Assembly: GCA_040285825.1 (NCBI GenBank)
Contig: JAUPSS010000002.1
Coordinates: forward strand, 62,001-126,000
Length of the DNA: 64,000 bases
Direction: 5' to 3'
Origin: Eukaryota sp. TZLM1-RC
Lineage: Eukaryota; Protista; Metamonada: BaSk clade
A program made the translations under genes and the position numbers. A model generated the notes under the pieces. That model worked only from the letters and a program-made list of their open reading frames with translations. It was not told the DNA's origin and ran no database searches. Of the stretch, positions 1-64,000 are shown in pieces. The number at the start of each line of letters is the position of its first letter. Within the stretch, counting starts at the first letter, position 1.

Positions 1-290
1 TTTCCATTTTCGATAAATGGAAGATTATCAGTTGAAGCAGAAACTTTTTTTGGATGACTTCCAAAAAAATGGTGAAAGAAAAAACAATGAAAAGATTTGA
101 TATTTTTTTATGGCGTTCACGGATTCAATTTGCCATTATTAATAGATTACCGCGGTTTTTCAATCGAATTAGAGAAGCTTTAGCTAGACAGCAAGCAAAT
201 CAAGATTTTGTAGAGGAAATCTTGGTTTAATGATAGTCGTCCCATTAGTTATGATTTAATTTAATCAAGTGTGCAAATTCAATAAATTAA
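1..290 (+). mobile_element. 3' end of CRE/SLACS-like non-LTR retrotransposon (family 1)
   Basis: Near-identical to 41110-41396 (FPFSINGRLSVEAE...FVEEILV, stop 228-230) with the same 3' UTR ending AATAAATTAA; the 5' part lies outside the window. Confidence 0.9.
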
Positions 291-493
291 TTTTTTATAT
301 TAGTTTGGTTTTAGTTAAATACGTTTATTGTATATTGAATTGTGTTCATATGCTGAAGCCAAGGGACATCAATTTGCGTTCATAATAAATTACATTTCAG
401 TTATGTGTAAACCCATTTGTAGATTATCAAATGGTTCTGAATACGCTACGGAGACTGGCAAGACTAAAACCTGCCTCAGTTCAACAACGTTTT

Positions 494-3400
494 TGTTAGC
501 CAGGCTAAACTCCTCCTTCCAGTTTCGGAAAGTATGATGTAACGTAGCACGTCATCATTAGTATAAATTCGTTTTTGCTTTTATTTATTTTGATTTTCTA
601 TCTCTGTTCCATGAACATCCGTTTTATTTTAGTTAATGGAAATCCAACGTGCACTGAAGCCAACAGTAATTAATGTGGACTCAAGAGAATCCACTTCTGT
701 CGCCAGGTACCCTCAAGCCGCTCCCTACTTACACCATACTGGTCGAGAAGCCATTTCCCAATACGTGGAAGCGCTTAAGGTGTACGTATTACGTATGTCA
801 ACTAATCATGTCTCGTCGGACATGACAAGAAGATATCCGTCCGCCAATCACTCTCAGTCTCCCTCCTGTTCGAAAGCGACCGAGCCCTCCTCCTGCAATT
901 CCGACCGAGAAGCCATCAAGGCTCTCACTCAAGAAGTCGCTGCGCTGAAATCTAAACTTTTTCTCGCCGAGAATTCCGAACTGAGCACTAAAGAGCCCTC
1001 CGAATCCACTTCTGCCTCCATTGAAACGAAAAAGCCATGCTCGACCTTTAACCCTCGAGATTATAAGCTTCCCTCTGAACTAGCTTACGAAGATAGCCAA
1101 GACCAATCCCCCGACTCCACTGACTCCACCAACGTCGCTACTTTCGAAAAGTGCCGTCTTGTTTCTGAAAACAACCTCCATCATGCCATGCTTCCGTATG
1201 TATTGTGTACTATTGCCCCTGTGGTGCTAGAAACCTTTGAGATCTTCGAAGAAATCGACCCTAACGACCCCGAAGCAGTCCTTTCCCTCCTGTTATCCTT
1301 TTGCCGTTTCGAAGACTCTACTGAAGCTTACCATAAGCTCCAATCTCTGAAACTCAATTTGTCTGCTCCAACCGCCGAAGAAGCTACCACCTCCTATATC
1401 TCTGCCTTCCTCAAAAAGCTCCGACTCTGTCCCTCTGAATTACCTGAAGCTGCCCGCATGAAGTTCTTTGTGAATGGAATACGCCCAAGAGACTCCGCTT
1501 CATTATCCGAACTGACGTAGAAACTGGCTCTATCGCAAGCTCCCTTCCTATCACCTTCCATACTCTGCCTACTACACTCTTCATGGCTCAACCCCCCCTC
1601 CTCCTAGATCTCAACCCCCTCGCCCTAACTTTCGAACTCCTCAGGCTCACCGCTCTGCTAACAAGTCCTATTCTGTCCGTTTCACCCCTAAGCCCTTGCC
1701 TTCCCATTAAAGTCCTCGTTCTGAACAAAAGTATCTCTCCTCAGAAGTCTCCCTCTCCCGTAACATGTTTCTATTGCAAGGAGCCCGAACACATAAGAAA
1801 AGACTGCCCTAAGCCTGGATGCAAGGTTAGCAAGCCTCGAAGGTACGGAAATAACCCTACTATTCAGAAACATCACAACCTGCGCCGTAATGTCAACCAA
1901 GTGAATCACGATGAGTCCAATGAGCCCCAAGTTAACTCTGTTATAGATTTTTATCCATTCCATGCTATCCGAAGATTTTTACGTTGAAAGCATCTTCCCT
2001 CCCGGAGTAATGTCTTCGTCTACATCTAGCTCTGACAATGATTCGTGTAATATAACTTTTAACCCGTTCTCTTCAATAAACCATTATAATTACCTAGCAC
2101 CATCCTCTTTCTCCACTTCCAAAAGTCCCACACCGTCCTCCTCTGACGCCTGTGAATTCCAGGAACTCTTTTACAACTTGGATTCGTTAACTCCCCCTAC
2201 TCCTGAAGCTAACCACTCTGTCATCTTTCGCTGTTCCTCTTCAGAAGCTTCTTCTGATCTCTCATCTGACTCAGATGAGTTAGTCTCGAAAGTCTCTTCA
2301 CGCCCAAATCTTGTGGTACCGCCAGGAAAGGCTCCCTCCCGTAACATAGATTCTCTGTCGTTGGAAACTAGTCCCGACCTCGACATTGAATCTGGGCTGG
2401 TCGACGCCGACTGTGCTTACGCCGACGGTGGAGTAACGCAAGAAGCCTCTGAACTGACTAAAAACTGCTCGTCTGACAAGATTTCAGGATCGAAGAAACC
2501 TCTCAAGAAGCACCGACCCCCTACCGAACCCCTAATTTCATTAGACAAGGATGGATTAAACAATCCCTTGGATAAGAAGCTACTCCATTTGAAGATCATA
2601 ATCCATAAACAGACCTTTCTACACGGAATGGTAGACACCGGAGCCACCATCTCTTGCATCTCTAAGGACCTAATCAAGAAGGCCAAGCTCTTCCCCACGA
2701 ACAACTCTCTCAAAGTAGGACTTGCTGACCGAACTAAAATCGTCTGCCCCTTGTCTTTGGAAAACTCGCCTTCTCTCTCGGTGGTGCCGCCAAGCTCACC
2801 TTTATCGACGTTTCATCGAATTCATGTATCATTGGTTGCGACCTTTTCGAAAGGCTAGGCATCCTAACCAAAGATTACCTCTTCTTTAACCTATCTGACA
2901 AGAACTATCAGCTAATGGAAGACGAATCCATCCCTGGTCAGTTCATTCCTCCGTCAAACCAAGTCTCCTCCCTCTCTGCTCTCCCCGATCTGGATAAGGT
3001 TTCATTCCTGCTCAAAGACCCCACTCTGGAAAACTCTATCAAAGACTTGTTATTCAAGTACCCTAAAGTGTTCTCAAAGCTTCCCGCTCCCGAAGGCATA
3101 GACTGCCCGCCTATGCACATCCCCTTTTATGACCAGACCAAGATAGTCTCCAAGAAGTTCCGATACCTGCCTCCTGACAAGCTCAGGGAAGCCAACGAAG
3201 ACATGGATGTGCTTGTCAATAATGGTTTTACTGTCCCCTATGATGGACCTTGGAGCTCCCCTATCTGTCTCTTCCAACGCCCTGGAAAACCTCCTCGCCT
3301 AACTGGAGATTACTCTGGCGCTGGAGGCATCAACGACTTAACTGTCCCCGTTCCCGCCGAACTGCCCAAGATTTCTGATGTCTGTGAGTTCCTCTCTGAT

Positions 3401-6203
3401 AGTAAATACATCCCTACCCTGGATTTGCCGAAATCTTTCTGGCAGCTGAACCTGCATCCCGACGATCAAGAAAAGTCAGCTATAGCTATCCCTGGAAGAA
3501 AGATCAAATACACCCGTGCTGCATTTGGCCTAAAGAATGTTCCCGCCGTCTTCCAAAACCTCATGAGAAGCATATTCGACTCTGAAGGAGTCTTCATCTA
3601 CATGGATGATATTATCGTGGCCACCTCGACTAAATAAGATTTCCTACAAAGCATAAGCTACATCCTGTCCCGTGCTCGCCGTTATCGTGTGAGAATCGGT
3701 CTCCACAAGTGCTCCTACCAGACCGACCGACATCCTATCAAGATACTTGGAACCATCTTTGAAGATGGAAAGCGCCGCATCGATCCCTCCAAGATCGAAA
3801 CTGTACGTAACCTAGCTCCTCCGACTTCCGTCCCCGAACTCCGATCCTTTATTGGCTCAATCAATTTTCTCCGTGACTGGCTCCCCTCCGTATCCAAAGA
3901 ACTCGCTCCCCTAACCGCACTATTAAAAAACAAGCCCAAACGCATTAAGTTAGGACCCCAAGAATTTCAATGTTTTAACAACATCAAGGAAATGGTGATT
4001 AACAGCCTTCCCCTCGCCCTGCCAGACGCTGATGACACAATCCTCGTGTCCACTGACGCCTCCAACAAAGCCATTGCCGGAATCATTTGGAAAGAGTTAG
4101 AACCTTCTCCCCCAGGAACCTGCCTTTCAAAACGCAAGGTAATGCCTGTGTCATTCTACTCACGCATTCTGACTTCTTCCCAACAACGCTGGTCCACCCT
4201 CCAGAAAGAGCTTTTCGCTATTGTTATGACGCTGAACCAGCCCAATCTCTCGTCTTTTCTTCTCACTAAGTATCTAACCATTTTCTGCGATCATAAGAAC
4301 CTTGCCTATTTGTTCTCTTGCTCTGACAACAATCGAATTGTCCTCCGTTGGATTCCCGTCTTTCATTCCTTCTCCTTCGACTGTGTTCACATTGAAGGAA
4401 TTGGGCGGACTATTTATCTAGAGCTAATTATGTTGAAACCGTCCCTAAGAAGAAGGAAAAAAAGAGAAGAAGACCAGAAGTGTCTCTGACAACCCTGTGC
4501 CCGCTTTGTGCTGCATGATGACTCATCGAGGATCGGCTAACTCTCCTCTATGGAACTACCTGAACCTCGACGATCTGACGCACTCCTCCGCCCACTGGTA
4601 CGACATTGACTTTGACACCGCTCAAAGAACTCATCATCCCTCCGCCCTTCGTCCTAAGCATTCCGTGACAGCTCACCTCAACTCCCACACACACTTCATC
4701 CGATATAACCTGAACCCTGAACCTCATGAACTGCTCTCTCCCTCTTCCGCCCGCTTCTTCATCCTCTCAACTGATCTACCACTCCTGTTCGTAAACACTA
4801 CTGCTCCAAGAGACTTTGGCAAAGCTGCTTTCGACCCTCGACCCGTCGCCACTCCTTCTGAACCCCTTGGCCTATATGCTAGAAACTTGAAGGTTAACGA
4901 TTTGGTCCAACAGGCCAACTGGAACTCCCGTATATATTTCCAGCACCCCAAGATGCCCCGCTTAGATCATCATCCCGAGGTTATGCCCCTGAACTCTCAT
5001 CCCATTATCCTCAACTACATTTATCCTAACGTCACCCTAGGGACTCTGATTGACCACGCGCATATTTTCCATTTGATTCCCCTCCCTACTCACATGGCCC
5101 CTTTCAGCTGGGAAAAAAACCGTCACCTCACCCACCGGTACCACCTCCGAATCAATCAACCGTACTTGAATAACGATCCACCACCGAAGTACTACCCCAG
5201 CCTCTGGAAACGCGCCGATCAAAGTAGTGACTGCTTTCACGATTCGACCCCTGTCCTTGCAGCCCCAGAGAATGTCCCAACTCCCCCAAGTGTGACCATT
5301 TCCCTTGGACCCCCGACATGCATACTGACAGCCCCTTTGGTGAACAGCTATATGACTTCTGCTGCCGAAGTTCACACAAAAAAATTAATTCTGAACCTGT
5401 GACTTCCGAAGCTAGTTCATTTGACATTATTCTATCCAAGTCTACTCACTTTCCAGCCAAAACATATTTCAGGCAACTTTAATCCAGCAGTCCATAGCAA
5501 CTTCAAAAAATCTCTAAACGCCACACCTTACGAATTACTGTTCGGAACAGACACCTCACCTCGACTTTTGCCAATTGATGTAATGAAAGCCAAACAACTC
5601 AAACCCAATTAGCTTGATATCTCTAATTATATGTTGCTTCTATCCAATTTGTCCAATGAAATTAAGAACAAGTGGAATTCCGTCCCTGTCCAACCCTCTC
5701 CAGAAATTGATTCTCTTGAACCGAAGCACAAACCCCAACCCGGCTCACACGTGGTTGTTCTTCGAGAAAATTTCAGCAAACTGTACGGACTTTATGTAGG
5801 ACCCTACGTAATCAAACAAATTTTCTCCCAGAGCTCCTTGTTAAATGAGAACCCTATTACCCGAACACACCTCAAGACCTCTATTCATCTGATTAAGCCG
5901 TGCTTTCTCTCTCTCCCTGATTAGATTCTTAATGCTTACGAAACTGTTAGTGTAAGTGAACTTCTAATAGATGCTATCTTGGATGTTACAGATGATCAAG
6001 CCACTGTCCTTTGGTCTGGCCTAACCGAGACCTCTTAACCGGTTAAAACTGTGGAGAACACCGTTATTTTCCAACGATTTACAAGATGAAGAACCTTGAC
6101 AAACCAAAAAGAAGACGCAGAAGAAAGAAGAGGTAGTGTTGGTTCGGAGCCATTTCAGCAAAATAGTTTAATTGTTCAGTAATCATGTGATGCCACATCA
6201 TCA
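494..6203 (+). mobile_element. Degenerate Ty3/gypsy LTR retrotransposon (element A)
   Basis: Order gag, CCHC knuckle, protease, RT, RNase H, integrase C-terminus, chromo-like tail. PPT AAGAAAGAAGAGGTAG then TGTTGG at 6137. Candidate 5' LTR 494-665 (TGTTAGC...GCCAACA) does not match the 3' candidate, so boundaries are uncertain. Confidence 0.75.
636..6136 (+). pseudogene. Disrupted gag-pol of element A
   Basis: CFYCKEPEHIRKDC knuckle (~1765), protease MVDTGAT (~2630), RT LDLPKSFWQ/AFGLKNVP/YMDD (2915-3637), RNase H TDASNKAIAG/ELFAI/CDHKNL, integrase tail TPYELLFG and GPY. Multiple stops and frameshifts; integrase HHCC and D,D35E core not seen. Confidence 0.85.
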
Positions 6204-6269
6204 GTGATTCAAGTAAGAGTTGGTTTGGGATGTTTTGATAGACGAGGAGGTTCATCATCACTCCCGTCC

Positions 6270-6876
6270 CCTTCCCCGCTGTTATCAAAATTTTGGGATT
6301 TTCAGCGACACTTAGAGGTTCATTGCTTAGAGGAGTTTCAGTAGTGATGACGAGGAAGTTATGTGTAAAGATTCAGTCTTAGACTGGTGTTCACTCTCTT
6401 TGCCCTCCGTACATACATTGGACCTGTTTGCATTCACTAACGAACCTAATTTCAGTTGCTCGCTCGGAGTGAGAAAACTTTTCGTGTTAAGAAGGGTTTC
6501 CGAGGGATTGTTTGGGTACGGGGTTACTGAATGATCTTCTGCAGGACGATTACTCTCCTTGTGAGGAAGATGATTTCCCTTCTGAAAAGGTTGAAGTTTC
6601 TGCCTTTGAAGGGGTTGGCTCTTCTCAGTGGGAAGTTCACTCTCCTTTGGAGGACTCTGCTTATGAGGATTTCATTTCTTTCCGAAAGAAAAATTACTGT
6701 TCTGAACAGGAGGACTGTCATCATTATGACTATTGAAGCCATTAATTGATGATGTTGTGTGGTTAGACATAACTATAAAAGTGTAGAATAAAAGGATATT
6801 TATCAAAATTCACTGGCCGTTACAAGGGCAATCACTAGTGAAAGCTATACTAGACCAATTGTCCACAGTACAACAT
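6270..6876 (-). mobile_element. Relic 5' end (LTR plus gag start) of a gypsy family related to element B
   Basis: TGATGATGTTGTGTGGTTAGACAT (6748-6770) resembles the element B LTR end TGATGATCTGTGGGGGTTAGACAT. Minus strand reads MSNHTTSSIN (B: MSNPHRSSIR), then an S/P/E-rich frame with an internal stop. Outer boundaries approximate. Confidence 0.5.
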
Positions 6877-7327
6877 TTAATCACGACCAAGTATAGACCA
6901 AGTATAGTGTTGCTTTTTCATCTGCTGAAATTTGTGGAAGGTTTCATAAATACTTTCACTCAGGAGAGCTCTGTTAGAAGACTATAGCATTGGATTATTT
7001 GTGATGTCATTGTGTTGCTTGTAAATAAAAGTTAATGGATGATGTTTTATGGTTTTACTTGCAGTCCTTCATTTGTTATTTACTACTGTGACAAAAGTTA
7101 AAGCTGAGCAAAATATGGTAATTGCGCCATTGAACATTGTTAAGAGAATTAACAGAGTTTGCTTACAATAGTTACACAGAATGCGTACTAATTGGTATCA
7201 GTTCTTGTGCAGAAAGAGCAACATTGCATTCAACTAATCAGAATTGTTCAAGGTCAATCATTTCACATCAATGTCTGTCCTCCTTCTCCTCCTCAAAGGA
7301 TGACAGCATGTTCTATTACACTTCCAC

Positions 7328-7828
7328 ATGTTTGCTCAAGTGCTGAAAGCTACCTGCTCTGTTTACTCTCCTTCTCGTTCAAAAAACACCAAAAATGTTG
7401 TTGAAAGAAAAATTGCCCAGCAAGTTCTATACAAAACTGAAATGTGTCGCCTGCTTATCGAGAAGGGACATTGTTCTTTTGGTCATCGTTGCAACTTTGC
7501 CCATTGCGAATCTGAGTTGAGACCGAAAATCTGCCACCCAAAGTTCAAATCTGATAAGTGTAGATCATTTCACGAAGATGGGTACTGTCCTTATGGAAGC
7601 CGATGTCGTTTTGATCACTCTTCACGTCATTCTTCTGCTCCAACTAAACCTACCAGCTCCAACATTCCATCTGTTTGTATGCGTGGTCCTTCTTCTCTGA
7701 TAGTGTTCCCAGACCCACAAAATGATGACCAGATCAATCGATTGGGTAATGTAGAGAAGTATTCCAAACGGTTACCCTTGTTTGAACGTCTTTGTTCTTC
7801 ACTGCCCCAGGGATGTACATTAATATAA
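7328..7828 (+). CDS. Tandem CCCH zinc-finger RNA-binding protein, tristetraprolin/ZFP36/TIS11-like (copy 1, intact)
   Basis: Two C-x8-C-x5-C-x3-H fingers with an 18-aa linker, YKTEMC lead-in, and C-terminal RLPLFERL resembling the TTP NOT1-binding motif RLPIFNRI. Confidence 0.92.
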   Translation: MFAQVLKATCSVYSPSRSKNTKNVVERKIAQQVLYKTEMCRLLIEKGHCSFGHRCNFAHCESELRPKICHPKFKSDKCRSFHEDGYCPYGSRCRFDHSSRHSSAPTKPTSSNIPSVCMRGPSSLIVFPDPQNDDQINRLGNVEKYSKRLPLFERLCSSLPQGCTLI

Positions 7829-8887
7829 TTGTAAAATGTAAATAAATTTTTTTTATTTTAAAATGTTTTTTTTACATCACTTTACTTGAATTTTTATTAT
7901 AGATTTGATTTGAAAAGAGAGGGAAATTCTTATTTTATGGTATAAAACAGATGCAAATACATTTATATAGCTACAGCAAAGTTGTTGTGATTACAGATTC
8001 TGTAAGATTCTACTCTAGCTCAAATAAACAATAAATACTAAGCCACAGAACTGGAGAATTGCAACTCGCCACAGATAACAGTAAAAGAAGAAAGAATAGA
8101 AGATTTAGTTCTTCCTATAAAATTCCTTCGAAATTTGGGATATCTTACATTTGATTATTTGGGCAAAATGTTTGTGGTGTATTTGTTACAATTGTCAGTC
8201 AACGATTTTAGCCCCCAGGATGCAAATGGTAGAAAGAACTGATCAAAATTTCGGTTTTTTTAGAAAATTTAATATTTTTCTGGACATTCATCAGTTTTCG
8301 AATGATTAAGCAGAATCAATAAATGTTCACACAAAAGATACAACCTTTTAATCTTAATGCTCCAACATTCGAAACAATACAATTTTTATTTAAATATCAC
8401 AGCATTGATTTTTTTGGAAATTCAAAGTGCGAAGACAACAAAAAGTTATACATAACGAGACCAATGTCATTATTGTGGAACACCTCCTTTAAATCGTCAC
8501 CTTGATGTTGATCTCACAAATTATTCAACCGTTTAAAAAGCAATTGTTGATCACAGTCACCAATTGATTGTGAATAATCAAGTTGCAAGACTTTGAATGA
8601 ATTTTTTATCTAGTCAAAATTCAAACTACAAATTTCTGTTCAAAATGATCCAAGAGCACAGTATTCATATGTTGTATTAATCTTAATGGCAGATTGTCAG
8701 ACTGTATCAATGTATTGAAACAATCCAATATTTACTTAGAATGCGTACTAATTGGTATAAGTTCTTGTGCAGAAAGAGCAACATTGCATTCAACTAATCA
8801 GAATTGTTCAAGGTCAATCATTTCACATCAATGTCTGTCCTCCTTCTCCTCCTCAAAAGATGACAGCATGTTCTATTACACTTCCAC

Positions 8888-9388
8888 ATGTTTGCTCAAG
8901 TGCTGAAAGCTACCTGCTCTGTTTACTCTCCTTCTCGTTGAAAAAACACCAAAAATATTGTTGAAAGAAAAATTGCCCAGCAAGTTCTATACAAAACTGA
9001 AATGTGTCGCCTGCTTATCGAGAAGGGACATTGTTCTTTTGGTGATCGTTGCAACTTTGCCCATTGCGAATCTGAGTTGAGACCGAAAATCTGCCACCCA
9101 AAGTTCAAATCTGATAAGTGTAGATCATTTCACGAAGATGGGTACTGTCCTTATGGAAGCCGATGTCGTTTTGATCACTCTTCACGTCATTCTTCTGCTC
9201 CAACTAAACCTACCAGCTCCAACATTCCCTCTGTTTGTATGCGTGGTCCTTCTTCTCTGATAGTGTTCCCAGACCCACAAAATGATGACCAGATCAATCG
9301 ATTGGGTAATGTAGAGAAGTATTCCAAACGGTTACCCTTGTTTGAACGTCTTTGTTCTTCACTGCCCCAGGGATGTACATTAATATAA
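8888..9388 (+). pseudogene. TTP-like copy 2 with nonsense codon
   Basis: TCA>TGA at 8939-8941 (codon 18); the downstream ORF from 9002 lacks the YKTE lead-in. Confidence 0.85.
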
Positions 9389-10443
9389 TTGTAAAATGTA
9401 AATAAATTTTTTTATTTTAAAATTTTTTTTACATCACTTTACTTGAATTTTTATTATAGATTTGATTTGAAAAAAGACGGAAATTCTTATTTCATGGTAA
9501 AAAACAGATGCAAATACATTTATATAGCTACAGCAAAGCTGTTGTGATTACAGATTCTGTAAGATTCTACTCTAGCTCAAATAGACAATAAATACTAAGC
9601 CACAGAACTGGAGAATTGCAACTCGCCACAGATAACAGTAAAAGAAGAAAGAATAGAAGATTTAGTTCTTCCTATAAAATTCCTTGGAAATTTGGGGTAT
9701 CTTGCATTTGATTATTTGGGCAAAATGTTTGTGGTGTATTTGTTACAATTGTCAGTCAACGATTTTAGCCCCCAGGATGCAAATGGTAGAAAGAACTGAT
9801 CAAAATTTCGGTTTTATTAGAAAATTTAATATATTTCTGGACATTCATCAGTTTTCGAATGATTAAGCAGAATCAATAAATGTTCACACAAAAGATACAA
9901 CCTTTTAATCTTAATGCTCCAACATTCGAAACAATACAATTTTATTTAAATATCACAGCATTGATTGTTTTGGAAATTCAAAGTGCGAAGACAACAAAAA
10001 GTTATACATAACGAGACCAATGTCATTATTGTGGAACACCTCCTTTAAATCGTCACCTTGATGTTGATCTACCAATTTATTCAACCGTTTAAAAAGCAAT
10101 TGTTGATCACAGTCACCAATTGATTGTGAATAATCAAGTTGCAAGACTTTGGATGAATTTTTTATCTAGTCAAAATTCAAACTACAAATTTCTGTTCAAA
10201 ATGATCCAAGAGCACAGTATTCATATGTTGTATTAATCTTAATGGCAGATTGTCAGACTGTATCAATGTATTGAAACAATCCAATATTTACTTAGAATGC
10301 GTACTAATTGGTATAAGTTCTTGTGCAGAAAGAGCAACATTGCATTCAACTAATCAGAATTGTTCAAGGTCAATCATGTCACATCAATGTCTGTCCTCCT
10401 TCTCCTCCTCAAAAGATGACAGCATGTTCTATTACACTTCCAC

Positions 10444-10944
10444 ATGTTTGCTCAAGTGCTGAAAGCTACCTGCTCTGTTTACTCTCCTTCTCGTTCAAAA
10501 AACACCAAAAATGTTGTTGAAAGAAAAATTGCCCAGCAAGTTCTATACAAAACTGAAATGTGTCGCCTGCTTATCGAGAAGGGACATTGTTCTTTTGGTC
10601 ATCGTTGCAACTTTGCCCATTGCGAATCTGAGTTGAGACCGAAAATCTGCCACCCAAAGTTCAAATCTGATAAGTGTAGATCATTTCACGAAGATGGGTA
10701 CTGTCCTTATGGAAGCCGATGTCGTTTTGATCACTCTTCACGTCATTCTTCTGCTCCAACTAAACCTACCAGCTCCAACATTCCCTCTGTTTGTATGCGT
10801 GGTCCTTCTTCTCTGATAGTGTTCCCAGACCCACAAAATGATGACCAGATCAATCGATTGGGTAATGTAGAGAAGTATTCCAAACGGTTACCCTTGTTTG
10901 AACGTCTTTGTTCTTCACTGCCCCAGGGATGTACATTAATATAA
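10444..10944 (+). CDS. TTP-like CCCH zinc-finger protein (copy 3, intact)
   Basis: 166 aa, protein identical to copy 1. Confidence 0.92.
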   Translation: MFAQVLKATCSVYSPSRSKNTKNVVERKIAQQVLYKTEMCRLLIEKGHCSFGHRCNFAHCESELRPKICHPKFKSDKCRSFHEDGYCPYGSRCRFDHSSRHSSAPTKPTSSNIPSVCMRGPSSLIVFPDPQNDDQINRLGNVEKYSKRLPLFERLCSSLPQGCTLI

Positions 10945-11420
10945 TTGTAAAATGTAAATAAATTTTTTTATTTTAAAATTTTTTTTACATCACTTTACTT
11001 GAATTTTTATTATAGATTTGATTTGAAAAAGACGGAAATTCTTATTTCATGGTAAAAAACAGATGCAAATACATTTATATAGCTACAGCAAAGCTGTTGT
11101 GATTACAGATTCTGTAAGATTCTACTCTAGCTCAAATAGACAATAAATACTAAGCCACAGAACTGGAGAATTGCAACTCGCCACAGATAACAGTAAAAGA
11201 AGAAAGAATAGAAGATTTAGTTCTTCCTATAAAATTCCTTGGAAATTTGGGGTATCTTGCATTTGATTATTTGGGCAAAATGTTTGTGGTGTATTTGTTA
11301 CAATTGTCAGTCAACGATTTTAGCCCCCAGGATGCATATGGTAGAAAGAACTGATCAAAATTTCGGTTTTATTAGAAAATTTAATATATTTCTGGACATT
11401 CATCAGTTTTCGAATGATTA

Positions 11421-11575
11421 TGATGATCTGTGGGGGTTAGACATTGAGTATACCTTAAATGTATTTTATTACAAGGGAATGAGGATTTCCCTTGACTTAA
11501 GCGCATGGGCGCAATAATACAATAACTATTAATAAACTATAAATAAACTATTATAAATATTATCCAAGGCTAACA
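11421..11575 (-). repeat. 3' LTR of element B (155 bp)
   Basis: Direct repeat of 18637-18791; contains AATAAA in element orientation and the pol stop codon. Confidence 0.95.
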
Positions 11576-14500
11576 CTGCCCTTTCTTCTTTTCGAGCGTC
11601 GAGGCCTGATAGGAGTTGGATTAACATTATTGTTAATATTATCAGAACGACGTTTACGGCGTGAAGGACGAGAGCGAGTATTAGAAACAAACTTGGAGAA
11701 TTCTTTATAGGCAGAGGTGTTTTGAACAGTCGAAACCAGCTCAGTGGTGATATGATTGCCAGGCCATTGGACTTGACAGTAATCACCATCCTGACTGAGG
11801 ACTTTCTGGATCACGTGCTCTTCTGCATCACCAGCAGCAACCCAGGAGTGAAATTCATCATCTACTGGTAAACTGGAATGCCAAGGTTGGAGGTGCTTCA
11901 CACTGGCTTTAACAACCATACCAGTACACAGGTTCTTGATGTCATCTGTGGAGGTAGAGGGTGTGTCAATAACTAAGAATGGTCCTTTGTAGTTACCATG
12001 TAACTTAGCAGTGGAAGACGAAGCTCGTTTGACCAATTGGCCAGGAGAGAAAGGGTTGGCTTCGATTTGGGAATCACGAGGAGGAGCCTTGGAAGCTTGA
12101 CGGAGCTCTGCTTCCTCCTGTTTCTTCTTCAATCTGGCAAATTTGGATTGAATGTTGTTGATGTAGGTTGACTCAGACGTTGAGCTTTCGAGGGTCTCTA
12201 TGATTTTGCCGGGGTCAGCTCTTGGGCTAAAATCTGAACCAAACATGAGCTCGTATGGAGAGTAACCTGTAATCGAACTCTTGGATGAGTTGATTAACAA
12301 TTGTACATAGGGTATGTACTCTGACCATGCGTCGTAGGCGTTAAAATCTACGAGCAGCTTCCTCAAATTCTGCAAAATGTCACGGTGACGGCGTTCGACT
12401 AAACCGTTGGACTGAGAGAAGTGAGGGACGGACTTTGAGACTTCTATGCCCAAAAACTCACATAGAGCGTCGAAGACAGCTTTGGAGAACTCAGGACCGT
12501 TGTCACTATGAACTATGAACGGGATCCCGAATATCGCGCATACCTTCCATATGAGAGCGTCAGCAGTAAGGTTGGCGTTGAGTTCTTTGAGAGGGACTAT
12601 GATAGTGAACCTCGTGAAGCTATCCACAAATACAAGAATGTATCTGTGGCCGTCTTGATCTTCTGGAAGAGGACCAATGACGTCGACGTTAACTCTAGCG
12701 AATGGTCTGTCAGCCCACAAGGAACCAGTTGTAGGGACATGCAGTTTGGGGACTGCTGCTGTCTTCTGACAGGAGGGGCATTCTTGAACGTGCTTGGTCA
12801 TGTCTGAAAGCATGTTAGGCCACCAGTAGTCGCTGTTCTTGAGTCTGAGGAGACTTTCTGCCTTACTGGGATGGCCACCTTGCGGGAGTCCATGTAGAAG
12901 GTTAAGCGTATCCTTAACCAGTGATTGAGGAATCACGATCTTGTGCTCTGGAGTCAGATAAAGATCTAGACGACTATCCAAAGTACAGTTGTTAAACGAG
13001 GTGTCCTGGTTAGCGAGGGCTCGCTTTTGTTCGGACCTGATCTTGCAGAGCCATGGCTCGAAGAGTGGGAGGTCATTGGAGCATTTGTCTTGAAGGATGA
13101 GCACCTTCTCAAATGTATGGAGATCTTCAACGAAGCATCTCTCTGACTCGGTTTCGTCAATCCTGTTTGTGTAGTAGATAGGGTGAAACTCTTGGTCATT
13201 AGAATGTACCAGATGGTTGATGGTATGATTGTCTTGGGGCGGTACTATCCTAGATAGCATGTCTGCCCAATGGTTCTCTTCCCCTTTTGTATGAACTATG
13301 TCGAATAGGAACTCAGAAAAGATGGGAAGCCACCTTCTGACTATTCTGTTTTTGTTCGGAGCGGTAAGCATGTAAGTAAGGTTTTGGTGATCTGTGAAAA
13401 TGATCAGACGCCTTCCTTTGAGGTAGTTCTCGAAGCCACTTTCGGTAAGCATGAGAAGGATAGCATAAAGCTCTTTCTGTACCGTGGGCCAGTTCTGCTG
13501 GGAGTTAGTCAACAATCTGCTGAAGAAGCTGATTGGTCTACATTTCCTATTGAGTAAGGAAGTACCAGGGTCCTTAGTGGGTTCTATTTGTTCCCAAATC
13601 ACGCCGCCAACTGCTATATCAGAGGCATCACAACTAATTAGTACTTGGTTATCCACCGGAGGTAAGTTGAGAGGCATATGCTCCGCGATCAGACGTTTGA
13701 TTTCGGCTAAATGGTAGTCGTGAGTGTCTTTCCACTGCAAGCGACGTGGTTTGCCATGTGTTAATTTGATGATCGGGGCAACATGCTTGGTTACCTGGGG
13801 AAGCCATTCCCTAATGAAGTTGACTGAGCCGATAAGGCTACGGGCGTCTATCACAGTCTTAGGTCTGGGAAGATTCAGTAAAGACTCTGTGCGTGTAGGA
13901 TCTATGGTCCTGGTTTTGTGTTGGAATCTGCTACCAAGGATCTTTATTGGGTGTCTAGAGGACACAAAATGACACTTGGGCATTCCAAGGCTAACTCTAC
14001 GGGTTCGAGCCTTCTCGAGGACACGTCTTAGACGTCCGAGGAACTCGTTGAAAGTTCTACCTACTATAATGATGTCATCTATATAGATGAATACACCGTC
14101 TCCGGAGAAGATGTCTGCCATAACGTTCTGGAAAACCGCAGGAACGTTCTTGAGGCCGAAAGCAGCACGTTTAAACATGATGCTTTTGCCAGGGATGCTT
14201 AAGGCAGTCTTCTCCCAGTCCTTTTCTGCAATCTTTAGTTGCCAAAAGGCTTTGGGGAGGTCAAGGGTACCGATGAAATTGGCTTCCGAAAGGAAGACTA
14301 GCACATCGGATATTCTGGGGAGATTAGGTTCAACGGGAACAGTGTTGGCGTTGACTCCGTCCTTGCCGCTGTAATCACCAGTAAGGCGAGGCTTACGATG
14401 ATCAGGGTATACCACAAGACATACTGGAGAGCTGAACTCATGGTTCGATGGTACAGCAAATCCAGACTCGACGAGTTCATCGAAGATCTGTTCGGCGACT

Positions 14501-15747
14501 TTCTGCTTCTCGGGGTTTAACCTACGAGGGGGTCGTCTGACTCGAATACTTTCATCATGAAAGTTGATCTCCATTGGAGGACAGTCAATCCCATCAGCAT
14601 GCGACTTAAGGGTGAATGTCTCTTCGAACTCTTTCAAGGTTAGAAGTAAGGTCTTCTTGTCGTTATCACAGTCGAGGTTAATAGTACAACCAGAAGACTG
14701 AATGTGCTCCAACCAACGTCTAGGGACGTTGACGACATCTGAGACTTGGGAGATTCGATGGTCGAATTCAGCCTCAGGCAGAAGTAATGTACGATGTTCC
14801 TCATCCATCTTGATGAAGAGACCTTCATCGTTCAATAAGCCTAGGTGATGCAACAGGTCTCTACCCATTAGTAACATATTGTTGCCAGGAATGATGGCCA
14901 AGCTATGTTTCACATGAACTAATTGGGTTACACTACCGAGTCTGAAGCTCAGTGTGCCTTCTGCTGATCCTAAAGACTTCGACATGATGTTGTTTGCAGA
15001 CTTGAAGTTTATGCAATGGTTAGTCTTTACCATGTTGCATCTCTCTGCTAAATCAACAGTGATGACTGATATCGAAGCTCCAGAGTCGATGATCCCTTCT
15101 ATTTCGCAGTTATTTATTGAAAATTTCAATTTTAAATTTTTGCGTGCGACATCTGAGGTGCGAACCATGAAGATATCGCTGTGGGACTCTGAGTCTGGGT
15201 TCGAGTCGAACTCATGATTGAAACAGGGTTTATTTGGTGTTTCTATCGTTGTAGCTGTTTTGAAATTCCGGGTAGTCAAAGGATTAGTTAAGCACTTAAT
15301 CCACTGGTTGGAGGCTGAGGTTTGTTTTATGTTTGGTGTTTTATGTGCTGGAGAGCTGTCTTGCTCTATAGTAAACAAGGAACATTTGTTTGAACGTTGC
15401 TTTGATGTATTACCTGTTGGAGAGCTATCTTGATCTATAGTAAACATTGAATATTTATGGGAACGTTTATTACTACTAGAAGGGCCCTTGCCTCTTCCTC
15501 TACGTCTACCTCTGCCTCTACTACTACTATTACTACTACCCCTAGCCAAATATGCTCGAACGGCATCTGGGTTGGCCTCTCGCCATTGCTTGGATCGCTG
15601 GCAATCAGGGTCGGGACATTCGTTAATAGAGTGGCCTGGAAAACCACAGAATCTACAGAGACCAGCTTTATCTCTTTCTTTCTTAATTTGCGACTTGCTC
15701 CTTTTGGTAAGTTGAGCAGGGGCGACGCTGGAACCCGCGGGCTTAAA
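11560..15747 (-). CDS. Zinc knuckle plus Pol (PR, RT, RNase H, integrase, chromodomain-like) of element B
   Basis: In frame with gag after a single TAA. CRFCGFPGHSINEC, IIDSGAS, YIDD, CDASDIAVGG, H..GH..CPSC, DVIGP/SDNGPEF/SNGLVER, GPF, EEHVIQKVL..VQWPG. Confidence 0.93.
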   Translation of the reverse strand, partial: FKPAGSSVAPAQLTKRSKSQIKKERDKAGLCRFCGFPGHSINECPDPDCQRSKQWREANPDAVRAYLARGSSNSSSRGRGRRRGRGKGPSSSNKRSHKYSMFTIDQDSSPTGNTSKQRSNKCSLFTIEQDSSPAHKTPNIKQTSASNQWIKCLTNPLTTRNFKTATTIETPNKPCFNHEFDSNPDSESHSDIFMVRTSDVARKNLKLKFSINNCEIEGIIDSGASISVITVDLAERCNMVKTNHCINFKSANNIMSKSLGSAEGTLSFRLGSVTQLVHVKHSLAIIPGNNMLLMGRDLLHHLGLLNDEGLFIKMDEEHRTLLLPEAEFDHRISQVSDVVNVPRRWLEHIQSSGCTINLDCDNDKKTLLLTLKEFEETFTLKSHADGIDCPPMEINFHDESIRVRRPPRRLNPEKQKVAEQIFDELVESGFAVPSNHEFSSPVCLVVYPDHRKPRLTGDYSGKDGVNANTVPVEPNLPRISDVLVFLSEANFIGTLDLPKAFWQLKIAEKDWEKTALSIPGKSIMFKRAAFGLKNVPAVFQNVMADIFSGDGVFIYIDDIIIVGRTFNEFLGRLRRVLEKARTRRVSLGMPKCHFVSSRHPIKILGSRFQHKTRTIDPTRTESLLNLPRPKTVIDARSLIGSVNFIREWLPQVTKHVAPIIKLTHGKPRRLQWKDTHDYHLAEIKRLIAEHMPLNLPPVDNQVLISCDASDIAVGGVIWEQIEPTKDPGTSLLNRKCRPISFFSRLLTNSQQNWPTVQKELYAILLMLTESGFENYLKGRRLIIFTDHQNLTYMLTAPNKNRIVRRWLPIFSEFLFDIVHTKGEENHWADMLSRIVPPQDNHTINHLVHSNDQEFHPIYYTNRIDETESERCFVEDLHTFEKVLILQDKCSNDLPLFEPWLCKIRSEQKRALANQDTSFNNCTLDSRLDLYLTPEHKIVIPQSLVKDTLNLLHGLPQGGHPSKAESLLRLKNSDYWWPNMLSDMTKHVQECPSCQKTAAVPKLHVPTTGSLWADRPFARVNVDVIGPLPEDQDGHRYILVFVDSFTRFTIIVPLKELNANLTADALIWKVCAIFGIPFIVHSDNGPEFSKAVFDALCEFLGIEVSKSVPHFSQSNGLVERRHRDILQNLRKLLVDFNAYDAWSEYIPYVQLLINSSKSSITGYSPYELMFGSDFSPRADPGKIIETLESSTSESTYINNIQSKFARLKKKQEEAELRQASKAPPRDSQIEANPFSPGQLVKRASSSTAKLHGNYKGPFLVIDTPSTSTDDIKNLCTGMVVKASVKHLQPWHSSLPVDDEFHSWVAAGDAEEHVIQKVLSQDGDYCQVQWPGNHITTELVSTVQNTSAYKEFSKFVSNTRSRPSRRKRRSDNINNNVNPTPIRPRRSKRRKGSVSLG

Positions 15748-18660
15748 TTAGCCTATTCTTTTTTTGTCCTTTGGGTTTGCTCTAACATAGTGACCCATAT
15801 GTTGTTGATAGCTGTCACTGATATTGGCCCTTTGCTCGTCATAGGATCTTGCTGAACACCAACTCATGTATTCAGCAGCAAGGATGTCGACAAATTGTTG
15901 TAAAGTATGGTGTTGCCAAACATTGGGTGTGGACCATACTGTTTTCAGGTTGTCACTGATGGCCTGAATACCAACAGAATCGATCATATGGGTTGCAATT
16001 TCCCAGTTTTGAATGCGCTGTAGGAAATGTTGACCATACAAGGCACGGTCGCTTGCCCTGACGTCAGAAATGGCAGAACTTCGTGAGACTGTTCTCATTA
16101 GCCTCACAGTGAAGTCGCCCCAGCGATTCCTAAAGTCCTGAATATTCCAATTCATCTGGACTCTATATAACTGATTCCTCGCCGTTTCTAATGTACTATA
16201 CTGGCTGAGGTGTAAAATTGATTCCCATATTTGCTCCTCATTAATGTTGTCGATAGCTGAGATACTATCAGACATAGACGAAAACCTGCCTTGAGCTCTT
16301 AGAGCAGCCAAGCACTCTGGAGTAACACAGGAGGCAATTCTACGAGGGTCGACTTGAGCAGCAGCTCTGAATCGGTCCCACTCGTGGAGGGGGTTACCAT
16401 ATCTCTGATCGAGAGGGAGGTTCCGGTTTTCTCTGCTAATGGATTGAGGAGTGGCAGGAGGACGAGAACGTTCCTCAAGTTGCCTTCTTAATTCAGACAC
16501 TTCTCTTGCTAGTCTGACTTGAGTAGGATCAGATTCATTGATGTCTCTCTCTTCAATGGTCCTCTCGGTCCTAGCATACAGAATAAATCTGTCGATAAAT
16601 TTCAAGATCCTTACTGGGTCAGAGATATCGTTGGCTTCCAGGGTGGGTTTTCTAGGTCGACCACCTCTTTGTCTATCTCTATCTCTATCTTGTGAACTCG
16701 CCATAGCTTCCATCAGTAGGGTGTTGGAATACTGGGGAGCTATGGGAGTGTTAGAAGGAGTTACTCCTAGGAGCCTAGGGTCCTGAGGAACCTGGGAGGG
16801 AGTTGATGGATCCTGAGATTGGACAACTGCAGGTTGTTGCACTGACTCAACAGTGTCAGTTGTTGCCATTGGCTCATCTTGTTGTTGGTCATCTTGAGGC
16901 TCAATTCTCAAAGATGAGAAGACTGTGTCTGTCTCAACTGGGTCAGGCTCAGAAGTTCTCAATTCTACCGGGTCATGATCGCTCGGATAGTAACTTTGCA
17001 CATTACCATCGACATTGACCCACAGAAGAGAACTAGAATTGGTGACACCAATGTTCTCCTGTATATTCATCAGGGCGTCCCTTAGTGGCCTATTCCTTCT
17101 ATGCTCCGGACCAAAATATGACGCGCAATGGTCTGGTCTGCGGTCTTGAAGGTACAATCTTTGGTAGTTCGTAGTGTAAGTGTACCACCATCCAGTCCTG
17201 AAGTCTCTATTGATATAAATATCAAGAGAGGCATTGTATCCAGGGCTAAACCTGGGGAAAGGACATGGGTTACATCGGTTGAGGAAGAGATTCAGCTCAT
17301 CACCAGCGAAGATCCTCTGTACACCTTCCCGAGGAGTTCTGAACCCTCCAACAGTATCCCGTTGAGGATAATTTGGAGGAGGGTCACAACGAACCGTAAG
17401 ATTGTCTACTTCCTCCGTTGGGAAGTAGGGACCTATTCTTCTGCGGATCCTAAAGCCGTGATCATTAACCACTTCTGGACCCCAAAATGGGGGTAAAGCA
17501 GCAATGAGTTCATTGGGAGGAATCGATGCAGGATCTCCTAACATTAACTCAATACCAGCATTGAGAACTAAGTTTTGAGCTTCAGTTCTCTGTTGGGTAG
17601 AGATGAAAGGAGAATCTGATTCCTGGGGTTGGCTTGGGGCTTGATAGGTGTTAGGCTGTGCAGCACTAAGCACCTGCCAAGCAGCAGGAACAGAAGAAAC
17701 AACGTGACCTTGCTGAGGAGTCTGGCCAGAGGTTGGAGGGACATGAATTACTCCTCTAGTAGGAACTCCCGAAGGAGGAACAGATGGAGTTGAATGGACT
17801 TCTGTAGGAGCTACCGTAGTAGGAGCAGAAGTATCAGGAAGGCCTGCTACAGGAACTTCTTGAGAAGGAGTAGTAGGATTTGGGCTACCAGCAGGGACTG
17901 CAGAAGGAGCTGGTTGTTGCGGAGGGCTGCTTTCCATAGGAACTTCCCTAGAAGGAATGGAAGGAGCTTGTTGTCCTTCCCCAGGAGCTTCCGTAGAAGA
18001 AGTAGAAGGAACTTGTTGTCCTTCCCCAGGAGCTTTCGTAGAAGAAGTGGAAGGGGCAACAGGAGCGCAAACAATAGGTGAAGAGGGAGGCTCTACCCTC
18101 TTGAGCTTCAACAGCTCAGATATCTTGTTGCTAGCCGAGTCAGGGTCAGTCTGGTTGATGATATACTTCAGATATTCATCTAAAGTACTGAACTGTTCAG
18201 GACCTAAAAGGGAATCTTCAACCTCTCCTTCAGAACCAGGGGGAGGAGAAAGAGGTACAAAGTTTTCCACATTAGCGGGAGGAACAGGAAGACTGATAGG
18301 AACCACAGGAACGTCATCCGTAGATGGAGTGGAACCTTGACCCGAGGGTTGAGAAGAAGTATCACTTCTCTCGCCACCAGAGGGTTGTTCTGTTCCCAAC
18401 TGTGGAGTTTGGGAGGAAGAACTTGTAACATTGGGTTGTGTAACAGAATCTCCGGAGGGAGGAGTTAACACAGGAGGAGGAGAAGCATTGCTTCCCTCGG
18501 ACCCAGTTGACAAGGGTTGTTCTGGTCCCGACTGAGGAGTTCGGGAGGAAGAACTCGAAGAGTGAGACGTAGGAGGATCAGTCCTAACAGTCTCGGAGTT
18601 GTCATTGGAACCACCCAAAGGTGATCCAATACGTATTGATGATCTGTGGGGGTTAGACAT
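15748..18660 (-). CDS. Gag-like protein of element B (970 aa, long P/S/T-rich N-terminus)
   Basis: Long ORF directly upstream of and in frame with pol; its ATG lies within the 5' LTR. Confidence 0.85.
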   Translation of the reverse strand: MSNPHRSSIRIGSPLGGSNDNSETVRTDPPTSHSSSSSSRTPQSGPEQPLSTGSEGSNASPPPVLTPPSGDSVTQPNVTSSSSQTPQLGTEQPSGGERSDTSSQPSGQGSTPSTDDVPVVPISLPVPPANVENFVPLSPPPGSEGEVEDSLLGPEQFSTLDEYLKYIINQTDPDSASNKISELLKLKRVEPPSSPIVCAPVAPSTSSTKAPGEGQQVPSTSSTEAPGEGQQAPSIPSREVPMESSPPQQPAPSAVPAGSPNPTTPSQEVPVAGLPDTSAPTTVAPTEVHSTPSVPPSGVPTRGVIHVPPTSGQTPQQGHVVSSVPAAWQVLSAAQPNTYQAPSQPQESDSPFISTQQRTEAQNLVLNAGIELMLGDPASIPPNELIAALPPFWGPEVVNDHGFRIRRRIGPYFPTEEVDNLTVRCDPPPNYPQRDTVGGFRTPREGVQRIFAGDELNLFLNRCNPCPFPRFSPGYNASLDIYINRDFRTGWWYTYTTNYQRLYLQDRRPDHCASYFGPEHRRNRPLRDALMNIQENIGVTNSSSLLWVNVDGNVQSYYPSDHDPVELRTSEPDPVETDTVFSSLRIEPQDDQQQDEPMATTDTVESVQQPAVVQSQDPSTPSQVPQDPRLLGVTPSNTPIAPQYSNTLLMEAMASSQDRDRDRQRGGRPRKPTLEANDISDPVRILKFIDRFILYARTERTIEERDINESDPTQVRLAREVSELRRQLEERSRPPATPQSISRENRNLPLDQRYGNPLHEWDRFRAAAQVDPRRIASCVTPECLAALRAQGRFSSMSDSISAIDNINEEQIWESILHLSQYSTLETARNQLYRVQMNWNIQDFRNRWGDFTVRLMRTVSRSSAISDVRASDRALYGQHFLQRIQNWEIATHMIDSVGIQAISDNLKTVWSTPNVWQHHTLQQFVDILAAEYMSWCSARSYDEQRANISDSYQQHMGHYVRANPKDKKRIG

Positions 18661-18791
18661 TGAGTATACCTTAAATGTAATTTATTACAAGGGAATGAGG
18701 ATTTCCCTTGACTTAAGCGCATGGGCGCAATAATACAATAACTATTAATAAACTATAAATAAACTATTATAAATATTATCCAAGGCTAACA
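18637..18791 (-). repeat. 5' LTR of element B (155 bp)
   Basis: Direct repeat of 11421-11575; contains the gag ATG (18660). Confidence 0.95.
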
Positions 18792-19374
18792 ATTAAGCAG
18801 AATCAATAAATGTTCACACAAAAGATACAACCTTTTAATCTTAATGCTCCAACATTCGAAACAATACAATTTTTATTTAAATATCACAGCATTGATTTTT
18901 TTGGAAATTCAAAGTGCGAAGACAACAAAAAGTTATACATAACGAGACCAATGTCATTATTGTAGAACACCTCCTTTAAATCGTCACCTTGATGTTGATC
19001 TCACAAATTATTCAACCGTTTAAAAAGCAATTGTTGATCACAGTCACCAATTGATTGTGAATAATCAAGTTGCAAGACTTTGGATGAATTTTTTATCTAG
19101 TCAAAATTCAAACTACAAATTTCTGTTCAAAATGATCCAAGAGCACAGTATTCATATGTTGTATTAATCTTAATGGCAGATTGTCAGACTGTATCAATGT
19201 ATTGAAACAATCCAATATTTACTTAGAATGCGTACTAATTGGTATAAGTTCTTGTGCAGAAAGAGCAACATTGCATTCAACTAATCAGAATTGTTCAAGG
19301 TCAATCATGTCACATCAATGTCTGTCCTCCTTCTCCTCCTCAAAAGATGACAGCATGTTCTATTACACTTCCAC

Positions 19375-19875
19375 ATGTTTGCTCAAGTGCTGAAAGCTAC
19401 CTGCTCTGTTTACTCTCCTTCTCGTTCAAAAAACACCAAAAATATTGTTGAAAGAAAAATTGCCCAGCAAGTTCTATACAAAACTGAAATGTGTCGCCTG
19501 CTTATCGAGAAGGGACATTTTTCTTTTGGTGATCGTTGCAACTTTGCCCATTGCGAATCTGAGTTGAGACCGAAAATCTGCCACCCAAAGTTCAAATCTG
19601 ATAAGTGTAGATCATTTCACGAAGATGGGTACTGTCCTTATGGAAGCCGATGTCGTTTTGATCACACTTCACGTCATTCATCTGCTCCAACTAAACCTAC
19701 CAGCTCCAACATTCCCTCTGTTTGTATGCGTGGTCCTTCTTCTCTGATAGTGTTCCCAGACCCACAAAATGATGACCAGATCAATCGATTGGGTAATGTA
19801 GAGAAGTATTCCAAACGGTTACCCTTGTTTGAACGTCTTTGTTCTTCACTGCCCCAGGGATGTACATTAATATAA
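19375..19875 (+). CDS. TTP-like copy 4 (second Cys of finger 1 mutated to Phe)
   Basis: KGHFSFG instead of KGHCSFG; ORF otherwise intact. Confidence 0.85.
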   Translation: MFAQVLKATCSVYSPSRSKNTKNIVERKIAQQVLYKTEMCRLLIEKGHFSFGDRCNFAHCESELRPKICHPKFKSDKCRSFHEDGYCPYGSRCRFDHTSRHSSAPTKPTSSNIPSVCMRGPSSLIVFPDPQNDDQINRLGNVEKYSKRLPLFERLCSSLPQGCTLI

Positions 19876-20932
19876 TTGTAAAATGTAAATAAATTTTTTT
19901 ATTTTAAAATTTTTTTTACATCACTTTACTTGAATTTTTATTATAGATTTGATTTGAAAAAAGACAGAAATTCTTATTTCATGGTAAAAAACAGATGCAA
20001 ATACATTTATATAGCTACAGCAAAGCTGTTGTGATTACAGATTCTGTAAGATTCTACTCTAGCTCAAATAGACAATAAATACTGAGCCACAGAACTGGAG
20101 AATTGCAACTCGCCACAGATAACAGTAAAAGAAGAAAGAATAGAAAATTTAGTTCTTCCTATAAAATTCCTTGGAAATTTGGGATATCTTGCATTTGATT
20201 ATTTGGGCAAAATGTTTGTGGTGTATTTGTTACAATTGTCAGTCAACGATTTTAGCCCCCAGGATGTAAATGGTAGAAAGAACTGATCAAAATTTCGGTT
20301 TTTTTAGAAAATTTAATATTTTTCTGGACATTCATCAGTTTTCGAATGATTAAGCAGAATCAATAAATGTTCACACAAAAGATACAACCTTTTAATCTTA
20401 ATGCTCCAACATTCGAAACAATACAATTTTTATTTAAATATCACAGCATTGATTTTTTTTGGAAATTCAAAGTGCGAAGACAACAAAAAGTTATACATAA
20501 CGAGACCAATGTCATTATTGTGGAACACCTCCTTTAAATCGTCACCTTGATGTTGATCTCACAAATTATTCAACCGTTTAAAAAGCAATTGTTGATCACA
20601 GTCACCAATTAATTGTGAATAATCAAGTTGCAAGACTTTGGATGAATTTTTTATCTAGTCAAAATTCAAACTACAAATTTCTGTTCAAAATGATCCAAGA
20701 GCACAGTATTCATATGTTGTATTAATCTTAATGGCAGATTGTCAGACTGTATCAATGTATTGAAACAATCCAATATTTACTTAGAATGCGTACTAATTGG
20801 TATATGTTCTTGTGCAGAAAGAGCAACATTGCATTCAACTAATCAGAATTGTTCAAGGTCAATCATGTCACATCAATGTCTGTCCTCCTTCTCCTCCTCA
20901 AAAGATGACAGCATGTTCTATTACACTTCCAC

Positions 20933-21434
20933 ATGTTTGCTCAAGTGCTGAAAGCTACCTGCTCTGTTTACTCTCCTTCTCGTTCAAAAAACACCAAAAA
21001 TGTTGTTGAAAGAAAAATTGCCCAGCAAGTTCTATACAAAACTGAAATGTGTCGCCTGCTTATCGAGAAGGGACATTGTTCTTTTGGTGATCGTTGCAAC
21101 TTTGCCCATTGCGAATCTGAGTTGAGACCGAAAATCTGCCACCCAAAGTTCAAATCTGATAAGTGTAGATCATTTCACGAAGATGGGTACTGTCCTTATG
21201 GAAGCCGATGTCGTTTTGATCACTCTTCACGTCATTCTTCTGCTCCAACTAAACCTACCAGCTCCAACATTCCCTCTGTTTGTATGCGTGGTCCTTCTTC
21301 TCTGATAGTGTTCCCAGACCCACAAAAATGATGACCAGATCAATCGATTGGGTAATGTAGAGAAGTATTCCAAACGGTTACCCTTGTTTGAACGTCTTTG
21401 TTCTTCACTGCCCCAGGGATGTACATTAATATAA
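20933..21434 (+). pseudogene. TTP-like copy 5, frameshifted after the zinc fingers
   Basis: Extra A in the run at 21324-21328 truncates the protein at 132 aa, removing RLPLFERL; could be a homopolymer sequencing error. Confidence 0.7.
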
Positions 21435-22491
21435 TTGTAAAATGTAAATAAATTTTTTTATTTTAAAATGTTTTTTTACATCACTTTACTTGAATTTTTA
21501 TTGTAGGTTTGATTTGAAAAGAGACGGAAATTCTTATTTTATAGTATAAAACAGATGCAAATACATTTATATAGCTACAGCAAAGCTGTTGTGATTACAG
21601 ATTCTGTAAGATTCTACTCTAGCTCAAATAGACAATAAACACTAAGCCACAGAACTGGAGAATTGCAACTCGCCACAGATAACAGTAAAAGAAGAAAGAA
21701 TAGAAGATTTAGTTCTTCCTATAAAATTCCTTGGAAATTTGGGGTATCTTGCATTTGATTATTTGGGCAAAATGTTTGTGGTGTATTTGTTACAATTGTC
21801 AGTCAACGATTTTAGCCCCCAGGATGCAAATGGTAGAAAGAACTGATCAAAATTTCGGTTTTATTAGAAAATTTAATATATTTCTGGACATTCATCAGTT
21901 TTCGAATGATTAAGCAGAATCAATAAATGTTCACACAAAAGATACAACCTTTTAATCTTAATGCTCCAACATTCGAAACAATACAATTTTTATTTAAATA
22001 TCACAGCATTGATTTTTTTGGAAATTCAAAGTGCGAAGACAACAAAAAGTTAGACATAACGAGACCAATGTCATTATTGTGGAACACCTCCTTTAAATCG
22101 TCACCTTGATGTTGATCTCACAAATTATTCAACCGTTTAAAAAGCAATTGTTGATCACAGTCACCAATTGATTGTGAATAATCAAGTTGCAAGACTTTGA
22201 ATGAATTTTTTATCTAGTCAAAATTCAAACTACAAATTTCTGTTCAAAATGATCCAAGAGCACAGTATTCATATGTTGTATTAATCTTAATGGCAGATTG
22301 TCAGACTGTATCAATGTATTGAAACAATCCAATATTTACTTAGAATGCGTACTAATTGGTATAAGTTCTTGTGCAGAAAGAGCAACATTGCATTCAACTA
22401 ATCAGAATTGTTCAAGGTCAATCATTTCACATCAATGTCTGTCCTCCTTCTCCTCCTCAAAAGATGACAGCATGTTCTATTACACTTCCAC

Positions 22492-22992
22492 ATGTTTGCT
22501 CAAGTGCTGAAAGCTACCTGCTCTGTTTACTCTCCTTCTCGTTGAAAAAACACCAAAAATATTGTTGAAAGAAAAATTGCCCAGCAAGTTCTATACAAAA
22601 CTGAAATGTGTCGCCTGCTTATCGAGAAGGGACATTGTTCTTTTGGTGATCGTTGCAACTTTGCCCATTGCGAATCTGAGTTGAGACCGAAAATCTGCCA
22701 CCCAAAGTTCAAATCTGATAAGTGTAGATCATTTCACGAAGATGGGTACTGTCCTTATGGAAGCCGATGTCGTTTTGATCACTCTTCACGTCATTCTTCT
22801 GCTCCAACTAAACCTACCAGCTCCAACATTCCCTCTGTTTGTATGCGTGGTCCTTCTTCTCTGATAGTGTTCCCAGACCCACAAAATGATGACCAGATCA
22901 ATCGATTGGGTAATGTAGAGAAGTATTCCAAACGGTTACCCTTGTTTGAACGTCTTTGTTCTTCACTGCCCCAGGGATGTACATTAATATAA
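22492..22992 (+). pseudogene. TTP-like copy 6 with the same nonsense codon as copy 2
   Basis: TGA at 22543-22545. Confidence 0.85.
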
Positions 22993-23505
22993 TTGTAAAA
23001 TGTAAATAAATTTTTTTATTTTAAAATTTTTTTACATCACTTTACTTGAATTTTTATTATAGATTTGATTTGAAAAAAAGACGGAAATTCTTATTTCATG
23101 GTAAAAAACAGATGCAAATACATTTATATAGCTACAGCAAAGCTGTTGTGATTACAGATTCTGTAAGATTCTACTCTAGCTCAAATAGACAATAAATACT
23201 AAGCCACAGAACTGGAGAATTGCAACTCGCCACAGATAACAGTAAAAGAAGAAAGAATAGAAGATTTAGTTCTTCCTATAAAATTCCTTGGAAATTTGGG
23301 GTATCTTGCATTTGATTATTTGGGCAAATTGTTTGTGGTGTATTTGTTACAATTATCAGTCAACGATTTTAGCCCCCAGGATGTAAATGGTAGAAAGAAC
23401 TGATCAAAATTTCGGTTTTTTTAGAAAATTTAATATTTTTCTGGACATTCATCAGTTTTCGAATGATTAAGCAGAATCAATAAATGTTCACACAAAAGAT
23501 ACAAC

Positions 23506-23584
23506 TGTTGCCTAAAGTCTATTGTAGTAAAGAAAAGTCTGATTTATTTTCTATTCATATTATATAAGCCTTAGGGCGCCAACA
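23506..23584 (-). repeat. 3' LTR of element C (79 bp)
   Basis: Identical to 30615-30693; TGTTG...CAACA termini. Confidence 0.96.
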
Positions 23585-23718
23585 CTGCTTCTTCCCTTTT
23601 TCAAAATAAATCAGCTTATATGAATATGAAATAAAAACTATATACAATTAACAAAACAACTATAAAAAATACATATAATCGATATAATATAATATAAATA
23701 ATCGATATAAACTAAGAA

Positions 23719-26700
23719 TTAGCTCCTCTTCCTAATTCTATTACTGCGTCTAGGCTTCTTAGAAGGCGTAGACTCATTGGAGGTACCTTGTCGTCGACTA
23801 ATGGTACGTTTTCCAATTTTCTTGTTATCCTTACTAAATAACTTATAAGCTTCTGAGTGTCTAACCGAGTGGAGTGGCTCTTCTGTTGTCTCACCGCCAA
23901 ACCACTGAACAGTACAGAAGCTACCTGAATCAGAGTGGTATTCTGAGAGGATTTTCTCTATAACGTGCTTTTCGGAATCGCCCGCAGCGACTGCCTTGAG
24001 GAATTCAATGTCCTGTGGATTTTCTGCGTTATAGATTTTGCAATCTTTCTTGGCAGCTTTTAATTCTGTGCCAGTAGTAAGATTCTTCAATAATAAAGTG
24101 GATTTGGAAGGAAGATCAATAACTAAAAATGGTCCATTCCAAGATCCATGCAATTTATTATTTTGCTTGGTTTTACGTAAGACGTAGTCACCAATATTAA
24201 ATACTGTAAAACACGAATTAGTATTATCTACTGAAGACGGAGTATTTAATGTTTGGTGACGCTCTGCTTCTTCCCTTTTTTCTTGTAGACGAGTGTATTT
24301 CATTTTGATGTCATCTAATAAAGGGATATTAGTTTCAAATTTGGATAAATTTCCTAATATATTAGCAGGGTCTGTTCTTGGACTAATCGAAGAACCGAAC
24401 ATGAGTTCGTATGGGGTAAAACCAGTTTTTCTGCTTTTAGTAGAATTTATTAATAGTTGGGATATAGGTACGTATGTAGACCAATTTCCGTAATCATTGA
24501 AATCTATTAATAGTTTCCTTAAGCACTGAAGAACGTCTCTATGTTTACGTTCTACAAGTCCATTACTTTCTGAATAGTGGGGAATTGAGTTACTCATCTC
24601 AATCGCTAATCTGTTACACACTATTTTGAAAGTCTCATTGGCGAACTCAGGTCCATTATCACTATGAATTAACATAGGTATGCCGAAGATAGCGCCAACA
24701 TTCCAAATCAAGGCATCTGCGGTTTCTAAGGCATTGAGTTCTTTTAGAGGGACTAAAATTGTATATCCAGTAAAAGAGTCTACAAATACTAATAGATATT
24801 TATTTCCTTCGTTGTCAGAATTTAGGGGTCCAATTGTATCGACATTTAATCTGGCAAAAGGACGATCTGCCCATAAAGATCCTGTGGAAGGTGTTTTTGA
24901 TCTTTTAACTGGAGCCGTTTTTTGACAAGTTGGGCATCTTTTGACATGATTAATAAGGTCCTTTCTCATATTGGGCCAGTAGAAATCGCTTTTGGACAGT
25001 TTGTGTAAACTATCATTTTTGCTGGGGTGACCAGATTGAACCAAACCATGTATTAATAATAGTGCCTGTTTTCTGAGGCTCTTTGGAATCAAAATTTTGT
25101 TTTTATTATTTTTCCAAATTTGAGTGTTTACATCTAGAATTGCGTTATCAAATAAAGAGTCGTTGTTGTTTTTGGCTATTTGTTGTTCAGATCTTATCTT
25201 AGACAGCCAAGAAGAAAAAATAGGTAGGTCTTGGTGTCTACTTAGAGATGAGATTGAAGGGATGTCTTCAAGATCCGAATCAGAATCATCGTCTAGTGGA
25301 GGTATCTCGTAATTCGAAAGTAAAGTGTCTGGTATAGTTATACTACAAATAGAAGGAGTTTCCTCGTTTTGATCCAAATCAATATTCCTCGATAGCATAT
25401 CTGCCCAATGGTTGTCTTCACCAGGTTCGTGGACTATGTCAAAGTCGAATTCAGATAGTATCGGCAGCCATCTCTTTACAATTCTATTTTTCTCTGGGGC
25501 TGTAGCCAGGAATGCAATGTTTTTATGATCTGTGAAAATTGTTAAATGTCTAGTTAACAAGTAGCTTTCTAAACAACTTTCAGTTAAAATCAGAAGTATT
25601 GCGTATAATTCTTTTTGTAAGGTGGACCATTTTCTTTGTGTTTCTGTAAGTAATCTACTATAGAATGACAAAGGTTTCACTTTCCTTTTATTTAGCGGGG
25701 TTCCTGCAGGGGAGTAGGGTTCAATTTCTTGCCAAATAACACCTCCTACTGCTACATCTGAAGCGTCAGTACTTATCAATACTCGCTTGCCCGGAGCTGG
25801 TAATTCAAGGGGCATGTGGTTTACTATTAGGTCTTTTATTTGTTTTAAGTAATCGTCATGCTTGCAAGTCCATTTAATTATTCTGGGTTTTCCTTTAATT
25901 AGCTCGTTAATTGGAGCAATTAATTCAGAAATACCTGGAAGCCAATCTCTAATATAATTGATGGATCCTACCAATGAGCGAACTTCTTTCACTGTTTTTG
26001 GTCTAGGGATTCTCATCAAGGCTTCGATTTTTTTCTTACTTATAAATCTAGTTTTATCCTGGAAGGTACTTCCTAAAATGTCGATAGGGTGTTTTGATGT
26101 TACGAATTTACATTTACGTAAGCCTATATTTACACGTCTATTTCTGGCGCATTGGAGGACTCTTTGTAATCTCTTATAGAATTCTTCGAAAGTCGTTCCA
26201 ACTATTATGATATCATCAATATATATAAAAACGCCATCAATTTGGAATATTTCCATCATTACATTTTGAAAAACTGCTGGGATGTTCTTTAATCCGAAGC
26301 AAGCTCTTTTAAACATAATTGATCTTCCAGGGATTGAGATTGATGTTTTCTCAATATCCTTCTCAGCAACATTCATCTGCCAGAAAGCTTTTGGTAAATC
26401 AAGCGTGGCGATGTAATTTGCTCTACTCAAAAATTCTAATATATCACTAATCCTAGGTAGATTAGGCTCTACTGAAATCGTATGGGCATTAACTCCATCT
26501 TTACCACTAAAGTCTCCAGTTAACCTGGGTTTTTTGCCGTCAGGGTATATAACTAAGACAATAGGAGAGCTGAATTTATAATTAGATTCAACTGCATAGC
26601 CCATTTCGATCAGTTCATCAAATATTTTGTTTGCTATTTCCAATTTGCTGGGATTTAACCGTCTAGCAGGTTTATGTACTATAGCATTCTCATCTCTAAA

Positions 26701-29700
26701 GGGGATTGTTAGAGGATTACAATCGATTCCTTTTCTATTAGGAGTTTCACTAAAAACATCGCTGAATAATTTTAGTAGACTCGTTAATTTTAATTTATTA
26801 TTACTATCATCTAAATTTATCTCACATCCAGATCTTGCTAATTGCTCCTCAAAATCAGAGGGACTTGGTGATTGGTTATCTAAGTTCCCAATCGAATGTT
26901 GAGCGATCCTAGAGTCGAATTCTGATTCTGCATTTAGCAAAGTGCGGTGTTCTTTGTCTAATCTAATGAAAAGACCATCATCCGTCTGAAGCCCAAGTGC
27001 TTTTAACATGTCTGTCCCTATTAATAATTTGTTCGAACCCGGGTTTATGGGAAGAGTATGTTTATAATGAACTTGTTGCGCAATGCTTCCTACGTTGAAC
27101 GACAGAATACCAGTTGCACTCCCTAGCGATTTTGTGGATACGTTATTAGCTGGTAAGAACTTAATAGTATCCTTGCTATTGATTGACATATGGCATTGTT
27201 CAGCTAAATCTGCAGTAATAACTGAACAAAACGCAGCCGAATCTATAGTCGCAATCATTTTAATATCATTTATTGATATCTCCAGTCTTAGAAATGGAGA
27301 ACGCTGGGACCTGATGTGGTTTTCACTAACCGTAGAATTAATATCAAAAATGCTATTGATATCAGAGTTGGTTTGGTGAATTTGTAGAGGAATTAAAAAA
27401 TTTTGTGGAGCTGTTGGAAAGTTGTTGACTGGGTTTCCTAAATCGGTTGTTGATTGGTTGTGATTGATTGCGTTGATATGTATCCGATTAGGAAAGTTGC
27501 CTGTCCTGCTGTTCCGGTTGCTGTTGTTGATCCGTCTGTGAGGAACCGTACTCGAACGGGTCGGTTTTGACTCAGTAGGGGATGTGTTTGATGATATGTC
27601 CTCTGTTGTGTTTATGTTATGTATAGGTCTGTACTGACCTCTTCCTTTATGACCTCTATAACGGCCTCCACGGCCTCTAAATTTGAATCTATGTACACGT
27701 CTACCACGGCCACCTCGGCCCCTTTCTACACTGCCTCTACTAGCAGGCGCCTCCTGTTCTCCTAATCTGAATCTTTCTTCTTTGGGAACTCTGCTTCTAG
27801 CGCAACGAGGATCTTTGCATTCGAATGCAGTGTGGCCAACAGGATTGTTACCTTCGACGTTGCTGCAGAATGTACAGAATTTTGACCCTTCTCGTTCATG
27901 CTTTTCAGGGATGTATTTGTGTTGAGGGGTTCCTCTTGACTTTCCACCTGAACGTCTTGCTCGTTTTGTTGGAGCCTGGGCTGATGGTGTTACTCCTCTT
28001 GAGTAAGTTCTCATTGCCGTGAGTCCCAAAGGAATATCTTCTTCGTTAGCCCTGTTCCTTAGTACATCCATTGTGGGCTTGTTTCCTGCTGTGTAACACC
28101 AAGCGAGGAAATGTCTTCTCGTTGTCGATATCAAATCGAGTAGAGTTGTTCTGTTCGGTGAGTCCCACAAGGATTCCCTAGTCCATACTGGGAGGAGTTC
28201 GCTTGAAATAGCAAAGTTATCCAGACCCATAAGGAAGTACTCGGCTATAAGAGCGGGAGATATGGTTATCAACCCACTGCTTCCTCTAATTAAATCAGGG
28301 ATGGTTAGGTCGGTCATGTAGGTGGTCATTCTCAAGACGTCTCCAAAATCTTCTACATAACGACCAAACTCGTTGTCAGCCTCATGCCTATTGTGGATTT
28401 TCCTCCAATTTATTCTAGGCTTCATTAGAGCTGTACAAGCCTCATGATATGATGTGAATTGCGTTCTTTTTAACAGAAATACCATGACGTCGGCGTCGGT
28501 ATAATCAACACCGAGTAAACCTTGACTCTGCCATCTAGATAGAAGGCTAGGGTCGATCATGCTGGATATTCCTGTGGGGCAAGTGCTCATCATCATGCTC
28601 CTAAATAAATCATAATGGTGGATTGGGGGTCCGAGCTTATCTGTTATAGCTGGATCAATCCTTACCAAAGGCTGTGTTGTATCCCTGGTGATCTCGTCGC
28701 GTATATGTTTGGGGAGATCTTTAATCCTATCTTGGGTTATTTCTGCTTGGCCTTCTCCAAATAGCTGGGTAGCTATCATAAAGGCTCTGGTCCAATCTGA
28801 TTGACCTGGGGCTTCGAAGCTTCTATTAGCTATCTTTCGCCCGTATTTATCCCAAGTTTGATATTTTAAAAGAAAAGCTATGATAGACATTTTGTTAATA
28901 GGGTCATCAGCGGATAATCGAGGTCTTTTATAGTCGATATCCTTAGACCGTGGATCAATCTGTCTATGAAGGCTACTAGCTATGCTCATGTCAATAGCTC
29001 TTCTTGAGGATTGTAGGTCCTCAATACGCATAGGTCTATCGGAAGAAGGGTCTCTTACTGAGGGTTGAGGAGGAGCCGTTTCTCCAACGACTGGCCCGTT
29101 CAACTCAATATCTTCTCCAATTTCACTTTCCATGGGTTGAGAGGAAGTTGGTTCTTCCTGAGGTGCAACGTCTTGTCTTGTTACAGGTTCCGGGACGTTC
29201 ACTGTTGGAACATGATCGGGTATGCTGTCGATAGAGCAGACCTGTATTGGTTGGCTTTTTTCAGAAATTATAGGGGCTACAACAGGTAGTTTGGGAAGGT
29301 GGAGAGATGTGGATGGATCTCCCGTTACCCATTGTCTAAACTCTCGTTGTTTTGTGAACGAGTTACCATGTTGTTGGGTGTAGTTGTTAGGACGGCTCCT
29401 ATACGTGGATACAGCTGATCGTTCCGTATGAATGTTATTTAGAGCGTCTGCATCAAACCAGGGGGTTACTGGTTCAAGCTTGTCTGGTTCACTACTATCC
29501 TCCTGCTCCATAAATTCCCTAAAATATGTGGGAGCACCCTCTGTCAGCTCCGTGTAATTATGGATTTCCGTATCAAAGTTAGGATCAAACCAGGCAGGCA
29601 ATTTGGATTGTAGGATGTCTTCCGAGTCGGTCCTACTTCTCTGTTCGATGGAGAGAAACCTTATTCTCCTGCCGTATTGATCTAGGAAGGAGGCCTTCCA

Positions 29701-30528
29701 ATCCAATCTATCTTTGATGGGAAGAGACATCAATTCATTGATTCTCTTGTCCATTCCAGAGATTCTGGGCCGGCGTTCTGCGTTACGCCCGAATGTCTCT
29801 CTACTCAATTTATCGAGTGCCTTTATGAGTTCGTTCCTTTCATTGAGGGGAATTTCCAATACCTTTTGGGTATCCCCAACCATTCCGAGGGTCTGGAAAC
29901 CAACGTTTCTGCCTCTTTTTTGAACGTAACTCCATAAAGGGGGAAGTTGCTCGAACAGACAGAAATCTGTTGGTTCGAGGTAAGCCTCCGCGTCCTTTCT
30001 TAATAACTTGTAGAACCCCTCAGAAGAGTCGTCTTCTCCCTCCATTTCATCTAGTTGAGATTGAATTTCTTCATATTCTCCTAATGGGGAAGACGTGTCT
30101 AAGGTGGGATCTCCATCCGTTCCCTTTGAGACAGGTTCTAGAGTTGGGAGGGGAGAGGGAGCCGGGTCCGTTCTCGTTGCCTCTTCCATTGCTCTGAGGG
30201 GAGAGGGAGCCGGGTCCGTTCTCGTAACCTCATCTGTTACTTTTTTCCTGAGGGGAGAGGGAGCCGGGTCCGTTCTCGTTACCTCTTTTGTTACTTTTTT
30301 CCTGAGGGGAGAGGGAGCCGGGTCCGTTCTCGTTACCTCTTTTGTTGCTGAAGATGAAGGGACCTCGTCCACTTTCTCACCTTCTTCTACTTTAAGGGAG
30401 GGGGAGGTGGGATCCGGGTCCGTTGCCTCGTTACCCTCTATGTTGTGCATATGTGTTGCTGGTACTTGCTGCATGTTAGATGTTGTCTGTAAAGTGTCAG
30501 AGATATCCTGTGCTGGTTTGTCTGACAT
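23719..30528 (-). CDS. Gag-Pol polyprotein of element C (2269 aa)
   Basis: Expanded knuckle CTFC-x10-H-x4-C, protease TIDSAA, RT YIDD, RNase H TDASDVAVGG, integrase HHCC plus DTIGP/SDNGPEF/SNGLVER, GPF, chromo-like HVIEKIL..VQWFGGETTEEP. Confidence 0.96.
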   Translation of the reverse strand: MSDKPAQDISDTLQTTSNMQQVPATHMHNIEGNEATDPDPTSPSLKVEEGEKVDEVPSSSATKEVTRTDPAPSPLRKKVTKEVTRTDPAPSPLRKKVTDEVTRTDPAPSPLRAMEEATRTDPAPSPLPTLEPVSKGTDGDPTLDTSSPLGEYEEIQSQLDEMEGEDDSSEGFYKLLRKDAEAYLEPTDFCLFEQLPPLWSYVQKRGRNVGFQTLGMVGDTQKVLEIPLNERNELIKALDKLSRETFGRNAERRPRISGMDKRINELMSLPIKDRLDWKASFLDQYGRRIRFLSIEQRSRTDSEDILQSKLPAWFDPNFDTEIHNYTELTEGAPTYFREFMEQEDSSEPDKLEPVTPWFDADALNNIHTERSAVSTYRSRPNNYTQQHGNSFTKQREFRQWVTGDPSTSLHLPKLPVVAPIISEKSQPIQVCSIDSIPDHVPTVNVPEPVTRQDVAPQEEPTSSQPMESEIGEDIELNGPVVGETAPPQPSVRDPSSDRPMRIEDLQSSRRAIDMSIASSLHRQIDPRSKDIDYKRPRLSADDPINKMSIIAFLLKYQTWDKYGRKIANRSFEAPGQSDWTRAFMIATQLFGEGQAEITQDRIKDLPKHIRDEITRDTTQPLVRIDPAITDKLGPPIHHYDLFRSMMMSTCPTGISSMIDPSLLSRWQSQGLLGVDYTDADVMVFLLKRTQFTSYHEACTALMKPRINWRKIHNRHEADNEFGRYVEDFGDVLRMTTYMTDLTIPDLIRGSSGLITISPALIAEYFLMGLDNFAISSELLPVWTRESLWDSPNRTTLLDLISTTRRHFLAWCYTAGNKPTMDVLRNRANEEDIPLGLTAMRTYSRGVTPSAQAPTKRARRSGGKSRGTPQHKYIPEKHEREGSKFCTFCSNVEGNNPVGHTAFECKDPRCARSRVPKEERFRLGEQEAPASRGSVERGRGGRGRRVHRFKFRGRGGRYRGHKGRGQYRPIHNINTTEDISSNTSPTESKPTRSSTVPHRRINNSNRNSRTGNFPNRIHINAINHNQSTTDLGNPVNNFPTAPQNFLIPLQIHQTNSDINSIFDINSTVSENHIRSQRSPFLRLEISINDIKMIATIDSAAFCSVITADLAEQCHMSINSKDTIKFLPANNVSTKSLGSATGILSFNVGSIAQQVHYKHTLPINPGSNKLLIGTDMLKALGLQTDDGLFIRLDKEHRTLLNAESEFDSRIAQHSIGNLDNQSPSPSDFEEQLARSGCEINLDDSNNKLKLTSLLKLFSDVFSETPNRKGIDCNPLTIPFRDENAIVHKPARRLNPSKLEIANKIFDELIEMGYAVESNYKFSSPIVLVIYPDGKKPRLTGDFSGKDGVNAHTISVEPNLPRISDILEFLSRANYIATLDLPKAFWQMNVAEKDIEKTSISIPGRSIMFKRACFGLKNIPAVFQNVMMEIFQIDGVFIYIDDIIIVGTTFEEFYKRLQRVLQCARNRRVNIGLRKCKFVTSKHPIDILGSTFQDKTRFISKKKIEALMRIPRPKTVKEVRSLVGSINYIRDWLPGISELIAPINELIKGKPRIIKWTCKHDDYLKQIKDLIVNHMPLELPAPGKRVLISTDASDVAVGGVIWQEIEPYSPAGTPLNKRKVKPLSFYSRLLTETQRKWSTLQKELYAILLILTESCLESYLLTRHLTIFTDHKNIAFLATAPEKNRIVKRWLPILSEFDFDIVHEPGEDNHWADMLSRNIDLDQNEETPSICSITIPDTLLSNYEIPPLDDDSDSDLEDIPSISSLSRHQDLPIFSSWLSKIRSEQQIAKNNNDSLFDNAILDVNTQIWKNNKNKILIPKSLRKQALLLIHGLVQSGHPSKNDSLHKLSKSDFYWPNMRKDLINHVKRCPTCQKTAPVKRSKTPSTGSLWADRPFARLNVDTIGPLNSDNEGNKYLLVFVDSFTGYTILVPLKELNALETADALIWNVGAIFGIPMLIHSDNGPEFANETFKIVCNRLAIEMSNSIPHYSESNGLVERKHRDVLQCLRKLLIDFNDYGNWSTYVPISQLLINSTKSRKTGFTPYELMFGSSISPRTDPANILGNLSKFETNIPLLDDIKMKYTRLQEKREEAERHQTLNTPSSVDNTNSCFTVFNIGDYVLRKTKQNNKLHGSWNGPFLVIDLPSKSTLLLKNLTTGTELKAAKKDCKIYNAENPQDIEFLKAVAAGDSEKHVIEKILSEYHSDSGSFCTVQWFGGETTEEPLHSVRHSEAYKLFSKDNKKIGKRTISRRQGTSNESTPSKKPRRSNRIRKRS
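30139..30345 (-). repeat. Coding minisatellite in gag of element C (4 x EV/ATRTDPAPSPL, 48-54 bp units)
   Basis: GGGGAGAGGGAGCCGGGTCCGTTCTCGT occurs four times. Confidence 0.9.
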
Positions 30529-30614
30529 GATGAGATATCTTTGTTAGTAAGTTAATGAAGTTTGCTGAGGTTGTTAGTGGTATACCTTTTGACTTTAAAA
30601 TGGCCAATAATTAT

Positions 30615-30693
30615 TGTTGCCTAAAGTCTATTGTAGTAAAGAAAAGTCTGATTTATTTTCTATTCATATTATATAAGCCTTAGGGCGCCAACA
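30615..30693 (-). repeat. 5' LTR of element C (79 bp)
   Basis: Identical to 23506-23584. Confidence 0.96.
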
Positions 30694-31240
30694 CAACCTT
30701 TTAATCTTAATGCTCCAACATTCGAAACAATACAATTTTTATTTAAATATCACAGCATTGATTTTTTTGGAAATTCAAAGTGCGAAGACAACAAAAAGTT
30801 ATACATAACGAGACCAATGTCATTATTGTGGAACACCTCCTTTAAATCGTCACCTTGATGTTGATCTCACAAATTATTCAACCGTTTAAAAAGCAATTGT
30901 TGATCACAGTCACCAATTGATTGTGAATAATCAAGTTGCAAGACTTTGGATGAATTTTTTATCTAGTCAAAATTCAAACTACAAATTTCTGTTCAAAATG
31001 ATCCAAGAGCACAGTATTCAAATGTTGTATTAATCTTAATGGCAGATTGTCAGACTGTATCAATGTATTGAAACAATCCAATATTTACTTAGAATGCGTA
31101 CTAATTGGTATAAGTTCTTGTGCAGAAAAAGCAACATTGCATTCAACTAATCAGAATTGTTCAAGGTCAATCATGTCACATCAATGTCTGTCCTCCTTCT
31201 CCTCCTCAAAAGATGACAGCATGTTCTATTACACTTCCAC

Positions 31241-31741
31241 ATGTTTGCTCAAGTGCTGAAAGCTACCTGCTCTGTTTACTCTCCTTCTCGTTCAAAAAAC
31301 ACCAAAAATGTTGTTGAAAGAAAAATTGCCCAGCAAGTTCTATACAAAACTGAAATGTGTCGCCTGCTTATCGAGAAGGGACATTGTTCTTTTGGTGATC
31401 GTTGCAACTTTGCCCATTGCGAATCTGAGTTGAGACCGAAAATCTGCCACCCAAAGTTCAAATCTGATAAGTGTAGATCATTTCACGAAGATGGGTACTG
31501 TTCTTATGGAAGCCGATGTCGTTTTGATCACTCTTCACGTCATTCTTCTGCTCCAACTAAACCTACCAGCTCTAACATTCCCTCTGTTTGTATGCGTGGT
31601 CCTTCTTCTCTGATAGTGTTCCCAGACCCACAAAATGATGACCAGATCAATCGATTGGGTAATGTAGAGAAGTATTCCAAACGGTTACCCTTGTTTGAAC
31701 GTCTTTGTTCTTCACTGCCCCAGGGATGTACATTAATATAA
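31241..31741 (+). CDS. TTP-like CCCH zinc-finger protein (copy 7, intact; P>S in finger 2)
   Basis: 166 aa, GYCSYGSRC. Confidence 0.9.
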   Translation: MFAQVLKATCSVYSPSRSKNTKNVVERKIAQQVLYKTEMCRLLIEKGHCSFGDRCNFAHCESELRPKICHPKFKSDKCRSFHEDGYCSYGSRCRFDHSSRHSSAPTKPTSSNIPSVCMRGPSSLIVFPDPQNDDQINRLGNVEKYSKRLPLFERLCSSLPQGCTLI

Positions 31742-32798
31742 TTGTAAAATGTAAATAAATTTTTTTATTTTAAAATGTTTTTTTACATCACTTTACTTGA
31801 ATTTTTATTGTAGGTTTGATTTGAAAAGAGACGGAAATTCTTATTTTATAGTATAAAACAGATGCAAATACATTTATATAGCTACAGCAAAGCTGTTGTG
31901 ATTACAGATTCTGTAAGATTCTACTCTAGCTCAAATAGACAATAAACACTAAGCCACAGAACTGGAGAATTGCAACTCGCCACTGATAACAGTAAAAGAA
32001 GAAAGAATAGAAGATTTAGTTCTTCCTATAAAATTCCTTGGAAATTTGGGATATCTTGCATTTGATTATTTGGGCAAAATGTTTGTGGTGTATTTGTTAC
32101 AATTGTCAGTCAACGATTTTAGCCCCCAGGATGTAAATGGTAGAAAGAACTGATCAAAATTTCGGTTTTTTTAGAAAATTTAATATTTTTCTGGACATTC
32201 ATCAGTTTTCGAATGATTAAGCAGAATCAATAAATGTTCACACAAAAGATACAACCTTTTAATCTTAATGCTCCAACATTCGAAACAATACAATTTTTAT
32301 TTAAATATCACAGCATTGATTTTTTTGGAAATTCAAAGTGCGAAGACAACAAAAAGTTATACATAACGAGACCAATGTCATTATTGTGGAACACCTCCTT
32401 TAAATCGTCACCTTGATGTTGATCTCACAAATTATTCAACCGTTGAAAAAGCAATTGTTGATCACAGTCACCAATTGATTGTGAATAATCAAGTTGCAAG
32501 ACTTTGGATGAATTTTTTATCTAGTCAAAATTCAAACTACAAATTTCTGTTCAAAATGATCCAAGAGCACAGTATTCAAATGTTGTATTAATCTTAATGG
32601 CAGATTGTCAGACTGTATCAATGTATTGAAACAATCCAATATTTACTTAGAATGCGTACTAATTGGTATAAGTTCTTGTGCAGAAAAAGCAACATTGCAT
32701 TCAACTAATCAGAATTGTTCAAGGTCAATCATGTCACATCAATGTCTGTCCTCCTTCTCCTCCTCAAAAGATGACAGCATGTTCTATTACACTTCCAC

Positions 32799-33299
32799 AT
32801 GTTTGCTCAAGTGCTGAAAGCTACCTGCTCTGTTTACTCTCCTTCTCGTTCAAAAAACACCAAAAATGTTGTTGAAAGAAAAATTGCCCAGCAAGTTCTA
32901 TACAAAACTGAAATGTGTCGCCTGCTTATCGAGAAGGGACATTGTTCTTTTGGTGATCGTTGCAACTTTGCCCATTGCGAATCTGAGTTGAGACCGAAAA
33001 TCTGCCACCCAAAGTTCAAATCTGATAAGTGTAGATCATTTCACGAAGATGGGTACTGTCCTTATGGAAGCCGATGTCGTTTTGATCACTCTTCACGTCA
33101 TTCTTCTGCTCCAACTAAACCTACCAGCTCCAACATTCCCTCTGTTTGTATGCTTGGTCCTTCTTCTCTGATAGTGTTCCCAGACCCACAAAATGATGAC
33201 CAGATCAATCGATTGGGTAATGTAGAGAAGTATTCCAAACGGTTACCCTTGTTTGAACGTCTTTGTTCTTCACTGCCCCAGGGATGTACATTAATATAA
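32799..33299 (+). CDS. TTP-like CCCH zinc-finger protein (copy 8, intact)
   Basis: 166 aa; both fingers and RLPLFERL present. Confidence 0.92.
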   Translation: MFAQVLKATCSVYSPSRSKNTKNVVERKIAQQVLYKTEMCRLLIEKGHCSFGDRCNFAHCESELRPKICHPKFKSDKCRSFHEDGYCPYGSRCRFDHSSRHSSAPTKPTSSNIPSVCMLGPSSLIVFPDPQNDDQINRLGNVEKYSKRLPLFERLCSSLPQGCTLI

Positions 33300-33701
33300 T
33301 TGTAAAATGTAAATAAATTTTTTTATTTTAAAATGTTTTTTTACATCACTTTACTTGAATTTTTATTGTAGGTTTGATTTGAAAAGAGACGGAAATTCTT
33401 ATTTTATAGTATAAAACAGATGCAAATACATTTATATAGCTACAGCAAAGCTGTTGTGATTACAGATTCTGTAAGATTCTACTCTAGCTCAAATAGACAA
33501 TAAACACTAAGCCACAGAACTGGAGAATTGCAACTCGCCACTGATAACAGTAAAAGAAGAAAGAATAGAAGATTTAGTTCTTCCTATAAAATTCCTTGGA
33601 AATTTGGGGTATCTTGCATTTGATACCAGGTTTGATACCTTTTACTGCTGAACAATGATTTTCTATTCGAGAGTGTTTCAGCTTGAACAAAAACTGTAAA
33701 C

Positions 33702-34010
33702 ATGTCCCAACAACGCAAAAAACAGCCTCAAGGTTCTCATCATAGAGCTGAAATGGCAGAAGATGAGCGTGAATTGAATCCAAGATTTATAATCCATGAC
33801 GAAAGTGCATCATCAACACAAGTGCCCGAATATGAACATGCAATGCGTACGGACCTATATCCTGTAGAAGAGCTTCCTGATGAAGAGGAGATTGAAAAAG
33901 TCGCCTCAAGGTACACAGAAGGTCCTCCAGAACCATTGGGGGAGACTTCCCCCATTAAGGAAGCTAAATATGAACACAGATCGATCCCTGAACGTTCATT
34001 AAGACGCTAA
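33702..34010 (+). CDS. Hypothetical acidic protein (102 aa, or 85 aa from the second Met)
   Basis: ATG-initiated ORF with higher GC than its flanks and protein-like composition; no family recognised. Confidence 0.45.
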   Translation: MSQQRKKQPQGSHHRAEMAEDERELNPRFIIHDESASSTQVPEYEHAMRTDLYPVEELPDEEEIEKVASRYTEGPPEPLGETSPIKEAKYEHRSIPERSLRR

Positions 34011-34650
34011 CTCTGTCTATAGTAGTCTCTGTCATATAAGTAATGGATAATAAAGACTTTGGTTTAACTTTTCTGGTTTAAGAACTTGATAAGATCAGGT
34101 TTTAACTATACTGTCTTAATTGAGTTACTATATTCTGAAGTTGATATACTGGTTTTAATATAAGTTTTAGAATCTGTTTCTGGTTGTCATCAAACTTATA
34201 GAAGTGAATTCGAATAACGGGTGTTTTTAATTGCTGCATATACTCAGTGATGTGGCCAGAGGTTCTTCTTGTGACAGAAAGCACCATATCCTTAATTCCA
34301 AGTTTCTCTTTTTGTAATTCGAGAACATTGGAGTAACAAAATTAAAGTACCTCTATTACAAAACAAGTAATTCCATTAATTCCAAAATTTCTGGGGTAAC
34401 GGAAAAGGTTTGCAAAGCATAAAGTGCGTGATCAATTGACTTTTGTGGATAAATTGTCTTGTAGAAAAAAATACTTTGTAATGTTAATTAAATGTGTCTC
34501 TACACACTTTGAAGATTAAAATAGTGAGCCATATAATTAGATGAATTGTGCACATTGTCAATGTTGGCCAATGTATTAAGATATGGTCATAACTGAAAAA
34601 ATGAAAAGTCTGTACTAGCAAATTGCAATATTCCTAGCCTTGAAATTTTA

Positions 34651-34724
34651 TTTATTGAATTTGCACACTTGATTAAATTTAATCACAACTAATGGGACGA
34701 CTATCATTAAACCAAGATTTCCTC
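34651..34724 (-). mobile_element. Short 3' tail fragment of CRE-like family 1
   Basis: Reverse complement of GAGGAAATCTTGGTTTAATGATAGTCGTCCC...CAAATTCAATAAA; no clear TSD. Confidence 0.85.
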
Positions 34725-35069
34725 AATAATACAAAAGAAAACTTCAAAATCAAAACTTGGAATTTAATCAACCAAATACAGTATTGAACACAATGACTGT
34801 CTAAACAGAAGGGACGACAAAAAGAAGACTTGAAGTTGATCCGTAACATTACCGTGTTTTTAAAAAATTTGGGCCCGAAATCTTTGGAAATTTTGCCATT
34901 TTGTGCCAAGGTTTTTCGTCCCAAACTTTTTGGATGGAAAAACGTGCGGAAAAATATTCCTGCAATCTTTTGCTTTTGGATTAATACTTTATTCATAGTT
35001 GTATTCGTAATCTGATTCAGGAATTTCTGTTTCAATTTTTTGACAATCAAAACTAAAAAGAAAATAGAA

Positions 35070-36659
35070 TATAAAGGACGTACTGGAAAAACTTTGGGAA
35101 TTTAGCCATTGTCCCAAAGATGTTGGAGACAAAGTTTTTACAAACACGGTAATCACAAATATTTTGCAAACATTTGACTGCATATTAGTAATTGGTGAAT
35201 AGAATAAAGATTCTGGTTCCAAAAGGAAAGGAATGTACCCATTTAAAGTTACAAGCATAAGAAAAGTATTGAGGCAAGCCGGCGATGCTCTGCATTGTTC
35301 GAAATTGATAACTTAACGTTTTTCATTACATGATACTGTTAGAGACACTGTTTTTTATATGGCACGAACTGCAAGAATCTCGTGTATTAAAGAGCCTCTG
35401 CTGAAGGAAACACTGTCATTGAATAATTTTGGTTCTGATGATAGAGGTGATGTATACTGTGATTGGATTGAGAACTCTGAAGCTGTTGTTGACTTTGTCT
35501 CATGTAATGTTGCAAATGACACTTTGGTTCACAGAAGAAAACTTAATCCTGTAGGTGCTCTTGAATTTAAAGCTAAAGAAAAACATAGAAAATATGACAA
35601 AGATATCGAAGAGCCTAATGCTGGTAGAAATACATAACTAGTTTTTATTGCTTTCCCATCTTCGATAAACGGAAGACTATCAGTAGAAGCAGAAACTTTT
35701 TTGAATGACTCTTCAAAAAATAGTTCAAGAAAAAACAATGAAAAGATTTGATATTTTTTGGTGCTCTCGGATTCAATTTGCCATTATTAATAGATTACCT
35801 CGGTTTTTCAATTGAATTAGAGAAGCTTTAGCTACACAGCAAGCAGATCAAGATTTTGTAGAGGAAATCTTGGTTCGATGCTTTTCGTCCCGTTAGTTAT
35901 GAATTCATTTTATTAAGTGTGCATGTTCAATAAATATTTGTTTTTGACAAGCCGGTTACCTTGTTTACTTAGTTAATGAGGCATTTACTTTAAAGATGTC
36001 ATAAATATGCTAAAAACGGTGAAAATGGAGAAAGCCTGGAAACTTTATTGGAATATGATGATCAAAACTTTACAAAAAATTGAACTCAATTAGACGGGAG
36101 ATTCACGTCAGAAAGAAGAATTGGAAGTTGCATATAGATTCAAACAATGGAAAAAAAGGCATAATTGAAACCAAAAGTAAATGAGAAGTACGAGGAAGCA
36201 ATGAAATCAAGAGAAACCTAGTCATATACATGAGTAAGAATGAACCATGACGTCTAGCAATTGTAGAAATAGTAGAAGAATTTGAAAGTACAACCAACAA
36301 GAGGATAAGAAAACGAATTTCAAGGGCTCTTAGAAAACGATGAATTGGGCAACTATAGAGTTCGACAAGTAGTTCCATGGGGTCTGAGGCAGTGTCATCA
36401 TTGCAAAACCTTCTGGAATCGAGATACTAATTCTGCTCTAAATATTCAGATGATGGATGAAGAGCTTCTGGATGAAAGAGAGAGAACAGAGGTGTTCAAG
36501 AGCCAACAGTCTCAACCCGGGGTCATTGAACGCAGTAATGAAAACTTGAATGATGTTGGAAAGGATTCTGAAAGTGATGGTATACCAATGAGTCCAATTC
36601 AACAATCTGACATCAATACATTATCACATATTGCGAAAGCGATAATTGAGAAACAATGA
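35070..36659 (+). pseudogene. Fanzor (eukaryotic TnpB-like RuvC nuclease) pseudogene alpha, split by a CRE insertion
   Basis: Removing 35283-35955 gives ILVIGE*NKDSGSKRKGMYPFKVTSIRKVLRQAG|YLVYLVNEAFTLKM (RuvC-II), then WGLRQCHHCKTFWNRDTNSALNI...ERTEVF (Zn finger plus RuvC-III); several stops and frameshifts. Confidence 0.82.
35283..35947 (+). mobile_element. 5'-truncated, diverged CRE-like family 1 insertion (endonuclease domain plus 3' UTR)
   Basis: Homologous to 40741-41396; flanked by duplicated CAAGCCGG (35275-35282 / 35948-35955). Confidence 0.9.
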
Positions 36660-36786
36660 ATAGTTTTGAAGTAACTTGAACTATCGAAATGTTACTATTT
36701 TTGTTCTATTCCACCAACAATGGTTTCCTGTTGTTCCTCTATCTCCCTTGGTCCACGCCTTTATAGTGATGCTAAATATGAACTCA

Positions 36787-36878
36787 TGTCAGGCGATTAA
36801 ATAAAGAAAAGTCAAAGATAATGTGAATGAGGAAAAGTTATTTTCTAATCATATTATATCAGCCTTAGGCCGCCAACA
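36787..36878 (-). repeat. Isolated LTR-like relic related to the element C LTR
   Basis: TGT...TAAAGAAAAGTC...TTATTTTCTAATCATATTATATCAGCCTTAGGCCGCCAACA matches the C LTR TTATTTTCTATTCATATTATATAAGCCTTAGGGCGCCAACA; no TSD seen. Confidence 0.7.
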
Positions 36879-37060
36879 AATAGTTTAAAACAATATATTA
36901 ATTATAATAATATAAATGCAATGTTCTAATGTTCTAATGTTCTAATGTTGAGTGTGCAACTGCTCAAGCTTTGAGCAGTTTGATAGATCTCATAATGATT
37001 TTTATTTCTACAATATAGATTTAACCGAAATTTACAATAATATTTATAAAAAAAGTAGAT

Positions 37061-39298
37061 TCAACTCAACTTATTGATCCAAGCAGTTCTATAAACATTG
37101 GTGGACGAATGACGAGTCAAAACCATTATTCTGGACTTTGTGAAACTATCAAACCAATCCTTAACTACATAGCCGACACCGAAAGCTTGTCCTTTTTTGA
37201 TGGACACAATTCCTGATGTAACGAATCCCACAATCGTAAACGAAGGGCAACAACTGGAAAATAATTTGCTATCTGTTTTTCCACAATTTTCGGTAATTCT
37301 CTCTGTAAGAGGATAAACACCATTTGGAATAATAGAAATAGTAGAATTTGAAGGGCATTTTCCAGGTCCAATTAGAGTAACAGAAACAGCAACAAGGTCA
37401 CAAATAGAAGGAAAGTTGCTGATTGGTATTTCTGTTGTTAGAGGGTTAATAACCATCTGGCAATCAAAACTAATCCAATCGAACAACGATTGAGAATCAA
37501 AATCAAACATCTGCAGAGAGTTGAAAACTTCTTCTTTTGAGAACTGATTATCAATCAAAGCTCCCAAAATAAAAGACAACCAATCAATTTCTTTTGAATT
37601 CTGTTGACCAAAGTACTCCAATTTCCAACAGACTGAAATTAAAACAAACGCAGTCCAGTTCCAAAAAGGAAATTTCCAACTTTTGAAGTAATTGACCCTT
37701 TTTCCAGGAGGAATTGCTTCATATTTAGTAAATAAAGTTTTGGAATGTTCAAATCTAGACAGAATTCCTGACCTCGTATAAGGATAATCAAAGGGAAAAT
37801 ACAATTCACCTAATTCAGTACAAATAGAATGTTCATCTTCAAAACCGATAGCTTTTCCTCCGTGATTAACCAATGAATTCCAGACAGTGCTAGTCCACTG
37901 AATGGGGAAAAAGCAGAGGAACCCTGACCCGGATGCCCTAGAATCAATAGAATTTAGCTGATAGAACACGGAAGGTGGTCCTGGAAAGTCCTTTGATTCG
38001 GTCAAAATGGAGTGGAAGACGCCAGAATTCATCCTCCTCTGATTAATTGATGATGTTGGTTCAGGGGGAGAGTGAAAGTCCAAAACTTGGCTGAAATCCA
38101 CACTTGGACAATCAAATTTCCAATCAGAAATGATTGATCTTAACTCCCTTGGTGGGGATCCAAGAGTTTCCATTCTTGACTGTCTCGATGACAATGATGA
38201 CGATGTAACTGCCGAAAAGGGTCGAGTGGGAGTCGAATGTCGTTGATTGGGGGTTTTATAACTGACTGCCGAGAATGGCCTGCTGCTGGGCAACTCATCA
38301 ACTGATTTCTCAAGAGGGTAGCGTCGAGGATCACCACAAACAGTTAAAAACCCCGCTCCTTTAGGCAAGCATGGACCAGTAACTGATCCCATCATTGAAA
38401 GTAATGAATTTTGACAAGTTGGTAATGACTTGTTCAAAAGAAAGCTGCTTTTGGCACCTCTAACAGTAATTATTCCAGTGTTGGTGTTGGAAATAGATAA
38501 ATTTGGAAAAAAGGAGGAAAAATACGTGTGAATAAAATTAAACTGAATACTTGGATGAACTATAACGAAAAGGGAACAGCACTGAGGAGAAAAAAAGAAT
38601 TTGACTGGACTAACTGGTTCATTTAAAAAGAGAAAGGAATGGCCGATTTTCGAACCAAATTTAAATTGGGCACCAGAAAGGGAATCTCCAGTGAGAAAAT
38701 GAGGTGAAAGGGAAGTAATGAGGGTCGTGTAAACGTCATCAAAGGTAACTGATTGATCTTTTGATTGGTTGAGGTTTATTTTGAGCAAATGATGATATGA
38801 TGTGTCCTGAATGGTTGCAACATGACATGATGACGTGATGATTGACCGGGAGTTTTTTTGGGTTGCCGTCCTTGGGAGTTTAAAACCCCACAAAGTTTCC
38901 ATATGAAACCTCTTAGCATGCCAAATATGAGTTTGAAGCCATAAAGCACCTGTTCTATTGGCAAAGTCTACCTTAGTTCTTCTTCTTCGCCATCTTTTTT
39001 GCTTTTTTTCTGGAGTTTTGGGTCTGGAATTTATGGTCTCCTTTTCTGCACGACATCGCAGCTTTGCAGGTACTCTGTGAATATCATGAGAGGCAGCACG
39101 ACGTCGAGAGTGGCGAGGAAGAGACTGAAAGGCACGTTTATTTCCATCAATATCAGAGACTTCGTATAAGAGGACGTTGATTTCATTAGCACGTGCACGA
39201 GTATAATCAACAACATTAATGTATGTAGTGCCAACATGTTTAGGATCTGTGATACCAAAGTCTTTGGGACGGTCTCGTTTAGGTATAGGGTTGAACAT
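37061..39298 (-). CDS. POP1: RNase P/MRP protein subunit POP1
   Basis: RAFQSLPRHSRRRAASH and WLQTHIWHAKRFHMETLWG (POP1 N-terminal boxes), FPFDYP, GFVTSG. First ATG is 39298; the longer GTG start in the ORF track lies inside a retrotransposon fragment. Confidence 0.93.
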   Translation of the reverse strand: MFNPIPKRDRPKDFGITDPKHVGTTYINVVDYTRARANEINVLLYEVSDIDGNKRAFQSLPRHSRRRAASHDIHRVPAKLRCRAEKETINSRPKTPEKKQKRWRRRRTKVDFANRTGALWLQTHIWHAKRFHMETLWGFKLPRTATQKNSRSIITSSCHVATIQDTSYHHLLKINLNQSKDQSVTFDDVYTTLITSLSPHFLTGDSLSGAQFKFGSKIGHSFLFLNEPVSPVKFFFSPQCCSLFVIVHPSIQFNFIHTYFSSFFPNLSISNTNTGIITVRGAKSSFLLNKSLPTCQNSLLSMMGSVTGPCLPKGAGFLTVCGDPRRYPLEKSVDELPSSRPFSAVSYKTPNQRHSTPTRPFSAVTSSSLSSRQSRMETLGSPPRELRSIISDWKFDCPSVDFSQVLDFHSPPEPTSSINQRRMNSGVFHSILTESKDFPGPPSVFYQLNSIDSRASGSGFLCFFPIQWTSTVWNSLVNHGGKAIGFEDEHSICTELGELYFPFDYPYTRSGILSRFEHSKTLFTKYEAIPPGKRVNYFKSWKFPFWNWTAFVLISVCWKLEYFGQQNSKEIDWLSFILGALIDNQFSKEEVFNSLQMFDFDSQSLFDWISFDCQMVINPLTTEIPISNFPSICDLVAVSVTLIGPGKCPSNSTISIIPNGVYPLTERITENCGKTDSKLFSSCCPSFTIVGFVTSGIVSIKKGQAFGVGYVVKDWFDSFTKSRIMVLTRHSSTNVYRTAWINKLS

Positions 39299-39329
39299 GG
39301 GGTGAGGAATTTTATTCTGAGCAATACTA

Positions 39330-39376
39330 TTTAATTTATTGAATTGGCACACTTGATTAAATTAAATCATAACTAA
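39330..39376 (-). mobile_element. 47-bp CRE-like family 1 3'-tail insertion with 13-14 bp TSD
   Basis: TCTGAGCAATACTA at 39316-39329 and 39377-39390 flanks the reverse complement of the family 1 3' UTR end. Confidence 0.9.
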
Positions 39377-39435
39377 TCTGAGCAATACTAAATTACTAAT
39401 TCTATGGTTTTCATTTGAAATGCATACTTTCTTCA

Positions 39436-41396
39436 TGTCATTGGATTTTAGTAATGCTTTCAATTCGCTAAGTCGTCGCAGTATCCATGGTGCTCTATTG
39501 CAATATATGCCAGAATTAATACCATATTTTCAATCAACATATTGCACATATTCTAATTTACATTTTAGTAACAACATTTTGATTTCATCAAGTGGCGTAA
39601 AGCAAGGAGATCCGTTAGGACCTCTTTTGTTTTGTTTGGCCATTCATCCTATTCTACTGCAAATTCAAGAGATGTTTCCTTCACTAAAAATGATTGCATA
39701 TATGGATGATGTTGTGCTTATTGGTGAATTAAATATTGTGAAAAAAGCAACTGTATGTTTTAAAGAATTATTTACCAAAATTGGTCTCCGACTTAATTTA
39801 CTTAAATGTGTTTTGTTATCGAATTCTCCAGTTTCCACAATAATTGATGATATTGAAATTCAAGCCAAATTATATTCAATTGATGCTATTCGTCATTTGG
39901 GTTCGTTTTTAGGAAATAATCATGAAATTACCAAAAATTGTTTGAAAAGTTGAACTCAATTTCTGACAAAATTGACCGAATGATGAATTTAGATATAAAA
40001 AACACATCAAATTTACCATTATAAGACTGTGTTTTAGTTCCAATTTTAATCATATATTTCGATCTACAAATCCTCTCGTCACTAGACCTTTGGCTCAAAA
40101 GTTTAATGAGTTACGTGCAAAAGTTCTGTCTCAATTACTGGGATGTAAAATGTTTCAAATACCAGATCATGCTTACCTTAGTCCACAATATGGTGGTTTA
40201 GGGTGGACGAAGGCTTCTATTCTTACCTCGTGTGCTTTTGTTGGTGGATGCAGAAATGCAATCTTTGAGTTCTCCGAAAGATTTGCAGATTGGGAAGATT
40301 TATTGATGACAACGCAAAGTTCCACTGTTTTTGCATTAAATGAAGAAATTTCAAGAATTGATGTAGAAAAATGGGGGCGATGTTTTCCCCAATCATTCAA
40401 TGGCAATATTCCAGAAAAAAATGTTTTAAATTTGAAGTACACTCTTCGAACATTACAGAAAAGATTGACTGGAATGTATGAAAAAGATCTTTATAATAAT
40501 ATTTGCAGCTCGGCTGTTTTAAATCAAGATCTTCACTCATTGCTATTGGAAAAGGGTGTTTGTGAAAACAAGGTGTCAGATTCTTCACTTTTTGTAACCA
40601 TTGTACCACGAAGATTTGGATTGTGTGCTACTAATGAAGCATTTGTAACAAAAATGAGATTATATTTGAACATCCCCATTAACCAATTATTATCAAAAGA
40701 AAAATGTATTTGTTCGAATTCACCTCAACTCACTTTGCGCCATGCTCTAAATTGCTCTAAATTGATAACTTATCGTTCTTCATTACATGATGCTGTTAGA
40801 GACACTGTTTTCAATATGGCACAAACTGCAAGGATATCGTGTATCAAAGAGCCCCTGCTGAAAGAAACACTTTCTCTGAATAATTTTGGTTCTGATGATA
40901 GAGGTGATGTATACTGTGATTGGATTGATAATTCTGAAGCTATTGTTGACTTTGTCTCATGTAATGTTGCAAACGATACTTTGGTTCACAGAAGAAAACT
41001 TAATCCTGTGGCTGCTCTGGATTTTAAAGCAAAAGAAAAACATAGAAAATATGATAAAGAAATTGAAGATGCAAATATCGATAGAAATACACAGCTGGTT
41101 TTTATTGCTTTTCCATTTTCGATAAATGGAAGATTATCTGTTGAAGCAGAAACTTTTTTGGATGACTTCCAAAAAATGGTGAAAGAAAAAACAATGAAAA
41201 GATTTGATATTTTTTTATGGCGTTCACGGATTCAATTTGCCATTATTAATAGATTACCGCGGTTTTTCAATCGAATTAGAGAAGCTTTAGCTAGACAGCA
41301 AGCAAATCAAGATTTTGTAGAGGAAATCTTGGTTTAATGATAGTCGTCCCATTAGTTATGATTTAATTTAATCAAGTGTGCAAATTCAATAAATTA
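39436..41396 (+). mobile_element. 5'-truncated CRE/SLACS-like non-LTR retrotransposon (family 1; RT plus restriction-like endonuclease)
   Basis: LDFSNAFNS, GVKQGDPLGPLLF, AYMDD, GGLG, CIC..HALNC, HDAV, RGD..D..K..KY; 12-bp TSD ATACTTTCTTCA (39424-39435 / 41397-41408); frameshifted around 39940-40000. Confidence 0.93.
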
Positions 41397-41541
41397 ATAC
41401 TTTCTTCAAGCATCATTCAAACTTATTCCAAGAACTTTCATCCTTGGTGAGATCATCCACAGACGTTTTAGAATCCTCGAATAATTGGCCACCAATCTCA
41501 GTGAGCCCATTTCTCCTCTAGAACAATATGTAGCTTTGAAG

Positions 41542-42000
41542 CTAGTCCCTTTGTGGTCTCTGGAACGCTTCTGGTCTTGTTCCATAGTAGTGCTCACTCA
41601 TTACAATTTCTAGCTTATTTAGTGATGCAGAAATGTCTCTAGACCATACTTGATTACATTCCGGACAACTGACATATGCGTTGTGAACTTTAACTTCACC
41701 ATCAATTTTTCGATAGATCTTTTGGTGTAGCATCTTGCAACAGTTCACCTTTGCAGATGTCATATATTCAAGCAGTTAATGGTTCAATTTCTGCACGTCG
41801 TAAACATCTATTGATGAGTGGATCAGTGGAGCGGAGTGATTGATTTTTCGTTGCTTTGGTGCCAAGAAGATATTAAATACGGTCGGCCCTGAACGTGTTC
41901 CAATGCTGGAACCACATAGATTTGAGTGGTTGGGGTCGATGGCCCAGAACACCATTTCCGTTTCATCATCAGGTGCCTACCACTCAGTAGCTTTTGGTTT
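41542..42000 (-). pseudogene. Fanzor/TnpB-like pseudogene beta (internally deleted)
   Basis: Minus strand: MVFWAIDPN (RuvC-I-like, D at 41937), frameshifted EYMTS (RuvC-II-like, 41769), then NCC...CPECNQVWSRDISASLN...GTRPEAFQR (Zn finger, RuvC-III, RP..F.R tail). Confidence 0.75.
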
Positions 42001-43128
42001 ATGGCGAGGTCGTGGCCGTTTTTACCTTGGCTTGCAAGGTATGTTTTCTATTCCGAGTGGCTTCGTAGTAGTCAAGTTCCCCTCTGGATCTCTTATCAGT
42101 CAAGGCTTCTCCTACATTAGGGGTCCTACTTTTGTTTGGACGTTTTACCTTCGTACCAGAGCTCCAGCTTCTAAGTGGAGGCTTGCAGGAACAGCATTGT
42201 TATTGAGTTAGTTTTTTGTATTTTTATTTTAGAAGAATTAAACTGTATATTAAATAAATTAATGGTTTATTTCCTATTATTTAAATGGATTCAAAGAATG
42301 AGCAAAGACAACTTTGTCAGCTTCCTGACAGGAATTAACAATAGTGATGGAGTCGCATCAGCAGTCTTTGTTGTTATTATGTTACTGTAATGATAACCAA
42401 TATCCGAACAATACCCAGCAGAAGCTTGTAATGCCCTTAGTATTTCCATTTGCCAATGTAGATCATTTATATTGACCTAAATGTAAGTGTGCTTTTGGTT
42501 ATTCTGTTCTTACCCTAATGAAATTCCCTTAAAGAATATCAAATTTAGAAAAACCACATTTTGCAAAATTCTTTAAACAAGTCTTTTAACAAGTCCGATG
42601 AGACCATTTTATCAGAGTAGGCCGAATCATTGACTAATCTTCGTAGAAGAAGTGTTTAAGCTAGCGAGATATAGTTAAGTGTGACACAAAGTGGTACAAA
42701 TTGAAAAATGTCAGCAAAAGTAGATACTATCAATAGTTAAAGGAATGAGAGCATCATCTGGTTGAGGCATCTGATTGAGTCAGAAACACAAAAAAGAGAT
42801 TAGGTAGGGATTAGGTAGGGAAGGGAAAAGAAAAGGGATCAGTATTCAACCTAAAATTCAACCACAGTTGAATTCTGATGTCAATAGTCCTCTTCTTACT
42901 GGGAAAAGATACAAGATTTTTAAATATGTGAAACCTATTGCTACAGTTCTTCTTATACAGAAAATTCTTATACCCAATATAATCTATGTCACTTTGTTTT
43001 TTTTACTCCGTTTGTTTACAGAAAATCTTCAGAAACTCAAAAATTCAGGTTTAAGTGAGATAATATTTCCATAAATTATTGAAATATATATAACAAAATA
43101 TAACAAGTTTATATAAGACTGAAAGTAA

Positions 43129-43880
43129 TTATTGTTCCTTGCTTTGCTCCACAGGCACACGAGGACCAGAGCGAGCTAAAGCAATACGAACACGTCTACC
43201 ACCAATTTCTGTTTGATCATACTTAGCGATAACCTCCTGTGCCTTCTCAGGAGACTCAGCACGTATGTAACCTCTGCCGAGAGGACGAACTGCTGGTGCT
43301 TGGAGTTTGCGATCAAAGTAGCGAACGACTGGGACCTTGACACTAGTGATTGGAAGTTTATGTTCATCAACCCATTCCTTCAACTTGGCATCATCAAAAG
43401 AGAAGGGGAGGTTATTCACGAAGAGATAAGTGCCATCATTCTCGGTGGAGACGGTTCTGCTTGAGCCATTCTCCCTCATACGTTGTCTTCTTATAGCGTG
43501 GATGCGTAAAAAGAAAGGCATTCTGCGAGCAGGGCGGCTGGGACGTCTTTCTTGTCCTTCAGTGACTTCTCCTTGAGGGACAGATTCTCGTCTTTGGCGG
43601 AACTGATGGCGCTCACGAGGACGAATGGGTTTAGCATCTTCAACAATCCAGTCACCACCAGAGAGTGATTTCTTCGTTTCCTCAAGCTTATCAGATGGAA
43701 CTGAGACAATAGCAAAGTGACTTTTTTCGGGCATTCTTGTGCGAATTACAATGACATTACCACCGAAATCATCGAGTTTGGATTGAAGTTCATCACGGGA
43801 GTAATTAAGGGGGAGATTTCCTGGAATAAAAGGGCTGGGAGGCTCTACTTACCCAAATAGATTTTAGAAATATCAGTCAT
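43129..43880 (-). CDS. Two-RRM RNA-binding protein (239 aa; exons 43853-43880 and 43129-43820)
   Basis: Splicing restores RNP2 KIYLG^NLP in frame with the 43129-43734 ORF; second RRM LFVNNLP...GRGYI...GGRRVRI. Confidence 0.88.
43821..43852 (-). other. 32-nt spliceosomal intron
   Basis: GTAAGT...CTTTTATTCCAG; its removal joins the ATG exon in frame. Confidence 0.85.
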
Positions 43881-44915
43881 TGGGGAGGGAGAAAGCTTAT
43901 ATAGTGCAAATTTCAAATTTCAAATAAAATAAATCAACAAGGATGTAACAAGGATGTTGTCAATATTCAATTACTGGAATGTCGATCATTTTAAAAAGGC
44001 TTGTTTTTGTCTGAAAAACTTCCGTACAATTTTCCAAAACAGGGTGATGGAACTTTGTGATATCCAAAAATGGCCTTTTACTTGTATTTATGATATAATT
44101 ACAGTAGCTTTGACCCCATATCATTTTCTTTGCAGAGCATTTTGTAGAAAAATATGCTTTAAAACATACCTGAAAAATTAAAGCACCAGGTATTTTGAAA
44201 GGCCTCCAAAAATCTACACTTTTGTCTTTTCAGAAGAATGTACGAAACATTTGTCCTCTTTTGAGAAAATGCAAAAATATTGGCTTATATGGAATGTACT
44301 TATAACTTAACTATTTTGTTTGGAATAAGGTTAACAAGATAGACCGATTGAAGCATTTATTATGAGAAATTTATTTATTTGTTTTTTAGGTATGAAAAGA
44401 GTGTACGCTTATTCTTGTATGTCAGTTTTTTTGTAGGTTTTGGCGTGTTCCTACAATATAATGGTTTGTTATTTATTGTTGAAATTTATTACCTGCTTGT
44501 TTTTAATGATATGGAGTATCAATTTTTTCTTTTGATGTATTTTTTTGTAGTTTCTTGCTGTATCTTTGAAATGAGCACTTGTATTTTTTTATTTTGTTTA
44601 TTTTGCAGAGGAAAATCTGTGTATTTTTCTGGTGTGATTCAAAACATAACATACCTGTTATGTACGCACTGGATTCGATCTAAAAACCTCCAGATTGGTT
44701 CTTGGTCTACTTTTTATGTTCAAGATTCTTCAAAACAACATCATTAACTTGCCTCTTTTGTCACCAGTATATCATTTGAATCTCCTGTTTTTTGATTGAA
44801 TCCTAATCACGTACCGAAATTGGTTTTCCAAATACTGTATTAAACTTGACTTTGCTCAAGCATACAACCATCTTTATTTGACCAGGACAAAACAATTCTG
44901 TTGAAGAAAGAAAAG

Positions 44916-45152
44916 TTATGTAGTACCATTACGCTCTTGCAGCCTTTTGATCAACCCTTCGATGTGTTTCTTGCGATTCGCGGTCTCTTGATGGTCGATC
45001 TCCAGTGAAAGCTTGATCCAGTCTCCTTCGTGGGCCCCTGAAGGGAGTAACACTACTGGAAGATCTAATTGACATGCCACCTCTGAATCTTCAAATAAAA
45101 CAACAGCCATATCACCTTCGATTCGATCTATACAACCTTTATTGATGGACAT
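44916..45152 (-). CDS. DUF3006-like small protein (prokaryote type)
   Basis: IDRIEGDMAV...LP.GA.EGD...ID..ET..RK..I..L pattern and 78-aa length typical of DUF3006. Confidence 0.8.
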   Translation of the reverse strand: MSINKGCIDRIEGDMAVVLFEDSEVACQLDLPVVLLPSGAHEGDWIKLSLEIDHQETANRKKHIEGLIKRLQERNGTT

Positions 45153-45830
45153 TTACAGTTTTGTTGAGGAGTTAGTGTATTTGATGTTATGGGATACTTT
45201 GAGGAGAGGATTATTTTAAGCTTGAATTTTGTATATATAAAATACATTTTATCAAGAAAAACAATTTTTCCTATTGACAATCAACGTGAAATACTGAGCT
45301 TGCAACACTTTTATGACACCGCTCATGGTGTGGTTCTATCATTCTACCTATGCCAGACAACCATATACGAGATTCTCTAGTAGAAAAACAACTGAGAATA
45401 TGAAATCCTAATTCTTTACAGATGGTTTTCATTTTAGACTTTGGAATGAGTTATTTGATGAAAAGCAGCTATTAGCATTTTTTTTTGCTGAAACTTCAAA
45501 AGGAAATTATTCAACCAAAAAATCTAAATTTCACAATACCAATTCAAGACTCTTGTATTTCGTTCTTCTTAATGAATCTCTGCTATAAAAATATTGTTCC
45601 ATCGGTGATGATAACTCACAAATCAGGATTGTCCTTCTTGATTCATCTGTATTTTTTGAGATAAGGATTAGATCAGGTCTTAACTCAGTCACAACCAAAG
45701 GAACATTTACATAATGATTTGTGTGATAAAATAAATCACACTAAACATCATAATGATCTAGGAAAGGAAGTGAGAGGTTAACAAAACTATTTAAAATTGA
45801 GTCATGTCTCCAGTTAGGTCTATTGAGTGC

Positions 45831-45925
45831 AAGCAGATTAAGATTTTGTAGAGGAAATTTTGGTTCAATGAATTTCGTCCCATTAGTTATGATTTTATTT
45901 TGTCAAGTGTGTAAGTTTAATAAAA
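45831..45925 (+). mobile_element. Diverged 3' tail fragment of CRE-like family 1
   Basis: AAGATTTTGTAGAGGAAATTTTGG...CGTCCCATTAGTTATGAT...AATAAA. Confidence 0.8.
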
Positions 45926-46079
45926 GTTAATTGTCTAGAGTCCCTTAGTTTATATTATGTAGGTTTTAAATGCAATTATTTTTATCCTAACCTTATTCTA
46001 ACACTTCGGCAAGAATGATCGGATGATTATCATATCGGCTAATACTATTAATGAGTACCACCTTCAAGACGTTCAAGCA

Positions 46080-47845
46080 TTAAATCACCTCTATTTCGAC
46101 CAAAAAATACAAAGTATCTTGATCAGCCAAACGGGAAAGTAATGGTTCTAAATAGGAAACAATTCTATGTGATTTTGACATACAATAGAGTTGATGTCTT
46201 ACTGCATCATGAACTTTTGATCGGAAACTAATAAAATGTTTGCAATGGAATAAATGATTTGGAGAAATTTTTGATCCAAATTTACAAATCAAATTATGAG
46301 GCACGTTATCAGGGCAAATGAAACATTGAAGGCGCATTGTACAGGAAAATTCGGTATCATCTAAAAGAAGACCATAAATTTGAGGAATCTGAGTAATTAA
46401 ACACGAAGTGGAACTGTTTTGGGCATCTGACAAAAAATTTGCGAAAGCGGAATTATCTTTTTTGGCTGAGCCAAGACGAACATTAAAATCCAAGTCTTCG
46501 AAAATTTTTGTTAACTTTTGTTGCAATTTTTTAGAAGAGAATATTTATTGAATTTGCACACTTAATTAAATTAACTCAGAACTAATGGGACGACTATCAT
46601 TGAACCAAGATTTCCTCTACAAAATCTTGATCTGCTTGCTGTCTAGCTAAAGCTTCTCTTATTCGATTGAAAAACCGTGGTAATCTATTAATAATGGCAA
46701 ATTGAATCCGTGAACGCCATAAAAAATATCAAATCTTTTCATTGTTTTTTCTTGCACCATTTTTTGGAAGTCATTCAAAAAAGTTTCTGCTTCATCTGAT
46801 AATTGCAATTTTTTAACACAATATCTCAAATTAACTAGTGTTCTAGATGGTATTTCTTGCATATTGTCGGGAGAACTTTTACACCAGATTTCAGAGGGCA
46901 AACAATCAAGAGCATTTTGTAGGTCTCTAAGAAAATTATTGCTTGTAAAATTCAATAAATTAACATCATTGAGAAAACGGTTGCAAAATTCAAAAACAAA
47001 ATTTTTCCCTCCACCACGAAAGGCAGCTTGACAGAGAATAGACGATTTAGTGAAAGTTATTCCACCAAAATTAGATGATGAAAATACATGACTTCGAATC
47101 AGTTCAGGATTGACTTCAATCAAAGATGCAAACAATTTTGTTCTCAAATAGTTTAAATGAGCGGCAAAACTCACGTGAAATATCAAGAGATGTTGTTCTT
47201 AAAATGTGAGTAATTTTACTGAAGTAGCAAATTTTTAAGATAAAAAACTTAATATGTTTCTCAATTTCAAATGACGAAATTGTGTCAAGTTCAGAACCCA
47301 ATTTATTTAAAAGATTATTTAATTCTTCAGTAATTTATGGAACATTTCCAAGCCAGCATCCTATGAAACGAAAAGCATATGAGGAATAGTTAAGAAAAGG
47401 AATTTCAACACCATCAATGGTTAATCTATCTTTTACATTTCCTATGAGAAGACATTTGTCGGCATTAAGCAAAAGACCAATATCTTTGTAAAACAGTGAG
47501 GCTTCAGAAGCAATTTCATTTAAATTATTTAATGGACCAATAATTGAGATATCATCCATGTATCCTACTATCTTCAACATCGGATAGCGATTACTGAAAT
47601 GAATCAAAGACTTGTGAATTGCTAAGCAAAAGAGTAATGGCCCAAGGGGATCACCTTGCTTAACTCCAGAAGACGAAAATAGTGTATGAGATTCATAAAT
47701 TAGTTCACTAGATTTACCATAAAATAAATCAAAATAGTTGCATAATTCTGGAAATTTTTTTCGGATAACATCAAAAACTGCACTTCGATGTACAGAATTG
47801 AAAGCATTCTTAAAATCCAAATTGAAAATATATATCTGATTATTA
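46080..47845 (-). mobile_element. Degenerate CRE-like non-LTR retrotransposon (family 2a)
   Basis: DFKNAFNS, GVKQGDPLGPLLF, GYMDD, GGITF, HLFHC..HDAV spread over several broken ORFs. Confidence 0.88.
46534..46802 (-). mobile_element. Family 1 CRE 3' fragment nested in the family 2a element
   Basis: 13-bp TSD TTGCAATTTTTTA (46521-46533 / 46803-46815). Confidence 0.9.
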
Positions 47846-47849
47846 GACT

Positions 47850-50260
47850 TAAAAAATGAAATTTCAAGTGCAGCAAGCCTGATGTTTGTCCTTTTTGGAT
47901 TGAAAATCCAATTTCTGCAATTGAAGTTCTCAAAGCTATTAAAAATCTACCAAAAGGAAAAGCTGCAGGCCCATCTGGAATTTCTTTTGATCTGTTAAAA
48001 ATAGCGTGCTCCAGTGCTCCCGAAATTGCTGAAGATCTTGCCCATTGTTTTCAACAATTAATTGTTTTCAAAATTAATCCTCCTTTTGAATTACTTGTTG
48101 CACGTCTGATTGCTTCAGTAAAGCCAGGTAATGGAATTAAACCTGATAAACGCCAAATTGCCGTTCGTGAATCTTTATCTTGTTTGTTAGCATTGATTGT
48201 CTTCGATCGTGTCAAAGACAAAGCTTCTAAATTTTTGAATCCTCATCAATTTGGAATAAAAACAATTGATGGTGCTTCGGTTGCTGCTCTTGCCTCTGAT
48301 ATTTTTTTAATGCAGAGGAAAATAACTTTATTTTTAATCTTGACTTTAAAAATGCCTTTAATTCTGTAGAGCGAAAAGCAATTTTTGAAGTAATTAAATC
48401 TGATTTTCCTAAGCTATCTAGTTTTTTCTACCAATTTTATGGTAAAGCATCAGATTTAATATTTAATTCATTTGGTTTAAAATCATCTGGTGTGAAACAA
48501 GGTGATCCTTTAGGGCCATTATTGTTTTGTTCAGCTATTCACAAAACTTTAAATATCATTAAGCAAAAATACCCTTCTATAAAAATAGTTGCTTTTATGG
48601 ATAATATATCCTTGATTTGTTCATTTGATTTACTAGAATTGGTTGCTCAAGAAATTGCCGAATTATATGATAATATTGGGCTTCATCTTAATGCGAGCAA
48701 ATCCTTTCTGATTGGCTCTGCTGCTCAAGATCTTGTGATAAACGATTCTGTTGTCCCTTTTACTAATTAAAGCAGTGATGCTTTTAAGTTACTTGGTTGT
48801 TGGTTAGGAAATGTGCCTCAAATTCAGAATGAATTACAAGTTATTTTGGAGAAAATTAAAATTGAACTTGATTCAATTTCTTCTTTAGATTAAGAAAAGC
48901 ATATTAAGTTTTTTGTGCCTAAAATTTGCTATACTGGGAGAATAGCCCACATTTTGAGATCTTGTGCTCTTTCCATAGCTTTAGTTTTTTGTCGTTCCTT
49001 TGATTCATTGAGAACAGAATTTTTCGCTAGTTTATTGGATGTAGAACCAGGAATGTTGAAGAATCACTTATTTTCTTCAGCAAATTTGGGTGGTATTGGA
49101 TTTACTAAATCTTCTATTTTGTGTCAATCAGCATTTTTGGGTGGAGGCAAGAATTATATTTATGAATTTTCTCGTAGATTTCCTGAAGATTCTCATCTGT
49201 TAGTTCCCAGTTGCAGTCCTTATTTGAATGAGTTCTCTTGTAACCTTGATAGATTGCCACCACAAATTTGGATTAAATGTTTTCCCCAATCAATTCAAGA
49301 AATTCCAAACCGATCTCATTTTAATTTGCAGAAATTGCTGTAAAAAGCTTCAACAAGAATTGTCAAATATTTTTGAAAGCTTGGAATTTGATGTTAGACT
49401 TGGCTTGGCCAAGAAAAAGAATCCCGCTTTTGCAAATCTTTTACAAGATATGTGTGATAGTACTTCTTCTACCTTAGTAACAACAATTCCTCAAGTTTAT
49501 GGTTCTCTCTTAACCGATTCTGCTTGGACTTTGAATATGAGATTTCCTTCCTTTATCTGACCTGATAATTTACCTCATAATTTAATTTGTAAATGTTCTC
49601 GAAAAATTACAATTACTCATTTGTTAAATTATAAACATTTTATTACTTTTAGAAGCAAGGTTCACGATGCTTCAAGAGACCAATTATATTGTATGTGTAA
49701 GTCTCATAGAATTCAAATTTTCGTTGGAACCTCTGTTGTCAAATCTGTTTGATACTGAAGATGATTTTCATAAGAATAATAGAGGTGATGTCATATTACC
49801 TGGATTAGATGGAAGCTTCATCTGGATGTAATGTCTGTTGATCCTTGTAATGCCTCAAATGAAAAGCTTGTTAATTCTGAAATTCATAATCCTCTTTCAA
49901 ATGTTGAAAATTTCAAAATCGAAAAATACAACGAACTTTTGTCCAAATTGTTCAGCCAACAGCATGCAAAATACAACTTGTATCCATTTGGTTTTTTTCC
50001 ATTTGGTTCACTTGCTCCCACGGCTATACGTTTTTTGGCAGACTTTGAAGTGATTGTTAAGAGAAGAACTGACAGAAATTTCAACAGATTTTTTTGGCAA
50101 AATAGAATTGTGTGTTCTATTTTTAAGGGGATGTTGAAGATGGTTTCTGATGCTTTGCTTTCTTTTGGATCTCACTATGAGAGAGTTGCATCTAGTGTTT
50201 TTGTTTTGGGAGAGATGGATAATTTAGATGTTGATTTATAGGTTTTTAATAAAAAAATAT
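47850..50260 (+). mobile_element. Degenerate CRE-like non-LTR retrotransposon (family 2b)
   Basis: LPKGKAAGPSG, DFKNAF, KQGDPLGPLLF, FMDN (mutated YMDD), GGIGF, RGDV, K.EKY; ORF end at 50241 followed by AATAAAAAAA. Confidence 0.88.
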
Positions 50261-50482
50261 TGAAAAAATTCTACATTACTCTTTGAAAATAATAAGAATT
50301 TTCACTAAATTAATTTTAAAATCCATTAACTGAATGATAATATCTTGTGACTCAAGGGATGAGCTATTCCCATCTGTTTCCAGTCGTTTAACACCATCTC
50401 TGAAGTCAAAATCGTATTTTTTATAAGGAAACAGAAAATGTGGAAAATGATTCCACATTTGTTTCAACCATTACATCTTCCA

Positions 50483-51280
50483 ATGAGTAGATCCAAAGAT
50501 AGACGTGATATCTATTATAGACTTGCGAAGGAGCAACAATTTAGGGCTAGGTCTGCATTCAAGCTTATTCAAATTGACGAGACCTTTAATTGTCTTTCTG
50601 ATGTTACTCGTGCAGTTGACCTGTGTGCAGCCCCGGGTTCATTTTCCCAGGTGTTATCCTCCAGAATTCCTCCGTCAAAAGATAGACGAATTGTTAGTGT
50701 TGATTTAAATGAAATGGCACCAATAGATGGTGTACAACTTCTCCAAGGGGATATTACATGTAGATCAACAGCCCTCAAAGTAATTGAATTGTTAGATGGT
50801 CATGCTGACTTTGTGTGTAGTGATGGAGCTCCTGACGTCAGTGGATTGGAACAGCTTGACCAATACCTTCAAAATACACTAGTCATTGCTGCCCTTAACA
50901 TCGCCACTGCTGTGTTGAGGCCTAAAGGTACCTTTGTAGCAAAGATATTCAGAGGCAAGGCGGTTTCTATAATGTATTCCCAGCTTTCTGTTTTATTCAA
51001 CACTGTCCATATTGTTAAACCTAGGTCTAGCAGAAATTCATCATTAGAGGCTTTTGTTGTTTGTTTAGACTTTAACCCTCCACATGGTTATATGTCTCCT
51101 TTGTTGTCTGGTGAGGAGGTAGAGATGCCGACAGAGACATCAAAGCTCCTTCCTTTGCTAAAATGCGGAGACCTCTCCAGTTTTGATTCAAATATGTCTT
51201 ATGAAGTTGAAAGTGATGAAGTTTTGCCACCAGTTCAGCCTCCAATATCAGCTCCTTATACAGATATACTGAAAAATTAG
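50483..51280 (+). CDS. TRM7: tRNA (cytidine32/guanosine34-2'-O)-methyltransferase TRM7/FTSJ1
   Basis: MSRSKDRRDIYYRLAKE..FRARSAFKL, VDLCAAPGS, SDGAPDVSG, KIFRG, KPRSSRNSS.EAF, PVQPPISAPY; likely start is the ATG at 50483. Confidence 0.95.
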   Translation: MSRSKDRRDIYYRLAKEQQFRARSAFKLIQIDETFNCLSDVTRAVDLCAAPGSFSQVLSSRIPPSKDRRIVSVDLNEMAPIDGVQLLQGDITCRSTALKVIELLDGHADFVCSDGAPDVSGLEQLDQYLQNTLVIAALNIATAVLRPKGTFVAKIFRGKAVSIMYSQLSVLFNTVHIVKPRSSRNSSLEAFVVCLDFNPPHGYMSPLLSGEEVEMPTETSKLLPLLKCGDLSSFDSNMSYEVESDEVLPPVQPPISAPYTDILKN

Positions 51281-51426
51281 CAAATTGTTTATTCAACTAG
51301 TTTAGTTTTAACAAAATATACAAAATTAACTTTAAAGCTTTCTATATTAAATTATAGTACAATAAATAAATTAATTCCAAAAAATCTGAAAATGTAATGA
51401 TTCATTACTAATGATACTGTGACAAG

Positions 51427-54400
51427 TTACCTAGCAAAAGCACTTCTTAGATCCTCAATCGCAACCAAATAAACCCAAATTGAAAACAAGCTACCTGGAT
51501 AACCCTTGACAAATACAGCCAAGCCAAACTCTACATTGGGGGAATAAATCTTGAAAACACCAGACTTTTCAATGAAATTCAGGATTGTAATGTCATCAGT
51601 GTAGTTGAAATGCAAAGGAAAGCCCACCAAGTGATAACTTTTGCGAATTTTGGACATTAAAGAATCATATTCAGTTGTGAGAAAGGCCTTCTCTTGCACT
51701 CTTGAAGACTCTAGTCGTTGTAAAATGTGTTTCAAGCTAGGATTTATGGACAGATTAAACCTTGTCGGGTGATGTCCTCGAAGCTTTCCAACCAAAATTC
51801 TAATCTTTTCTCTTAGTCTTTCCTCAATTCTTAACCCGATACTAGGAATAGAATCAGGAATATTGAGAGTTTTGCCCTGTAATGACCTCCATTTTGATTG
51901 TTGATGTTTAAAGAGGGGTGACCAGTGGTTAGAATCGGAAATATTGTATGAAATAGAATTTGGTGACACATGAGCTGACACGTTGGCATAAAAATTTGAA
52001 CAATTGACAAGTGAATAAACTCTGGTTAAAGGTAATTCCACATCATTACCGAGATAACTAACCCCTCTTGTACAATCATAATAGATCACGTCTTTTGATG
52101 AAGCAATAGACTCAAAATTCGCAGGAATTTGCAAGACAAAAACACCCAAATGAACCAGATTGGTACCTCCAAAAACCAGATAAATCTTATCATTTGGATT
52201 TAATTTGATCAAGCAATTAGCAAACAAAATGGCGTGTTCAGCAGAATCACCACCTCCAATTGCCAAAAATTCTTCACAAGTAGTGAAGACAAACTTCCTA
52301 CCAATAAAACCTACGGCGTCTGTCACTGATGGAATAAGTGACACCCAGTGGAGAAGAAGGGGAATGGTAGTTAGGGTTTGTGGGGGGTCAATACCATCAC
52401 TGCGGAGGTAACGACAAATCAAGACCGCAGATGCCGTTAGGTTTGGGACAATGGGAAGGAAAGTTCTGTCCTTGAATCGACTGCCAAGAGAATTTGTCCA
52501 GTTTAAAACCCTATCAATCAGCTCCTTACTTTCCACTCGTGAAAGATAGGTTGGCTCCCTTGATATTTTGAGCGGCGGTAATGGATTAAGTGACAACACG
52601 ACCGTGACAGAGAAGGTGTGGTCAGTATCGACAGTAGTATTCTGATGAAACGAACGAAGAGATGATGAGAATTGATTACTTCGGGTAACGATAGGGGTAG
52701 TTCCAATCATTTTTGATTGATTGAGACTGTCGACGTCATCAACTTCTGTCCCTGGCGGTAAATAACCCTCTACAAAGGGAGGAAACTCTAACGAAAAAGT
52801 TCCTTCAAGTCGTGCCGATTTTTGAGCTCCAATCAGAATTGATTGAAAAGGGATCGACACAGTTCCTAAAAACCTCTTTTCCTTTCGTAAATTAATAGAA
52901 TGTGTATCACGATCATCGTGTGGATTAGGCAGTAAAACTTCATCAAAAATAGATAGAGTCACATCAGCATCAATCGAGGTAATTTGATTGGAATTTGATT
53001 GAATTCCTAAAGGTAATGTAAGAGTTTCACCCCAAGCAGGTTTTGAAGATGAACTTGGCGAGGTGTGGGCAGTCTGATTACGGAAAGTTGCCTGGAGAAC
53101 AGGTGCAACTGATTTGTGATCAATGGGGGTCAACAATGATGATTGATTGTTTTCTATTGACTTTCTGACAGGCACATTGGAGGCCCTGACAGCTTGAATC
53201 GAAAGAGAAAGTTCCTGTCCATGCCCCACACCAGACTTAAATATATTATTTCTTGGTTGGGGTTTAAGTGGCCTTCTTGGTTTGAGCAGGTCAAAAATAG
53301 CTGAATTTTGATCTTCATCAACCCTTCGTGGGGGTCCAATCACAAGGTCATCATAGGCAATCATTTTTGATAGAGTTGCTTGAAGTGCTAAATTACTTTT
53401 TCTAAATTTGGAAACAAAACTTTGCTCTTCATCTTCATCTTTCAATAAAGATGATTCATTTAATTTTCTTTTACTATTTGCTAATCTTCTTCTTAGAGCA
53501 ATAGATGGAGTTAATGTTAAATCAACATGTTCAGCTGATTGTGATTGAGTTTCTGATTGAGGAATTTCTATAGAGGAAACTTGACTGGTTGCCGTTCCAA
53601 TCATTTTTGATTGAATACTGGGAAGGAAACTGATTGTATCAGTCAGAGGACCAGGAATCCATGAACAAGCAGCAGAAAGCTCGGCCGAAAATCCTTCAAC
53701 ACTTGATAAATCAAAGTAGGCATTCGAATTCAAAGGAAATGGTGAGGTATAAGTGATATCATCAAAGGAAACAGTCAGAAACAATGATTGAGGATCAGGA
53801 GGATAATCAAAATTAATTGATTGCGAGTGATCAAGCCTAGTGTCCGGTTGATTGAAGCTGATTTTGAACTTTTCAGAAAACAAAACTTTACTTTTTGAAT
53901 AAATTTCCACACTACCAACAATACGATCAAGTTTATTTGCACTCCCTTTCCATTTTCTTGATAAAACCTGGTCTACAATCGATTTCTGATAGCCCACAAC
54001 AGGTAAACTCTTGGATTCAAGTGTATCAAAACAAAAGTTCAGAATTCTCAAAATTTCTTGTGTTTCTGAGTTTTGGGAAAGATTTTCCAAAACTGGGTAA
54101 TTATTAATAGATATCCCCGGCTTCATCACTAAGCTAGTTAACGTAAAACCAGATCTGATTCGTTCTTTGCAAAGGGATTTATACAATTTCAAAACATTTA
54201 ACAAAACATTGGAGAAATTATTTAGCAAATCAATAGACTGCTCTACATCTACCTGATTAACAGACCCTTCACTAGTGAAGTGGATGAGGAAGGAAGAGAA
54301 ATGACGATAAGCTCGCAATAATTCAAAGCCAATACGATGTTCTTCTGATAACAATGGATGGGTTCCGATAGCTACCCTGTCAATGACGAATCTGAACTCA

Positions 54401-54750
54401 CCAGGGGACGACTGTTTGGAAGAAAGAGATGAAAAAGGAGGGAGTCGAGAAAGAGTAAGTTCTGGGTTGTCGAGAGAGGAGGAAATGAGGTGGTGTAGAC
54501 GTGGATCTGGGGGAGGAAGTTTGATTGTCGAAAATAAAGACAAGGGGTTTTCAATGTCATTGTCTTCATTTGACGTCACAGGAAGAAAAGGAGGACGAGG
54601 AAGGGGCTGAGATTGATAGAGCCAAGATGCAGAGAGAGATGGGGGTGTAACTGTAGGTTGAAAAGGTGTTCGTAGGACAGTGTCCGCATTGAGGTTCGGT
54701 ACAGGTGGGGGTTTACGTACTACGGGTGTGAGATAGGATTCGGTGTTCAT
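51427..54750 (-). CDS. CC2D2A: CC2D2A/MKS6-like ciliary transition-zone protein
   Basis: C2 domain (RASNVPVR..PAWGETL..FDEV..RFLG.V.IPF), GDSAEHAILF and C-terminal FGLAVFVKGYP..SIWVYL, as in CC2D2A. Confidence 0.85.
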   Translation of the reverse strand: MNTESYLTPVVRKPPPVPNLNADTVLRTPFQPTVTPPSLSASWLYQSQPLPRPPFLPVTSNEDNDIENPLSLFSTIKLPPPDPRLHHLISSSLDNPELTLSRLPPFSSLSSKQSSPGEFRFVIDRVAIGTHPLLSEEHRIGFELLRAYRHFSSFLIHFTSEGSVNQVDVEQSIDLLNNFSNVLLNVLKLYKSLCKERIRSGFTLTSLVMKPGISINNYPVLENLSQNSETQEILRILNFCFDTLESKSLPVVGYQKSIVDQVLSRKWKGSANKLDRIVGSVEIYSKSKVLFSEKFKISFNQPDTRLDHSQSINFDYPPDPQSLFLTVSFDDITYTSPFPLNSNAYFDLSSVEGFSAELSAACSWIPGPLTDTISFLPSIQSKMIGTATSQVSSIEIPQSETQSQSAEHVDLTLTPSIALRRRLANSKRKLNESSLLKDEDEEQSFVSKFRKSNLALQATLSKMIAYDDLVIGPPRRVDEDQNSAIFDLLKPRRPLKPQPRNNIFKSGVGHGQELSLSIQAVRASNVPVRKSIENNQSSLLTPIDHKSVAPVLQATFRNQTAHTSPSSSSKPAWGETLTLPLGIQSNSNQITSIDADVTLSIFDEVLLPNPHDDRDTHSINLRKEKRFLGTVSIPFQSILIGAQKSARLEGTFSLEFPPFVEGYLPPGTEVDDVDSLNQSKMIGTTPIVTRSNQFSSSLRSFHQNTTVDTDHTFSVTVVLSLNPLPPLKISREPTYLSRVESKELIDRVLNWTNSLGSRFKDRTFLPIVPNLTASAVLICRYLRSDGIDPPQTLTTIPLLLHWVSLIPSVTDAVGFIGRKFVFTTCEEFLAIGGGDSAEHAILFANCLIKLNPNDKIYLVFGGTNLVHLGVFVLQIPANFESIASSKDVIYYDCTRGVSYLGNDVELPLTRVYSLVNCSNFYANVSAHVSPNSISYNISDSNHWSPLFKHQQSKWRSLQGKTLNIPDSIPSIGLRIEERLREKIRILVGKLRGHHPTRFNLSINPSLKHILQRLESSRVQEKAFLTTEYDSLMSKIRKSYHLVGFPLHFNYTDDITILNFIEKSGVFKIYSPNVEFGLAVFVKGYPGSLFSIWVYLVAIEDLRSAFAR

Positions 54751-55299
54751 TCTCTACATTGATGTTGAGTCGAAGGGTTGGAAGTAATGTACACGTATTC
54801 ATCTTCTAAAAACACTTGTTTTGTACACGTGTTCGAACACCGCATACTTAATCACAGTTCTTTTACTTTCCACAATTCCATCAATTGTCCAAACAAGACA
54901 TGCTCTTTTTGACAGATAGATCTTGAAGAACTTTTTTTAGATCCCTATCATCACGAGAATCTTGTTTACAGTTCAGGGTTTTTGTTTTGTAAATTATGTG
55001 AGTCTGACCTGATGTATTAGTGAACCATGTTGAGGAAACAGACAAAGAGTGAACAAGACTGATTTGATGTTGTTAGGTAAAAAACAAATACTTAAAAGTT
55101 ACAGAAAACACTAGGTGTGCATAACACCGCATTCGTGTTAATCTGTTGAAAACACGTGTTTCACGCGCCTGTTCGAACACTAGTGCCCCAGCACGTGCCA
55201 TGATTTTTGTACTAGGGTGAAAACCTTTTCATATGCATTTCCCTCCCACCCCATTCTTGGCCAACGGGTTAGTATAAAAACGTCACAGAGACATTTTAC

Positions 55300-56080
55300 A
55301 AAGTCTGAAAAAGATTATGGTAGACTCTGGTGACTATTGCAATAAAAGGACAATTAATTTCAAACCGAAACAAAGAAATTCGTCTTTTCAAGCAAAGAAA
55401 ATGTTCCTGAGAGGTAGATATGGACGTGGTAAATCAATACTTCTTCGGGAAAATTGGCAGATAAAATTGGTGAAAAACTTGAAGCCCTTCATCCAACTGA
55501 AAATTTTTTTGCCCAAATGAGCCTTCAGTTTGTTAAAATTGGCTCCAAAATCATTTTCAGCCTCAAGAAGTTTTGTATGACATTGCTAAATTACCAAAAG
55601 AAAAAGCTGCTGGGCCTTCAGGCATTTCATTTGATTTGTTAAAAACTGCTTGTAAAGATTCTCCTGAAATTTCTGAGAATCTTGCCAGTAATTTTCAATG
55701 TGTTTAAATTATGTTCCTCCTCCTGAATTGAGTGCTGCCCGTTTAGTTGCTTTAGTTAAGCCTGCAAAACTCAACAAACCAGATGGAATTACACCCATTG
55801 CTATTCGAGAGTTTTTAAACAGATTGCATTTTTTCACTAATTTTCAACAGAAATTCTACTGCGGCGAGGGATTTTTTGAAGCCTTTCCAATTTGTTATTA
55901 AAACCATTAAAGGTGCTTCTGTTGTTTCAATGATTTCAGCTGTTTTTTCAATAGTCAGCAACATCAATATATTTTCAATTTGGATTTTAAAAATGCTTTT
56001 TTTGCCTGAAAAAGCTTCAACACCATTTGGTTAAATTTTATGAAAGCTTGGATTATGAAGTAAGACTTGGTGTGGTCAAA
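55300..56080 (+). mobile_element. Heavily degraded, internally deleted CRE-like fragment
   Basis: LPKEKAAGPSGISFDLLK, ARLVALVKP..DGITPIA, LDFKNAF, then a jump to ESLDYEVRLG. Confidence 0.75.
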
Positions 56081-56149
56081 ACAAAATTTTTTTTTCGCTT
56101 ACGGAAATTTTTTTAAATAACATTCGTAATAGTTCTGTTTTTTTAATAA

Positions 56150-57242
56150 TATTTATTTACCAGAAAACCTATAAATCACCATCTAAAAAATTCACCTCTC
56201 CCAAAACGAAACAACTAGATGTAACTCTCTCATAGTGAGATCCAAATGAAAGCAAAACATCAGAAAACATCTTAAACATCCCCTTAAAAATAAAAAACAC
56301 AATTCTATTTTGCCAAAACAATCTGTTGAAATTTCTGTTAGTTTTTCTCTTTACAATCATTTCGAAATCTGACAAAAAGCGTAAAGCCGGGGGAATAAGT
56401 GAACCAAATAGAGAAAATACAAATGGATACAAATTTTCTTTTGCATGCTGTTGGCCAGACAATTTGGACAAAAATTCTTTGTATTTTTTGATTTTGAAAA
56501 TTTCAGCCTTTGAAAGAGGATTATGAATTTCAGAATTAGCAAGCCTTTCATTTGAGACATTACAACGATCAGCAGACATAACATTCAATAAAATGAAGGT
56601 TCCATCGAGTCCAGCTAATATGACATCACTTCCAATATTTTTATGAAAATCATCTTCAGTATCAAACAAATTTGACAACAGAGGTTCCAAAAAGGATTCA
56701 ATTCTATGAAACTTACACATACAATGAAATTGGTCTCCTACAACATCGTGAACCTTGCTTCTATAAGTAATAAAATGCTTTCAATTTAACAAATGAGTAA
56801 TTGTAATTTTCAGAGAACATTTACAAATTCAATTATGAGGTAAATTATCATGCCAGATAAAGGAACGAAATCTTACATTCAAAGTCCAAGCAGAATCAGT
56901 TAAGAGAATGCCATATACTTGAGGAATTGTTGTTACTAAGGCAGAAGATGTACTATCACACATATCTTGCAAAATATTTGCAAATGCGGGATTCTTTTTC
57001 ATGGCGAAGCCAAGTCTAACATCAAAATCCAAGCTTTCAAAAACCTTTGACAATTTTTGTTGAAGCTTTTTACTGCAAAACTGCAAATTAAAAAAAAGAT
57101 TGGTTTGGAATTTTTTGAACTGATTGGGGAAAACATTTGGTCCAGATTGGTGGCGGCAAACTATCGAGTTCACAAGATACCTCATTCAAATATGGACTGC
57201 AACTAGGAACTAACAGATGAGAATCTTCAGGAAATCTACGAG
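56150..57242 (-). mobile_element. 3' part of CRE-like family 2b, interrupted by LTR element D
   Basis: Inverted close homolog of ~49170-50250; homology stops exactly at the LTR starting at 57243. Confidence 0.9.
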
Positions 57243-57323
57243 TGTTGGCGCCCTAAGGCTTATATAATATGAATAGAAAATAAATCAGACTTTTTTCTTT
57301 ACTACAATAGACTTTAGGCAACA
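57243..57323 (+). repeat. 5' LTR of element D (81 bp)
   Basis: Equals the C LTR with a T-run longer by 2. Confidence 0.95.
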
Positions 57324-57583
57324 ATAATTATTGGCCATTTTAAAGTCAAAAGGTATACCATAACTTCAGCATTAGTGAACATCTTCAGACACTTTACAGC
57401 ATGTCAGACATCTCCCAACCAGATATCTCTGACTCTAATCCACCACTTAATATGCAGCAGGTACCAGCGTCACATACACATGATATAGAGGGCAACGAGG
57501 CAACGGACCCGGATCCCACCTCCCCCTCCCTTAATGTAGAAGAAGATGAAAGAGTGGACGAGGTCCCTCCATCTTCAACAACA

Positions 57584-57880
57584 GAAGAGGTAACGAGAAC
57601 GGACCCGGCTCCCTCTCCCCTCAGGAAAAAAGAAACAGAAGAGGTAACGAGAACGGACCCGGCTCCCTCTCCCCTCAAAGCAATGGAAGAGGCAACGAGA
57701 ACGGACCCGGCTCCCTCTCCCCTCAGGAAAAAAAGAAACAGATGAGGCAACGAGAACGGACCCGGTTCCCTCTCCCCTCAGGAAAAAAGAAACAGATGAG
57801 GTTACGAGAACGGACCCGGCTCCCTCTCCCCTCAAAGCAATGGAAGAGGCAACGAGAACGGACCTGGCTCCCTCTCCCCT
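57584..57880 (+). repeat. Coding minisatellite in gag of element D (6 units)
   Basis: ACGAGAACGGACCCGGCTCCCTCTCCCCTC-like unit six times, versus four in C. Confidence 0.9.
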
Positions 57881-60800
57881 CCCAATTCTAGAACCTGTCT
57901 CAAAGGGAACGGATGGAGATCCCACCTTAGACACGTCTTCCCCATTAGGAGAATATGAAGAAATTCAATCTCAACTAGATGAAATGGAGGGAGAAGACGA
58001 CTCTTCTGAGGGGTTCTACAAGTTATTAAGAGAGGACGCGGAGGCTTACCTCGAACCAACAGATTTCTATCTGTTCGAGCAACTTCCCCCTTTATGGAGT
58101 TACGTTCAAAAAAGAGGCAGAAACGTTGGTTTTCAGACCCTCGGAATGATTGGGGATACCCAAAAGGTATTGGAAATTCCCCTCAATGAAAGGAATGAAC
58201 TCATAAAGGCACTCGATAAATTGAGTAGAGAGACATTCGGGCGTAACGCAGAACGCCGCCCCAGAATCTCTGGAATGGACAAGAGAATCAATGAATTGAT
58301 GTCTCTTCCCATCAAAGATAGATTGGATTGGAAGGCCTCCTTCCTAGATCAATACGGCAGGAGAATAAGGTTTCTCTCCATCGAACAGAGAAGTAGGACC
58401 GACTCGGAAGACATCCTACAATCCAAATTGCCTGCCTGGTTTGATCCTAACTTTGATACGGAAATCCATAATTACACGGAGCTGACAGAGGGTGCTCCCA
58501 CATATTTTAGGGAATTTATGGAGCAGGAGGATAGTAGTGAACAAGACAAGCTTGAACCAGTAACCCCCTGGTTTGATGCAGACGCTCTAAATAACATTCA
58601 TACGGAACGATCAGCTGTATCCACGTATAGGAGCCGTCCTAACAACTACACCCAACAACATGGTAACTCGTTCACAAAACAACGAGAGTTTAGACAATGG
58701 GTAACGGGAGATCCATCCACATCTCTCCACCTTCCCAAACTGCCTGTTGTAGCCCCTATAATTTCTGAAAAAGCCAACCAATACAGGTCTGCTCTATCGA
58801 CAGCATACCCGATCATGTTCCAACAGTGAACGTCCCGGAACCTGTAACAAGACAAGACGTTGCACCTCAGGAAGAACCAACTTCCTCTCAACCCATGGAA
58901 AGTGAAATTGGAGAAGACATTGAGTTGAACGGGCCAGTCGTTGGAGAAACGGCTCCTCCTCAACCCTCAGTAAGAGACTCTTCTTCCGATAGACCTATGC
59001 GTATTGAGGACCTACAATCCTCAAGAAGAGCTATTGACATGAGCATAGCTAGTAGCCTTCATAGACAGATTGATCCACGGTCTAAGGATATCGACTATAA
59101 AAGACCTCGATTATCCGCTGATGACCCTATTAACAAAATGTCTATCATAGCTTTTCTTTTAAAATTTCAAACTTGGGATAAATACGGGCGAAAGATAGTT
59201 AATAGAAGCTTCGAAGCCCCAGGTCAATCAGATTGGACCAGAGCCTTTATGATAGCTACCCAGCTATTTGGAGAAGGCCAAGCAGAAATAACCCAAGATA
59301 GGATTAAAGATCTCCCCAAACATATACGCGACGAGATCACCAGGGATACAACACAGCCTTTGGTAAGGATTGATCCAGCTATAACAGATAAGCTCGGACC
59401 CCCAATCCACCATTATGATTTATTTAGGAGCATGATGATGAGCACTTGCCCCACAGGAATATCCAGCATGATCGACCCTAGCCTTCTATCTAGATGGCAG
59501 AGTCAAGGTTTACTCGGTGTTGATTATACCGACGCCGACGTCATGGTATTTCTGTTAAAAAGAACGCAATTCACATCATATCATGAGGCTTGTACAGCTC
59601 TAATGAAGCCTAGAATAAATTGGAGGAAAATCCACAATAGGCATGAGGCTGACAACGAGTTTGGTCGTTATGTAGAAGATTTTGGAGACGTCTTGAGAAT
59701 GACCACCTACATGACCGACCTAACCATCCCCGATTTAATTAGAGGAAGCAGTGGGTTGATAACCATATCTCCCGCTCTAATAGCCGAGTACTTCCTTATG
59801 GGTCTGGATAACTTTGCTATATCAAGCGAACTCCTCCCAGTATGGACTAGGGAATCCTTGTGGGACTCACCGAACAGAACAACTCTACTCGATTTGATAT
59901 CGACAACGAGAAGACATTTCCTCGCTTGGTGTTACACAGCAGGAAACAAGCCCACAATGGATGTACTAAGGAACAGGGCTAACGAAGAAGATATTCCTTT
60001 GGGACTCACGGCAATGAGAACTTACTCAAGAGGAGTAACACCATCAGCCCAGGCTCCAACAAAACGAGCAAGACGATCAGGTGGAAAGTCAAGAGGAACC
60101 CCTCAACACAAATACATCCCTGAAAAGCATGAACGAGAAGGGTCAAAATTCTGTACATTCTGCAGCAACGTCGAAGGTAACAATCCTGTTGGCCACACTG
60201 TATTCGAATGCAAAGATCCTCGTTGTGCTAGAAGCAGAGTTCCCAAAGAAGAAAGATTCAGATTAGGAGAACAGGAGGCGCCTGCTAGTAGAGGCAGTGT
60301 AGAAAGGGGCCGAGGTGGCCGTGGTAGACGTGTACATAGATTCAAATTTAGAGGCCGTGGAGGCCGTTATAGAGGTCATAAAGGAAGAGGTCAGTACAGA
60401 CCTATACATAACATAAACACAACAGAGGACATATCATCAAACGCATCCCCTACTGAGTCAAAACCGACCCGTTCGAGTACGGTTCCTCACAGACGGATCA
60501 ACAACAGCAACCGGAACAGCAGGACAGGCAACTTTCCTAATCGGGTACATATCAACGCAATCAATCACAACCAATCAACAACCGATTTAGGAAACCCAGT
60601 CAACAACTTTCCAACAGCTCAACAAAATCTTTTAATTCCTCTACAAATTCACCAAACCAGCTCTGATATCAATAGCATTTTTGATATTAATTCTACGGTT
60701 AGTGAAAACCACGTCAGGTCCCAGCGTTCTCCATTTCTAAGACTGGAGATATCAATAAATGATATTAAAATGATTGCGACTATAGATTCGGCTGCGTTTT

Positions 60801-63800
60801 GTTCAGTTATTACTGCAGATTTAGCTGAACAATGCCATATGTCAATCAATAGCAAGGATACTATTAAGTTCTTACCAGCTAATAACGTATCCACAAAATC
60901 GCTAGGGAGTGCAACTGGTATTCTGTCGTTCAACGTAGGAAGCATTGCGCAACAAGTTCACTATAAACATACTCTTCCCATAATCCCGGGTTCGAACAAA
61001 TTATTAATAGGGACAGACATGTTAAAAGCACTTGGGCTTCAGACGGATGATGGTCTTTTCATTAGATTAGACAAAGAACACCGCACTTTGCTAAATGCAG
61101 AATCAGAATTCGACTCTAGGATCGCTCAACATTCGATTGGGAACTTAGATAACCAATCACCAAGTCCTTCTGATTTTGAGGAGCAATTAGCAAGATCTGG
61201 ATGTGAGATAAATTTAGATGATAGTAATAATAAATTAAAATTAACGAGTCTACTAAAATTATTCAGCGATGTTTTTAGTGAAACTCCTAATAGAAAAGGA
61301 ATCGATTGTAATCCTCTAACAATCCCCTTTAGAGATGAGAATGCTATAGTACATAAACCTGCTAGACGGTTAAATCCCAGCAAAATGGAAATAGCAAACA
61401 AAATATTTGATGAACTGATCGAAATGGGCTATGCAGTTGAATCTAATTATAAATTCAGCTCTCCTATTGTCTTAGTTATATACCCTGACGGCAAAAAAAC
61501 CCAGGTTAACTGGAGACTTTAGTGGTAAAGATGGAGTTAATGCCCATACGATTTCAGTAGAGCCTAATCTACCTAGGATTAGTGATATATTAGAATTTTT
61601 GAGTAGAGCAAATTACATCGCCACGCTTGATTTACCAAAAGCTTTCTGGCAGATGAATGTTGCTGAGAAGGATATTGAGAAAACATCAATCTCAATCCCT
61701 GGAAGATCAATTATGTTTAAAAAGAGCTTGCTTCGGATTAAAGAACATCCCAGCAGTTTTCCAAAATGTAATGATGGAAATATTCCAAATTGATGGCGTT
61801 TTTATATATATTGATGATATCATAATAGTTGGAACGACTTTCGAAGATTTCTATAAGTGATTACAAAGAGTCCTCCAATGCGCCAGAAATAGACGTGTAA
61901 ATATAGGCTTACGTAAATGTAAATTCGTAACATCAAAACACCCTATCGACATTTTAGGAAGTACCTTCCAGGATAAAACTAGATTTATAAGTAAGAAAAA
62001 AATCGAAGCCTTGATGAGAATCCCTAGACCAAAAACAGTGAAAGAAGTTCGCTCATTGGTAGGATCCATCAATTATATTAGAGATTGGCTTCCAGGTATT
62101 TCTGAATTAATTGCTCCAATTAACGAGCTAATTAAAGGAAAACCCAGAATAATTAAATGGACTTGCAAGCATGACGATTACTTAAAACAAATAAAAGACC
62201 TAATAGTAAACCACATGCCCCTTGAATTACCAGCTCCGGGCAAGCGAGTATTGATAAGTACTGACGCATCAGATGTAGCAGTAGGAGGTGTTATTTGGCA
62301 AGAAATTGAACCCTACTCCCCTGCAGGAACCCCGCTAAATAAAAGGAAAGTGAAACCTTTGTCATTCTATAGTAGATTACTTACAGAAACACAAAGAAAA
62401 TGGTCCACCTTACAAAAAGAATTATACGCAATACTTCTGATTTTAACTGAAAGTTGTTTAGAAAGCTACTTGTTAACTAGACATTTAACAATTTTCACAG
62501 ATCATAAAAACATTGCATTCCTGGCTACAGCCCCAGAGAAAAATAGAATTGTAAAGAGATGGCTGCCGATACTATCTGAATTCGACTTTGACATAGTCCA
62601 CGAACCTGGTGAAGACAACCATTGGGCAGATATGTTATCGAGGAATATTGATTTGGATCAAAACGAGGAAACTCCTTCTATTTGTAGTATAAATATACCA
62701 GACACTTTACTTTCAAATTACGAGATACCTCCACTAGACGATGATTCTGATTCGGATCTTGAAGACATCCCTTCAATCTCATCTCTAAGTAGACACCAAG
62801 ACCTACCTATTTTTTCTTCTTGGCTGTCTAAGATAAGATCTGAACAACAAATAGCCAAAAACAACAACGACTCTTTATTTGATAACGCAATTCTAGATGT
62901 AAACACTCAAATTTGGAAAAATAATAAAAACAAAATTTTGATTCCAAAGAGCCTCAGAAAACAGGCACTATTATTAATACATGGTTTGGTTCAATCTGGT
63001 CACCCCAGCAAAAACGATAGTTTACACAAACTGTCCAAAAGTGATTTCTACTGGCCCAATATGAGAAAGGACCTTATTAATCATGTCAAAAGATGCCCAA
63101 CTTGTCAAAAAACGGCTCCAGTTAAAAGATCAAAAACACCTTCCACAGGATCTTTATGGGCAGATCGTCCTTTGCCAGATTAAATGTCGATACAATTGGA
63201 CCCCTAAATTCTGACAACGAAGGAAATAAATATCTATTAGTATTTGTAGACTCTTTTACTGGATATACAATTTTAGTCCCTCTAAAAGAACTCAATGCCT
63301 TAGAAACCGCAGATGCCTTGATTTGGAATGTTTGCGCTATCTTTGGCATACCTATGTTAATTCATAGTGATAATGGACCTGAGTTCGCCAATGAGACTTT
63401 CAAAATAGTGTGTAACAGATTAGCGATTGAGATGAGTAACTCAATTCCCCACTATTCAGAAAGTAATGGACTTGTAGAACGTAAACATAGAGACGTTCTT
63501 CAATGCTTAAGGAAACTATTAATAGATTTCAATGATTACGGAAATTGGTCTACATACGTACCTATATCCCAACTATTAATAAATTCTACTAAAAGCAGAA
63601 AAACTGGTTTTACCCCATACGAACTCATGTTCGGTTCTTCGATTAGTCCAAGAACAGACCCTGCTAATATATTAGGAAATTTATCCAAATTTGAAACTAA
63701 TATCCCTTTATTAGATGACATCAAAATGAAAAACACTCGTCTACAAGAAAAAAAGGGAAGAAGCAGAGCGTCACCAAACATTAAATACTCCGTCTTCAGT

Positions 63801-64000
63801 AGATAATACTAATTCGTGTTTTATAGTATTTAATATTGGTGACTACGTCTTACGTAAAACCAAGCAAAATAATAAATTGCATGGATCTTGGAATGGACCA
63901 TTTTTAGTTATTGACCTTCCTTCCAAATCCACTTTATTATTGAAGAATCTTACTACTGGCACAGAATTAAAAGCTGCCAAGAAAGATTGCAAAATCTATA

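Follow-up and report, generated by a model that had tools for sequence, protein, structure and literature searches.

How does an LTR retrotransposon start copying its RNA if the place directly after its 5' LTR, where the primer-binding site (PBS) for a tRNA would lie, is taken up by a palindrome? This question is raised by a 64-kb stretch of DNA (the window), in which ORF listing, self-comparison and Pfam searches revealed four Ty3/Gypsy elements: B (11421-18791, minus strand), C (23506-30693, minus strand), D (from 57243 on the plus strand, extending past the window end), and the degenerate element A (from 494, plus strand). The first-pass annotation had reported palindromes at the 5' LTR junctions of these elements, and had proposed either a tRNA-independent priming mode or a dimerization signal that defines the lineage.

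Young elements with a palindrome at the 5' LTR junction

The pol order protease-RT-RNase H-integrase of Ty3/Gypsy elements was found by Pfam in both B and C, together with TG...CA LTRs, a polypurine tract and a target-site duplication, and the closest solved relative is the Ty3 Gag-Pol (E 9e-58). The 5' LTR of B (155 bp, TG...CA, 18637-18791) contains the Gag ATG (18660-18658) of the gag ORF (15748-18660), which is followed by the pol gene for protease, RT, RNase H and integrase (11560-15747, assigned by Pfam) with a degenerate chromodomain-like region at its C-terminus, as judged from an alignment and a model, and by a polypurine tract (11576-11595) that adjoins the 3' LTR (11421-11575), all on the minus strand. 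Element C, also on the minus strand, consists of a 79-bp 5' LTR (30615-30693), a single gag-pol ORF of 2274 aa from stop to stop (23719-30543), a polypurine tract (23585-23604) and a 3' LTR (23506-23584). The two LTRs of B differ at one position in 155 bp, those of C at none in 79 bp, and the elements are flanked by 4-bp target-site duplications, TAAT in B and GTTG in C. These near-identical LTR pairs, the purine tracts at the 3' LTR and the target-site duplications indicate that B and C are young. The 81-bp 5' LTR of D (57243-57323, plus strand) belongs to the family of C, and the two elements are 98.5% identical over 6.4 kb in the self-comparison; all three elements can be classed as young Ty3/Gypsy retrotransposons. 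As C and D are one family, the window holds two independent perfect palindromes rather than three. Element A has a probable 5' LTR of 172 bp (494-665, plus strand), of which the start is backed by loose ends with a purine tract in run contigs, and the end is placed by the terminal inverted repeat and position only.

Three perfect palindromes of 12 bp, given here without a strand, are located exactly where the first-pass annotation had placed them. In B the sequence CAATACGTATTG (18627-18638, that is, CA-ATACGTAT-TG) lies 22 nt downstream of the Gag ATG and also encodes the Gag residues S-I-R-I-G. In C the sequence CAATAATTATTG (30605-30616, CA-ATAATTAT-TG) is found upstream of the Gag ATG, with an in-frame stop just before it, and is non-coding; the same letters are repeated in D (57322-57333). 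The annotated overlap of the terminal CA of the LTR with the first CA of the palindrome was confirmed in B and C, where the LTR ends can be placed without using the palindrome, from the identity of 5' and 3' LTRs and from the target-site duplications. The near-palindrome of A, CAGTAATTAATG, is also present (664-675), with one mismatch, 666 G versus 673 A. The register (LTR CA, 8 nt, TG) is the same in B, C/D and A, and positions 4, 5, 8, and 9 (TA..TA) are invariant across the four copies of the window. After the 3' LTRs the sequence is that of ordinary target DNA, in the case of B again with no palindrome, and the U3 end has no such palindrome either.

It is the position of these palindromes that is unusual, not palindromes as such. 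The window has 16 palindromes of 12 bp or more, where 21.5 are expected, and hence no enrichment. Among 8,491 CA sites on both strands, an 8-nt palindrome comes next at 46, and is then followed by TG at six; these six CA-N8-TG hits are the three 5' LTR junctions, each counted on both strands. Thus the only CA-N8-TG palindromes of the window are the 5' LTR ends of B, C, and D.

Assembled contigs of three sequencing runs, X1, X2, and X3, provide some information on variation at the site. Each run has one contig that covers the palindrome of B, and none of the three lists a different letter there, while the X3 contig of the B family has nine listed substitutions and one insertion in the LTR (18690-18748). 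Base 673 of A is C in two X2 contigs and A in the single X1 contig, the depths (6.6 and 2) being low. A C at this position completes the palindrome of A, as predicted from related proteins (T-V-I-T-V), and two of the three covering contigs agree with the prediction. The near-palindrome of A is therefore likely a mutated copy, the other copies of its family appearing perfect.

A clade of related elements and its paired changes

The closest relatives of the B RT-RNase H (36-99% identity) all come from Eukaryota sp. TZLM1-RC, GEM-RC1, and TZLM3-RCL, which we take to be skoliomonad metamonads, and the next matches have 32% identity or less. The name Skoliomonas sp. GEMRC is used in PMC11316075. 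A profile search added two Logan proteins (44-45%). The clade has an SH-aLRT value of 100 in three quick trees, and it does not group with the chromodomain-bearing outgroup row P0088 in a quick tree with a midpoint root and no named chromovirus references. The Pfam Chromo domain is found in the basal members P0226 (E 4e-8) and P0227 (E 5e-8), and has no match in B, C, or any of six other members, where a degenerate form aligns; a fold search with the integrase, in which the chromodomain was not a separate query, returned integrases only. It is possible that the clade descended from self-priming chromoviruses, to judge from these domain data. Outside the three genomes little was found: none of 81 metagenome candidates was related by alignment and the clade-specific RT motif had no match in the metagenome contigs, viral contigs gave three distant loci without a usable LTR pair, which were dropped, and were empty in the motif scan and two outgroup scans, and one weak match in prokaryote contigs (E 6e-4) was ignored.

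Since Gag often begins inside the LTR, the N-termini of the clade proteins report the letters of four of the six palindrome pairs. We scanned for pentapeptides compatible with a CA-N8-TG palindrome in the frame of B at most 30 residues from the start, and found one in 57 of 159 clade proteins, against a background of 205 per 165,619 positions further in and two of 66 outgroup N-termini. After P0011, P0137, and P0155, which look like chance matches, were left out, 54 N-termini from three genomes remained, all fitting CA-D-TA-(CG|AT)-TA-H-TG: SIRIG (25), TVITG (13), TVITV (10), SLING (4), TVRTG (1) and TVRTV (1). A single letter breaks the palindrome in each of two further proteins, SIRSG and SSING, and in one family the site is read in a different frame (NNNYC in six proteins, NNTYC in one); the latter, P0205 (N-N-T-Y-C), may represent either a compensated centre or a single break. 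The 102 of the 159 proteins that gave no hit in the scan are uninformative rather than negative, and so are 20 of 143 new representatives that have at least 42% identity and no N-terminal junction motif. Most of these proteins begin inside gag or pol, and in others (the P0009 family, P0022, P0044, P0046, and P0226-P0228) the start may lie past the site, as it does in C.

The changes within this motif are paired. Residues 2 and 4 are I/I, V/T, or L/N, corresponding to A:T, G:C, or T:A at bases 3 and 10, and residue 3 is R or I, corresponding to CG or AT at the centre of the palindrome. Across 15 families, which leave out several basal ones and are grouped by hand, related to one another and placed on the RT tree, the pattern implies at least three paired changes at the 3/10 pair and at least four at the centre. 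In this count P0001 stands for B and P0030 for A; DNA was read for A, B, and C/D, whereas 11 of the 15 families were read from amino acids only, a reading that hides two of the six pairs and assumes CGN for Arg and TTR for Leu. The four window sequences by themselves give no significant covariation (135 of 500 shuffles), and for the 15 families, which are not independent, five of 200,000 label shuffles match all of them. The compensatory change that had been noted at the centre is thus borne out, and it extends to a second pair, 3/10.

Could chance, or constraint on the overlapping Gag peptide, have produced this pattern? The site does lie inside the gag ORF in most of the readable families, and the families share ancestry. 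Nevertheless, nothing at the protein level explains the residue pairs I/I, V/T, and L/N, yet they are exact base complements, and the label shuffles also argue against chance. Moreover, C/D do not translate the site at all, and elsewhere two frames are used, one of them in the N-N-N-Y-C family, which excludes protein constraint as the cause. We therefore find this explanation barely credible, and conclude that the palindrome is a real feature, kept in a paired fashion in a clade of Gypsy elements.

Candidate routes of priming

The palindrome occupies the place of the tRNA primer-binding site, and the known tRNA-free alternative was not found either. In Tf1-type priming, about 11 nt of the LTR are complementary to the bases after the LTR (PMC7175516). 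With 9-11 nt of such complementarity as the criterion for Tf1/sushi elements, the best ungapped match is 7/12 in each of the four elements and the longest Watson-Crick run is 5 nt, in agreement with the earlier failure to see a Tf1-type complement in the LTR. Elsewhere in the window, the longest complement of the 21 nt that follow the LTR is 9-10 nt, which is the chance level, and searches of the window with Rfam and ARAGORN gave no match, to a tRNA or otherwise.

LTR elements package two RNAs. We propose that the palindrome is a self-complementary primer site, and assign to this reading, which is derived from sequence comparison, a probability of about one half. Through the 12 bases of the palindrome, two co-packaged RNAs would pair head to head, and the RNase H of the element would cut one strand, the 5' piece of which would prime minus-strand DNA on the other. 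Cutting of an RNA duplex by RNase H to make a primer is known for Tf1 (PMC7175516). By the geometry of the duplex, base 10 of one RNA would be opposite the first base after the LTR of the other, and a cut at the final UG, or up to 2 nt before it, would yield a primer of 8-10 bp. The first bases copied from such a primer would be the LTR end, as reverse transcription requires. During plus-strand synthesis the primer would be copied in turn, which would regenerate the palindrome and provide the overlap needed in the second strand transfer. As this plus-strand copying must restore the same 12 bases, all six pairs are expected to be complementary, the central four bases included. In some families, pairing between the flanking U5 and the leader may add grip.

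Computed RNA pairing is in part consistent with this scheme. The homoduplex of the 12-mer has an energy of -13.5 kcal/mol in B and -9.6 kcal/mol in C. Homodimers of 48-mers (24 nt on each side of the centre) reach -39.1 (B) and -31.8 (C), better than 498 of 500 and 500 of 500 shuffles, respectively, while the 48-mer of the mutated A of the window is unremarkable, with 182 of 500 shuffles as good. Several observations count against the self-primer reading. A 12-bp AU-rich duplex is weaker than the 18-bp duplex with a tRNA, and other 48-nt segments of the same 5' regions form dimers that are at least as stable (-39.8 in B, -39.7 in C). A competing downstream hairpin in B takes the 3' half of the palindrome. 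The flanking structure is not conserved, with monomer hairpin z-scores of -2.89 in C/D, which is significant, -0.53 in B and -1.36 in A; in A a hairpin stands beside the palindrome, and in C the U5 is paired with the leader instead.

The palindrome might serve only as a dimerization or packaging signal, with a tRNA fragment, another small RNA, or a protein as the primer. Such a signal predicts both palindromy and compensating change, the palindrome caps the significant hairpin in C/D, and palindromes in Ty3 RNA have been described (PMC11381356). Yet the dimer signals known from the literature come in addition to a PBS (PMC5445492), whereas here no PBS is left, there is no reason for such a signal to keep the exact register on the CA of the LTR, and another primer would call for a host RNA to match each of at least four different palindromic 8-mers; this makes the explanation unlikely. 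It is quite unlikely that the RNA folds back on itself, being cut just after the palindrome so that its 3' end primes on a 4-bp stem, full palindromy being needed only for the second strand transfer. B and C/D do form similar hairpins with the palindrome at the tip, and Tf1-type priming is intramolecular (PMC7175516). On the other hand, the 12-mer as a monomer is unfolded (0 kcal/mol) and so has no stable hairpin of its own, the cut would remove the flanking stem that holds the hairpin, and two monomers are 12-16 kcal/mol less stable than the dimer.

A role at the DNA level, with priming by a route invisible in the sequence, has a slim chance. The palindrome would then be a symmetric site for the integrase, the RT, or a host dimer, or an aid to fold-back or annealing in the second transfer, which would suit the inclusion of the CA recognized by the integrase and the invariant TA..TA positions. 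However, swappable A:T, G:C, and T:A pairs and CG/AT centres fit base pairing better, the U3 end lacks such a palindrome, and priming is left unexplained. As to tRNAs, the invariant C61 requires a G at position 16 of the primer-binding complement, and the usual spacer between LTR and primer site is 0-3 nt. A TGG is found at +9 in B, C, and D and at +11 in A, and ordinary tRNA priming there would need an unusually long spacer of 8-10 nt. The TGG-led 18-mers differ among all three families, and none of the four has a G at position 16, by the generic tRNA rule rather than by comparison with host tRNAs, which upholds the earlier view that they do not look like complements of tRNA 3' ends. Furthermore, the implied acceptor strands have 1-3 G/C of 7, and the protein of one family, reading Y-C-V across the site, would leave no room for TGG. 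Despite the precedent of DGLT-A, which has a TGG site without an identified tRNA (PMC5006619), we consider tRNA priming at the TGG highly unlikely.

Precedents and implications

The architecture has one published precedent, the fungal GalEa elements of the Copia type described in 2017 (PMC5445492). These elements have no PBS and carry CA|CTGATCAG|T, with an 8-nt self-complementary core directly after the CA of the LTR. The authors proposed the core as a replacement of the PBS and found no model that fitted. As in the present lineage, the palindrome includes the LTR end, the 8-nt core follows CA, and a PBS is absent (PMC5445492). In contrast, the GalEa palindrome is 10 bp long instead of 12, and the definition of these elements includes a second conserved 9-mer, CHSeq2, which lies downstream, is complementary to CHSeq1 (PMC5445492), and has no constant counterpart here. 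GalEa has the Copia order of pol domains and our elements the Gypsy order, so that the latter are not GalEa members and the GalEa palindrome is very probably of independent origin. The shared register in GalEa (PMC5445492), together with the visibility of the motif in 15 families, makes the statement that the palindrome defines this lineage too strong. The main GalEa variant, CTAATTAGT, shows G>A and C>T changes and is found largely in families of low GC (PMC5445492); on this pattern, it may reflect RIP damage rather than covariation. Unlike that variant, the changes in the present lineage include transversions at two pairs, and if RIP is the cause in GalEa, the present lineage gives better natural evidence that pairing is kept.

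The Tf1, sushi, and Tcn1 chromoviruses are likewise Ty3/Gypsy elements, with a tRNA-free primer site directly after the LTR (PMC7175516, PMC4600332, PMC6317226, PMC2864245). Their primer is made from the element RNA by RNase H, as we propose here, and they share the chromodomain on the integrase with the basal members of the present clade; the Tf1 PBS, however, is non-palindromic and complementary to the first 11 nt of the transcript (PMC7175516), in contrast to the 7/12 match above. Among protist Gypsy elements, the dictyostelid Skipper and DGLT-A resemble ours in having neither an identified tRNA primer nor a complement in the LTR, and differ in the polypyrimidine stretch of Skipper and the TGG 2 bp after the LTR of DGLT-A (PMC5006619); the word "palindrom" is absent from the main text of that paper. 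The retroviral DIS and the RNA palindromes of Ty1 and Ty3 can also join two genomic RNAs, but these occur in elements that also have a tRNA PBS, and their position is not fixed to the terminal CA of the LTR (PMC5445492 and, in part, general background).

In a literature search that covered few subscription papers or Repbase reports, neither a Gypsy element with a palindromic primer site nor a case of intermolecular priming turned up. The main text of the skoliomonad genome paper contains neither "LTR" nor "tRNA", and a microsporidian transposable element paper neither "PBS" nor "palindrom". Within the literature searched, therefore, the present Gypsy clade is without a description.

The scheme proposed above would amount to a third mode of starting LTR reverse transcription, and we give it even odds: a palindromic duplex of two packaged RNAs would be cut in one strand, and the genome so cut would be spent as the primer of its partner, with neither a tRNA nor a loop-back of the 5' end. 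Such a mode would have more than one origin, metamonad Gypsy elements and fungal Copia elements having reached it with an identical register. If priming requires that two RNAs pair, a single step would serve for both dimer formation and priming, one copy of the genome would be consumed per cycle, and the element would be independent of the tRNA supply of its host. The lineage also bears on the start of copying in GalEa CHS, Skipper, and SM-Tcn1, which have neither a tRNA site nor a Tf1-type loop. It offers natural compensating variants at two base pairs, as well as young, apparently intact elements such as C, with its one ORF and identical LTRs, and this combination makes the question of how copying starts directly testable.

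Gag start and coding organization

In two of the four Ty3/Gypsy LTR retrotransposons, the degenerate element A and the young element B, the Gag start codon lies within the LTR (636-638 and 18658-18660, respectively), and the same arrangement is apparently found in many of their relatives. Thus gag translation in these elements crosses U5 and the putative primer site, the 12-bp palindrome (in A, near-palindrome) at the 5' LTR/internal junction. In contrast, Gag of elements C and D, which form one family, starts downstream of the LTR. Another difference concerns the gag/pol boundary, where B has an in-frame TAA (15748-15750), whereas gag-pol of C is one ORF. For several family B copies in the databases, the predicted product is a gag-pol fusion of about 2,370 aa; the TAA of B may be either read through or specific to this copy. 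The chromodomain-like integrase C-terminus of B (11563-11800) and C (23722-23960) can be aligned to the chromodomain, with the typical aromatic residues lost, and the canonical chromodomain is retained in basal relatives.

Element ends and LTR fragments

The 5' ends of C and D were also compared beyond the LTR (30495-30614 against 57324-57450). Apart from a T-run, the two LTRs are identical, and the identity extends 36 nt past them. Further on, the two elements diverge markedly across about 100 nt, while most of gag-pol is 98.5% alike in the self-comparison of the window. This pattern may reflect either selective constraint on the leader or a recombination event close to the 5' end. At the other end of element A (6119-6560), the purine tract is followed by a TG-starting sequence unlike its 5' LTR, and because of this mismatch A is possibly chimeric, with parts from two families. 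A 41-bp fragment at 36838-36878, 93% similar to the beginning of the C/D LTR, has neither the U5 end nor the palindrome.

Genomic surroundings and insertion sites

The host genes identified by Pfam, encoding POP1 (37061-39361), an RRM protein (43129-43848), an FtsJ-type methyltransferase (50363-51280), and a CEP76-domain protein (51427-54753), are each one long ORF. Self-comparison showed that a repeat of about 290 bp is dispersed over the window, with copies in either orientation (1-291, 35653-35935, 41110-41398, and 46543-46803); its depth is high in sequencing runs X1 and X2. Several partial copies of decayed non-LTR-type reverse transcriptase elements were detected by self-comparison and Pfam (46080-50261 and 55588-57242; RVT_1 domain at 47335-47946), one of which carries the D insertion at its end.

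A tandem array occupies 7166-11420, 18792-23505, and 30694-33624. Its 1,558-bp unit carries an ORF of 174 aa, whose product has two CCCH zinc fingers (PF00642). According to the self-comparison, B and C are inserted in this unit in identical orientation at sites approximately 35 bp apart, which hints at a hot spot for insertion.

What the first reader, a model, noticed from the sequence alone, without database searches (positions are those of the whole stretch)
41542..42000. Second, distinct Fanzor/TnpB relic with all three RuvC motifs compressed
Seen on the minus strand: VFWAIDPN, then after frameshifts EYMTS.KVNCC, CPEC..WSRDISASLN and GTRPEAFQR*. Only ~55 codons separate the RuvC-I-like D from the RuvC-II-like E, far fewer than usual, which suggests an internally deleted or non-autonomous derivative. 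Its sequence is very different from relic alpha, implying at least two Fanzor families on either side of POP1.
Basis: partly seen in the sequence, partly recalled or inferred. Interest (0 to 1): 0.75.

Follow-up and report, generated by a model that had tools for sequence, protein, structure and literature searches.

The report
Broken copy of a protist Fanzor1
This is a broken copy of a predicted Fanzor1 (RNA-guided DNA-cutting) transposon gene whose catalytic motifs look squeezed together only because 306 bases are missing; whole, near-identical copies of the same family exist in Skoliomonas-type protist genomes and likely form an undescribed Fanzor1 branch.

Summary
The motifs are real and D lies 56 codons from E. 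All lie in one minus-strand frame, broken by one TAA and not by frameshifts. Full-length 609-aa paralogs, about 90% identical, put D and E 158 residues apart in one ORF. The window copy lacks exactly 102 codons, joined at a 4-nt microhomology. It also lacks residues 1-318, has a frameshift and two stops, and a non-LTR retroelement with a 12-nt target duplication splits its 3' tail. The deletion removes two predicted RuvC strands and the long REC2 helix. None of 7 paralogs spanning the site shares it, so this is a dead individual copy and not a mini-nuclease. The intact family folds like Fanzor1 (Foldseek E 1e-10 to 1e-14, against 1e-3 for Fanzor2). It forms one long branch found in three Skoliomonas-type assemblies, several with near-identical whole ORFs. 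Relic alpha belongs to another lineage. Verdict: an ordinary relic that points to a new member of a known kind.

The parts
42021..42112 (-). Most 5' surviving piece of the Fanzor1 gene (about residues 319-349 of the 609-aa paralog). Homology stops at 42112, so residues 1-318 (REC1, WED) are absent.
   Evidence: tblastn. Paralog contigs leave the window at 42112 and go on in coding sequence; one X1 contig matches 42062-42248 with 0 differences across the junction.
42021..42023 (-). One extra base relative to paralogs (frameshift)
   Evidence: table 4; frame change between HSPs
41977..41979 (-). Premature TAG (Gln in paralogs)
41770..42020 (-). RuvC-I part (residues about 350-433) with AIDPN, catalytic D codon 41937-41935
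   Evidence: 88-91% identity to P0113/P0116/P0122 over 41991-41758
41776..41778 (-). Premature TAA (Tyr in paralogs)
41767..41770 (-). Junction of a 306-nt in-frame deletion (102 codons, residues about 434-535) at a 4-nt microhomology TGAA; no GT..AG at any slide
   Evidence: An X2 contig of 1382 nt aligns 41397-41770 (its 163-536) and 41767-42112 (its 839-1177); loose ends carry the missing coding sequence; protein alignment
41542..41769 (-). Ealt (41769), zinc ribbon, RuvC-III D (41637) and native stop; residues 535-609
   Evidence: 89-91% identity to intact paralogs; PF07282 E 9e-05
41397..41541 (-). Conserved 3' non-coding tail shared with paralogs; likely omega-RNA region, proximal part
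   Evidence: Contigs of runs X1 and X2 align through it. RNA role inferred from other Fanzors; no Rfam match at threshold.
39436..41396 (+). 5'-truncated non-LTR retroelement inserted into the Fanzor 3' tail, flanked by a 12-nt target-site duplication (39424-39435 and 41397-41408)
   Evidence: RVT_1 E 1.7e-15; duplication; empty-site joint 39435 to 41417 in an X1 contig
39405..39435 (-). Distal remnant of the Fanzor 3' tail beyond the retroelement; the true right end lies here or slightly further on
   Evidence: Loose ends of 3 X1 contigs and 1 X2 contig at 41397 read as window 39405-39423
39317..39390 (-). A 47-nt 3' tail of the same retroelement family (39331-39377) with a 13-nt duplication (39317-39329 and 39378-39390), between the relic and the POP1 start
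37061..39298 (-). Host POP1 gene (neighbour, same strand as the relic)
   Evidence: POP1_N, POPLD and POP1_C; ATG at 39298

Best explanation
The stretch is a broken single copy of a multi-copy Fanzor1-type gene family, and its RuvC motifs lie close together because a 306-nt in-frame piece, likely lost by microhomology-mediated repair, is missing between them. Shown: whole paralogs of 609 aa; the deletion and its 4-nt microhomology; loss of residues 1-318; a frameshift; two stops; a retroelement with a target duplication in the 3' tail. Predicted: the deleted residues are two RuvC core strands, a helix and the long REC2 helix, so the remaining D, E and D could not form an active site even if translated. 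Inferred from characterised Fanzor1s: intact copies make an omega-RNA from the element's 3' end and cut DNA under its guidance, probably aiding re-copying of a non-autonomous transposon. Interrupted gap repair is one likely source of the many truncated copies. The carrier transposon is not identified.
For: P0113, P0116 and P0122 (609 aa) carry D377, E535 and D579 in one ORF, are 96-97% identical to each other and 88-91% to the window's main pieces. D to E is 158 there and 56 here; it is 150-209 in all 23 proteins over 250 aa in which the motif patterns were found. The DNA deletion is measured on an X2 contig. 7 of 44 close proteins span both sides and 0 of those 7 lack the middle; 0 of 10 hits of 75-240 aa cover both halves. 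The AF2 model of P0116 has mean pLDDT 86.4. Its top 7 Foldseek PDB hits are all Fanzor1 (E 1.5e-10 to 1.4e-14), with Fanzor2 9b0l at 9.8e-04; VIA Z is 18-21 against 10.8. Frequent 5' truncation plus internal deletion with intact 3' ends is described for the Fanzor1 families CRe-1/2/3 (PMC3627910, passages).
Against: No listed contig spans the deletion junction, so it is not confirmed apart from the window's own assembly (30 pieces not shown). The census is of predicted proteins, so unannotated copies with the same deletion would be missed, and only 15 of 24 members of the main cluster were listed per call. The substitution pattern (6 synonymous, 12 non-synonymous; 18 of the listed sites) does not prove neutral decay. 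The model's alignment included distant Fanzor1-like proteins. A profile of the clade alone found no Fanzor in the PDB by sequence (2 weak LaTranC hits), and a model from the clade-only alignment was poor (pLDDT 45.5; best hits E 7e-03 and weaker).
Confidence: 0.86

Rival explanations
1. The deleted form is a propagated non-autonomous subfamily (MITE-like) that keeps the 3' end and omega-RNA and is moved in trans.
For: The 3' tail is conserved with paralogs. Another lesion, loss of the catalytic D-P dipeptide, is shared by 5 of 44 close proteins and seen in contigs, so damaged copies of this family can spread.
Against: 0 of 7 spanning proteins and 0 of 10 short hits share the deletion. The contig ends listed at the junction continue into the missing segment. 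Depth 5' of 42112 drops to one contig. The tail is split by a retroelement.
Confidence: 0.06
2. The copy is kept for a function: a compact nuclease or zinc-ribbon peptide (the 73-aa ORF), a guide-RNA donor, or a regulatory element for POP1.
For: The deletion is in frame and keeps D, E and D codons. The 73-aa ORF is open. With both retroelement copies discounted, the shared tail ends about 45 nt from the POP1 ATG.
Against: Two stops and a frameshift; no REC1 or WED; loss of predicted RuvC strands 496-502 and 529-534; the 73-aa ORF starts after E; a 1.96-kb retroelement cuts the terminal hairpin of the tail.
Confidence: 0.04
3. The 306-nt gap is an assembly error in a repeat.
For: No listed contig of runs X1-X3 bridges the junction in the window's form.
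Against: The gap is an exact multiple of three at a 4-nt microhomology. The copy differs from paralog contigs at about 4% of sites on both sides (13 of 328; 14 of 374). Its 5' junction is matched exactly by an X1 contig. The copy is dead either way.
Confidence: 0.04

Closest known systems
Fanzor1 (SpuFz1 8gkh/9ceu, PpFz1 9cf0, GtFz1 9cer)
   Same: The intact paralog matches over its whole length (VIA Z 18-21, 452-504 residues aligned). It has Gly at the canonical RuvC-II site, Ealt before the zinc ribbon, RD in RuvC-III and a TDG-like WED motif. The Spizellomyces protein also reads DPN at RuvC-I.
   Different: Identity is only 11-16%. The clade reads TS-x4-CC/CH where others read TS-x2-CxxC, and TDG is SNG or TNG in most members. 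The window copy keeps 31% of the protein and is broken.
Giant-virus Fanzor1-like proteins (Homavirus A0A3G5A4E5, Tetraselmis virus 1 A0A2P0VP66)
   Same: Best viral structure matches, E 3e-18, TM about 0.6. Atlas look-alikes of P0011 are 564-804-aa-class clusters with DUF8286 and TNB, mostly Nucleocytoviricota, score 0.98 (top three rows 623-804 aa).
   Different: 14-16% identity. No relative was found in viral contigs with one query. This is not evidence of a viral donor.
Chlamydomonas CRe-1/2/3 (Fanzor1 in non-autonomous Helitron2)
   Same: Described as often 5'-truncated with internal deletions and intact 3' ends (PMC3627910, passages), as here. A modest hairpin (z about -2.5) lies near the rebuilt 3' end.
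   Different: No Helitron ends, ATIRs or flanking duplication could be shown here, and the left end is missing. A lead only.
Fanzor2 / IS607 TnpB
   Same: Ealt arrangement and zinc ribbon.
   Different: Much weaker structural match (Foldseek E about 1e-03, Z 10.8-11.8). No serine recombinase among the 23 ORFs scanned.

Membership tests
Fanzor/TnpB (Bao and Jurka motif) | D-X(125,275)-[TS][TS] spacing, window copy | tested here: not met
   58 residues between D and TS (E is 56 codons after D); explained by the deletion
Fanzor/TnpB (Bao and Jurka motif) | D-X(125,275)-[TS][TS] spacing, intact paralogs | tested here: met
   D377 to T538 in P0113, P0116 and P0122; motif from PMC3627910
Fanzor/TnpB (Bao and Jurka motif) | C4 zinc finger two residues after TS, then RD | tested here: inconclusive
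   The second pair C569/C572 and R578-D579 are conserved. The first pair is altered to CC or CH four residues after TS. PF07282 passes the cut-off for P0023 and P0029, not for P0011 or P0024.
Fanzor (Yoon fingerprints) | RuvC-I DPG motif | tested here: inconclusive
   D-P is present but followed by N across the clade. The paper says 'near exclusively DPG'; SpuFz1 also has DPN.
Fanzor (rearranged RuvC-II) | Gly/Pro at the canonical Glu and an alternative Glu next to the zinc finger | tested here: met
   G501 and E535 are invariant in alignment A2; definition from PMC10530073. The window keeps Ealt and has lost G501 in the deletion.
Fanzor1 | Overall fold with enlarged REC1/REC2 and WED, about 600 aa or more | tested here: met
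   For intact P0116: top 7 Foldseek and VIA hits are Fanzor1. The window copy lacks REC1, WED and part of REC2.
Fanzor1 | TDG motif in WED | tested here: met
   TDG in P0024/P0101, TNG in P0023/P0127, SNG in P0113 and P0029; G299 nearly invariant. Absent from the truncated window copy.
Fanzor1 | Placement inside the Fanzor1 clade of a rooted tree with Fanzor2/TnpB | tested here: inconclusive
   Quick unrooted tree without Fanzor2 or TnpB rows: 9 clade members form one side of a long branch, SH-aLRT 100
Fanzor1 | Expressed omega-RNA at the 3' end | tested here: inconclusive
   A non-coding tail of about 165 nt is conserved among copies; folding z -1.4 to -2.5; expression not testable
Fanzor1 | RNA-guided, TAM-dependent DNA cleavage | not testable with these tools
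   Needs a biochemical assay on an intact paralog
Fanzor1 | Carried by a eukaryotic DNA transposon (TIR/TSD or Helitron/Crypton ends) | tested here: inconclusive
   Multi-copy and dispersed over contigs. The left end is lost here, and no terminal inverted repeat was among the 25 longest of 71 pairs shown. Genomic flanks of intact copies could not be fetched.
Fanzor2 / IS607 | Closest structural and sequence kin among Fanzor2; adjacent serine recombinase | tested here: not met
   9b0l ranks 16th (Foldseek) and 35th (VIA); no resolvase family in 23 window ORFs

The most novel reading that the evidence does not exclude
The relic marks an undescribed, recently active, lineage-restricted Fanzor1 branch of soda-lake metamonads: several subfamilies (29-42% identical to one another) with near-identical whole ORFs of 592-609 aa, a DPN RuvC-I and a rebuilt zinc site, moved by an unidentified carrier, and including a nuclease-dead sublineage that still multiplies. 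Intact members would be working compact RNA-guided nucleases.
Probability: 0.55. Interest if true: 0.5.

Novelty: new member of a known kind. Interest (0 to 1): 0.3.

Why it matters
The copy itself matters little: it is a typical transposon ruin, and the compressed RuvC is not a new architecture. Its use is as a pointer. It leads to at least 14 near-full-length ORFs in three young subfamilies (3 of 609 aa with the triad intact, 7 of 592 aa, 4 of 604-605 aa), plus single copies, in a protist group whose genome paper's main text does not mention Fanzor or TnpB. These are ready candidates for TAM and omega-RNA assays from salt- and alkali-adapted hosts. Comparing their ends would name the carrier transposon. 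This would not be the first metamonad Fanzor: Carpediemonas hits are in a published table.

Tried and rejected
The genome index answered once: only short 26-82-nt matches in AT-rich flanks of bacteria and invertebrates, taken as chance; the protein query there did not complete, so flanks of intact copies are unseen. Viral contigs with P0011 and metagenome contigs with A4 and P0116 gave no relatives. No RNA holder was listed, which says nothing about expression. Rfam gave only three sub-threshold matches over 39250-43100. Folding of 41620-41398 alone was unremarkable (z -1.15). The first AF2 model (clade-only alignment) was too poor to use. PDB sequence searches with clade-only profiles gave 0 and 2 weak hits. 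The PDB hits of profile A2 lean on the distant proteins in it, so I weight them little. Intron loss as the cause of the gap was rejected: no GT..AG at any slide of the junction. An alternative genetic code for the stops was rejected: paralogs have sense codons there, and host genes read through long ORFs in the standard code. The 42113-43130 flank matched no Fanzor part and no other window repeat. The synonymous/non-synonymous test was inconclusive. Earlier scan notes: none found.

Full report
Observation. The six-frame translation shows all four motifs in one minus-strand frame: MVFWAIDPN, then a TAA at 41778-41776, then LLEYMTSAKVNCC, CPECNQVWSRDISASLN and GTRPEAFQRPQRD with a stop at 41544-41542. 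The D, E and D codons start at 41937, 41769 and 41637, so D and E are 56 codons apart. The C-terminal piece hits Pfam Cas12f1-like_TNB at E 9e-05, under the curated cut-off.

Setting. The window is eukaryotic and repeat-rich: LTR retrotransposons, non-LTR reverse transcriptases, a tandem CCCH-finger array and host genes POP1, RRM, FtsJ and CEP76. All 21 hits of a search with a paralog are named Eukaryota sp. TZLM1-RC; more distant clade members are named TZLM3-RCL and GEM-RC1. That these assemblies are Skoliomonas (metamonads of soda lakes) is partly recalled. The preprint passages I saw name Skoliomonas litria and sp. GEMRC but not TZLM1; the habitat is from the start of an abstract in a search listing.

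The intact gene. Cluster look-ups gave three 609-aa proteins (P0113, P0116, P0122) with AIDPN (D377), DEYMTS (E535) and WSRD (D579) in one ORF, and a 607-aa one (P0125) that lacks the D-P pair. The four are 96-98% identical, and the window's two main pieces are 87-91% identical to them. TZLM3-RCL has seven ORFs of 592 aa (94-98% identical) and four of 604-605 aa (98-99%); GEM-RC1 has ORFs of 596 and 539 aa. The subfamilies are 28-42% identical to one another. I checked the triad by alignment in P0023, P0024, P0101, P0127 and P0029, not in the other eight RCL1 copies.

The deletion. Paralogs have 102 residues between YLLE and EYMTS that the window lacks. A 1382-nt contig of run X2 aligns to 41397-41770 with its bases 163-536 and to 41767-42112 with its bases 839-1177. 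That is a 306-nt deletion whose ends share four bases, TGAA. No slide of the junction gives GT..AG, so this is not intron loss; microhomology-mediated repair is inferred. In the AF2 model of P0116 (58 sequences, mean pLDDT 86.4) the lost residues cover helices 452-460, 463-491 and 516-526 and strands 496-502 and 529-534. These are the long REC2 helix and two RuvC core strands (assignment inferred). Of 44 fetched proteins with HSPs of 60% identity or more to P0116, 7 span both sides and none of the 7 lacks the middle. None of 10 hits of 75-240 aa covers more than 54% of the read-through window peptide. Caveats: these are predicted proteins only, and no listed contig bridges the junction in the window's form.

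Other lesions. Homology ends at 42112, near residue 319, so REC1 and WED are gone. An X1 contig matches 42062-42248 exactly, which supports that junction. About 189 of 609 codons (31%) remain. The 3' non-coding tail is shared with paralog contigs down to 41397, and their loose ends then read as window 39405-39423. An X1 contig joins 39435 to 41417. The 1.96 kb between is a 5'-truncated non-LTR element (RVT_1) flanked by a 12-nt duplication at 39424-39435 and 41397-41408. Its C-terminal ORF shows a cysteine knuckle and an acidic motif that I recall as restriction-like endonuclease type. With the insertion removed in silico, a hairpin spans the insertion site (z about -2.5; the whole tail z -1.4), so the retroelement probably cut the omega-RNA region. 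The copy differs from paralog contigs at about 4% of bases. Eighteen listed changes were 6 synonymous and 12 not, which does not settle neutrality.

Family. The P0116 model's seven best PDB matches are Fanzor1 structures (Foldseek E 1.5e-10 to 1.4e-14; VIA Z 18.1-21.3), well ahead of Fanzor2 9b0l (E 9.8e-04; Z 10.8) and TnpB. Best viral matches are giant-virus proteins at 14-16% identity, and the Atlas agrees. The clade has Gly at the canonical RuvC-II site and the alternative Glu, as described for Fanzors (PMC10530073, passages; PMC10711439, section 22 part 1 of 3 and section 28). It also has a TDG-like WED motif. It departs from the norm in DPN for DPG, also seen in SpuFz1, and in CC or CH four residues after TS. 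The all-representatives search found 69 proteins. In a quick unrooted tree of 30 long ones, without Fanzor2 or TnpB rows, the 9 clade members sit on one long branch (SH-aLRT 100). Against over-reading: clade-only profiles do not reach any Fanzor in the PDB, and the clade-only model was poor.

Relic alpha. It lies at about 36357-36515 on the plus strand. It scores 37.9 bits on the broad profile and 11.1 on the clade profile, against 113-133 for this relic's C-terminal piece. It shares only 7 of 17 residues with this relic. Both abut the same retroelement family, but that family has at least seven 3' ends in the window, so chance suffices.

How it works. The copy most likely does nothing. Intact copies are inferred to be RNA-guided nucleases using a 3'-end RNA, as reviewed for Fanzors (PMC13565253, passages). 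The carrier is unknown. 5' truncation with internal deletions and intact 3' ends recalls the Helitron2-borne CRe elements (PMC3627910, passages), a lead only.

Novelty. Searches for Fanzor with Metamonada or metamonad found no paper, with Trichomonas one unrelated review, and none of the 9 listed Skoliomonas papers is about transposons by title. The genome preprint's main text has no Fanzor or TnpB; its supplements are closed. The supplements of PMC10530073 have none of six metamonad names. Those of PMC10711439 lack Skoliomonas but list two Carpediemonas membranifera proteins as Fanzor hits, so metamonad Fanzors are already tabulated. Subscription papers and Repbase were not searchable. Verdict: an ordinary dead copy of a new member of a known kind; interest 0.3.

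Noticed in passing
P0002, P0014, P0030, P0125, P0130; window 41932 (table 4): Five of 44 close paralogs share an in-frame loss of the catalytic D-P dipeptide, one in an otherwise whole 607-aa ORF; contigs of X1 and X2 show the same 6-nt gap. A nuclease-dead sublineage that seems to have multiplied.
   Followed up: partly
window 36000-36515 (+): Relic alpha: C-terminal Fanzor1-like fragment of a different lineage, directly behind a retroelement 3' end (35282-35935).
   Followed up: partly
window 7166-33624: Tandem array of about 1.56-kb units, 98-99% identical, each with a tandem CCCH zinc-finger ORF (8 seen), interrupted by two LTR retrotransposons (11421-18791 with 155-nt repeats; 23506-30694).
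   Followed up: no
window 24030-30446 and 57578-64000: Two inverted copies of one LTR retrotransposon, 98.5% identical; the first has a single 2274-aa gag-pol ORF.
   Followed up: no
window 1-291, 34643-34724, 35653-35935, 39331-39377, 41110-41398, 45829-45932, 46543-46803: At least seven 3' ends of one non-LTR retroelement family, some only 47-100 nt long; two were shown to have 12-13-nt target duplications.
   Followed up: partly
window 39298-39435: The Fanzor tail and a retroelement tail sit within about 110 nt of the POP1 start codon, so this gene's upstream region is largely mobile DNA.
   Followed up: partly
window 42113-42200: A fairly GC-rich stretch joined to the truncated 5' end of the relic; single contig in X1, no match to family proteins or to other window repeats. 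Origin unexplained.
   Followed up: partly
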